Of a DNA stretch of 43,346 bases, positions 1 to 43,346 are shown one piece after another. Source of the DNA: an uncultured virus (IMG/VR IMGVR_UViG_3300020256_000017). Its lineage: Duplodnaviria; Heunggongvirae; Uroviricota; Caudoviricetes. The stretch is taken from the IMG/VR virus record IMGVR_UViG_3300020256_000017; one strand, 5' to 3'. The translations under genes and the position numbers were made by a program. Each line of letters begins with the position of its first letter. The first letter of the stretch is position 1. The notes under the pieces were generated by a model. That model was given only the letters and a program-made list of their open reading frames with translations, was not told the DNA's origin and ran no database searches.

Positions 1-523
1 CTTCTGTGAGAAGCACCCATAAGACAGGGGCGTATTCTTCGCCACTATCGTCGGTTGGGTACGTCAAAGGTGTGACTTCATTTGGCTTAAACGAAGCGAC
101 TGTCTTTTCATCGAAATATTCATGCAGGTCACTGATATCTACCATTGAGGGTGACAGTGAAATGTCTCGGCCTGAGGTGAACGTATCGCCTTCCACGGAC
201 TTTTTCGCCTCTGCTAAAAAAGCATCATTGGCTTCTTTACGGTCGGTAAACCATTGAGAGCGGTAGTCTGTGCCGAACACACCGAAGATACGTACACGTC
301 CAATTTTCTGACGGTGCTCTTTGAGCATATCGATATAGGTGATAGCGCGCGAGAGCTGTGAGTTAGGAAAAAAAGAAAATACGGCATCAAATCCCTGCCT
401 TTCTTTAATGAGATTCATGATCAAACGAACGCCGTCTCTCTCTTCGTCATTCAGATTTTCTGCATCAGGGTGAGTCGAGTTGAATTGCTGAATAATAAGC
501 GATGTGATGGTGCCGTATTGCAT
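1..523 (-). CDS. Hypothetical protein, 3'-truncated by the window edge (MQYGTITSLIIQQFNSTHPDAENL...)
   Basis: Not in the ORF track. Manual translation from ATG at 523 stays open for 174 codons to the window edge. Preceded by SD GAGGA, GTCAACAC and a GATAAT -10 box. Confidence 0.75.
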   Translation of the reverse strand, partial: MQYGTITSLIIQQFNSTHPDAENLNDEERDGVRLIMNLIKERQGFDAVFSFFPNSQLSRAITYIDMLKEHRQKIGRVRIFGVFGTDYRSQWFTDRKEANDAFLAEAKKSVEGDTFTSGRDISLSPSMVDISDLHEYFDEKTVASFKPNEVTPLTYPTDDSGEEYAPVLWVLLTE

Positions 524-526
524 GTT

Positions 527-565
527 AAATCCTCATTGTGTTGACGTATAAATTATCTCAAAAAA
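527..565 (-). promoter_or_regulatory. Promoter/leader with GTCAACAC motif (538-545)
   Basis: Minus strand reads GATAAT-ttatac-GTCAACAC-aat-GAGGA-tttaac-ATG. Confidence 0.65.
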
Positions 566-566
566 A

Positions 567-1325
567 TCATTTTAAGTCAACATTTATAGCACTCTCAAGC
601 ATAACGTCAATGAGTCCGTTGTAGTCTACATTTCCCTTTATAACGGGAAGTGTCAGCGTGAATGATTTTAACGTCTCAACATTTATTCGCTCGGGCATGG
701 CGTAACCTAGCTCAACAGACAGCGTGCGAAATGCAAGCACTTCGTTCGCTAGTTGCTCGCGTTGAACTTCATTAAAGCGCATAACATTCGACAGCATTGT
801 TATCGCAACAATATCGGCGATGCTCTCTTGCGTTGAATCAGGTGTTTTACTGTACGTTAGGAGCGGTGAAAGGTGTGTGAGTTCATGAAGATAGGCGAAT
901 AGCTGATGATGCTGAAGCAGCAATGGAAATTTTTTGGTCAAGTCTCGGTACGTTGTAAACGCGGATGATTTTGTGTCTACCAGTACAATACCGTGATAAC
1001 GATTGCGTTTAGGGTAGTATAAAAGCCATGCTTGAGGCTGGCTGTTACGAGAGGTGACAATTTTGTCAACAAAAACCTCGTGGACATGAGCGTCGTTGAA
1101 GAGCTTGGTTTTAGTTATCGCAAAAAAATCTTCTGCTTGACGATATAAGTAGAAACAGGCATCTGGCACAAAGGGGTTACGGTACCATCCTTTTTGGGGT
1201 GCTGTATTGGTAAGGGGGGATGCAGTGCAACGTTCTGGCGTTGTCTCTTCGTTTACATTCACTGGCGTGGTTGTGCAACCCACTACAACAAGTGAAGAAA
1301 ACAGGCATAGTAAGAGGCGCAACAT
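567..1325 (-). CDS. Putative lipoprotein with HExxH zinc-metallopeptidase-like motif
   Basis: Hydrophobic N-terminus ending VVGC (lipobox-like); motif YLHELTHL followed by ESIAD. Confidence 0.55.
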   Translation of the reverse strand: MLRLLLCLFSSLVVVGCTTTPVNVNEETTPERCTASPLTNTAPQKGWYRNPFVPDACFYLYRQAEDFFAITKTKLFNDAHVHEVFVDKIVTSRNSQPQAWLLYYPKRNRYHGIVLVDTKSSAFTTYRDLTKKFPLLLQHHQLFAYLHELTHLSPLLTYSKTPDSTQESIADIVAITMLSNVMRFNEVQREQLANEVLAFRTLSVELGYAMPERINVETLKSFTLTLPVIKGNVDYNGLIDVMLESAINVDLK

Positions 1326-1327
1326 CG

Positions 1328-1636
1328 CTACGGGCCTAACCAGTAGCGAGAATAGGTATCAAGGAAAGCGTTCGCTATATTTTGCTGGTGGCGATGTTTT
1401 TGACTGTAGCGCTTGCGCAATGTTCGAGAGGTTGATGGCGTGATACGCTTCAGTGTTTTTTGAGATGCTTTTCGCCAATGAGAGATTACCGCGCTTGCTA
1501 TCCGTCTTTTTGCATGATGCGATAGCTCACTAGGAAACGCAATGTGTCCTAGCTGAGGTGTTGTGCGAAGCGCCATTTCAGTGCCATCATCGCAAGTGAC
1601 ACTTATTTTCCGTTCAGATATTTCGTTGATAATCAT
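1328..1636 (-). CDS. Hypothetical basic protein
   Basis: Part of a tightly coupled minus-strand operon (2579 to 567) with overlapping starts and stops. Confidence 0.55.
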   Translation of the reverse strand: MIINEISERKISVTCDDGTEMALRTTPQLGHIAFPSELSHHAKRRIASAVISHWRKASQKTLKRITPSTSRTLRKRYSQKHRHQQNIANAFLDTYSRYWLGP

Positions 1637-1980
1637 AAGTTAACCGAATTGGTTATATTGTTTGCAAAAGTGTTGTTTTTATTGAGCCAAGCATGTCGAT
1701 TAGCCTTCATGATACGAAGGTTAAGTTGAAGTAACGTGCGGTGGTGACACTTAGGAACAGTGCTGCGCGACGCCCTTAAGTGAGACAAGATGCGTGTTAA
1801 TGCTACCCTTTGCTTCTCTTGTGTCAAGGGGATGCTTGTGTAGAGCACCCCTGTTGATGTATTGATGTCAAAGTCGCACTTTTCATGGTGAAAAGACAGC
1901 GTTTGTGGTAACAAAAAAGCGTTACCTCCCTCTATGAAATGCCCAACAGGGTTACAGGCTTTCACTGAGTTCCAGCTCAC
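1633..1980 (-). CDS. Hypothetical protein
   Basis: Overlaps both neighbours in the same operon. Confidence 0.5.
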   Translation of the reverse strand: MSWNSVKACNPVGHFIEGGNAFLLPQTLSFHHEKCDFDINTSTGVLYTSIPLTQEKQRVALTRILSHLRASRSTVPKCHHRTLLQLNLRIMKANRHAWLNKNNTFANNITNSVNL

Positions 1981-2227
1981 TATTGTTATGTAAATAGAGT
2001 TTGTGTTTTAACGGAAAGCCTACGCTGTCCGCATCAATGAAATCAATCCGAACACACCCTTCAGTTTCGATTTCAACGCTATCTACAGTCACATAGCTAT
2101 CCTTAAAGGCATTATTGTCGCCCTTGGGGTCGGCATAAGCGTCATTTTCCAAATCCAGCATCATGCCTGATTTAACTTGTTCTGCAAAAATGGTGGTAAG
2201 GGGATCCTGACTCGGCATATTAAACAC
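1952..2227 (-). CDS. Small acidic hypothetical protein
   Basis: Coupled to the upstream ORF; D/E-rich. Confidence 0.65.
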   Translation of the reverse strand: MFNMPSQDPLTTIFAEQVKSGMMLDLENDAYADPKGDNNAFKDSYVTVDSVEIETEGCVRIDFIDADSVGFPLKHKLYLHNNSELELSESL

Positions 2228-2579
2228 GCTCGCTTATGTCATCATCATCAAAAAGAGGCGCGTCAAATGCCCATGAGGTATTGTCGCATGAGTCTACTTC
2301 AAGATTGACAATAACCACGTCTTCCTCTCGTAACCGTCGACCTAAATCGCTGTTTTCGGAAATGTCTTGAAGAGCTAGGTCGCCAATATTGAAGTCTTGG
2401 CAATTGGCTGACCAAACCTGCATGCCAATATCCGTTTCACTGATCCAGCGAGATACAGCCCGTGTAATACCCGCCTTTAGGCTTTCAGCATCACAAACGT
2501 GTCCTTGTGGTTCAAATTCAATTTTGGCATAGGTGCTTTCGCTCATTGAGTTTCGAGACACGACAACAGATAATGACAT
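2220..2579 (-). CDS. Small acidic hypothetical protein
   Basis: Strong SD (GAGAGGA); first gene after the promoter at 2590-2640; D/E-rich. Confidence 0.75.
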   Translation of the reverse strand: MSLSVVVSRNSMSESTYAKIEFEPQGHVCDAESLKAGITRAVSRWISETDIGMQVWSANCQDFNIGDLALQDISENSDLGRRLREEDVVIVNLEVDSCDNTSWAFDAPLFDDDDISERV

Positions 2580-2589
2580 AGTTTCCTCT

Positions 2590-2640
2590 CTTTGTTTAAC
2601 AATAGCATAATCTCAAATGTTGACCTCAAAGTCAACATTT
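2590..2640 (-). promoter_or_regulatory. Sigma70-like promoter overlapped by perfect inverted repeat AAATGTTGAC-N6-GTCAACATTT (2615-2640)
   Basis: Minus strand TTGACT-N17-GATTAT; the 10-bp inverted repeat covers the -35 box. Confidence 0.65.
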
Positions 2641-2735
2641 TTTCATGAGATTAATGCAGGGTTTCAGAATGATGGCGCTGCTGAAAAATGATACGCTTAA
2701 GATAAAAAACCATTTAAAACAGCAGCTTACGTTTT

Positions 2736-4577
2736 CTAAAAAGGTGTATCATCGTCATAATCAAAATCTATCTCGTTCCCTTGTAGACCTCGCTGTGAAG
2801 CGTAAGTGTTTTTTAGGAACCACTCTTTCTCGTGCCCATTGTCGCTGAAGAATTCAGGAAGTAGCTTTTTAATCTCTTGTGGCATGGGGCGGTTGTTGAC
2901 GCCTTTGCATTGGTTTTTGGTAAAACCAAATTCGCCGTCGCGTGTGACTACACGGTATTCCACGGTGTATTTTTTCTCTTCAGGTGTTACTACATCAAGA
3001 ATAATACACTGCCTTGATTTTACCTGATGAAAATAACCACCAACACAATGCTTTTGTGCATAACCTTGCTCAAGCATTTCTAGCTCTGAGGTCAACTCTG
3101 TCACTTTTATTTTGCCTGTTGCGTTAAGAGCATTGACTAGCTTTTCTCCAATGGGCGTCACGCGTTCGTTCTCCATCCTAGAGAAAATGGCGTCAAGAAT
3201 TGGCATTAACGCTGCTTTATACTGTCTGTTGGACAGCGCGGGAAGTAAGGTCGTGTTATCTTCATACATCCCTATCACTAAATGAAGTCGCTTTTTCTCT
3301 AACCAGTTTAGGTTTTTCCCAAACAAGATAGCATCATCTAGAGATGTCAGGTGCTTTTCATTTTTACTGAACGCTAAAGGGTGTTTCTCTGCCATTTTTA
3401 GCGCGCGGTTAATGCATGTTGATTGAGACTTGAATACACGAGGGTTATGGTGTCTTAAGGCGCAAATAAAGATCATCAGTAGCGCATCACGACGCTCGCC
3501 CCTTTCGCATGCTTCTGCATAAAGCGCTTCTTCTTCTTCACTCTGAGGGCGACTCAACCAATCCCGTTTCATCGCGTCGCGCGCGGTCGCTTCTTCTATT
3601 AACCACTTCACGGCGCTATCATCACCTTTATTGGCGACACGATCCCATAGATAAGGAAAAATCGCGGCGGCAACACTAAAGTCGGGTGCCCCTAAAAAGG
3701 AAATGACTGACATGTAAGCGTCCACCACGCCATCGTGACAGGCTTTTGGTGAAAGCTGCATTAGCGTCATGAACGCTTCCTCTTCCTCTTCCATCGGAAT
3801 TTGAATGGTTACATCACGGAAAGTGAAGTGCTCGCATACCAGAGGCTCATTAGCTGCTTTTTCCGCGTTATTTTCTGCCATTAGCATGCCGCGCGTGTAA
3901 TTGAGCGAATAATGTCGCTCTTCGGCTTCTGCGATGGCGAGCATGGTTTGCAAACGAAGCATGGCGGTGCTGTTGACGCGAGCGTTCAATGCTCGTGACT
4001 TTCTTGCAATGCGAAGCGCGGTGTGTGCTGGTGTGTGATAGGTGGTGATATCAAGTACCCAGTGTTTAATGAAGTCTCGAAAGGCATCTGATACCGTAAG
4101 CGTCATAGACTCAAGATCAATCGCTGCTTCACATGCGTTGATGTCGAAACCGCCAATGATATCCTGAGCGCCAATTTGGGAGTGATTAAAATTGTCGACA
4201 ACAACAATATTGACGTTGCCTAAATAGCATGAGCCAATGATGTAATAATGACCTTTTTTGAAAACGGGTGAAGAAAAACCCGTCTCTCGATAACCGTGTG
4301 TGAGTGTAACAAGGTCATTGTCTGCGCGAAGTTTGGGGTTCCAAGACTCACCCATGAGCTTAGCGATATCGCTTGATTTGGGGAGAAATACGTCAATGTC
4401 GTTGAAAACGCCATCATGGAGACCTAGAAGATAAAAGATGGCACTGGCAACCGCTTGGCCTGCGGCAATGCCTGATGATGGTATGTCACCTAAACGATCT
4501 TTGATTACACGGATAACCTCGACTGGAAGTTGAGGATCATCGATAGAGCTAAAAGAAGCTAATGGTGTGTTATGCAT
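2736..4577 (-). CDS. Nucleotidyltransferase-like (CCA/poly(A)-polymerase head) N-terminus fused to a C-terminal PcfJ-like domain
   Basis: N-terminal AGQAVAS...NDIDVF, FDINAC and TALR motifs; C-terminal EQGYAQKHCVGGY...YTVE...QCKGVNN is PcfJ-like. Start moved to ATG 4577, downstream of the promoter. Confidence 0.6.
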   Translation of the reverse strand: MHNTPLASFSSIDDPQLPVEVIRVIKDRLGDIPSSGIAAGQAVASAIFYLLGLHDGVFNDIDVFLPKSSDIAKLMGESWNPKLRADNDLVTLTHGYRETGFSSPVFKKGHYYIIGSCYLGNVNIVVVDNFNHSQIGAQDIIGGFDINACEAAIDLESMTLTVSDAFRDFIKHWVLDITTYHTPAHTALRIARKSRALNARVNSTAMLRLQTMLAIAEAEERHYSLNYTRGMLMAENNAEKAANEPLVCEHFTFRDVTIQIPMEEEEEAFMTLMQLSPKACHDGVVDAYMSVISFLGAPDFSVAAAIFPYLWDRVANKGDDSAVKWLIEEATARDAMKRDWLSRPQSEEEEALYAEACERGERRDALLMIFICALRHHNPRVFKSQSTCINRALKMAEKHPLAFSKNEKHLTSLDDAILFGKNLNWLEKKRLHLVIGMYEDNTTLLPALSNRQYKAALMPILDAIFSRMENERVTPIGEKLVNALNATGKIKVTELTSELEMLEQGYAQKHCVGGYFHQVKSRQCIILDVVTPEEKKYTVEYRVVTRDGEFGFTKNQCKGVNNRPMPQEIKKLLPEFFSDNGHEKEWFLKNTYASQRGLQGNEIDFDYDDDTPF

Positions 4578-4584
4578 TGTGGTT

Positions 4585-4640
4585 TTACCCTGTTGTGTTG
4601 ACATGGTTATTATCTCAAAACAGGGGTGAGAAATCAATAA
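4585..4640 (-). promoter_or_regulatory. Promoter/leader with GTCAACAC motif (4595-4602)
   Basis: TTGATT-N17-GATAAT-N6-GTCAACAC-aacAGGG. Confidence 0.65.
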
Positions 4641-4667
4641 AAAAGGCGCGAGGCGCGCCTTTTTTTT
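4639..4667. terminator. Bidirectional intrinsic terminator
   Basis: A-run, GGCGCG-agg-CGCGCC, T-run. Confidence 0.8.
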
Positions 4668-4686
4668 GTGTTGGATTAACTAAATA

Positions 4687-5727
4687 TTAGCGAAGTCCAA
4701 AGGGGTTAACTGGTTTTACAGGGCCCGGGCCGTAGAACTTGTGGTTGCCTTCTTTGGCAGGTTTTTGGGTTACCTTGCCAACAGGGCGCAAGCTGCTAAC
4801 ACCTGCTTCAGCGGTCTTGTAGATGGGCTGTACAGGGCCCGGACCGAAGCGCTTATGATTGCCTTCTTTAGCAGGTTTTTGGGTTACCTTGCCAACAGGA
4901 CGAAGTTTACTAATGCCTGCTTCAGCGGTCTTGTAGATAGGTTGTACAGGACCTGGGCCGTAAAACTTGTGGTTGCCTTCTTTAGCAGGTTTTTGGGTTA
5001 CCTTGCCAACAGGACGAAGTTTACTAATGCCTGCTTCAGCGGTCTTGTAGATAGGCTGTACAGGGCCCGGGCCGTAGAACTTGTGGTTGCCTTCTTTGGC
5101 AGGTTTTTGGGTTACCTTGCCAATAGGACGAATCGATCCAGTCGCTTCAACGTCAACCAGCGTTGGGCCGGGGCCGTAATATTTATGGTCGCCATCTTCA
5201 GGCTCACCTTGCTCAACGTCGCCGTCTGAAGACAGTGGGGCATCGGTGGTGATGATGTAAAGCAGCGCTTCTTCTGTATCGCCTAAAGGCGCACTGATTT
5301 CAGTCGGAGAGCTTAGTGTCAAAGAGAGCGTGTTGCTGGTATAACAGCCGTCTTCTAGGCGTAACGTTGCGCCATATTCATCAGTGAAAGTAAGAGCCGA
5401 ACTGTCGTCGCCTTGCGTTGCAGAATATTCTTCAGCGTAGCTTTCAAACAGAGAGTTAGATAGTGTGGTACATCGTGCAGCGGCATTATAAGCACCGTCA
5501 AAATCAACAGACAAAGACACGCTGTAAGTGCTATTGTCGTCAGTTTTTTGAATGGCGGTGAGGTAAGTGACGTCTCCGATGTAACTTGTTGTTTCATTGA
5601 CTTCACTTAGTGTTGTGTTGCTTGGTACATCCGCAACATTATAACCCATTAGTGAGAGTTCAGCTGATGCTGCAAATGGCATCGCGCAAGCTAGGGCAAC
5701 AGATGCAAATAGAGATGTTTTCTTCAT
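4687..5727 (-). CDS. Secreted protein with C-terminal 38-aa tandem repeats
   Basis: Signal peptide MKKTSLF...AASA; repeat unit RPVGKVTQKPAKEGNHKFYGPGPVQPIYKTAEAGISKL. Confidence 0.85.
   Translation of the reverse strand: MKKTSLFASVALACAMPFAASAELSLMGYNVADVPSNTTLSEVNETTSYIGDVTYLTAIQKTDDNSTYSVSLSVDFDGAYNAAARCTTLSNSLFESYAEEYSATQGDDSSALTFTDEYGATLRLEDGCYTSNTLSLTLSSPTEISAPLGDTEEALLYIITTDAPLSSDGDVEQGEPEDGDHKYYGPGPTLVDVEATGSIRPIGKVTQKPAKEGNHKFYGPGPVQPIYKTAEAGISKLRPVGKVTQKPAKEGNHKFYGPGPVQPIYKTAEAGISKLRPVGKVTQKPAKEGNHKRFGPGPVQPIYKTAEAGVSSLRPVGKVTQKPAKEGNHKFYGPGPVKPVNPFGLR
4715..5131. repeat. 114-bp coding tandem repeat, about 3.7 copies
   Basis: Equivalent positions at 4741, 4855, 4969 and 5083. Confidence 0.9.
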
Positions 5728-5956
5728 AATGTATATCCTGTGGTGGTTGATGTGAATAATATATTCATGTTTAACAAGCGTTATTGGCTTGCTGTTTGTT
5801 TGACGGTTTAAATAATACCAGAACTGAACACAAAGTCAACAGTAAAATTTAGATAACACATAAAATTAAACAAAAATGCAACAAGTGTGATTGAAGTGGT
5901 TAAGTTGAGGTTAACGTTAGAGAGGGCAAGAAATTAGATTGGTATTGATTTGGATA

Positions 5957-6105
5957 GTAAAAGGCCGGCTTTCGCCGGCCAGTTCACCACCACTAGTGAG
6001 AGGGTGCCACCCCATTTTTTTAGCGTGAATAGCGTCAACACATCACAGAGGTCGGGGTGGCGGAGCTGTGGCAGGCACTGTTGCACCTGCTCATAAAATC
6101 TATGC
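5957..6105 (-). ncRNA. Candidate small RNA 1 with an antisense loop to GUCAACAC leaders
   Basis: TTGACA at 6134-6139; 5' hairpin 6071-6090; stem GCCACCCC/GGGGUGGC enclosing CCUCUGUGAUGUGUUGACGCUAU; ends in a minus-strand terminator at 5959-5980 that serves no annotated gene. Confidence 0.55.
5959..5980 (-). terminator. Intrinsic terminator
   Basis: GGCCGGC-GAAA-GCCGGCC-TTTT on the minus strand. Confidence 0.75.
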
Positions 6106-6324
6106 TTAGAAGATTCTCACACTTCGCTTTAGGTGTCAAGATTTTTTACAGCAATTTGTTATATGGGTGAATTAGCGACAAAAAGGTATAAATATTTAAA
6201 AAAAACACATTTATCCCGTCGTTTTTTCAGAAAAGTGATACCTTACTGTGGATAAAAAGAGACACACTTTGAACTGTTTGCTTATGTTGCGCTGCTGCGG
6301 CGAATAAACAAGAGAGAGAAAATT

Positions 6325-9300
6325 ATGAAAAGTCAATTCACGGTCAGGAAAAAGAATACGGCGATTATGTTACTTTCCGCCCTTACGGGGGGGCTGGCAT
6401 TATCAGCAGATGCCTTTGCTCAAGAAGCGAGTAATGACAAACCTATTTATCGCTTCAAAATGAACATAGAAAACAAAGTGAACGTTCCTGAGTGGATTGT
6501 CATCAATTACAACTACACACCTTGGGTGAATTCAGGTGGGTTTAGCTCTTGTTCGGGTTGGCAACCTGATCCAAACACAAAGGATTGGGGTGAATCTTTT
6601 CAACAGTCGCGTGTGTGCCAGCAGCCACAAGTAAGAAATGCGACACCTATTCTCTTCAACCCTGTTTCACAACGCACAAAATTAGGTGACACTTTCGAAG
6701 ATACCCGTTCCATCTCTGTTGGCGATTATCAAAATAATATTGGTACGCGTGACTTCATTGATGGTGAGCGTGCAGATGCATGGCCTGAGTGGTCTAATAG
6801 CGGTGCCCCTTACGACTGCTCTGTGTGGGATCCATCGACATCAGACGTAAGACTTTATGAACCCTTCACGCAAGCGCGCGATTGCTCGCAAGATCAGACT
6901 CGAAGCAGAAACGTTTACAATGTATGGGCATCGGGTGCTGAGACACCAAAGCGCATTGACAGTGAGGAACAAACCATAACGGTTGAGCAAACGCGACCAG
7001 AGATTGGGCAGCGTGATGAGATTGACGGAATTCGTCCAGACACGCCATCTCCATGGGTAGATGTAACCGGAAATTATGACTGTGCCGTTTGGTCTCCGTC
7101 TGTCGGCGGGCAATTGGCTGATTTTGGTCAGGAGAGAGATTGTTCGCGCGATCAGGAGAGAACACAGGACTTCTTCGATGTATGGGTGTCAGGTAAAGAA
7201 ACGCTCAACCGAACTGAAACCCATGAGCAAACAGTGACGCGTACGGAAAACAGAACGGTAGGCGTGACATTTACACCATGGACTAACGAGGGTGATGTAG
7301 TTAGTTGTAGTGTGTGGGGAACAGAGCCTCAGGGAAGAGTTGCCAGTTATGACCAGACACGAAGCTGTGAACAGCCTCAAACGCGAGATCGTATTTACAC
7401 CGCGGGTGGAGAGACATTAAGCACGGTTAAAGAAAGTAAAAATATTGATGTAACGCAGACGCGTAAAAACGTCATGGAAGGTGTCGTAGCTGATAGTTGG
7501 TCTTCATGGACTGACACTGCGGCCACTGTGTGTGGCGCATGGGGCGCTGCGCCTGATGCGCAAACCAGCGCATTTACACAAACGCGCGACTGCGGCACGG
7601 CTCAAGAGCGAAAGCGTGACACTTTCTATACGTGGACGCACAGTGACAATACGTTTAAAGCTGAAGAAACGGAAACGCGAACCGATCCGACAACGGAATC
7701 GCGTACAGTAACCGTAGACTGGACATCGTGGACAAACAAGAACGGTGTGCAAAATTGTTCTGCATGGTCGCCAGAGCCTGGCAGCAATACCTCTGACTAC
7801 ACACAATCAAGAGAGTGCGATCAACTTCAAGTAAGAGAACGCATTTATGCTGCATCAGGCAGTGAGCTGAAACGCGTAGAAGAATCGCAAACGGTTCGCG
7901 TATCACAATCTCGTCTTAATAAGATGGATGGCCTTGTTTATGGCGCATGGTCACCTTTTGCTGACAGTGGTGCAGAAACCTGCGGCACATTCTCACCAGC
8001 AGTAGGCGCGCAAACAGCCAACTTTAGCCAATCAAGAACATGCACCCGTCCACAAGAGCGAACCAGAGACGTCCACTACAGCTGGACTTACGGTGACAAC
8101 ACCTTTAAAGAAACGCAGACTGATACGGGTACGGCATCAAGAACGGATTCTCGTACGGTAACTGTTACACCATCGTCGTGGTCGCTAGTGGATAAAAATA
8201 CGTACAGCGGATGGACGCCAGCACCCGGTGCACGTACATCAAGCTACACGCAGTCGCGCACATTCAAGCAAGACGAGGTAAGAACATGGAGCTATGCTGA
8301 CGGTACAACAACGCTAAGCACTCGACAAGAAACGCGAACACTCGACAAGAGTGAAACACGTGCTAATACGATGAATGGCGTTAAAAATGATGCGTGGGGT
8401 GGCTGGACAAACACAGGGCCAATTAGCTGCGGCGCATGGGGGCCTGAGCCTGCTTCGCAAACAGCAAACTACCAGCAGTCAAGAGATTGTGGTACACCCC
8501 AGAAGCGCGAGCGTGACACTTATTACACGTGGGCGCACAGCTCAGATACGTTCAAAGAGACTGAAACTGAAACGCGAACTGACGGTTCAACGCAGTCACG
8601 TGCTGTTAATGTAAGCTATACTAACTGGGTAAATTATGGCTCAGTTGAAAGCTGTGACGCTTGGGGTGGTGAACCTGGCACTAAAACGGCTGATTACACG
8701 CAGTCAAGAGATTGTCAGCAGCCTCAAAAGCGTGAGCGTGTTTACAGTGTAGGCGGGACAGAGATTGCCTCTTTTGAAGAGACGAAACGTGTTCCTGTGA
8801 CGCAGACGCGAACTAATAAGATGGAAGGCATTGCTTACGGAAGCTGGTCTTCATGGAGCAATGACGGCGCATTAAATTGCGGCGGTTACTCACCTGCGCC
8901 AAGTACACAAACAGCGGACTTCACGCAAACACGAAGCTGCCAGCAGCCACAAAAGCGCACACGCGCAACGTATTATAAGTGGACATATAGCAGTAATACA
9001 TTTAGAAGTAACGAGACAGGTACGCAAAGCGTACCAAGCACACAATCTCGCACGGTTGATGTTGCAGCAGGCAACTGGTCAAATGTGCGTAACCATACGT
9101 ATTCAGCCTATACGCCAGAGCCTGGCACGCGCACGTCGAGCTATACGCAATCTCGCACGTATAAGACAGATCAGACTCGTACATGGACATACAAAGCGGG
9201 CGCTGAAACATTGAGTACGCGAAGTGAGTCTAGAACGATTGATCGGACGCAAAATCGCACCAACACCATGAATGGTCTGAAAGAAGGCTCATGGGGTGGA

Positions 9301-12267
9301 TGGACTAACACCGGTTCCATTTCATGTGGAAACTGGGGGCCAACACCATCGACGCAAACGGCTGACTTTTCTCAAACGCGAAGCTGCGGCACACCACAAA
9401 AACGCGAAAGAGACATTTTTTACACGTGGGCACACAGCAGCGATACTTTCAAAGAAAAGGATGCTGAAACACGCACTAATGGTTCGACGCAATCTCGCAC
9501 CGTTGACGTATCAGTCGGTGGTTGGAGTGCTGTGAAAGACCACACGTACTCGGGATGGACGCCTGAGCCTGGCACGCGCACATCAAATTACACGCAATCT
9601 CGCACCTACAAGCAAGATCAAAAGCGTACGTGGACATATAAGGTGGGAACAACCACGATTGATACACGTGATGAAACGCGCACTGTAGACCAAAGCCAAA
9701 ACCGTACTAACAGCATGAAAGGCATTGCTTACGGTGGTTGGTCAGGTTGGAGTAACAACGGCTCATTAGATTGTGGTGGTTATTCACCAGCGCCAAGCAC
9801 GCAAACGTCTGACTTCACACAAACACGCAGCTGTAGTCAGCCGCAGAAACGTACGCGCGCGACCTATTACACATGGGATTACAGCAGCAACACGTATCGT
9901 AATACAGAAACAGATACGCAGAATGTAAGCAGCACGCAGTCACGAACGGTTGATGTAACAGTGGGTGGTTGGAGTGCCGTGAGAAATCATACGTACTCAG
10001 CGTACACGCCGGAGCCTGGCACGCGCACGTCGAGCTATACGCAGTCACGTACTTACAAGCAAGACCAGAAGCGCACTTGGGCGTATAAGGTTGGGTCAAC
10101 TACGCTAGATACCCGTGATGAAACGCGCACTGTCAACCAAAGCCAAAACAGAACCAACTCTATGACAGGCATCGTTTATGGCAATTGGTCTGGTTGGAGC
10201 AACAATGGTTCTTTGAGTTGTGGAAATTACTCACCAGCACCAAGCACGCAAACATCCAACTTCACCCAAACAAGAAGTTGTGGTCAACCGCAAAAACGCA
10301 CGCGAGCAACGTATTATGGTTGGGCTTATAGCGACAACACATATCGCAACACAGAAACAGACACGCAAACGGTAGGCAGCACGCAGTCTCGAACAGTGGC
10401 TGTGTCAGTAGGCGGCTGGAGCTATGTAAGAAATCATACCTTTACTGGTTGGACACCTGAGCCTGGTTCGCGCACATCAAATTACACGCAATCTCGCACC
10501 TATAAGCAAGATCAAAAGCGTACGTGGACATATAAAGCTGGCACGACGACACTTGATACACGCGATGAAACTCGCACTGTAGATATGAACCAAAGCCGTA
10601 CTAACAGCATGAAAGGCATTGCTTACGGTGGTTGGTCAGGTTGGAGTAATAACGGTTCACTCAGCTGTGGTGGCTATTCACCAGCGCCAAGCACGCAAAC
10701 GTCTGACTTCACACAAACACGCAGCTGTAGTCAGCCACAGAAGCGTACGCGTGCGACCTATTACACATGGGATTACAGCAGCAACACGTACCGTAACACG
10801 GAAACAGGCACGCAGAATGTAAGCAGTACGCAGTCGCGAACGGTTGATGTAACGGGAGGGGGGTGGACCTATGTTAGAAACCACTCATTCTCAAGTTGGA
10901 CACCTGAGCCTGGTACGCGCACATCAAGCTACACCCAGACGCGCACCTACAAACAAGATCAGAAGCGTACGTGGACATACAAAGTGGGCTCGACCACGTT
11001 AAGTACGCGTGATGACACGCGTACCACAAACCAAAGCCAGAGCCGAACCAATCGCATGAAAGGTATTGCGTACGGTAGCTGGTCTGGATGGAGCAATAAC
11101 GGTTCGCTCAGCTGTGGCGGCTATTCACCAGCGCCAAGCACGCAAACGTCTAACTTCACGCAAACGCGTAGCTGTAATCAACCTCAGAAGCGCACCCGTG
11201 CGACCTACTACACGTGGGATTACAGCAGCAACACGTATCGAAACACAGAAACAGATACGCAGAATGTGGGTAGTACGCAATCTCGAACAATATCGGTATC
11301 AGTCAGTGGTTGGTCAACGGTAAGAACACACAGCCATGGAACGTTTACGCCAGCGTACGGTAACCAGACAGCAAACTACACCCAGACACGTCCTTACAAG
11401 CGTGATGTGACAAGAACGTGGACGTATAAAGCCGGTTCTAACACGTTAACAACGCGCCCTGAGAACACGACATGGGATCAGACGCAAAGCCGTACGGTTG
11501 CTGTAACTCACAATGGGTGGCAGGATGTTGGCAGTCCAACCTGTGGAAGCTGGACGGGAGGTAGTACGCAGACTCGTTCTTGTACGCAACCGCAACAAGT
11601 TACGTATGTGCATAAGATAAACGGAAATACGGTGCATACGCAAACTAAGAATGGCTCGCGAAGCTACACCCAAAGTCGTACACTAACGACGCAGCAGTCA
11701 ACCGGTGCATGGCAACGTACAGGATATTCATGTACATCATGGACACCTGCGCAGTCTTCATATTACACGTTTGAAACAAAAACGCAGACGCAGCGCTGTA
11801 CAGAGAATAGAAGACGTGCGATTACCACTACGACGAACTACAGTGATGGCAGTACTCCGACAACGAATGTCACTTACGAGTATGACACCGTGGTAACGAA
11901 TCCAACGCGACGCCGTTCGGGGACAAAGCAGGATAGCGTTGTGAGTACGGAGACAAGGACCACGGAATCACAATCTGACGCTAACGTAAGACGACGCTTA
12001 GTGTCGCCTGAAGCGAAGTATACTGAAGCGGAGTTTTGTGCGCGCAACCCAATTGGTTTTTATCGTTCTGACGAGTACACGTGGAGCGAGACAACGATTG
12101 TGACGAAGTACTACTATTGGGATACGTATCAGTCCGGTCGAGTGCTACAGCGTAGCTCAACGCCGTATAAAACCACAACATCAAGTAGCTTTAGTGGATT
12201 CAAGGCGCTGGTGCCTAACACGAACCGCACTGGAGTATGTGGCGGCAGTGGAGGTTCAACTTCCTAG
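6325..12267 (+). CDS. Giant secreted Thr/Ser/Trp-rich repeat protein with thrombospondin type 1 (TSR)-like modules; putative adhesin
   Basis: Signal peptide ending ADAFA; repeated WSxW..C..W/YxP....QTRxC..PQxRxR modules. Confidence 0.85.
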   Translation: MKSQFTVRKKNTAIMLLSALTGGLALSADAFAQEASNDKPIYRFKMNIENKVNVPEWIVINYNYTPWVNSGGFSSCSGWQPDPNTKDWGESFQQSRVCQQPQVRNATPILFNPVSQRTKLGDTFEDTRSISVGDYQNNIGTRDFIDGERADAWPEWSNSGAPYDCSVWDPSTSDVRLYEPFTQARDCSQDQTRSRNVYNVWASGAETPKRIDSEEQTITVEQTRPEIGQRDEIDGIRPDTPSPWVDVTGNYDCAVWSPSVGGQLADFGQERDCSRDQERTQDFFDVWVSGKETLNRTETHEQTVTRTENRTVGVTFTPWTNEGDVVSCSVWGTEPQGRVASYDQTRSCEQPQTRDRIYTAGGETLSTVKESKNIDVTQTRKNVMEGVVADSWSSWTDTAATVCGAWGAAPDAQTSAFTQTRDCGTAQERKRDTFYTWTHSDNTFKAEETETRTDPTTESRTVTVDWTSWTNKNGVQNCSAWSPEPGSNTSDYTQSRECDQLQVRERIYAASGSELKRVEESQTVRVSQSRLNKMDGLVYGAWSPFADSGAETCGTFSPAVGAQTANFSQSRTCTRPQERTRDVHYSWTYGDNTFKETQTDTGTASRTDSRTVTVTPSSWSLVDKNTYSGWTPAPGARTSSYTQSRTFKQDEVRTWSYADGTTTLSTRQETRTLDKSETRANTMNGVKNDAWGGWTNTGPISCGAWGPEPASQTANYQQSRDCGTPQKRERDTYYTWAHSSDTFKETETETRTDGSTQSRAVNVSYTNWVNYGSVESCDAWGGEPGTKTADYTQSRDCQQPQKRERVYSVGGTEIASFEETKRVPVTQTRTNKMEGIAYGSWSSWSNDGALNCGGYSPAPSTQTADFTQTRSCQQPQKRTRATYYKWTYSSNTFRSNETGTQSVPSTQSRTVDVAAGNWSNVRNHTYSAYTPEPGTRTSSYTQSRTYKTDQTRTWTYKAGAETLSTRSESRTIDRTQNRTNTMNGLKEGSWGGWTNTGSISCGNWGPTPSTQTADFSQTRSCGTPQKRERDIFYTWAHSSDTFKEKDAETRTNGSTQSRTVDVSVGGWSAVKDHTYSGWTPEPGTRTSNYTQSRTYKQDQKRTWTYKVGTTTIDTRDETRTVDQSQNRTNSMKGIAYGGWSGWSNNGSLDCGGYSPAPSTQTSDFTQTRSCSQPQKRTRATYYTWDYSSNTYRNTETDTQNVSSTQSRTVDVTVGGWSAVRNHTYSAYTPEPGTRTSSYTQSRTYKQDQKRTWAYKVGSTTLDTRDETRTVNQSQNRTNSMTGIVYGNWSGWSNNGSLSCGNYSPAPSTQTSNFTQTRSCGQPQKRTRATYYGWAYSDNTYRNTETDTQTVGSTQSRTVAVSVGGWSYVRNHTFTGWTPEPGSRTSNYTQSRTYKQDQKRTWTYKAGTTTLDTRDETRTVDMNQSRTNSMKGIAYGGWSGWSNNGSLSCGGYSPAPSTQTSDFTQTRSCSQPQKRTRATYYTWDYSSNTYRNTETGTQNVSSTQSRTVDVTGGGWTYVRNHSFSSWTPEPGTRTSSYTQTRTYKQDQKRTWTYKVGSTTLSTRDDTRTTNQSQSRTNRMKGIAYGSWSGWSNNGSLSCGGYSPAPSTQTSNFTQTRSCNQPQKRTRATYYTWDYSSNTYRNTETDTQNVGSTQSRTISVSVSGWSTVRTHSHGTFTPAYGNQTANYTQTRPYKRDVTRTWTYKAGSNTLTTRPENTTWDQTQSRTVAVTHNGWQDVGSPTCGSWTGGSTQTRSCTQPQQVTYVHKINGNTVHTQTKNGSRSYTQSRTLTTQQSTGAWQRTGYSCTSWTPAQSSYYTFETKTQTQRCTENRRRAITTTTNYSDGSTPTTNVTYEYDTVVTNPTRRRSGTKQDSVVSTETRTTESQSDANVRRRLVSPEAKYTEAEFCARNPIGFYRSDEYTWSETTIVTKYYYWDTYQSGRVLQRSSTPYKTTTSSSFSGFKALVPNTNRTGVCGGSGGSTS
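7474..11500 (+). repeat. 447-450-bp (149-150 aa) coding repeat, about 9 units
   Basis: Unit-start Met codons at 7474, 7924, 8371, 8821, 9268, 9715, 10162, 10609 and 11056. Confidence 0.85.
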
Positions 12268-12283
12268 TAACGTTTATGCAAAC

Positions 12284-12312
12284 AAAAAAAGGCCACACGA
12301 GTGGCCTTTTTT
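12284..12312. terminator. Bidirectional terminator
   Basis: AAAAAAA-GGCCAC-acga-GTGGCC-TTTTTT. Confidence 0.85.
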
Positions 12313-12393
12313 ATTGATTGTTTAGCGAGAGATAGTCAACTTTAGTCGTGAGTAGTTAACGCTAATGGATTTGAAAATATACCTAGAGCGACG

Positions 12394-12672
12394 TTACTGT
12401 TCAGAGCGCGTGCGTCTTTCTATCAGTGACACCATATTCTCTCTTCCCTGACTCAGTAATGCTTCAAGCTCTTCGCAACGCCCACTGTGAGACATACATG
12501 TTTGATATGCTGACTCAGTTAGGTTTAAGTAGCGGTCCCAAGCGATCAGGCATTGTGCTTGGATATTATTACATGTAGGCTCTTCGCTTCTCACATCATC
12601 GGCTACAGATTGACAGGCCGACAATGCGAGCATTGATAAAGATATGAATAGCGTGTGGTGTAGACGTTTCAT
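12394..12672 (-). CDS. Small Cys-containing lipoprotein
   Basis: Lipobox LSAC; SD AAGGA. Confidence 0.7.
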   Translation of the reverse strand: MKRLHHTLFISLSMLALSACQSVADDVRSEEPTCNNIQAQCLIAWDRYLNLTESAYQTCMSHSGRCEELEALLSQGRENMVSLIERRTRSEQ

Positions 12673-12686
12673 AGATTTTCCTTAAA

Positions 12687-13091
12687 TTATACGGCCATGG
12701 GTAGCGCGTGTGAGGGGGGCTGTATCAACGAGGACGTCGATGCGCCTTTTGATAGTCGATACAACAAGTTGCTTAGTGTTAGATTGAGTTTACTCAGAGG
12801 ATAAACTTTTATAATAAGAAGCGCTTTATTCAGTAAAACAAAGAGCGACTGAGGTAAAACATAGCTTTGGGGGCCAACCCGCAGTGTGCAGTAACTGTCA
12901 CAGTCATATATGACAGTAACGTTGTCGCCAACCTTTCTTTCTCTCTGGCATGAATACAGTGGGCATGTCCACGTTGATAAGGCCTTTAAGTTAAGGGTGA
13001 GCGTTGAACCCGTTAATTGGTTTTCCAGCGAAATAGCACCGTCCGCTCTCAGTGTTATGCGATGAGAACGAAAAGAAAAACAGTCCTGCAT
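12687..13091 (-). CDS. Hypothetical protein
   Basis: SD AGGAG upstream of the ATG. Confidence 0.6.
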   Translation of the reverse strand: MQDCFSFRSHRITLRADGAISLENQLTGSTLTLNLKALSTWTCPLYSCQRERKVGDNVTVIYDCDSYCTLRVGPQSYVLPQSLFVLLNKALLIIKVYPLSKLNLTLSNLLYRLSKGASTSSLIQPPSHALPMAV

Positions 13092-13194
13092 GAATTCTCC
13101 TGTGGCAAGCAGCTTTCATTGTTATAAAGGGGGCTACTTGATGCAATGTGATGACAAGATGAATTATGGCATAAATAGGAAGAGATTTCAATAG

Positions 13195-13308
13195 AAGAGG
13201 TGCGCTCCCTCCGTTTCCTTATGCTTTATGATAGCTGTCAACACATACCAGAGAACACCGAGGGGAAACGTTGGTGAGGGAGCTGGGTAACCGTGGATGG
13301 CTACCTTA
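13195..13308 (-). ncRNA. Candidate small RNA 2, paralogue of 5957-6105
   Basis: TTGCTT-N16-TATTAT upstream; 5' hairpin GGUAGCC/GGUUACC; CAGCUCC; stems GCUCCCUC/GAGGGAGC and CGUUUCC/GGAAACG enclosing CUCUGGUAUGUGUUGACAGCUAUCA. The 3' end is uncertain. Confidence 0.5.
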
Positions 13309-13651
13309 TAGTAATAATAGGGTATATTGATATAAAAGCAATAGGAAGATAAAAAAAAGCCTCCCTAAAAAGAGAGGCGAGAGTATTGCGTGTCCAAGCA
13401 CAATACGTTGGGGTGCACCCAAAAAATCAGAGGAATGATAAAAGGTGCACTGTAGAAACAATAACACTGAAAAATAGAAGTTTCAATAGCAAGATAAGTT
13501 TTTACACTTTTTTGTAGTGTGAGTGAGTGTGTGTAAAAAAACCTGACACTATTTGGGTAAGTTAACGAAATGAAGGGGTTTAATTTTGGCACGACTATTG
13601 GATAAATCTTCCTATAGCAAGATAATTAACAAATTAACCCAAGGATAAAAA

Positions 13652-14401
13652 ATGCGTAACAGTAAAGTACGTCCTCTTATTTTAGCGACAGCCCTTTTGG
13701 CGAGCACTGCATATGCAGACGAGCAAACTGGCGTACAATCGCATAACTACAGTGGCTCTGCGGGTAACAACTCAGCGTCAGCCAGCATAGACCCATTCAC
13801 GTTTGACTACTTTGATATCAACCTAGGTACACTGACAGGTGTTTTTGTTAGTTACAATATTGAAATTTTAGGTGGCTTTATCGGTGCCGATAATCAAACG
13901 AACAAAGAGGTGCAAGGCACCATGCGTTTGGGTGGCGGCGCATTTCTTGATGCAGATATGCCTTTTTTGGACGAAAACTTTAACGATATATTTAATACCG
14001 TATCGGGTGAAAAGCAAGAGAGCTTTACACTTGCGGCAGATCCCACATTGTCTGTAGGGGGAAACGGCCCGGACACTTATGTAATGAACGGGGATCGTTT
14101 CTCAGGTGGCGTAAGTAACGTTCAGGTAAATACAGCGCTTAACAATAATTTTATCGACTCAGGCTCATTTGATATTGATTTCAGTTCATATTCTATTTTG
14201 GAAGTTAATGCGCCGGGTGCACGTGGTTTTTTTGAGTCGCCAGATTTAAATATCGAGATGTCATTGTATTACACCTATCAGCCAGACGATGTAATTGATG
14301 ATCCTAGCGATGCGACAACAGACGTTTCTTCTCCGGCAACATTAGGCGCGGCAGGGTTACTGATGATGATGGCAGGCGCTTTTCGTCGCAAAAAGTGCTA
14401 A
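13652..14401 (+). CDS. Exported protein with PEP-CTERM-like sorting tail (choice-of-anchor type)
   Basis: Signal peptide; C-terminal DVSSPATLG, hydrophobic stretch, RRKK. Confidence 0.75.
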   Translation: MRNSKVRPLILATALLASTAYADEQTGVQSHNYSGSAGNNSASASIDPFTFDYFDINLGTLTGVFVSYNIEILGGFIGADNQTNKEVQGTMRLGGGAFLDADMPFLDENFNDIFNTVSGEKQESFTLAADPTLSVGGNGPDTYVMNGDRFSGGVSNVQVNTALNNNFIDSGSFDIDFSSYSILEVNAPGARGFFESPDLNIEMSLYYTYQPDDVIDDPSDATTDVSSPATLGAAGLLMMMAGAFRRKKC

Positions 14402-14426
14402 GCAATAAAACAAAATGAAATGAAAT

Positions 14427-14454
14427 AAAAGAAGCACCTTCGGTGCTTTTTTTG
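14427..14454 (+). terminator. Intrinsic terminator
   Basis: AAGCACC-ttc-GGTGCTT followed by a T-run. Confidence 0.8.
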
Positions 14455-14511
14455 TTTCAAAATCTCGCGTTTCTTGGTATAGTTGTGTGGTCAACACAGC
14501 AAGAGACCACC
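14455..14511 (+). promoter_or_regulatory. Promoter/leader with GTCAACAC motif (14490-14497)
   Basis: TGgTATAGT-N6-GTCAACAC-agc-AAGAG...ATG. Confidence 0.6.
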
Positions 14512-15870
14512 ATGACGCCATTTGAAGTAAAAAGACTGCCTGAATTCAAGACCTTAAATGAAGGTCAAAAGATTTGCGCGCTTGCTGCTTTAACGGGTGA
14601 AAACATGTTGATCATGGGAGGTGGTGGTGTAGGCAAATCGCACATGATTAACTTCCTATCAAAAATCTTACCTGAACTGGTTATAACGGCGAGCACAGGT
14701 ATTGCCAGCATACCTATTCAAGGCCAAACACTTGCCAGCTTTATGGGGTTTGGGAAGGATGTAAAAAACCTTGAAGATGCGCGCAACATGAACCGTGCAA
14801 CAAGAGAAAGGTTGGCTGCCTGTAAGGCCATTCTTATTGATGAAGATAGCATGGTCCGCATAGATCTTTTTGAGCAAATGGAAGCACGGTTTCGGGCGGC
14901 TAAAGGAAATAGTCGATACTTCGGTGGTGTGCAAGTTATCTTAGTTGGTGATTTTTGCCAATTACCGCCTGTTCTGGCTGGCGATACTCAACAGGGATGG
15001 TTTAAACGACAGTACGAAAATAGACGCTATTTGTTTGAGTCATCGTCCTATACAAGGGGCGGTTTTACGTCCTATGTACTAAATGAATACGTGCGCCAAT
15101 CCGATCCGCTGACCCGACGCGTAATGCGGTCTCTGAGAATGGGGCACAATTTAGATAAAGTGGTTCGTTTCTTCAATACGCGCGCATTGGGGCTCGTGTC
15201 TGAAGATGCCTTGAAAATATGTAAAACAAACAAGAAAGTGTCCGCGATTAACGCGAGTGCTATGGCTAAAGTTAAAGCACCTGCCTTCACTGCGCATGGA
15301 AAAGTAAAAGGGCGTTTCCCGAATAAATTAAAAATGGTTGAAGATAACATTGTGCTGAAGCGTGGCTGTCGCTTGTTATTGATGGTGAACGACCCCGATC
15401 GCCGATTCCAGAACGGCGACTTGGGTGTCCTTGTCGGTGTCACACCTAAAGGAATTAACGTTAGGTTGGATAGGGGTGGTGTGGTGCATGTTACTCCCCA
15501 TACGTGGGAGAATTTTGCATACAATACGAATGGCGATGGATTAGCCAAACAAGCCGTAGGAACCTTTAAGCAATTACCTGTTAGGTTAGGCTACGCCATC
15601 ACTGCGCATAAAAGCCAAGGCATGACTTTAAATGAAGCTGAAATCGATCTGAGTGGGAATTATAACGAAGCCGGCCTGTCTTATGTAACCTTGAGTCGCA
15701 TAAAAACGTTAGATAAATTAAAGCTGACAACCCCGTTGAAAGTGAAAGATATACAAACCTGCAAAAAAGCAACGGATTTCACGTATCAAGAATCAATGAA
15801 AGCCTTGTCACGTCGTGATAGTGATAAGCGACGATTTAGTTTGGTTGATTCGCTAGCAAGAGCAGCCTAA
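14512..15870 (+). CDS. PIF1/RecD-like SF1B DNA helicase
   Basis: GGGGVGKS, ILIDEDSM, GDFCQLPP, YAITAHKSQG and YVTLSR motifs. Start moved to ATG 14512. Confidence 0.9.
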   Translation: MTPFEVKRLPEFKTLNEGQKICALAALTGENMLIMGGGGVGKSHMINFLSKILPELVITASTGIASIPIQGQTLASFMGFGKDVKNLEDARNMNRATRERLAACKAILIDEDSMVRIDLFEQMEARFRAAKGNSRYFGGVQVILVGDFCQLPPVLAGDTQQGWFKRQYENRRYLFESSSYTRGGFTSYVLNEYVRQSDPLTRRVMRSLRMGHNLDKVVRFFNTRALGLVSEDALKICKTNKKVSAINASAMAKVKAPAFTAHGKVKGRFPNKLKMVEDNIVLKRGCRLLLMVNDPDRRFQNGDLGVLVGVTPKGINVRLDRGGVVHVTPHTWENFAYNTNGDGLAKQAVGTFKQLPVRLGYAITAHKSQGMTLNEAEIDLSGNYNEAGLSYVTLSRIKTLDKLKLTTPLKVKDIQTCKKATDFTYQESMKALSRRDSDKRRFSLVDSLARAA

Positions 15871-15935
15871 ATTGGAACACCTATTGCAAACAGTAGTATA
15901 AAGACCTACGCTTATATTGTTAGCATAACAGGAGC

Positions 15936-16574
15936 ATGATGCTCCATAGAAATGCTGTAAAGGATGACAGCCCGATGACACATTACGAATCACACTTTGA
16001 AGTTTCTCCGTCAAGTTTAGTTAACCGTCTTCACCAGCGAATGTCTCTGGAGCGAAGATGTGTCGCCATGTCCGTGATACTAATCATGACGGCGACCATG
16101 CTTTCCCTTCATTTATTAGATCATGAATTAACGCAATGGCCAGACCTGGGCAATACTTTCTCTTGGATGATCGCCGCACTTATTGCACCCGCTTTAGCAG
16201 ACACTTTTCGATGGTCGAAAGGAGAGCGTGCCATGAAGAATCGATGGGTATCTGTACTTGAAGCATTCCGTTCAACAGGCGGCAACGAGGACACGGTAAA
16301 CAATACGCTTTCTGAGAAATCATATCGTTCAGGATGTGTTGCTCTTTCACGTAGAGCAAGAGGAAGATTTGTGTTGATTCTATTGAGTACGACCAATATG
16401 TTGAGCGGCATGGGGGCTATATCACATGAAGTTTTAGTTCACGAGGGTAATGTTAGGCTTACATTGATAGCATTATCAACGCTGTCCATTTTTATTAGTT
16501 TAAGATGGTTTTCCTTATGGGGGAGAACCGCGTTTCGCATGATAGCAAAACGCGATGTTGAAAGTTACCGGTAA
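15936..16574 (+). CDS. Hypothetical membrane protein (about 4 TM)
   Basis: SD AGGAG; several hydrophobic segments. Confidence 0.65.
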   Translation: MMLHRNAVKDDSPMTHYESHFEVSPSSLVNRLHQRMSLERRCVAMSVILIMTATMLSLHLLDHELTQWPDLGNTFSWMIAALIAPALADTFRWSKGERAMKNRWVSVLEAFRSTGGNEDTVNNTLSEKSYRSGCVALSRRARGRFVLILLSTTNMLSGMGAISHEVLVHEGNVRLTLIALSTLSIFISLRWFSLWGRTAFRMIAKRDVESYR

Positions 16575-16581
16575 GGCCAAG

Positions 16582-17772
16582 TTATAATGGCATGCCAAGC
16601 TGATCACCATGACTGCAATGCGCCTTGATGACAGGTTGCAGTATATTGGCGTCAACCCATGCCACAGCCTGAGGCACTACCGAATCACCCGTGCACTGAT
16701 AGGCGGCTTTTTTATCTTTAGGTAATTGGTAACTGTCAGGGTACCCCATTATTCTCGCGGTTTCACGAGGCGTGATAACTTTAACAGCATACTGGCCTTG
16801 ACCTGCCACAAGCACCCATGTGCGACTAGAACCACCTTTGTAAGGACGAAGCGCGGGGCATAACCCACTGAGAGAAATTTCCGCCGCGTTAAATCGCGTC
16901 CCATCTGCTTTTTGGCGTCCTCGCCTTGCAATCGTTGCAACCATAGTATGAGGGCTACAGAGCATCTTATTAAAGCGCTCCAGATGAGGCCCAACAAGGT
17001 TGTCTATGATGTTCTTGGTTTCTTCTTCACTCGCCCACGAGCCATCATTTTTATCATCCAACGAGAGACAGTCAACCAACTGTAGGTGACGTTCAGGAAG
17101 CGATGGCGTGGCGCTTGGTGCAACGAGCAAAAGCGCATTAGCGAAACGTGCCATCCAGTTCTGTAAAGGGTTAGGGTACAATTCTTTGTTATGTAAGGGT
17201 AGAGACGCGCTTGTTATGCGATTGTACACATTCTCTGCGGCATCACGTGCGATAGCACTAATGAAAATGCGCGGTCGAGATTGTGGGACAAAATGTTTGC
17301 CGTCAACGACAGAAAGGTTTACCGCGTACCCTAGTGCATTTAAACGTTGAATAAGATCAGCAAGATCATTGCCCTGATTTCGAGACACGAGCCCCATTGG
17401 ATTCTCAAGCATTGCCATTGGGTAGTGTGCCGCACCACCTCGCTCAGTGAGACGTTGCAGCCACTGATAAACCACACCAGACTTGATGCCAAGCAATCCA
17501 GTTCTATCGCCAGCAGCGGATGTGTTAGTGCATGGAAACGTCGCTGACATGAGATCGCCATCAGGGATGTCGTTTGCGCTAACGTCGCTAATAGACTTGC
17601 ACAGCATGCTTACACGGTGATTTAACGAGAACGCTTCAGCCTTAACAGGATCGATATCATTGGCCCAAATGGTTTGCCAGTTTCCTGAAAGACCAAACCC
17701 TGTACCGCCATGGCCTGCGAAAAATTCAAGGTGACGGTTCATAGGTCGATGTGAAAGCATATTCATAATCAT
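16582..17772 (-). CDS. dcm: DNA (cytosine-5)-methyltransferase
   Basis: FFAGHGG (motif I), FPC (IV), ENP (VI), QSRPR (VIII), GDSV (X). Confidence 0.9.
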   Translation of the reverse strand: MIMNMLSHRPMNRHLEFFAGHGGTGFGLSGNWQTIWANDIDPVKAEAFSLNHRVSMLCKSISDVSANDIPDGDLMSATFPCTNTSAAGDRTGLLGIKSGVVYQWLQRLTERGGAAHYPMAMLENPMGLVSRNQGNDLADLIQRLNALGYAVNLSVVDGKHFVPQSRPRIFISAIARDAAENVYNRITSASLPLHNKELYPNPLQNWMARFANALLLVAPSATPSLPERHLQLVDCLSLDDKNDGSWASEEETKNIIDNLVGPHLERFNKMLCSPHTMVATIARRGRQKADGTRFNAAEISLSGLCPALRPYKGGSSRTWVLVAGQGQYAVKVITPRETARIMGYPDSYQLPKDKKAAYQCTGDSVVPQAVAWVDANILQPVIKAHCSHGDQLGMPL

Positions 17773-17828
17773 TCCCCAAGTTGTGTTGACGGGAATTATT
17801 ATCTCAGACTTAACCTATAAAAACAACA
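17773..17828 (-). promoter_or_regulatory. Promoter/leader with GTCAACAC motif (17783-17790)
   Basis: TTGTTT-N17-GATAAT-N7-GTCAACAC-aactt-GGGG. Confidence 0.6.
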
Positions 17829-17829
17829 T

Positions 17830-18123
17830 TTATTTGTCGTCGTGATAAGGCGAAGGCAGTGACGCCCCATGAAGTAGATGCACTGTTGCCGTTTTATAGA
17901 GCACCATTGCTCGTTTGCCTTTATCAGTGGGTGCGATGACGGCATCCAGCTTGCCGTGACGATGGAGGCACAACAGCTTGTTTTGTGCAACATGCCCCCC
18001 ACAGCGTCTTTCTTTCTTAATGTTGGTTAATGATGCAGTAGAGATAGGTTTAATTGCCTCACTGGACACCAACGATGGCGAAAGTAGCGAAGTAATGAAA
18101 AAGCCTGCAAGGATAAATCTCAT
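17830..18123 (-). CDS. Small secreted hypothetical protein
   Basis: Signal-peptide-like N-terminus; SD GAGG. Confidence 0.6.
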   Translation of the reverse strand: MRFILAGFFITSLLSPSLVSSEAIKPISTASLTNIKKERRCGGHVAQNKLLCLHRHGKLDAVIAPTDKGKRAMVLYKTATVHLLHGASLPSPYHDDK

Positions 18124-18137
18124 GGTGCACCTCTTTG

Positions 18138-19559
18138 TTAACTAAATGCCATAGATATCTGCGCGTTCATGGCGTGCTTGACACTTCGAATCATCATTCT
18201 GGCCACATTAACACCATGAAAATAAACAATGGATTGACCCATTCCTTCATGTGCCACTGTTTCAGAGCAGTGATCTGCTAAGTGTGATGGAATACGCTTG
18301 CTTTTCGCATGCTCGCTCTTTGATAAGCGGCGGTAATACCCTTTTCCTTCTTTGTCGCTCGGTGCGCCTTCAATGTGAGGTTGCGACGTCTGATGCTTCG
18401 TGTAATTGCGAAGTATAGAGCGCATGTTTTCAGTATTTTCGTCCACCCAATACACCGAAAAGTTACGGCCATTTTCTTTGTTGAGTTGGTCACGCTTAAG
18501 CAGTGGCGCTTTGTCAAACCACGCTGAATCGTCAGCCGGTTCCATAATGTCACCAAGTGTATTATGGATACGTGGCGTGTCCATAGGAACCAATTCGTCG
18601 GGGTCGACAGCGAGACCTTCGCTGTACGCGACCATCCAGTAACGCTTTCGCATATCAATGGCACCACTTTGCGCTTGGGCAAGTTGGTATTCTTTAAACA
18701 GGTAGCCTCGACGCTTAAGCTCTTTTCGTAGTAGTTCATACGTAGCGGAGTGCTGCGCATCAGGTACATTTTCGCTGATCAGTATAGCGGGATTGGTAGC
18801 CTCAATGATGGATACTACGCCGAATAAAGAGGTGACTTCATCCGCTTGCTCAGCGGTTTTAATCTGTTTTTTTGCTTTGCCTTGTGCGGAGTGATTGGTG
18901 CATGCTATAGAGAATGAAAACACATCTACAGGGTCAAGTAACGTCTTTTCAACTTCTTCTACGGTACCGCAAAACAGCGTCGTCCCATTATAAGCAGCAG
19001 GATCGTTCAATGTGGCGATATCCAAATAGCGCGCTTCCATTTCAATGGCCCACTTTTGCTCGGTTTTAACCCCTTCTTGAAGAAATCCCTCGGTGTTGCT
19101 GTGGCGAGAAATGCCAAATCCTAGGAATGCATCACCTTTCGTTACGCGATTTTCTTTAAGGTGTTTCATCAGGCGTGCTTCGCGCTGCGCTTTCTTTAAA
19201 TCGTCAGGGTGAATGCCAAATGAAACCAGACCAGGTGAGCTTAATGCACGAAATCGACTGTGCTCTCCAAATAATGCTGTAATGCTGGCATTACATACGT
19301 CAACGATAGGTTTTACCCACCCGCTCATTTGACGGCGAGACACTTTTCTTAGCTCTTTATTGGCGTAACGTTTACGATTCTCTTCGTTGTCTTCAACGAG
19401 GCGCATGTCTACGTTAAGAGTGCTAGGGTCAAGCGACACCTCATAAAATGAGCCAGGCGCAAATCCGGCACGAAGCAAGGCCATTCCTTCAAGCCAGATG
19501 CGGCGATTACCGTCTTTTTTGCCTAAGTTGTGGTAGCTAACGTTGTTGCCGAAGTACAT
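18138..19559 (-). CDS. Divergent C5-cytosine methyltransferase-like protein with an N-terminal SymE/AbrB-like domain
   Basis: RIWLEG..L.RAGF.PG N-terminus; AFLGFG, IAC (in place of PC), ENVP and RKRYW motifs. Start moved to ATG 19559. Confidence 0.7.
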   Translation of the reverse strand: MYFGNNVSYHNLGKKDGNRRIWLEGMALLRAGFAPGSFYEVSLDPSTLNVDMRLVEDNEENRKRYANKELRKVSRRQMSGWVKPIVDVCNASITALFGEHSRFRALSSPGLVSFGIHPDDLKKAQREARLMKHLKENRVTKGDAFLGFGISRHSNTEGFLQEGVKTEQKWAIEMEARYLDIATLNDPAAYNGTTLFCGTVEEVEKTLLDPVDVFSFSIACTNHSAQGKAKKQIKTAEQADEVTSLFGVVSIIEATNPAILISENVPDAQHSATYELLRKELKRRGYLFKEYQLAQAQSGAIDMRKRYWMVAYSEGLAVDPDELVPMDTPRIHNTLGDIMEPADDSAWFDKAPLLKRDQLNKENGRNFSVYWVDENTENMRSILRNYTKHQTSQPHIEGAPSDKEGKGYYRRLSKSEHAKSKRIPSHLADHCSETVAHEGMGQSIVYFHGVNVARMMIRSVKHAMNAQISMAFS

Positions 19560-19620
19560 GCTGTTATCCTCATCGTGTTGACGTGTACAGAATATCAAGT
19601 GGTGACGGTGCGGTCAACAA
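19560..19620 (-). promoter_or_regulatory. Promoter/leader with GTCAACAC motif (19575-19582)
   Basis: TTGACC-N17-TATTCT-N6-GTCAACAC-gat-GAGGA. Confidence 0.7.
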
Positions 19621-19702
19621 AAATATAAAATAAGACACTGTAGGTGTGAGAAATCAACAAAAAAATTAACTTTAATGTGAACTTTTGGTAATCTTTTCGT
19701 AG

Positions 19703-19852
19703 ACGCTCGGTGGTCACCGGCGATATCGTCTTGATGGCGACGATGAAACCACTTTTGAACAGACACTGTGCCGTGATGTGATGACATTGATGGCGGTTTT
19801 TTCTGCGAAATTATACGGTAGACGTTCACATCAAAAACGTTGTGGTGTATAG
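19703..19852 (+). pseudogene. tnpA: IS607 serine-recombinase TnpA remnant
   Basis: Translates TLGGHRRYRLDGDDETTFEQTLCRDVMTLMAVFSAKLYGRRSHQKRCGV*. The N-terminal GGHRRY motif is joined to the C-terminal FSAKLYGRRS motif; no start codon and no catalytic domain. Confidence 0.8.
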
Positions 19853-19860
19853 TCTGAACT

Positions 19861-21522
19861 ATGCAGACGTCCACATACACCACGCTGATCAAGTCAGCCG
19901 ATATTGATGCCGAAACAGAGAGTTCACTTTCTGCGTATGCGGCGTTGTTCGGGCGTGTGGAACGCAAGCTTTACGCAAGCCTTTGCGCGGATAAAATGAC
20001 GGCCAATGAGCGAAAACGTCACTTTATCAGCACATATCAGATCAGCGCTAGGCAATATAATGCGGTGCTGCGCACGTTAACCGGCAAGCTGGATTCAAAA
20101 CGCGAACTGGATAAGCTTTATCAGGTTGATAAAAAAGAGCGTATCGAAGCGATCTCAAAAACCATTGAGCGACTTCGCGGAAAATCCGATATGCTTTCAA
20201 AAACCGGTGGTGTGCCGTCTGAAATCCAAAAACTCCGCTTTAAAGCGCACCAGAAATCCCGGTATCGGGCCCGGCTATCTACTCAAATTGAGAAAATTGC
20301 GGATAACATCGGCAAGATCCCCGCCATGTGTTTTGGATCGAAAAAGTTGTTTAACAAGCAATTTTTTCTCAAAGAAAATAACCTGAACAACCATGCTGAA
20401 TGGCTTGACGAGTGGCAAAGCTCCCGTTCATCACAGTTCATGGTGCTGGGCTCGAAGGATGAAACCTGCGGCAATCAGGGCGCGCAACTGTACGTTGATA
20501 ACGACGGTGAGTTCAGGTTGTCTTTGCGCCTACCAGATGCTCTGGGTGGCGGTAAAGTTGAGCTGTCAGGTTTCGATTTTAACTACGGAAAGTCCAATAT
20601 ATTAGCGGCCTGTGCGGAGAATGAGCGTCGTCGGGCAGCTAACGTGAAAGCGCTGACCCGTTCGTCACCTTGGGTGAAAGATCGGAAAACCGGTGAGTTG
20701 CGTCCGCAAACCAAAAATGAAGTGTTGTCTTCGTATGGTCAACCCTTAACCATGCGCTTCATGCGCCATAAATTCGGCTGGACACTGGCGATGACCGTCG
20801 AAGAGCCGGCCCCTGAAGAGATAGCAGGAAGCTACGAAAATGGCTGCTTAGGCGTCGATGTTAATGCTGACCACCTAGCCGTGTGCGTCGTCACTCAGGA
20901 TGGTAACAAAAAACATGTCGAAGATATCCCCTGCCCGGCATCCGCCAAAGGACTGACAACTGGGCAACGCATGGCGATGATCGGCGATGCCGTGAAACGT
21001 GTCGTGGAGGTTGCCAAGCAACACCATGTCGGCGTCGGGATTGAAAAACTAGACTTCAGCAGGAAGAAGCAAGCCATGAAGGAAACCGCAAATAAGCATC
21101 ACAGAGCGATGCTGTCCGCCTTTGCGTACGATATGGCGCTGTCGCTGATTGAACGCCGGTGCTACCGCGAGGGCTTACCCTGCAAAGCCGTCAACCCGGC
21201 CATGACATCGATTATCGGAATGTTTAAATACCATTCCACCCAAAATACGACCCATCAGGCCGCCGCGCAAGTCATTGCGCGCCGGACGCTGGGACTCAAA
21301 CATGATCGCATTCGTTTTTCCGTGCCACATAATGTTGGTACACAACTTTGCAGTGCCCGCTCAAAGACCGTGAGTATTGACGGCGGCCCGCTGCAACGTT
21401 GGGGGAAAGTGAAAGCAATTGTGAAGAAACACACTGCTTTGTTCAAACAGCCCGAGAAAACCGGTCCACCGGTTATTCTCACGGTGAACGAACATAAATT
21501 GCAGTGTGTTTCACTGGCGTAG
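19861..21522 (+). CDS. tnpB: TnpB-related RNA-guided RuvC protein
   Basis: RuvC-I GVDVN, RuvC-II IEKLDF, VNPAMTS, non-canonical RuvC-III region HQAAAQVIARR; no zinc finger. Confidence 0.85.
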   Translation: MQTSTYTTLIKSADIDAETESSLSAYAALFGRVERKLYASLCADKMTANERKRHFISTYQISARQYNAVLRTLTGKLDSKRELDKLYQVDKKERIEAISKTIERLRGKSDMLSKTGGVPSEIQKLRFKAHQKSRYRARLSTQIEKIADNIGKIPAMCFGSKKLFNKQFFLKENNLNNHAEWLDEWQSSRSSQFMVLGSKDETCGNQGAQLYVDNDGEFRLSLRLPDALGGGKVELSGFDFNYGKSNILAACAENERRRAANVKALTRSSPWVKDRKTGELRPQTKNEVLSSYGQPLTMRFMRHKFGWTLAMTVEEPAPEEIAGSYENGCLGVDVNADHLAVCVVTQDGNKKHVEDIPCPASAKGLTTGQRMAMIGDAVKRVVEVAKQHHVGVGIEKLDFSRKKQAMKETANKHHRAMLSAFAYDMALSLIERRCYREGLPCKAVNPAMTSIIGMFKYHSTQNTTHQAAAQVIARRTLGLKHDRIRFSVPHNVGTQLCSARSKTVSIDGGPLQRWGKVKAIVKKHTALFKQPEKTGPPVILTVNEHKLQCVSLA

Positions 21523-21612
21523 CTGCTCACGTCAGGCGCGAAAGCGTTGGTTCAAAACTGATGATCAGGTTTGAACGCATTAATTTGAGCGGTTTAATAA
21601 TATTCATGAGGT
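21523..21612 (+). ncRNA. Putative 3' part of the TnpB omegaRNA (scaffold to 21592, then flank-derived guide)
   Basis: CTGCTCA/TGAGCGG closing stem, GAAA-tetraloop hairpin and TTCAAA..CTGA/TCAG..TTTGAA hairpin right after the tnpB stop. Confidence 0.5.
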
Positions 21613-21631
21613 CAACACTCGTGTAGGCCAC
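21595..21631 (+). promoter_or_regulatory. Leader with GTCAACAC motif (21611-21618)
   Basis: TAATAT-N7-GTCAACAC-tcgtgt-AGG...ATG. Confidence 0.55.
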
Positions 21632-22342
21632 ATGAAGACAGCCAACGTGTTGCCTTTTGACATTAAACCTGGAGGGCGATTGCCGTTAAAGCAGGTGGTG
21701 TATCTTACTAGCAGCTGCTGTGAAAATGCTGAAAACGTCAGTCAGTATTATATGGAAGCCAACAATCTCGATTTTTCAAATACAATTGAAGACGGTCATT
21801 ATGTCTTTTATCCTTTAAGTGAAGAGGAATCCTCTTACATTGCAGAGGATAATGTCCTTGTCGGTACGGCAAGTGATAAGCTTAACGTAATGACAGGTTA
21901 TAGTGTATTGATCGACAACAAGAAGTTTATTGCGTTGGCGCATGAAGTGTACTATGAAGAAGGCTATGCGTTTTTGCCACAAAAACCGCAAGCGCTGGCG
22001 TTACACAAAGAAGAGGCCCTCGCCTTACAGGCGATGTCCGAAAACCTAGGCGGATTCATTGCTTACTCTGATGAACCCGAATATGATGACGAAGATGAAG
22101 GCCTGGGACATTACCTGACATTGCTTTGCATCCCTTTTTCTGAAGTGGCCCAAAGAGTCAATAATTTTGAGGAATGGAGCGTATATCTCCGCCTTTTAGA
22201 TGCAGATGGTTCTGATACCGCATCGAGAAAAGTCATCGACAAGATGCGTCAAGGTAAAACGAGTGCAGATTTGTGGATTAATGGAAGCAATGAAAGCATC
22301 AAGGCTCTCAAAGATAGCTATCTACCAACGCTATTAGATTAA
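21632..22342 (+). CDS. Acidic hypothetical protein
   Basis: 236-aa ORF, D/E-rich (e.g. DEPEYDDEDE). Confidence 0.75.
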   Translation: MKTANVLPFDIKPGGRLPLKQVVYLTSSCCENAENVSQYYMEANNLDFSNTIEDGHYVFYPLSEEESSYIAEDNVLVGTASDKLNVMTGYSVLIDNKKFIALAHEVYYEEGYAFLPQKPQALALHKEEALALQAMSENLGGFIAYSDEPEYDDEDEGLGHYLTLLCIPFSEVAQRVNNFEEWSVYLRLLDADGSDTASRKVIDKMRQGKTSADLWINGSNESIKALKDSYLPTLLD

Positions 22343-22400
22343 CCTCTATGAGGCCTGCGTGCGTTGCAGGCCTTAACCGAAACTTAGATTAATAAAAACA

Positions 22401-22468
22401 TTGACAATGGCAACACTCTCAGGTAGATTGTTGATTATGCAGTCAACACAACCAGTTTAGAGGCACTT
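22401..22468 (+). promoter_or_regulatory. Promoter with near-palindrome TGTTGAT-N6-GTCAACA and GTCAACAC motif (22442-22449)
   Basis: TTGACA-N17-TAGATT, then the palindrome, then SD GAGG. Confidence 0.7.
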
Positions 22469-23686
22469 ATGCTACCAGTACAACTTACATTCGAAGATAA
22501 CGAAAAACTTAATGCGCTTTACAATGCGCTTCGTGTAAAGAAAGATTTAACTTTCTACGTCACAGAAGGGCGTGAAGGGGAGCGACTTACTTATGTGGGT
22601 AAGGTGCCAATGGATACCTTGATTGAGGGATTCCCTCGGGTGCCTCAGGATATTGATATGCCGTCTCACATCATGATCCAGCGAGACTTAGACCATTCCC
22701 GCGCAAATGGCGTGGCAAATTATGTGAAAGATAACACCGCTGTGTTTATTTTTCCGGGACTGATGGCTATTGTAGAGGATTTCACATTAACGCCGGTTGT
22801 CGGGAATGTGTATGCGCTAACAATACCTGCGGAAAGTTTTCGCTATTTAGTGGACGGGCAAGGTCGACGCGGTGGTATTGAAATCTTAATGCAATCGAAA
22901 TTTGATGACATTGATTTGTCGGAACAGCACTTTGACGTGAAGTTTATTCGCTCAATGGGTGCCACAAAAGACAACCAAATTTGCGTGGATATCAACACAA
23001 GCTCGAAGGCCTTTAATCAGAGCCAAAAAGCAGCCATGGATTCCCGCAAGGTGGTGTCCGTGTTTAGCCGAGAGTTATCTCAACAATCTCCCCTCATGGG
23101 TAATGTGAGCTACACAAAGGCATCCGTTACATCAAGCTCAGAGTCGCCGTATTTATGGACACTCAATCAAATAGGGGCATTCATCCTGAAGCTGACGGGC
23201 ACCACGAAAGCCACCGCTCAGGACCTATTGGAAAAACCAGAGGATCGTGCTTATATCGCAGGGTTTACAAGCAAGTTCTTTTCTGAACTATGCCGAAACC
23301 CTACCTTTGGTCGCGCAATGAACAAAGACATGTCAGCGCCTGATGTAAGAGAGAAGACGGTCATTGGTACCGCCACATTCTTCAAGTCGCTGGCCATTGT
23401 TGCCAAGGTTGTGAAGATGAACTTGGAGGCGAAAGGTCCCGGTAAAGCAGACTGGGGGCTTTTAGACAAGTGGTCGACTATCGACCTTACTCATAACAAC
23501 AAAGAGTGGGTGGGGCGTTGTAAGAACTTCCGTGGTGGCTACGAAGACCGCCCTTGGAACCATAAGGCGGTAGCGTCTTATCTGTTAAAAGAAATGGATA
23601 TTCCTGCACCACCGGAGCTAGATGACATCGAACGTGAAGTGAAGATGTTCCGTGAGCAGTGGAAGCAAGAAGCGAAGGAGGGCTAA
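22469..23686 (+). CDS. dndB: DndB-like DGQHR-domain protein
   Basis: IQRDLD..RA..VANY, IFPG and LVDGQGR (DGQHR variant) motifs. Confidence 0.75.
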   Translation: MLPVQLTFEDNEKLNALYNALRVKKDLTFYVTEGREGERLTYVGKVPMDTLIEGFPRVPQDIDMPSHIMIQRDLDHSRANGVANYVKDNTAVFIFPGLMAIVEDFTLTPVVGNVYALTIPAESFRYLVDGQGRRGGIEILMQSKFDDIDLSEQHFDVKFIRSMGATKDNQICVDINTSSKAFNQSQKAAMDSRKVVSVFSRELSQQSPLMGNVSYTKASVTSSSESPYLWTLNQIGAFILKLTGTTKATAQDLLEKPEDRAYIAGFTSKFFSELCRNPTFGRAMNKDMSAPDVREKTVIGTATFFKSLAIVAKVVKMNLEAKGPGKADWGLLDKWSTIDLTHNNKEWVGRCKNFRGGYEDRPWNHKAVASYLLKEMDIPAPPELDDIEREVKMFREQWKQEAKEG

Positions 23687-23689
23687 GAT

Positions 23690-23989
23690 ATGGCGATTGC
23701 ATTATCTGATTTATCTCGTGGCGTGGTCAATGCTATGGAGTTGCGGTGCCCCGGTTTGACCATGCCAGTAATGAGTATTATTGGAAAAAGTGAGCATGAC
23801 TATACCGTTGTGCTATTCCCCGACAGTGAGCGAAAAGAAGCTGTCACAAGACTAACCGCAAGTGCCAGCGCGCGTGAGTGGGAGGTGGGAAGCGACGGGC
23901 CTTTGCAGGCAGGTGTTCATTCGCTGATCATCTACCATTCGAAAGAGGCTATTGCTTTTGCGAAAGAAAACGCACTCTGTTCAGCCTAG
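23690..23989 (+). CDS. Hypothetical protein
   Basis: Starts 3 nt after the dndB-like stop; SD GGAGG. Confidence 0.65.
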   Translation: MAIALSDLSRGVVNAMELRCPGLTMPVMSIIGKSEHDYTVVLFPDSERKEAVTRLTASASAREWEVGSDGPLQAGVHSLIIYHSKEAIAFAKENALCSA

Positions 23990-24049
23990 CTCTAAACCCG
24001 TCGTTCACTTTGGCGTGATGGTGATAACATCAATAGCAAGGAACATCAG

Positions 24050-24113
24050 ACGTTGACTCTAGGGTCAACGTTTGTTATGATGTGCTTAATACGTCAACAC
24101 GCTAGGAATACCC
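24050..24113 (+). promoter_or_regulatory. Promoter with palindrome ACGTTGAC-N6-GTCAACGT (24050-24071) and GTCAACAC motif (24093-24100)
   Basis: TTGACT-N17-TATGAT; SD AGGA. Confidence 0.7.
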
Positions 24114-27100
24114 ATGTCAGTAAACACAATTCGACCTCAAGATCTTATCGCGGGAATAGATTTAGGTTCTGCAACCTCAGGTCGCGTCGAGGCCGCTGCG
24201 GCTGAAAATAGAGCTTATGCGTTATTCAGAGAGGCCGTAGACAGCATTAAGGTCATCATGACATCCTATGTGTGCGTGTGTGCGACGAGTTTTGGTAAAG
24301 ACAGTACCGTTGTTATGCTGGCAGCTATTCAGGCGCTAAGAGAACTCATTGAAGAAGGGAAAGTGCCTGCGGACCACCCTTTAGTGTTCACGAACATTGA
24401 TACCGGCGTAGAGAATCACTTGGTTCAAATTTTGTCGCTTTATGAACGAGATCGCCTTGTCGCTTTTGGTAAAAAGCAAGGGCTTAACATCGATATGCGA
24501 GTGGGTCTACCTCCTCTTGCTAAGCAGTGGGCGTCTCTTTTCCTTAGTGGTCTTAAAATAATCTCTACGGCACGCGTTAACAATGACTGTAGTCAAATCA
24601 TGAAAGTGGACAATGCTGAGATCATTGAGCGTCAAGTGGCAAAAGATTATGGTAACCGTGTTGTTACCCTGCTTGGTTCTCGCTCAGAAGAGTCTGCTAA
24701 ACGTGCCGCCTCTTTGAAAAAACGTGGGCAAGATACCCTAACAGCAGATGACTTGGTGGAGTGCGACCAAAATAACGAACGTGTATTTGCGCCTATTGTT
24801 AGCATGACCACAGATGAAGTGTGGATTATTCTACGTCGAGCCGGCACTAAGCCACTGGTTGACAGCTACTCGGGCAACGCCCCCATTCCATCATTTGCGA
24901 AGAACCATCGTTTGCTTCATATGATTTACAGCGACTCAAAAGATGGCACTTGCCCAACATCATCAAAACGCCTAAAAGGCGACTCTCAAAAAGCGGGTGG
25001 TTGTGGCGGTAGTGCGCGAACTGGTTGCTACCTGTGTGCAAAAAGTATTACCGATAAGTCTGGTGAAGCGCAAGCGATGCAAAAACGTCACCGTGCTATC
25101 AGCGGCAACATTCTTAAAGTTAGAAACTACATCATGCACGTTGCCCAAGATATTAATAATCGTACATGGCATGCAAGAGCGGTTGATGAAACAACAGGTG
25201 CAGTGGCATTACAGCCAAATGTATTAAACGCCAAAACGATTGATAAAATCATCTGGTTGCTTTGCCAGGCGACACACGACGACCGCATCCGTGCAGAACG
25301 CTTTAAGCAGCTAGTGGCTGATGGGCGAGAAATGGACGATGAAGGTTATGCCGACATTATTAATGATCCTTTGCTCAGTGAAGAAGATCGCGAAGAGTTT
25401 GCAGCGGTATACAAGCAATATGCGCAGCGTCACTTGATAAAACCGATGTCAGCCGATATTTCGTTGTTTTTAAGCCTTATACACTCACGTGATGGTGTTC
25501 GTCTGCCTCACTACCGTGCGATGGCGGTGTGGGACAAAACATATAACGGTGAACGCATCCCTTACCCTGATGTTGACCCGGTAGGTGCGACGGTTGATGA
25601 TATCCCTGATGCCATTATGGTGGTGCCAACGGCGGGCGCGGTGTCACAGCGACCAACAGCCACAATGCCTTTAACCCTAGGCAATGAAAAAGCAGAAAAC
25701 TGTGAGTGGCAGCCAGTGCCAATGAGCTCACGTATGCCAATGCGTGACGCCAATTACTTTCTTAGTCCTAAAGACAGAGAAAAGTATGCGCACCTTCGCC
25801 CATCTGAAACGCTGGATATTAACTTTATTTCAGCCATTGAAGGGGTTGAGCGCTTTTTGTCATCACCTCGAAATGTGGAAAGGAAAATACAGGCATCACG
25901 CCGTGCCAAGAAGAAAGTGAGCCGTAAAGGTGGAGTTATGCGTATCACCGAGCGTGGTCGCACCAGCCTTAATACATACTCTTTTAAAGAGCGTTCTCCG
26001 GTTCCACTTTATAAAGAGGCTGTGACGCAGTCAGTGCCTGTATATGTTCCTGAGTTGAATTATCAACATTGGACAATGGACTACTTCGAGTCAACGGTAA
26101 CGGGTGGATACCAGCTTGACCATATTCGTACCGCAGATTGGATGGAGGTGGATGGGATAGAGCGCGCGCTACAGTTACACGACGAGACTGTGGAACGCCG
26201 CGAAAGCCGAGGCGAAAGTATTTATCAGTACAGCGGTACCCGCGCCTTTGAACAGATGATGCGATTTGGTATTTTTGACCTAACACAAGACAGTAAGCGT
26301 CATGCTGCAAGGATCATCAAGCGCACGGAATATTTTGCGTCGATGGGGCTGTATATGTTGGATGATGACATGCTACGTCAAATGGCGCTTGACGGTGCTG
26401 CTGGAATTCCGATTAAACTGAGCACATATCGACCTGAAATAAAAGCCACTATCGGTCTTGCTATTGATGACGTGATGGATATGAAAGCGTATCGAAGCTA
26501 CAAAGCGAGATATTTACTTGATAACGTAAGAGCACCACGCAACGAAATGCGACGTGCGCTTAAAGAGCGTTACAATCAGTATTGGTCAGATCTTTCTGAC
26601 GGTGTATGCCAGCAGTTGACGCGTTTGTACAACAATCACATTGAAGGCTTTAAGGAAATCACTAATTACTTCGTGATGCTGGATGCCGTGAAAGGTGAGC
26701 TTAAGCATTTTGACCACATCAATGTGCCTCGTGACTGGCTACTATACCACGGTGCAATGACACACTTTATGGACTATTTTTCTTCTCCTGAAGGTTGGTA
26801 TAAGCTACTCGACCGTGATGCGGTGAAGTATTTTGAGGAGAACCCTCTGGCGCGTCTAACGGTAAACAACCACGCGCTAATGATGCACGAAAAAATGGCC
26901 GACATGCAACGAAGTGCCGTGTCGTATGTGAAAGATGCGCTTAACGAAGGTGCGTTCTTAAATACGCTTATGTGCTGGGCTAAGCATCAAAATGATGGCA
27001 CAAGAGAAGCGATGCTTGAGGCGTTGGATGCTCGTGCTGCATTATGGGAGAAAAAAGATAATGCAGCATGTGTGATCCGCAACACGTTTAAACTAAATGA

Positions 27101-27134
27101 TGTCAGTGTGGCACAAGGGGGTGTGCAATGGTAA
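24114..27134 (+). CDS. DndC-like PAPS-reductase/PP-loop Fe-S protein with a long C-terminal extension
   Basis: SFGKDS PP-loop, DTGVE, GSRSEES..RA and CP...CGGSARTGCYLC (compare DndC RFGCWxC). Confidence 0.75.
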   Translation: MSVNTIRPQDLIAGIDLGSATSGRVEAAAAENRAYALFREAVDSIKVIMTSYVCVCATSFGKDSTVVMLAAIQALRELIEEGKVPADHPLVFTNIDTGVENHLVQILSLYERDRLVAFGKKQGLNIDMRVGLPPLAKQWASLFLSGLKIISTARVNNDCSQIMKVDNAEIIERQVAKDYGNRVVTLLGSRSEESAKRAASLKKRGQDTLTADDLVECDQNNERVFAPIVSMTTDEVWIILRRAGTKPLVDSYSGNAPIPSFAKNHRLLHMIYSDSKDGTCPTSSKRLKGDSQKAGGCGGSARTGCYLCAKSITDKSGEAQAMQKRHRAISGNILKVRNYIMHVAQDINNRTWHARAVDETTGAVALQPNVLNAKTIDKIIWLLCQATHDDRIRAERFKQLVADGREMDDEGYADIINDPLLSEEDREEFAAVYKQYAQRHLIKPMSADISLFLSLIHSRDGVRLPHYRAMAVWDKTYNGERIPYPDVDPVGATVDDIPDAIMVVPTAGAVSQRPTATMPLTLGNEKAENCEWQPVPMSSRMPMRDANYFLSPKDREKYAHLRPSETLDINFISAIEGVERFLSSPRNVERKIQASRRAKKKVSRKGGVMRITERGRTSLNTYSFKERSPVPLYKEAVTQSVPVYVPELNYQHWTMDYFESTVTGGYQLDHIRTADWMEVDGIERALQLHDETVERRESRGESIYQYSGTRAFEQMMRFGIFDLTQDSKRHAARIIKRTEYFASMGLYMLDDDMLRQMALDGAAGIPIKLSTYRPEIKATIGLAIDDVMDMKAYRSYKARYLLDNVRAPRNEMRRALKERYNQYWSDLSDGVCQQLTRLYNNHIEGFKEITNYFVMLDAVKGELKHFDHINVPRDWLLYHGAMTHFMDYFSSPEGWYKLLDRDAVKYFEENPLARLTVNNHALMMHEKMADMQRSAVSYVKDALNEGAFLNTLMCWAKHQNDGTREAMLEALDARAALWEKKDNAACVIRNTFKLNDVSVAQGGVQW

Positions 27135-27391
27135 ATGGAAAAAAGGTGCTAAAGGGAATGTTTGACCCTGCTTATATCAGGTGCGTTCTTCCCCACGTTG
27201 GGTGTAAAAGCAAAGATGTGGCGACATGCCTTGAAAATTATCTCATTAATGGAGGTTCCATGGCCAGCTACGCGACAACGCGTGTGAATAGAGACTCTAT
27301 ATTCAGAGCGGTAAAGCGTTTTGAGAAATTACACAATGATGTGCTGAAGGCTAGCGCGATACTAAGTAAAGAAAGCAAAAAGCCTTGCTAA
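27128..27391 (+). CDS. Small regulator resembling the PapB/FocB family
   Basis: L.G.F...S..V...L.NYLI.G pattern and size; overlaps the upstream stop. Confidence 0.45.
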   Translation: MVNGKKVLKGMFDPAYIRCVLPHVGCKSKDVATCLENYLINGGSMASYATTRVNRDSIFRAVKRFEKLHNDVLKASAILSKESKKPC

Positions 27392-27404
27392 TGCAAGGCT
27401 TTTT
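27377..27404. terminator. Bidirectional terminator
   Basis: AAAAAGCCTTGC-taat-GCAAGGCTTTTT. Confidence 0.8.
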
Positions 27405-27420
27405 AGTTCTGGTGGTGTGT

Positions 27421-28098
27421 CTACTGTTTTTTTCGCCTAAACGCCAGTCCTGCAAGAGCAAGGCCTGCTAAACCCATCGCTGGCACGTTGTTAATTGGTG
27501 CATTTGGGTTTCTCGCATTGAGTGTAGGATCGTTGATTGAAGAGTACGTCACCCCGCCGTCAGAAACGAGATAAATGCCCGCCTCTGGTCTTGCCGTGTC
27601 AAGGGTATAAGATCCCTCACTGTACCCACTTCGAAAAAACGTGGATGTCCCGCCTGAGGTATAGCCCAATACACCAAAGGAATAAATGTCACCATTATCG
27701 TCTGCGCCTAAGCCGAATGCGTGGCGCCTATTGTTTGCCGTATGTGTCAGGCCCATTATGTCCGTAAATTTACGGTAAACAGGTTCGTTAATATTTCCGC
27801 CTTGTATTTGCGTTGAGTTGGCCGGAAGCTTTCCGTTGAACGCATAGCGAGCAAACGTGTCGATTTCATCAAAAGTTGGCAAGCGCCACCCTTCGAATGT
27901 ACCGCCCTGGGCAGTTTGGTTGATGACTTCCTGAATAGACATGCCGTCGGTTTGAGTCAGGTCGAGCCACTCAATGCCCGTTTCTTCATGCAGTGTGGCA
28001 AGAGCGTCACCGCTTGTTTTCCAGTCCGTTGCTACGAGGTCTGCTTGCGCCATGCCGGAAAAGGCAAATAGTGCAAAAAAAGCCGCTTTTACATTCAT
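27421..28098 (-). CDS. Exported protein with PEP-CTERM-like (VP-CTERM) tail
   Basis: Start moved to MNVKAA; signal peptide; TGIEWLDLT..WRLPT domain; tail NVPAMG, hydrophobic stretch, RRKK. Confidence 0.75.
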   Translation of the reverse strand: MNVKAAFFALFAFSGMAQADLVATDWKTSGDALATLHEETGIEWLDLTQTDGMSIQEVINQTAQGGTFEGWRLPTFDEIDTFARYAFNGKLPANSTQIQGGNINEPVYRKFTDIMGLTHTANNRRHAFGLGADDNGDIYSFGVLGYTSGGTSTFFRSGYSEGSYTLDTARPEAGIYLVSDGGVTYSSINDPTLNARNPNAPINNVPAMGLAGLALAGLAFRRKKQ

Positions 28099-28210
28099 TG
28101 TAAAACCCCTAATAAAAATGAATTTGCAAAGTGTGTATATGAAATAGAGCAATGCAATTAATATTCCATCATTTCGATGGCACATGCATTGCATTTAAGG
28201 ATGCAGGTGT

Positions 28211-28516
28211 GTGATGGCAGGGAATCCAAATCCAATGAAAGCAATCTTAGGTTTTATTTTTGCAGGGCTTTTTAGTCAAGGCGCACTAGCCAGCACGGGG
28301 CCAGTGCAACAAATCGTGGCAAGTGACATAAAGAAAGTCACGCATTATCAGGGCTACGCTTCGGTGTTTCTTAATGATGGTTGTGTTGTTGTAGGGAAAA
28401 AAATGCCTGGGGACGGTGTGGTGCGTTATCGGTACAAAGGAAAGTTATGTGTCGAAGGTGAAAACATAGAGGCACCGGCGTTGCCTTTTGTCATCCCACC
28501 GCAATTCAGAGAGTAG
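28211..28516 (+). CDS. Small secreted hypothetical protein
   Basis: Signal peptide MKAILG...ALA (start probably 28235). Confidence 0.6.
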   Translation: MMAGNPNPMKAILGFIFAGLFSQGALASTGPVQQIVASDIKKVTHYQGYASVFLNDGCVVVGKKMPGDGVVRYRYKGKLCVEGENIEAPALPFVIPPQFRE

Positions 28517-28563
28517 ATTATAGTTGCTTAAATGTTGCTGTAGTGATATTGTAAACCTCGTAA

Positions 28564-28935
28564 ATGAGGACTGTTATGAAATCACTGATAGCCATAATAA
28601 TTTATGCAGCGGCATTTGGCGCTTCTGCTGAGGCAACAAAGCCCCCGGTGCCAAAACGATCAGCTACGCTCGTGGAGACTCAGGTGTTTAGGCATCTTCA
28701 AAAAACCATTATCGATATGGAAAAAAGATGCTTCAAGGGGGCAGCGCTCATGTTCTCTGAAAAGGCCGCCTGCCAACAGGATGCGTATCATGTCAAATCG
28801 CTGCTTGCGCTATTTTCACGAGTTGAGTATAGCGGCGGCAACAATGGACTTTTGGCGTTAATGAAAAGTTGGGAGAATATCACTGGCCCGAGATTGATTA
28901 AGCAAGGGATCATTGATGAGGCCTCGTTGCGATGA
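28564..28935 (+). CDS. Small secreted hypothetical protein
   Basis: Signal peptide MKSLIA...ASA (start probably 28576). Confidence 0.65.
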   Translation: MRTVMKSLIAIIIYAAAFGASAEATKPPVPKRSATLVETQVFRHLQKTIIDMEKRCFKGAALMFSEKAACQQDAYHVKSLLALFSRVEYSGGNNGLLALMKSWENITGPRLIKQGIIDEASLR

Positions 28936-28942
28936 TTAAGCA

Positions 28943-29407
28943 TCAAGGCATGGAGAGATAGCCTGAATGCTCGCCGGTTTGTTTTAGTGATATGGCGCTG
29001 GCTGTCTGTATAGCGCTATCAACAGAGAGCGCAGAGAGAGGGATAAAAGCAACGAATTTCCCTAAATTGTCGATTTCAACGGCATCGATAACACCTGAAT
29101 GAGAGAGTATCAGTACGCCGGAGCATGAGGAAATACTGTGCGTTTTAAAACAGGCATCAAGCACATGATCAATGTCTTGCTCAACGGTGGCATTACCCTT
29201 AACTTTATCTTCAATCAGCAAGTAACGTTTAATTTTAGTAACATCAAAGTCAGCCCGGGGCGATGAGAAAAGGTCGTCCATTTTTGCGTGAGATTGCCTT
29301 GCCATAGCGTAAGATTCAGCTCGACACACCGGCCCCATACCTGCGGCCCTAGATGATTTTTCGGTGAGAGGCTTGCCGCATGATAAGCAAAGTTTGAGGT
29401 TAGACAT
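28943..29407 (-). CDS. DUF6011-like zinc-ribbon protein
   Basis: CxxCGKPLT..S...GMGPVC. Confidence 0.7.
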   Translation of the reverse strand: MSNLKLCLSCGKPLTEKSSRAAGMGPVCRAESYAMARQSHAKMDDLFSSPRADFDVTKIKRYLLIEDKVKGNATVEQDIDHVLDACFKTHSISSCSGVLILSHSGVIDAVEIDNLGKFVAFIPLSALSVDSAIQTASAISLKQTGEHSGYLSMP

Positions 29408-29536
29408 ATTTCATCCCAGATGATAGATTGTGTATTGATGTTATCACATTAGCACTAAAACTGACGGCCTGTTATTTTATTGAACTTGTGGGTGTTGAGT
29501 GGTATAATAACAAAAAATAAAAAGCGGGGAGATAGA

Positions 29537-30508
29537 GTGATACAGAGAATAATCGGGGTTCTGCTATGCAGCGCGTTAGGCGTGTTCTTTTGGTATGAGG
29601 AACACAGCAATCAAGGTCTTACTTTATTTATCGATGCTAAAACGGGGGCGACCATGTCTGCGATACCCTATCAGCATTATGTGAACCCAAGACTGAAAGC
29701 ATACCAGTCTAACCCTTCTCTTTTAAAGATACCACCTGCGGAACATCGTCAATATTATCAGTCCATTAGCCATGGCGAATTGAGCAGAGTTAAGTTAAAT
29801 ACGATAAGTCGTTACTATGGATTGCCCGATGACTTGCTATTTTACCAAAGCAAAGTCGAGTCGAGTGGGCGGTGTGAGGGCAGTATCAGTCATGCCGGGG
29901 CAGTAGGATGTTTTCAATTTATGGCCGCAACTGCACAAGATTTTAGTCTAATTAAAGAAAACGAGGACTACCGCACAAACCTTTACGCGTCAGCAGATGC
30001 AGCTGCAAGATATATGCTGTGGTTGTCTTATTTGCTTTATGGTGACGCATCTGAACCTTCTGACTGGGAGCAACTTCGCCATGTGTTGGCGGCCTATAAC
30101 GCCGGTCACACAAGGGTGAAGGGTAGGCGCGGTATTCGCATTCCCACTTTTTACGAAACCATTCGCTACGTTATCACAATAGAGAACTTGGTGAAAAGAA
30201 AAGCGGTGTGGGTGAAAAGAGGAGACTCTTTGGCATCGATAAGCAAGAGGACGAATGTTCCTGTGAGCGCGATCTTAAGAGGAAACCTTGGCGTGACCAG
30301 TGACCAAGATTTGCGTGCAGATACCGTTCTGTCTTTACCGGATGCAGCAGGGATGACAAGGATGGTTGTAAAACGGGGAATGAGTTTGTATCAAATTTCT
30401 CATCGAACGGGCATCCCTGTCGAACAAGTTGCGAACGTGAATGGGATTGGAGAGTCAGGGATAATCAGGGTGGGAGAGGTGTTACGTTTACCTGCCATTG
30501 GAAAATGA
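29537..30508 (+). CDS. Lytic transglycosylase (SLT) with two LysM domains
   Basis: VES, GAVGCFQFM, LAAYNAG, ETIRYV; two C-terminal VKRG.SL..IS LysM repeats; GTG start inferred. Confidence 0.9.
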   Translation: MIQRIIGVLLCSALGVFFWYEEHSNQGLTLFIDAKTGATMSAIPYQHYVNPRLKAYQSNPSLLKIPPAEHRQYYQSISHGELSRVKLNTISRYYGLPDDLLFYQSKVESSGRCEGSISHAGAVGCFQFMAATAQDFSLIKENEDYRTNLYASADAAARYMLWLSYLLYGDASEPSDWEQLRHVLAAYNAGHTRVKGRRGIRIPTFYETIRYVITIENLVKRKAVWVKRGDSLASISKRTNVPVSAILRGNLGVTSDQDLRADTVLSLPDAAGMTRMVVKRGMSLYQISHRTGIPVEQVANVNGIGESGIIRVGEVLRLPAIGK

Positions 30509-30644
30509 ATGGCGGCTGAACAGCATGCCAAAAATCTGAATAAAAGTTGAAAAAATATTTAAAGTTTGATATTGTAAGGTAAATCCATGCAGCGTGCGTG
30601 GGAGCCATACCGTGTAATACGGGATTGAAGATGAGGATATCACA

Positions 30645-32423
30645 ATGCGTCAACACCAAAAGAAAATAACATCAGCGATTATCGCGGGCTTGTTTGCGAC
30701 TGCGGCAGGTTCTGTCCATGCTACAAGTTCATACTTTGAACCTAAAGTGCTTGTAGGTGAATCACAGAATAAACAACCTACTCAAGTGGCATTTTACGAT
30801 TACCCAGCACCCTCAACGGTAACGGAGACGGGTATACTGTTTTTCTATTCTGAGGCCGTGCTTCGTGATTATTTTGATGGCGATCCTATTGCGCTATACA
30901 ACTTCATTGACGAAAGTATCGCCGTCAATAATGAAACACTGGCACGCGGAGGCATCGGCCTATCGCGAACATCAGTCGGCGTACTGCCAATTTCAGATGA
31001 TTTTGTTGACGCGGAGCTATACACGACAGAGTCATCTGTTGTTCGCTATTTTACAGAAATCGCATCTGGTGAGCCTGGCAGTGCGGCAATGAGTAACGCG
31101 TTTGGTCAATATGGCGCATCTTATTATGTAATGATTGCTAAACGCGACACTGATGATGTTAATGCGTTTGTCGGGAAGGCCACGCTAGGTGGTGATTCTG
31201 CGGTAGTGACGCCTTATGAAAATACACAACACTCTGTGACCATCATGGCTCACGAGTTAGGTCACAATGATGGTCTTCGACACAATCGAGAGTCTGATAC
31301 AACAACGCCTTATATGTTGGCGACCTATGCTGTAGGCGATCGCTGCGACACAAACTATTCCATTATGGATAGTCGCGGTTTTAGCTATACCGACGAGCAC
31401 TTCTTTTCAGATCCTGCACACTCTGACATAGACACTGGAGAAGCCTGTGGTGAGTTGCAAGTTGCAGATGCTGCCGCAGCCTATCGAGAAGGCGTTGCAA
31501 AAATTGAAGAAAAACGCGCGGAGACGCCAACCGATTTTAGTTGGGCGTTGAGAAATATTGTTGATATGAACGATATTAACGGCTTGGCCACTATCGATGT
31601 CGGCAGCGCATTTGTGGACGAAAGTACAGGTGCATTGACTGGTAGCGTACTGTGGTCTCGATTCGATGCCGCTAACGCAAGTCAAGACGGCGTGCCACAC
31701 GGTTCTTTTGAATTGGTGGTGGACTATGATGCAAGCACCATCAGTAAAGACGATATTGTTGGTGATGGTATTATCCCTTTAACTTATGATGGCACAGGCC
31801 GAACGACTTTTTCCATTGAGCTTGTTAATGACGACGAGTTTGAAGTGAGTGAGACGCTTGTGTTGCGTGTTATGAACCCGAACGGGGTAGAGATTAACAA
31901 TGATGTGAAGTCTGTAACTTACACGATCGGGTCGGATGATGTAGGTAATGCTGGTACTTTCTCTTTCTCGCAAGCGAGCAAAACCGTTAATGAGGGCAGC
32001 TCGTCGTTTGTAGACATCATTCGTGAAAACGGTAGCGATGGTGCTGTGGCCGTGAATGTGAAGTCATTTAATGGAACCGCAGTAGCGGGAGAGGATTACA
32101 CTGCAATAGACACCACAGTGAATTTCGAGCCTGGCGAAACGTCAAAGCGCATTGCGATTGCGACAATGACAGACGCTACGGAAGATGATGAAAGCTTTAC
32201 GCTACGTATTGTTAATGACAATATTAATGTAGATGTGGATGAAGTGGTCATCAACATCAATGACACCACGGATAATAGCGGTGGTGGAAATGATGGTGGT
32301 AATAATGGCGGCGGCAACAATGGCGGCAATGCCGGCAATGCCGGTGGAAGCTCTGGCGGTGGTAGCATGGGGTGGATGGCTGTGTTGCTAGCGGGCGCCT
32401 GCGTATGGCGTAGAAAGAAGTAA
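30645..32423 (+). CDS. Reprolysin-like (M12B) metallopeptidase with Calx-beta domains and GlyGly-CTERM anchor
   Basis: HELGHNDGLRH plus SIM Met-turn; GTAVAGEDY/FEPGET Calx-beta motifs; GGGSMGW, TM segment, RRKK tail. Confidence 0.88.
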   Translation: MRQHQKKITSAIIAGLFATAAGSVHATSSYFEPKVLVGESQNKQPTQVAFYDYPAPSTVTETGILFFYSEAVLRDYFDGDPIALYNFIDESIAVNNETLARGGIGLSRTSVGVLPISDDFVDAELYTTESSVVRYFTEIASGEPGSAAMSNAFGQYGASYYVMIAKRDTDDVNAFVGKATLGGDSAVVTPYENTQHSVTIMAHELGHNDGLRHNRESDTTTPYMLATYAVGDRCDTNYSIMDSRGFSYTDEHFFSDPAHSDIDTGEACGELQVADAAAAYREGVAKIEEKRAETPTDFSWALRNIVDMNDINGLATIDVGSAFVDESTGALTGSVLWSRFDAANASQDGVPHGSFELVVDYDASTISKDDIVGDGIIPLTYDGTGRTTFSIELVNDDEFEVSETLVLRVMNPNGVEINNDVKSVTYTIGSDDVGNAGTFSFSQASKTVNEGSSSFVDIIRENGSDGAVAVNVKSFNGTAVAGEDYTAIDTTVNFEPGETSKRIAIATMTDATEDDESFTLRIVNDNINVDVDEVVININDTTDNSGGGNDGGNNGGGNNGGNAGNAGGSSGGGSMGWMAVLLAGACVWRRKK

Positions 32424-32442
32424 TTTGCATTTAGCATAAAAC

Positions 32443-32472
32443 AAAAAAGCCTGTCATGACAGGCTTTTTTTT
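32443..32472. terminator. Bidirectional terminator
   Basis: AAAAAAGCCTGTC-at-GACAGGCTTTTTTT. Confidence 0.8.
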
Positions 32473-32484
32473 GTGTGAGGTGGC

Positions 32485-32673
32485 TTAGAAGACCACTGTG
32501 CCACCATTACCAGTTTTTGGTTTTGTCGGTGGTGTTGATTTCAGTAAAACCACGGTTTCCACTGGGCTAACGTTGTCTAATTTTTGTTCTTCTGCGTCAA
32601 CTGGTTTAGCCATTGCGCTTGATGTCCCTAGAGCGAATGCTGTTGCTACAGCAAAAAGAGCTACCTTTTTCAT
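32485..32673 (-). CDS. 62-aa secreted peptide
   Basis: Signal peptide MKKVALF...SAMA; SD GGAAGG. Confidence 0.65.
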   Translation of the reverse strand: MKKVALFAVATAFALGTSSAMAKPVDAEEQKLDNVSPVETVVLLKSTPPTKPKTGNGGTVVF

Positions 32674-33008
32674 TGTAAATACCTTCCGATTTGAGTGAAT
32701 AAAAACGCATATTTTATGCAATGTCCACTATCGCAAGGTGTAGGCCAGTTACGACAAAAGTATAATGTCATCATCGGCTTACATTTAAAACTCCCCCTAT
32801 AAGGAAGCTTATTCAGGGTGATTTAACTGTAAATTTATTCAGCATAAATGCATCACAAAACAACATGTCAGCTTATTTTACACAACAAAGGTTAAATTTC
32901 AACCCACTGTAAAACAAGCGTCAGGCTCCTTATTTCATTGGGCGCATCTGCCACAATTGGAATAAATATAGCATAACTTTCTGGCAAGGGCAAAATAGGG
33001 ATATATAT

Positions 33009-33530
33009 ATGGAAAGTAACTCGCATAGAAGCACACTTACCGTCGATGGTATCGAGTGCAATACATTATCAGAGGTGTCGCTTTGCTACCGAAGCGACGG
33101 CGATTTTGAAAGCCGACTGAAGCATACTGTTAAAACGCTGCCTATTGGAATGCCGTCTAGTATGGGGGTTATACCTGGTTCTGAAGAGAGTAATGTGATG
33201 ATTTCAAAAGGCGTGTGTGCTGGCGGCTTGTTTTTTTACTTTGAGCAGGTGGCAGGATTACGAGAGTTTGACGAAGAGACCATTTCCGTAGTTTGGCAGC
33301 GAGAGCAAGACGGAATTACCCCGGTCGATGTGCTTGAGGTTAAGGGGTGTGCGCTGCCTTCACGTGAAGACGCTCTAACAACACTCATGATTGAAGTCCT
33401 GGCCGACCAGATTGCGCAACGTGTAAGGGAGCTTGATTTGCTGAGAGCAGGTGCCCTTATGGTGCTAGATGACTTGTTAAGTAATGATGATGACGCTACG
33501 ACGCAAACGTGCGGCGCCAATGAAGGCTAA
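33009..33530 (+). CDS. Acidic hypothetical protein
   Basis: SD AGGGG; 173-aa ORF. Confidence 0.65.
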   Translation: MESNSHRSTLTVDGIECNTLSEVSLCYRSDGDFESRLKHTVKTLPIGMPSSMGVIPGSEESNVMISKGVCAGGLFFYFEQVAGLREFDEETISVVWQREQDGITPVDVLEVKGCALPSREDALTTLMIEVLADQIAQRVRELDLLRAGALMVLDDLLSNDDDATTQTCGANEG

Positions 33531-33744
33531 AGTAGGTGAATAGTGAGAGCCACGTTGTCACGTAAGGGACGACAAATGACGCGGCAACAAGAAGCGGGTT
33601 AGCGTCAAACTGGATCGCTCCCCATGCACACAAAAAGCCGACCGTCAGTGTAGCGGCATCAATGTATCGGATGCGTGCGCTGATACCGACATCTAAAAGA
33701 AAGTCGAAAAAACTGGGAGTGGTCCTGTTCACTTTTTTCTCCAA
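33496..33744 (-). CDS. Small membrane protein (2 TM)
   Basis: Two hydrophobic segments. Confidence 0.5.
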   Translation of the reverse strand: MEKKVNRTTPSFFDFLLDVGISARIRYIDAATLTVGFLCAWGAIQFDANPLLVAASFVVPYVTTWLSLFTYFSLHWRRTFAS

Positions 33745-33746
33745 AA

Positions 33747-33787
33747 TAAATTAGGGGTATTCGGAATAGTGTGTGGAATCACGATAT
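33747..33787. repeat. Left copy of an imperfect ~40-bp inverted repeat
   Basis: TAAATTAGGGGTATTCGGAATAGTGTGTGGAATCACGATAT; partner at 35068-35107. Confidence 0.7.
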
Positions 33788-35050
33788 CACAGCATCGTTG
33801 CACACGCCTTTTTTGTTTCTTTCATGCCAATCCAGAAGAATGTGCAGTACATACTCAACACCATTAGGAGTGCTAGCTACTTTATTATACCAATCAATAA
33901 GAGCAGCATGGTTAGTTGGGTCAAGTGCTGCCAACCAATCTTTATTGACGTTCTGGAAAAACATGTCATCTTCATCAACTGTAGGAATGATTTTTTGGTT
34001 TTCTTCTGAATCTTCCAAATTGCCAAGAATCAAGTTCAATTCAGCTGAATAATGTTTGTAGCGCTGGTTTTGATGCGCATTTTCAAGCGTGTCCTTGAGG
34101 TTGTTTTCAAAACCAATTATTGATAGCAACCTAGCAGCTTTGGTTACTGATTCTTCTCGTAAACGATAAAAGTCGAACTCCGACCCTCCTTTTAGAGATT
34201 CTGCAAGCAACGTCGCCTTATTGTGCAACGCTTCTGAAGTTTTTTTGTCGAATAGACCTAAGATCTGACTTGCTACAAGTGTTGCTTTCTCATCAGATAA
34301 GAAAAGTAGCCACGCCAATATGGTTACAACCACATCTTCACTCTCGGCTGAAATACGTATTATGATTTTCTCTTGTAAGGCTTTAACTCCTTGCTTTATA
34401 CCTGTTTTGGCATCACCAGCACCCAATGCATCAAAAATGATGTTTAGATCAAAATAATCATCGCTTCCAAATAATCTAAACGGGTCGCAACAACCCGAAG
34501 ATTCAGCATGTTTAACAACGTAAACATGACCGCCTTCATGTTCGTCGGACTCTTCTATATATTCCATGTATGGGCTGTCATAATCCAGCTTACCCAAAGC
34601 ATTGATATAACTATCACGAACGCAAACGGGTCTGAGCAAATCATTCAGCGTATCTTTATAAGCCGCGATATATTCAGGGATATTGCTTTCATCAATTTTG
34701 TCCCTGCTTAGAAATTCATCTTCAACAAGAATGTAAGGATTAAAGCAGTATCCAACACCACTAACGCTTGGCGAAACTTTTAAGAAAACGTCATCATGTG
34801 GTGTGGTTAAAAACCAAGGTGCGGACAAATCTTTGTACGGATTACCTGGCATATTCGGCAGTCCGAACCTTCTGTGCATATATGTAAACAAATCAGCGTA
34901 GTGCACTTTTGCAAGAGGCGTCTCATTCAAAATCACGTCCTCTAAAGCGTAACCAAAATGCTTATTTGCATTGGTTTCTCGCAGTGAAATGCAAAAACCT
35001 TCAGGGTTTGCGAGTTCAGATGTGAATTTGATTTTGTCTTGTACGTTCAT
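33779..35050 (-). CDS. Hypothetical protein (AT-rich, flanked by inverted repeats)
   Basis: 423-aa ORF with no recognised motif. Confidence 0.8.
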   Translation of the reverse strand: MNVQDKIKFTSELANPEGFCISLRETNANKHFGYALEDVILNETPLAKVHYADLFTYMHRRFGLPNMPGNPYKDLSAPWFLTTPHDDVFLKVSPSVSGVGYCFNPYILVEDEFLSRDKIDESNIPEYIAAYKDTLNDLLRPVCVRDSYINALGKLDYDSPYMEYIEESDEHEGGHVYVVKHAESSGCCDPFRLFGSDDYFDLNIIFDALGAGDAKTGIKQGVKALQEKIIIRISAESEDVVVTILAWLLFLSDEKATLVASQILGLFDKKTSEALHNKATLLAESLKGGSEFDFYRLREESVTKAARLLSIIGFENNLKDTLENAHQNQRYKHYSAELNLILGNLEDSEENQKIIPTVDEDDMFFQNVNKDWLAALDPTNHAALIDWYNKVASTPNGVEYVLHILLDWHERNKKGVCNDAVIS

Positions 35051-35067
35051 GAATTCACCCTTACCGT

Positions 35068-35107
35068 ATATCTAATTTCCACACGTTATTCCGAATATCC
35101 TAAATTA
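35068..35107. repeat. Right copy of the imperfect ~40-bp inverted repeat
   Basis: Reverse complement reads TAATTTAGGATATTCGGAATAACGTGTGGAAATTAGATAT. Confidence 0.7.
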
Positions 35108-35111
35108 GTTG

Positions 35112-35648
35112 TTATTTTTTAGCGTGGCGGTAAACGGGGATTATTCCGTTCCGCGTAACGTCGTTTAGGTAGCTTTTTAGTGCAGGTGTTAAACACCCAA
35201 CAACCTGCTTTGACAACCCACGACATTTTGACTCACGATTACCTGCAATATTCACAACCATAGGTTTCATAAGCATCAAGTAATTTAAGATAGACCGCGT
35301 CGTTGCATCATTACATTCAGTGTAAACCACGTAAGCGCACCCTGACTCAATGCAGGCGTTTATTGTTTTTACCGTTCCGCTGGACTTTTGCTGAGGGGAA
35401 AAGATAAATGTAATGTCTGCTGCGTGTGCATTTTTTACGGTTCGAGGGCCGTAGTCTCTACTCTCATCTTCAATTAAGCCATAACGCGACTGCAATATTT
35501 TCTTGGGGCCTTTTTCGGTTTTAAAGCCTTTTGGGGCCCAACCTGTGGTAGGGATACCTAGTTTATGTGCAGCAGCAAGCCCCGCGACATCAGCGCCAGT
35601 CTGACCGCCAGAGATAACTGTGAAAGGTGTAGATATTTTGAGGGACAT
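35112..35648 (-). CDS. SLOG-superfamily 'putative molybdenum carrier'/cpYpsA-like protein
   Basis: ISGGQTGAD, GWAPKG, RT..N...AD and VNIAGNRES motifs. Start moved to 35648. Confidence 0.8.
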   Translation of the reverse strand: MSLKISTPFTVISGGQTGADVAGLAAAHKLGIPTTGWAPKGFKTEKGPKKILQSRYGLIEDESRDYGPRTVKNAHAADITFIFSPQQKSSGTVKTINACIESGCAYVVYTECNDATTRSILNYLMLMKPMVVNIAGNRESKCRGLSKQVVGCLTPALKSYLNDVTRNGIIPVYRHAKK

Positions 35649-35705
35649 AATTACTCCTTGTGTTGACACTTTTAATGATAACACAAGGAGAGTGGTGGTT
35701 CAACC
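35649..35705 (-). promoter_or_regulatory. Promoter/leader with GTCAACAC motif (35660-35667) inside an 11-bp inverted repeat
   Basis: TTGAAC-N17-TATCAT-N7-GTCAACAC-AAGGAG; CTCCTTGTGTT/AACACAAGGAG. Confidence 0.7.
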
Positions 35706-35715
35706 AAAAAGTACC

Positions 35716-35901
35716 TTATGACACTTTTTGATTGGATTTTTCATTTTGAATGCGCATGTAAATTTCTTCACGGTGCACACTGACTTCTTTTGGCGCGTTA
35801 ACGCCAATGCGAACCTGATTGCCTTTGACGCCCAATACGGAAATGGTAACGTCATCACCAACCATTAAAGTTTCACCTACACGTCGAGTTAAAATTAACA
35901 T
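35716..35901 (-). CDS. csrA: Carbon storage regulator CsrA/RsmA
   Basis: [12 protein letters not shown]...[22 protein letters not shown]. Confidence 0.97.
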
Positions 35902-36043
35902 AATCTTATTCCTTATCCTTGATGTAGTTTCATCATAGAACAGTTATATTTGATAGTCAATGTTTTTTTGTTGCTTTTTGGTCGATTGAATTTAATATTA
36001 TTAAAATCAGAACAAAAAGCAACCAGCAGCCAGTATCAATATA

Positions 36044-36532
36044 TTATAGAGATGCTTTGTTTATAGCATCAAATGCGTTATCAACAGATGCTAAAATATC
36101 CGATTTTTTATTTAGCACCTCTTCCGGTGTATCGCAATCTTTTGCTGCGACAAAGATGGCCATGTCAATGTTGCTAAGGTTCGGGACGTCACCAATGTGT
36201 GTTGGCTCAGTGACATTGTGGAGGTGCGTGAGCAGCCAGATTTGGCCTTGTGATAATGCGTTCTCGCTCTCTTCGTCCAGCACCTGGAAGTAGTCGACCT
36301 TAAGCTCACCACTGTCGATAGCGGCGGCAATGATGGCCTTATGGTCTTTTTCATTTATGGATTCCGGACAAGTTAAATCTCGAACATCAAAATCGCCTTC
36401 ACCAAACTCATTGAGTGAGTAAAAGTACGTCATAGGCGAGTCAACATCATAGTCATCTTCTTTGTAGCTATGAAAAATAGTGACGCCACGATACAGCATA
36501 AAGATCTTGTTTTGTGTTTTGATAACAGGCAT
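36044..36532 (-). CDS. Acidic hypothetical protein
   Basis: Start moved to MPVIK after SD AAGGA; D/E-rich. Confidence 0.7.
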   Translation of the reverse strand: MPVIKTQNKIFMLYRGVTIFHSYKEDDYDVDSPMTYFYSLNEFGEGDFDVRDLTCPESINEKDHKAIIAAAIDSGELKVDYFQVLDEESENALSQGQIWLLTHLHNVTEPTHIGDVPNLSNIDMAIFVAAKDCDTPEEVLNKKSDILASVDNAFDAINKASL

Positions 36533-36567
36533 TTTACATTCCTTATTTCTATTTGTGTATTTTACGT

Positions 36568-37830
36568 TTACGCGCAATCTCTAAGCACGGAGTTGTCCAA
36601 CTGTGTGAAAGCAGGGTTAACTAAAAAACCATCTTGATGGATGAATCTGGATAAAGCGGGGCGCAGGTATTCCCAATGGAGCTCGCACGTTAACCATCGT
36701 CTTTCCAACTTTTCTGCGGCCCATGCTGTCGTTGCATAGCCTCCAAAAGGGTCCACAACAAGACCGCCTTCTGGGCATTGCCATGAGATGATGTGTTCTG
36801 CAAGTGCTACAGGGTATAGTGCACCGTGAACAGGAAGCTGTTGAGCGCGCGCTGCATTTATAACAAGGCGATTGCTGTTGCATCGTGTGGGGAACGTGAG
36901 CACGTTACTGGGTATGCTGCCCCCATTGTCACGCCCAAAGCCACCTTTTCGCGTATTGCTCTGATAGTCACTTTCTCTACGCATAGTAGACTCGCCATTG
37001 TTATTGACGAGTCTTTGCATCTGCGGCGAGTACGACGATAAAACTCTGCGGTTATCGGCAAGACACCGTTTAGGATCATTGCAAAACCATAATACGGGTT
37101 CATATCGACTGGTTAGATGCGTTCTTTTGTGTGTCACTTGGTAGCCTTTAGGCGGCTTGTCTGGCGCATGCCAAACAAGTCTGTCCATAAGCGCGAGATC
37201 GAGTTTTTCGCCAACCGCCAAAATCAGCTTTTCAAGATAAAGCGAGCGCTCACCAAACTGCTCTTTCAATACGCTGTCATTGCTCATGTTAAGCACAAGG
37301 TTTGCGCCCGGTGCCATTCTCTCTCTAATAGGCAATAGCACAGAAAGCAAAAAGTCAATATATGCTTGCTCATCGTGATGAGTGCCATAGCTTCTGGTTA
37401 TTCCAAGATAAGGTGGGGAGGTCAGACATAAATGGATATCATCTTTCTGCGCTTTGGTATCGCCGAATACGTGCAATGCATTTCCCCATACCGCAACACC
37501 TAAGTCACTAGAAAAAGCAATCATGTGGCGTTCTGCGTCTATTTCGGTGAGTGTCTGCTTACCTTTTTTTGTAATGCCCCAAAGCCCTCGCTCCAAACGC
37601 TCAACAAGCCCTTTTTCTTTTAGTGTTTGTTGCGCGTAGCGTATGGCGCGATGGTAAGTGTTTCGGCTGGATTTAGCTCGTCCAATCTTAGCGACATAGT
37701 CTTGCGTGTTGATGCCAATAACACGGGCAACCTTTGCGTATATTGTCAGGTTGTCAGCCGCGACACCTACCTCATGATAAGCATCAAGCACGGTGTCTAA
37801 TAAAAGAGATCGCTGGATTGGGGTGTTCAT
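36568..37830 (-). CDS. Beta-class N4-cytosine/N6-adenine DNA methyltransferase with an N-terminal Mrr_N-like winged helix
   Basis: TSPPY precedes DPFGG; N-terminal AQQTLKEKGLVE...GLWGIT..G. Confidence 0.88.
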   Translation of the reverse strand: MNTPIQRSLLLDTVLDAYHEVGVAADNLTIYAKVARVIGINTQDYVAKIGRAKSSRNTYHRAIRYAQQTLKEKGLVERLERGLWGITKKGKQTLTEIDAERHMIAFSSDLGVAVWGNALHVFGDTKAQKDDIHLCLTSPPYLGITRSYGTHHDEQAYIDFLLSVLLPIRERMAPGANLVLNMSNDSVLKEQFGERSLYLEKLILAVGEKLDLALMDRLVWHAPDKPPKGYQVTHKRTHLTSRYEPVLWFCNDPKRCLADNRRVLSSYSPQMQRLVNNNGESTMRRESDYQSNTRKGGFGRDNGGSIPSNVLTFPTRCNSNRLVINAARAQQLPVHGALYPVALAEHIISWQCPEGGLVVDPFGGYATTAWAAEKLERRWLTCELHWEYLRPALSRFIHQDGFLVNPAFTQLDNSVLRDCA

Positions 37831-37899
37831 TCTCGGCCAATAAGCAGGTTAACTCGATAGGTTAATAATACCACGGTAGAGGGAAAATGCAACAAAAAA

Positions 37900-38358
37900 C
37901 TAGTTTGTTAACGTTATTACTCTGACCTTTTTGGGCTCCTCATTGTCAGAAACATAGCCGACTGCACCTGGGGTTGATTGCACATAGGACAGCATTTCAG
38001 CATCAGAAGCAACGACGATAGGTGGTTTGCCTTTGCCCGTAAATACACGCTTAGACCAATACGCTGTAATTTGAGAGGTTGAGCGACCGAGTACTGATGA
38101 GTCAAATTGTGCCCTTGCAACAGAGCCTTCCGGTTGGTTGACAGGGGTGACGCTGCTGCCATCATCGAATTGACGCTGCTTGCCCGTGAAGATGCGCTTA
38201 ACTTGTTGCGCATTTAGCGTGCTGGGGGTGTCGGGGTGTGCTATGAGCGTCAAGCAGTACACACTTGTACTATAAAACAACATCCCGATTGAAAGTAAAG
38301 CGTAAAAAGTAATATTCAACATAAAAGTGACTGTTTTCACCATAAGTATTGCTGCCAC
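37900..38358 (-). CDS. Phosphate-ABC substrate-binding-like periplasmic protein
   Basis: QVKRIFTGK, YWSKRVFTGKG.PP and PGAVGYV motifs; the true start may be further downstream. Confidence 0.75.
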   Translation of the reverse strand: MAAILMVKTVTFMLNITFYALLSIGMLFYSTSVYCLTLIAHPDTPSTLNAQQVKRIFTGKQRQFDDGSSVTPVNQPEGSVARAQFDSSVLGRSTSQITAYWSKRVFTGKGKPPIVVASDAEMLSYVQSTPGAVGYVSDNEEPKKVRVITLTN

Positions 38359-38487
38359 GTATTATGACAGTTCGCTTACAACATTCTATCACCAAGATTG
38401 ACTTGGGGCAACGACACACATCTTCATCTTTGGTGGTGTTTCGTAATTGCTATGCAAAAAAGTCGACTTTCATGTTGATGCCATTTT

Positions 38488-38709
38488 TTAGCCTTCGAAT
38501 GGCGTGTAGGTGAGCATAGCGTTCGCTACCATGTCAGGTTTGCTTTCTGCAACAAATTCGTTGGCAATTAGGTGTCTGTCGCCATTGACCGTAATGTTGG
38601 CAGCATCCATGTGATCATCTTCGACAAGAATGATCCTAACAGGTTGCCCATCGGTGCCAAGCACTTCGAATCCACCTCGATCATCGTGTTTGCATATAAT
38701 TGTTTGCAT
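38488..38709 (-). CDS. Small hypothetical protein
   Basis: Start moved to MQTII after SD GAGGA. Confidence 0.55.
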   Translation of the reverse strand: MQTIICKHDDRGGFEVLGTDGQPVRIILVEDDHMDAANITVNGDRHLIANEFVAESKPDMVANAMLTYTPFEG

Positions 38710-38729
38710 GTACTTATCCTCGTTAATAA

Positions 38730-40124
38730 TTATGCGTAACGCCAAGCTTTCATTTGTTGGCCTAATGATGCGCCTACGCTTTGCCATATACGTTTAGATA
38801 CGCCATTGCCACATAAACGGTGTGCAGCACTGAATGAGCCTCGCTTACTAACCAATGCGTGAATGCCATTCCACACATCATCAATGCATTTCTTTAAGCT
38901 ATCTGGTAGTTCTCGTAGTACTGCATGCTCATTTGGCATGACCTGTCGCTGAAGCTTGTCGTTGACAGGGTGAGCAAACATAGGTACGCCTGCTTTAGGT
39001 GGCCCATAAGAGGCTGGCAACGTAGTCATTGTGGTTTCATCACCAAAATACAGCGCATTTCGATAACCTAAATGTGCCATATTGTCACGGGCTTTGACGT
39101 GCTGCATTTCACGCCAACAAGGTGCATCCAAAGGGATGTCGTCCTGAATATCGCGAAGCGTGCGCACAGGAGCGTCATTAAATAACGACGGAACATTGTC
39201 TAGTTTCAATGCAGGCAAGCCCTTTGTAGTGGCAACAATCGCTACGCGTTTGCGCGATTCAATCTCATTGTAATCGTGACCGTCCATAACACGTTGCTCA
39301 AATTGATAATCAGGAAGTGCGCGCATTAACAAGTCAAGGGTTTGCGATGCCGCAAAACGTGGCGTGTTTTCAATGACGATTATCGCGGGATTCATTTTTC
39401 GCAGTGCAGTGAAAAGTGGCATGAATAGCGTGCCTACTAAGGGGTGCATTAGATCACGCTTTTCTTTATCCGCTAAGATGGATTGACCAACACAAGGATA
39501 GCCAATAGTCGCCACGTCAACCTGTGGAAGATCATATAAATGAAGTGCATCCAATGAGTCGGTGACAGCCAATGCATCTTCACTGGCGTTTAACCACATA
39601 GGGTTGCCTTCAAGGTTGCAACTCATGGCCAGTTCATCAACATCATTGGCAAACGTAATTTCAGTAGCCACACCTGCACGTTTAAGCCCTTCTTTTACAT
39701 GGTAGCTAAGCATGCCTAAACCTGAGAAAAAGCACGCGGTACGCAGCGGTTTGCCTTGTTTCAGGGTGTTAATGACGCGAGATACACGCGATTGCTGTGC
39801 GGCGTCGAGGCCATGCACACGTATACGTAAAACGCCCTTTCGGAAAGTAACCGACACTTTTGCTGTGTTAGCCAGTGCTTTGCCTGTGTCTTTATTTTTA
39901 AGCTCAACCAGTTCACCGCGCCCGGTGTCCATCACCTTATTGCTACCGTTCTGATCAACATGAATGTCGATGCCATTTTTAAGGTATGTAATGCGGATGT
40001 TGGTGTTTTTCAAAAACCCTGCTGCTTGCAGCGCTTCGGTGTTTTTGATGTATACGCGAGCTGCACCATTTTTAAGATGCTTGACGGCGTAGTTCTGAAT
40101 GCGCGTAATGAAGCGGTTAAGCAT
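38730..40124 (-). CDS. C5-cytosine methyltransferase with an N-terminal SymE/AbrB-like domain
   Basis: FFSGLG, GYPC, IENTP, SRKR and GNGV motifs; same architecture as 18138-19559. Confidence 0.85.
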   Translation of the reverse strand: MLNRFITRIQNYAVKHLKNGAARVYIKNTEALQAAGFLKNTNIRITYLKNGIDIHVDQNGSNKVMDTGRGELVELKNKDTGKALANTAKVSVTFRKGVLRIRVHGLDAAQQSRVSRVINTLKQGKPLRTACFFSGLGMLSYHVKEGLKRAGVATEITFANDVDELAMSCNLEGNPMWLNASEDALAVTDSLDALHLYDLPQVDVATIGYPCVGQSILADKEKRDLMHPLVGTLFMPLFTALRKMNPAIIVIENTPRFAASQTLDLLMRALPDYQFEQRVMDGHDYNEIESRKRVAIVATTKGLPALKLDNVPSLFNDAPVRTLRDIQDDIPLDAPCWREMQHVKARDNMAHLGYRNALYFGDETTMTTLPASYGPPKAGVPMFAHPVNDKLQRQVMPNEHAVLRELPDSLKKCIDDVWNGIHALVSKRGSFSAAHRLCGNGVSKRIWQSVGASLGQQMKAWRYA

Positions 40125-40135
40125 AAAATATCCCC

Positions 40136-40615
40136 TTATGCAGCAATGCGAATGGCTTCAAGAGGGCCATTTAGCGCGCGGTTTGCAAAATCAATGGAAT
40201 CAGCAATGCGCTTATTTACAACGTCAGTATCAACGCCGTCAAAGGTAAGCGTGACAAACTGAGCGATGTCTTCCTCGCTGGCAACGTAAGCGTCGCCCAT
40301 TTCGCCGTTGAAGATGTAAGTGCGAAGTCCTCTGGTAGGCTGTCCGTTAGGTAACAAACCGAACTTGCCGTACTTGTCTGTGATACGATGTATGCCTCGT
40401 ACACACAATGTTTCAAGGCGATTTCCATAGTTCCATACGTGTAACAACGCGTCCGCACCACGGTTCGTTTTAACTTGAATAAGGCCAGGTAGCACGTCGC
40501 TATGAGATTTAACCACACGGCTTACACGAGTACGTGCGCCTATTGCTTTAAGCTCGCGATTGGCAATATCAATAAGTGCTTTAGATGTAAATGCATTATA
40601 GATAAAAGATGACAT
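40136..40615 (-). CDS. Hypothetical protein
   Basis: First gene of an operon with the methyltransferase; SD GAGGA. Confidence 0.75.
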   Translation of the reverse strand: MSSFIYNAFTSKALIDIANRELKAIGARTRVSRVVKSHSDVLPGLIQVKTNRGADALLHVWNYGNRLETLCVRGIHRITDKYGKFGLLPNGQPTRGLRTYIFNGEMGDAYVASEEDIAQFVTLTFDGVDTDVVNKRIADSIDFANRALNGPLEAIRIAA

Positions 40616-40672
40616 ATAAATTCCTCTGTGTTGACGAAGTTATATTAACATCATGAACAACTCAAGGCAACC
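40616..40672 (-). promoter_or_regulatory. Promoter/leader with GTCAACAC motif (40628-40635)
   Basis: TTGCCT-N17-TAATAT-N6-GTCAACAC-a-GAGGA. Confidence 0.7.
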
Positions 40673-40753
40673 AAAAAAGAGGTTAAACCAAGGTGTTTTT
40701 TTGTGATAACATCAAGAAGTGCCGATAGGGCACCGCAATGCAAAAGGTGTAAT

Positions 40754-41329
40754 ATGGAACTTCATTATAGAGATTTATTTTCGCTGGTGGCCGTGAATAG
40801 ATTTAGCCGCTTATTTAATCAATATAACATGTTAGTCCAATCTCTCAACATGCGAACAGAAAAAGAACTCAATTTAAATCCAGATGCGCTCACGTCAAAC
40901 AGCCATAAAGGTGGATGGTTTCGTGACAACAGAGTTCAGTACGAATCAACGTTAATGTTTGCAGCAAATGCATTGTTTGACCTAGGTCAGCATGAGCAAG
41001 CAGAGCGGGTTGTGCTGATGCGAGATGAAACACAAGCGAGCGCTGCGTATATGGCATTTATTGAGAAGATGGAGAGCGGTGATAGTAAGTTTGTAACATG
41101 CTCTGAAGCAACCTTCATTTGCCATGCAGAGGCCGTTTGCAGTGGTTATAGAGAGAGAAATCACGCCCATGTCAAAATAGATTTCTTGTCTACCGTGATG
41201 ACTGAAGCGCAGATACAAGCGTATCGTACAGTGTTAAAAGAACATATGGGAATGCGCATTTTCGGGAATGCGGAGGGTCAGGTCCATCACCTTAAACAGC
41301 GTCTTGCTGAGCTTCAAAAAGCCGCGTAA
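40754..41329 (+). CDS. Hypothetical protein
   Basis: Start moved to MELHY after AAGGTG; ends at a terminator. Confidence 0.7.
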   Translation: MELHYRDLFSLVAVNRFSRLFNQYNMLVQSLNMRTEKELNLNPDALTSNSHKGGWFRDNRVQYESTLMFAANALFDLGQHEQAERVVLMRDETQASAAYMAFIEKMESGDSKFVTCSEATFICHAEAVCSGYRERNHAHVKIDFLSTVMTEAQIQAYRTVLKEHMGMRIFGNAEGQVHHLKQRLAELQKAA

Positions 41330-41332
41330 AAG

Positions 41333-41362
41333 AAAAGCAGAGCGCCAAGCGCTCTGCTTTTT
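41333..41362. terminator. Bidirectional terminator
   Basis: AAAAGCAGAGCGC-caa-GCGCTCTGCTTTT. Confidence 0.85.
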
Positions 41363-41380
41363 ACTTAGTTATGTCAGTTT

Positions 41381-42214
41381 CTATACTGCGATAGGCGCTT
41401 GTATAGCAGGGTGGCATTGATAATTAACCAATTCAAAATCGTCATAGGTGAAACTGAAGATATCTTTCACTTCCGGATTTAGCTTCATTGTTGGTAATGC
41501 ATAGGCTTCACGACTAAGCAAGAGGTCTACTTGCTCTTTATGATTGCTATAGATATGTGCATCCCCAAAGGTGTGAACAAAATCACCAAGTTCAAGCTCG
41601 CACACCTGCGCAACCATCATGGTAAACAGCGCGTAACTCGCGATATTAAATGGAACGCCTAGGAATGCGTCGCCACTGCGCTGGTAAAGCTGACAGCTAA
41701 GCTTTCCGTCTTGAACATAAAACTGAAATAGTGTGTGGCAAGGTGGGAGTGCCTGTTTCCCCATGGCCGCATTTTCTTTCGGTGAATATTGCGTATCCGG
41801 CAATAAAGCAGGATTCCAACCGCTCACTACTAAGCGTCGAGAATCAGGGTTGGTTTTGATTTGCTGGATCACATCACTGATTTGGTCGATGGTGCTACCA
41901 TCGCCGGCATCCCAGCTGCGCCACATTTTTCCATAGACAGGCCCAAGCTCACCGTCATCCGTTGCCCATTCGTCCCAAATTTTAACACCATGCTCTTTAA
42001 GGTAAGCAATATTGGTGTCGCCAGACAAGAACCATAGTAGCTCATGAATAATAGATTTTAGGTGTGTTTTCTTTGTGGTTAACAAAGGAAAACCATCTTG
42101 TAGATTGAAACGCATTTGGTAACCAAACACGCTGCGAGTGCCTGTGCCGGTACGATCGCTTTTATCAACACCATTGTCTTTGATGTGTTGCAAAAATTGA
42201 TGAAATTGATGCAT
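41381..42214 (-). CDS. thyA: Thymidylate synthase
   Basis: [32 protein letters not shown] and GDAHIY motifs. Confidence 0.97.
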
Positions 42215-42378
42215 GATAACGCCCTTATTAATTGTGTGAAAGTCTCATGATTGTGTAATCTTGATTATATCAAATTGCACACAAAAGTTAAACGTTAAAT
42301 GCGAGGTTGTTTGAGAAATCCTCACCGCCATTCGGCAGTGAGGAAGGTTTTTTGTTGGCAATAAAACAAAGCTGTGTT

Positions 42379-42750
42379 TTATAGTGCTTCTTCGTCCATC
42401 AATTCGGACTCATCATCATCGATGCTGTCGCGCGCCAATTCGTTTTTAATTCCGCCTTTTCGCTTTTGATCAATCTTTGATTGATGCGTGCGCTTGATGT
42501 TGCGCAGCATAGTGTCACGGATGACTTTAATACCACCGTAAAAGTCTTTGCATGTGTGGCTTGCTTCATAGCTGTCCACATCATCTTGGTAGCTGAGTTT
42601 GAGCTCGATCCCTTTTGGCGACTCACGGACGGTAAGACGATGACTGATAGGCGGATATCGATTAAACACCTTGCTGATTGCCTTTTGCGCCTCTGTACGC
42701 ATAGTTTCAGTTACGCTTACTCCAACACCTTGAATGTTGATTTTAGCCAT
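42379..42750 (-). CDS. HPF/RaiA-like ribosome-associated (S30AE) protein
   Basis: INIQG..V.VTE.MR...K N-terminus and DFY..I.....L.R.IKR helix; SD AAGGAG. Confidence 0.65.
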   Translation of the reverse strand: MAKINIQGVGVSVTETMRTEAQKAISKVFNRYPPISHRLTVRESPKGIELKLSYQDDVDSYEASHTCKDFYGGIKVIRDTMLRNIKRTHQSKIDQKRKGGIKNELARDSIDDDESELMDEEAL

Positions 42751-42923
42751 TATTGTCTCCTTTTGTTCAGGCTTGGATCAAGAATCGCATAAACACTTTA
42801 TATTAGCAATAGGTAAAATCAAAATGCTGTTCGTTTGAACGAAAAATGCACAGAAAACAAAGTCTTTGACAAAAAACACAGCGTGTGTGAGAATGGTTTC
42901 AACAAAAAGAAAAAGGAAACAAA

Positions 42924-43346
42924 ATGTCCAGAAAAGTGACTATTCAAGGTGAAGAATTCCCCTCTGTGACCGCCGCCGCAAAAGCATTAAGCGTATCAAG
43001 AAACACCATTGTTAAAATGCTTAACAGCGCTCCCTCTTCATTTTCTATAGAAATTGACGGTCGCCTTGTGACAAGCCGAAGAGAGGCAGCCTCACTTCTG
43101 GGTATACCCTACCCAACATTTTGTAGTCGAGTGAGCGCAGGATGGTCGCAAGAAAGGCTTGTTCAATCTCGTTCATTTCAGCGCAGAGACCAGCCAATTA
43201 ATATCAATGGCGTAGATTACCCTACTATTACTACAATGCTCGTGGCATTGGACATTGATCAATCCGGTTTTAATACATTGAAAAGAGAGTGTGGGTTGAG
43301 TAGTGTGGAAGCCGTTGATGTTATGCTGGCGCGAAAAGTCGCTTAG
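42924..43346 (+). CDS. Protein made of tandem small HTH (NUMOD1-like) DNA-binding repeats
   Basis: Three I.I.G..F/Y.S/T...A..L repeats; promoter TTGACA-N17-GAGAAT upstream. Confidence 0.6.
   Translation: MSRKVTIQGEEFPSVTAAAKALSVSRNTIVKMLNSAPSSFSIEIDGRLVTSRREAASLLGIPYPTFCSRVSAGWSQERLVQSRSFQRRDQPININGVDYPTITTMLVALDIDQSGFNTLKRECGLSSVEAVDVMLARKVA

Follow-up and report, generated by a model that had tools for sequence, protein, structure and literature searches.

To our knowledge, the timing of anti-defence and establishment genes has been described mainly for a few model plasmids, where it relies on protein repressors or single-stranded promoters. In control of the ArdK/CUP and KorA/KorB type, establishment or anti-restriction promoters of a conjugative element share a short site, by which a single regulator addresses many of them. 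The conAn system of pLS20, reportedly a case of antitermination in a conjugative element, can be likened to such control of many promoters by one regulator. In F-like plasmids, the antisense RNA of the FinP/FinO system covers the traJ leader and its ribosome-binding site, and new transconjugants are transiently derepressed. The loops of c4-type RNAs (P1/P7 and P4 CI) form duplexes with short sites that recur in front of the ribosome-binding site. In phage P1, c4 RNA blocks ant (PMC8198154). GcvB silences ACA translation enhancers located just upstream of the SD (PMC3879156).

We analysed the whole 43,346-nt stretch (the window) of the uncultured virus record IMGVR_UViG_3300020256_000017 (Caudoviricetes). 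It carries two paralogous elements, e1 and e2, and a short tag repeated in gene leaders. On balance, we lean towards the reading that e1 and e2 are sibling trans-acting anti-leader sRNAs of a marine mobile element, which repress the tagged gene set. The loop of these elements is an exact complement to the 8–9-base tag of at least 10 mRNAs, and therefore a group switch-off is probable. The preliminary description had spoken of a plasmid regulon. This attribution is not supported, as no relaxase, T4SS or replication genes were found in the window. A conjugative leading-region regulon would be expected beside oriT and the relaxase, with its genes in one orientation, whereas both strands of the window carry tagged genes.

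A repeated tag in gene leaders

Exact matches to GTCAACAC were counted on both strands of the window, and the expectation was taken from 100 dinucleotide shuffles of the window counted in the same way. The tag occurs 13 times, versus a mean of 1.58 in the shuffles (sd 1.53, maximum 8), and 0 of 100 shuffles reached 13 copies. Ten of the 13 copies lie in leaders, 11–19 nt ahead of the ATG, and all ten are sense to the gene. This agrees with the earlier claim that the loop complements a motif upstream of the SD in at least 10 genes. Each tag has one or two ACA triplets and stands 3–10 nt before the SD. Its placement upstream of the SD was thus correct, but can be given more precisely as about +1 of the transcripts. 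The leader tags lie 6–12 nt past a −10-like hexamer of the sigma70-like type (6–8 nt in 7 of 10 promoters, 11–12 nt in 2 of 10), with the exception of the copy at 21611, which has no convincing promoter. When the 10 tagged promoters were aligned, the eight tag columns formed the sole invariant block, and the −35 and −10 sequences varied. At 21611, tag, SD and ATG are spaced as in the other leaders even though no promoter is close by, as would fit a role at the RNA level.

On the minus strand, the tag heads the leaders of a 174-aa gene (538–545; ATG 523), a PcfJ-like gene (4595–4602; ATG 4577), two C5 DNA methylase genes (17783–17790, ATG 17766; 19575–19582, ATG 19559), a cpYpsA (SLOG) gene (35660–35667; ATG 35648) and a 159-aa gene (40628–40635; ATG 40615) with a third C5 methylase gene behind it. 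On the plus strand, it heads the leaders of a PIF1/Dda-like helicase gene (14490–14497; ATG 14512), a DndB-like/DGQHR gene (22442–22449; ATG 22469) and a 1006-aa DndC/PAPS-reductase-like gene (24093–24100; ATG 24114). The promoterless plus-strand copy precedes a 236-aa gene (21611–21618; ATG 21632) and lies 17–18 nt past the right end of an IS607-type remnant. The tagged set thus includes three C5 DNA methylases, a helicase, PcfJ-like, DndB-like and DndC-like proteins, cpYpsA and several unknowns. The PcfJ-like protein has partial matches of 26–32% identity in 5 marine or other plasmids.

Two of the remaining copies are anti-tags, that is, the reverse complement of the tag. These are the only antisense copies in the window, and they lie inside e1 (6034–6041) and e2 (13237–13244). 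The last copy (30649–30656, plus strand) is ambiguous. It is located at a start codon, directly 3' of the ATG of ORF 30645, which encodes a 592-aa metalloprotease-like protein. This copy may have arisen by chance, as about 1.6 chance copies are expected in the window.

Two folded elements with the anti-tag in a loop

Element e1 is a candidate sRNA of about 150 nt on the minus strand (5957–6106). It starts with a 5' hairpin (6090–6069) and CAGCUCC (6068–6062), which are followed by a closing stem (6061–6053 with 6014–6006), GCACCCUC (6007–6000) and a terminator. The seed UGUGUUGAC (6034–6042) lies in the top loop and is complementary to the tag together with the A that follows it. The predicted fold has an energy of −60.8 kcal/mol (z −3.49 versus shuffles). 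Opening of the seed costs 2.6 kcal/mol, and its accessibility ranks 22 among 141 nine-nt windows. The intrinsic terminator (5957–5980, minus strand) consists of a 7-bp all-GC stem, a GAAA loop and a short U tract, and the terminator scan also reported this stem-loop (5980–5963) with its T tract. It serves no gene, as had been noted before, and a separate promoter (5839–5812) precedes the next gene on the minus strand.

Element e2 is a candidate of about 107–118 nt with uncertain ends on the minus strand (13195–13312), paralogous to e1. Here a 5' hairpin (13305–13286) and CAGCUCC (13285–13279) are followed by a long closing stem, the seed UGUGUUGAC (13237–13245) again lies in the top loop, and GCACCUC occupies 13203–13197. 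The predicted fold has an energy of −41.3 kcal/mol (z −4.37 versus shuffles), and the seed, with an opening cost of 3.5 kcal/mol, ranks third among 109 windows. The terminator scan found no terminator for e2.

A sigma70-like promoter had been assigned to each element. For e1, a promoter-like site is present: upstream of it on the minus strand (6113–6139) are TTGACA (6139–6134) and an extended −10, TGtGAGAAT (6121–6113). Its spacer is only 15 nt long, however, and the promoter was read by eye and is absent from the consensus promoter scan. For e2 the assignment is weaker, since its candidate, TTGCTT-16-TATTAT, was also read by eye and falls below the scan threshold. Of the features expected of a generic trans-acting sRNA, e1 has the promoter read by eye and the Rho-independent terminator, e2 has the weak promoter candidate and no terminator, and no ORF is common to e1 and e2.

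The blocks CAGCUCC, CUCUG, AUGUGUUGAC, GCUAU, GCACC and CCUCU are found in both elements in the same order. The shared sequence falls mostly in tracts that are predicted to be unpaired, and the 5' hairpins and closing stems differ, so the single minus-strand layout proposed for both elements was reproduced. The stems keep this layout with different sequence, and their alignment is arbitrary. The short helices that flank the seed are in registers 2 nt apart, so the differences between e1 and e2 do not amount to strict covariation. By computation, e1 and e2 are paralogous folded non-coding units with a conserved loop that exactly complements the leader tag. The preliminary description recognised no known family in them; likewise, the Rfam search of the whole window gave no family at the gathering score, and around e1 and e2 (5850–6250 and 13050–13450) with E up to 10 it gave chance-level matches only (E>1).

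A pattern search of metagenome contigs returned 9 loci, of which 2 were chance matches and 7 (L120–L122 and L124–L127) came from 5 closely related contigs, 93–98% identical to the window. Both e1 and e2 are identical in these relatives, and no diverged homologue of either was found among the 9 loci. In L127, where 6.5% of columns differ overall, e1 shows 0 differences in 150 positions, versus 31 in 229 in the spacer past its terminator (5728–5956). By a hand calculation, the probability of 0/150 at a uniform divergence of 6.5% is about 4e-5. The block unchanged in L127 (5943–6108) matches the predicted e1 transcript, the e1 promoter region has two changes (at 6109 and 6114), and the tag of the PcfJ-like gene is unchanged. 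For e2, there are 0 differences in 118 positions both in L120, where 7.6% of columns differ overall, and in L126, where 5.2% do, but this conservation is not specific, as neighbouring spacers of L126 are also unchanged (0/287 and 0/103). In the plasmid and phage collections, neither e1 nor positions 1–8000 of the window had a DNA match, and a 346-aa neighbour protein had none by tblastn. Among viral contigs, 119 loci matched the 14/15-base loop pattern, each of them by chance (longest extension 20 nt), and none matched the longer loop pattern; protein scans were likewise empty. Among genome contigs, the loop pattern gave 2 loci, both by chance in coding DNA.

Predicted pairing, its consequences and alternative readings

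Pairing was evaluated as the sum of duplex and opening energies in 22-nt windows, for 10 tagged and 35 other leaders. These windows were used because unrestricted duplexes with opening costs for the whole interval gave meaningless long interactions. In this comparison, which is partly circular because the tags are defined by the complement, the median total for e1 was −10.1 kcal/mol with tagged leaders versus −4.5 kcal/mol with the others (one-sided Mann–Whitney p 8e-4), and for e2 −7.7 versus −1.65 kcal/mol (p 6e-4). Predicted pairing with the tagged leaders is thus favourable even after accessibility has been charged. For e3, no preference for tagged leaders was found (median −2.0 vs −1.2). 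The best predicted partner of e1 is the cpYpsA leader (35667; 12 bp, −14.6 kcal/mol), and that of e2 is the DndB-like leader (22442; −14.8 kcal/mol). With the copy at 30649, a total of −10.6 kcal/mol is predicted for e1. Totals are weak at 21611 (e1 −1.6, e2 −0.1 kcal/mol), at 14490 (−5.5 and −4.6 kcal/mol) and for e2 at 40635 (−3.5 kcal/mol) because of local structure. Both duplexes given as examples in the preliminary description, e1 with the 40615 leader and e2 with the dndB-like leader, were obtained again. The additional pairing of CCUCU with the SD that it suggested is possible, but the extended duplexes gain little after opening costs (e1 with leader 40635: duplex −19.4, total −6.0 kcal/mol).

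If this pairing takes place in the cell, e1 and e2 would be transcribed from the mobile element itself as antisense small RNAs, and UGUGUUGAC in the top loop of the long hairpin would bind GUCAACAC(A), the ACA-rich tag that occupies about positions +1 to +9 in 10 or more short-leadered mRNAs. The duplex would be located inside the ribosome footprint and over an ACA-type translation enhancer, and translation of the whole tagged set would therefore be expected to fall; mRNA stability would probably be lowered too. An sRNA that covers an ACA-rich tag beside the ribosome-binding site in the fashion of GcvB would thus be expected to repress the tagged set. The most speculative step is the timing, which would consist of a burst of expression on entering a naive cell and a later shut-off.

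The tag marks ~+1 of the sigma70-like promoters, it is invariant, and in 7 of 10 its distance from the −10 is 6–8 nt. An invariant 8-mer at this position is equally compatible with a protein site, and on a marine megaplasmid with loose similarity, comparable promoters are controlled via a palindromic spacer operator. The tag could then serve as a start-site operator in the DNA, bound by a sequence-specific repressor or some other DNA-binding protein that the element encodes, and the copies in e1 and e2 would be further operators or incidental. We consider this rather unlikely, since the 8-bp site is short and lacks symmetry, with no accompanying repeat or dyad. The distance to the −10 grows to 11–12 nt in 2 of 10 promoters, and the 21611 copy is promoterless yet keeps its distance to the ATG. 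An operator also leaves unexplained why the only two anti-tags are found in loops, within paralogues that fold, are conserved, bear promoters and share further conserved flanks. No candidate regulator was identified, the sole HTH match being a truncated ORF at 42924. The pairing could also be real and have another sign or purpose: protection of the tagged mRNAs from 5'-end-dependent decay, leading to activation, or superinfection immunity or incompatibility directed at incoming relatives and not self-regulation. The duplex would involve the extreme mRNA 5' end, as protection would have it. The leaders, however, are about 20–27 nt long, and a 5' duplex of 9–12 bp would fall within the 30S-covered region. 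Phage P1 has an antisense immunity factor in its c4 RNA (PMC8198154), but masking of an ACA-type enhancer lowers translation in the GcvB cases (PMC3879156), and we regard this second reading as unlikely.

The plus strand of e1 reads as a tag, AGAGG and a GTG-started 37-codon ORF (6057–6170), whose start codon stands 15 nt past the tag, as in true leaders. Both elements might then be relic or live plus-strand tagged leaders (tag, SD, short ORF), for example a pair of the type I toxin–antitoxin kind, with the minus-strand RNA antisense to a small ORF on the plus strand. The promoter scan, however, found no plus-strand promoter upstream of either tag. The 37-codon frame is confined to e1, as the plus-strand ORFs of e2 (25 and 20 aa) are unrelated to it. 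Moreover, the e1 terminator functions on the minus strand only, and the conserved block coincides with the predicted minus-strand transcript, which makes this reading very improbable. We also rejected the possibility that the tag is a target or guide of the TnpB-like ORF at 19861–21522, acting as an RNA-guided TldR-like repressor, and the chance that it is correct appears minute. The C-terminal domain of this 553-aa ORF is of the TnpB type (TIGR01766, 35.6 bits; cut-off 32), and the zinc finger and the third RuvC Asp are missing. A strong fold is predicted for its 3' flank (z −4.25), a tag lies 89 nt past its stop, and TldR guides can be 9–11 nt long and promoter-targeting (10.1101/2023.11.30.569447). 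However, homology of the 3' flank to two Pseudomonas megaplasmid copies stops at GAGCGG(T), 17–18 nt ahead of the tag, and therefore any guide would be a different sequence. Neither flank of the tag has a conserved TAM-like motif, within e1 and e2 the anti-tag has an inner position and is not a 3' guide, and the same zinc-finger-less state with His for Asp is found in a copy beside an IS607 transposase.

The reading of e1 and e2 as anti-leader sRNAs admits a broader version, which we put forward tentatively and with much doubt. The 5'-terminal tag of 8–9 nt would act as an RNA "address label" for establishment and anti-defence genes, among them the orphan methylases, the helicase and the DndB/DndC-like genes, and it would also boost their translation. 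Strong promoters would fire on entry, the build-up of e1 and e2 would then shut off the whole set jointly, and later-entering relatives would be silenced as well, which would provide an RNA-only layer of immunity or exclusion against related incoming elements. The sRNA genes may derive from inverted copies of a tagged leader, because their plus strand still reads a tag and an SD. If anti-leader repression is true, an sRNA pair that reaches a dozen or more promoters via one 5' tag would be a compact RNA-only regulon and a natural design for multiplex gene silencing by a single short tag. The seed-and-tag pair would be directly testable, and ACA-rich leader boxes on other marine megaplasmids would be suggested as regulatory handles.

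Comparison with known systems

Searches of the literature for the 9-mer seed/tag sequence gave nothing related among the matches listed, and searches on leading regions, small RNAs, zygotic induction and plasmid trans-acting sRNAs gave no such system among the matches listed. A loosely similar arrangement is found in Alteromonas mediterranea pAMCP48-600 (NZ_CP018025.1), which has short-leadered genes, including cytosine methylases, with similar promoters. An ACA-rich box, TTCACACAC, occurs there just before the SD in 27 copies, versus 0 for the reversed control. Among the contexts of 12 of the 27 copies, 10 were sense leaders and 2 (L135 and L136) had no clear leader layout, and no antisense RNA was found among these 12; such boxes thus exist without an anti-tag RNA. 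In contrast to the window, the promoters of pAMCP48-600 carry the palindrome AATCAnnnTGATT in the spacer. The sole link between the two is a 32%-identical PcfJ-like protein.

In its predicted mode of action, the pair resembles GcvB, whose G/U-rich single-stranded seed binds many mRNAs just ahead of the SD and masks ACA enhancers (PMC3879156). In the window, the seed UGUGUUGAC complements GUCAACAC(A) at 11–19 nt before the ATG in 10 leaders. The Rfam GcvB model had no match around e1 and e2 at E up to 10. Unlike GcvB, e1 and e2 present the seed in a hairpin loop and not in an open R1 tract, and they would address an 8-mer that is invariant and 5'-terminal in the mRNA, not a degenerate box. They also differ in being two siblings with unlike stems, encoded together with their targets on one mobile element. 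With c4 RNA they would share the part of a small folded mobile-element RNA that keeps early or anti-repressor functions off. The C4 model of Rfam had no match, either in the whole window at the gathering score or around e1 and e2 at E up to 10. The c4 RNA acts on its own operon, whereas the tag is found in at least 10 separate units over 40 kb and on both strands. FinP would be similar as an RNA route to a burst on entry, but it is cis-encoded opposite a single target, and the window yielded no FinO/ProQ domain. ArdK/CUP, KorA/KorB and conAn act through DNA-acting proteins or antitermination, whereas the site repeated in the window has its match in the loop of an RNA.

Leader tag and the genes that carry it

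The 8-mer GTCAACAC, called here the tag, has 13 copies in the 43,346-base window when both strands are counted. The mean over dinucleotide shuffles was 1.58 copies (sd 1.53, maximum 8), and none of 100 shuffles reached 13. Ten of the 13 copies (545-, 4602-, 14490+, 17790-, 19582-, 21611+, 22442+, 24093+, 35667- and 40635-), whose contexts were read, share one layout: sigma70-like -35 and -10 boxes, a gap of 6–12 nt, the 8-mer, a stretch bearing the SD, and an ATG 11–19 nt further on. All ten are sense to the gene. Two copies are reverse complements located within the candidate sRNA elements e1 and e2, and one (30649+) abuts the ATG of ORF 30645 on the 3' side and may be there by chance. The pattern of tag and complement reported in the preliminary description is borne out, with corrections to the promoters of the elements and to the position of the tag. 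Alignment of the promoters at the motif left a single invariant block, the eight columns of the tag; the -35 and -10 boxes varied. The gap between the -10 and the tag is 6–8 nt in seven of the ten leaders. Therefore, the tag would occupy approximately positions +1 to +8 of the mRNA, which refines its earlier placement just upstream of the SD. Of 45 one-mismatch variants read in context, only GTCATCAC (13148–13155), downstream of e2, follows a promoter-like -10. An extra tagged promoter is present on a related contig (L122), in the 4 kb past the window start. The four tag sites covered by diverged relatives are all invariant.

Using Pfam, PHROGs and NCBIfam, we annotated the tagged genes. They encode three C5 DNA methylases (one as the second gene of its unit), a PIF1/Dda-like helicase, a PcfJ-like protein, a DndB-like/DGQHR protein, a 1006-aa DndC/PAPS-reductase-like protein, a cpYpsA (SLOG) protein and three proteins of unassigned function. 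Judged by annotation, such cargo resembles what has been described for establishment or anti-defence regions.

Architecture and conservation of the two elements

Element e1 (about 6106–5957, minus strand) has a promoter that was read by eye and is absent from the consensus scan: -35 TTGACA, a 15-nt spacer and an extended -10 TGtGAGAAT. An 8-bp 5' hairpin is followed by CAGCUCC, a 9-bp closing stem around the anti-tag region, GCACCCUC, and a canonical terminator with a U tract (5980–5963). Since the minus-strand gene that follows is served by a promoter of its own (5839–5812), we agree that this terminator serves no gene. Element e2 (about 13312–13195, minus strand) keeps the same order of parts with stems of different sequence, as had been proposed. 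Its promoter, TTGCTT-16-TATTAT, scores under the scan threshold. Its ends are only approximate, because the scan found no terminator in e2 and the -35 of the next promoter (13191–13163) overlaps its 3' end; e2 may be an RNA in its own right, a product of transcription running on from e3 (described below), or a stretch of the 5' UTR of gene 13091. Both elements fold better than shuffles, with z-scores of -3.49 (e1) and -4.37 (e2). They have in common, in conserved order, the exact blocks CAGCUCC, CUCUG, AUGUGUUGAC, GCUAU, GCACC and CCUCU, most of them within predicted unpaired tracts; one common 10-mer was seen, where shuffles predict 0.01. The seed, that is, the tag complement, can lie in either element within a 12–14 nt loop closed by a 5-bp helix. 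We do not count these helices as covariation, because their registers are 2 nt apart.

A metagenome pattern scan returned nine loci, seven from five related contigs and two by chance. Identity between the relatives and the window is 93–98%, and neither e1 nor e2 differs in any of them. In L127, where 6.5% of columns differ overall, the e1 RNA has 0/150 differences, its promoter 2/39, and the spacer directly beyond its terminator 31/229. The block without changes (5943–6108) coincides with the predicted e1 transcript; by hand calculation at a uniform 6.5%, the probability of 0/150 is about 4e-5. Element e2 shows 0/118 differences in L120 (7.6% overall) and in L126 (5.2% overall), a weaker signal because the L126 spacers beside e2 are likewise unchanged. 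Searches of the plasmid, phage, viral, genome and metagenome collections turned up no diverged homologue. The e1 promoter changes in L127, the most diverged relative, are at 6109 and 6114: the -10 GAGAAT becomes GAGAGT, and a second change 5 nt downstream of it creates TATAAG, which may represent a displaced -10, with no change in the RNA body.

A third sRNA-like unit, e3 (13352–13452, minus strand), is immediately upstream of e2. Its promoter is TTGAAA-17-TATTGT (13486–13458), and it comprises three hairpins, a terminator with an eight-T run (13378–13359) and an anti-SD-like inner loop, UUCCUC, with a fold z of -7.08. Its predicted pairing does not favour tagged leaders (median -2.0 vs -1.2 kcal/mol). 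GCACC is found in e1, e2 and e3 alike. Internal tandem repeats, detected as self-offset BLAST hits at 4712–5132 and 9487–11303, are present in both of the large genes neighbouring e1. The units are offset by 114 bp and 89–97% identical in the 346-aa gene, and offset by 447 bp and 78–83% identical in the 1980-aa gene.

Predicted pairing and its interpretation

The opening energy of the 9-nt seed is 2.6 kcal/mol for e1, which ranks 22nd among 141 windows, and 3.5 kcal/mol for e2, which ranks third among 109. We scored pairing with an RNAup-like sum of duplex energy and the opening of both partners in 22-nt windows. For e1, the median was -10.1 kcal/mol over the 10 tagged leaders and -4.5 over 35 other gene starts (one-sided Mann-Whitney p 8e-4); for e2, it was -7.7 and -1.65 (p 6e-4). 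Since the tags were themselves defined through the complement, the comparison is circular in part; within the model, it nevertheless shows that pairing can use the site when the cost of structure is counted. The best partner of e1 is leader 35667 (12 bp, -14.6 kcal/mol), and that of e2 is the DndB-like leader 22442 (-14.8 kcal/mol). Both example duplexes of the preliminary description were reproduced. The duplex of e1 with leader 40635, CCUC tract included, reaches -19.4 kcal/mol and just -6.0 after opening. Leader 21611 pairs poorly with the two sRNAs (-1.6 and -0.1).

Two pairings outside the tag were also predicted. Nucleotides 107–124 of e1 (window 6000–5983), between the closing stem and the terminator, are partly complementary to the leader of the 346-aa gene (5735–5751, minus strand). 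The predicted total of -9.6 kcal/mol is the second best of the 35 untagged starts, and this stretch might act as a second seed. In e2, the conserved 3' tract GCACCUCUU (13197–13206, minus strand) is perfectly complementary over 9 nt to the SD region, AAGAGGUGC, of gene 18123, with a predicted total of -8.7 kcal/mol against the leader of ORF 17830–18123.

The leaders are only about 20–27 nt long, so a 5'-end duplex of 9–12 bp falls inside the footprint of the initiating 30S subunit. The tag itself contains one or two ACA triplets adjoining the SD. ACA motifs just 5' of the SD are described as translation enhancers that GcvB masks to repress (PMC3879156). On both grounds, we lean towards regarding e1 and e2 as a sibling pair of anti-leader sRNAs acting to repress the tagged genes. 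They would be expressed as RNAs, and pairing with the tag would lower the output of the tagged genes, which would burst on entry and then be shut off.

The tag might instead be a DNA operator for a protein. Its +1 position and invariance fit this, but two folded, conserved paralogues with the complement in the loop are left unexplained, and the 21611 copy keeps the tag-to-ATG spacing without a promoter; we consider an operator unlikely. Much less probable is that e1 and e2 are themselves a tagged leader or a small ORF read from the plus strand: we found no plus-strand promoter at either element, and comparison of their ORFs gave none in common. The symmetry still suggests an origin of the sRNA genes from inverted copies of a tagged leader. 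We rejected as hardly credible the idea that the tag is the target or guide of an RNA-guided DNA binder. ORF 19861–21522 does have a TnpB-type domain, without the zinc finger and with His for the third RuvC Asp. TldR guides are described as sitting 3'-terminally on a scaffold about 100 nt long and adjoining a 5-nt TAM (10.1101/2023.11.30.569447). Here, the protein (553 aa) is 36% identical to an IS607 transposase-adjacent copy on the Pseudomonas sp. FeN3W megaplasmid CP136011.1, the homology of the 3' flank with that megaplasmid stops at GAGCGG(T), 17–18 nt short of the tag, and the tags have no TAM-like flank. The ORF belongs to a solo IS607-type remnant (19861–21610, plus strand), whose 3' flank folds strongly (z -4.25); no transposase gene was found upstream of it in the window.

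Replicon context and comparison with known systems

Of the earlier sRNA proposal, the folded paralogues, the loop complementary to the leader tag and the favourable predicted pairing stand. Its plasmid identity is not supported: Pfam, PHROGs and NCBIfam found no relaxase, T4SS or replication genes in the window, and the tagged genes occupy both strands. Contigs related to the window measure 230 kb and 486 kb. The sequence parts company with the 486-kb contig left of about 2732, and the right end (41381–43346) carries thymidylate synthase, a ribosome-hibernation-factor-like gene and a NUMOD1/excisionase-like HTH ORF. Therefore, the element could be an island within a larger replicon instead of a plasmid. 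It also encodes a CsrA homologue (35716–35901, minus strand; NCBIfam PRK01712, 117.6 bits), immediately 5' of a tagged promoter. Since many tagged leaders have a GGA-containing SD of the form (A/U)GAGGA(A)U, CsrA might also target these leaders.

A large promoter family, analogous to that of the window, is present in the Alteromonas mediterranea megaplasmid pAMCP48-600 (NZ_CP018025.1; locus 114928–155578 and the record as a whole), with the palindrome AATCAnnnTGATT, a palindromic operator, between the -35 and -10 boxes. Immediately ahead of the SD comes an ACA-rich leader box, TTCACACAC, in 27 copies vs 0 for the reversed control. Among the 12 copies read in context, 10 are sense leaders, two (L135 and L136) lack a clear leader layout, and none is in an antisense RNA. 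Thus, ACA-rich leader boxes may be common on such elements, with the anti-tag RNAs a special addition in the window.

FinP is an antisense system that is neither trans-acting nor multi-target; e1 and e2, in contrast, would be both. Unlike ArdK/CUP or KorA/KorB control, they would use RNA. Covariance models place them outside the GcvB and C4 families, in agreement with the earlier remark that no known family was recognised. In action they would be most like GcvB, whose targets are ACA and C/A-rich enhancers, and they would resemble c4 of P1/P7 as described in PMC8198154, an antisense repressor from a mobile element. The proposed regulator is of a known kind, the multi-target antisense sRNA; here it would be element-borne, come as a sibling pair, and be presented in a loop aimed at an invariant 5' tag.
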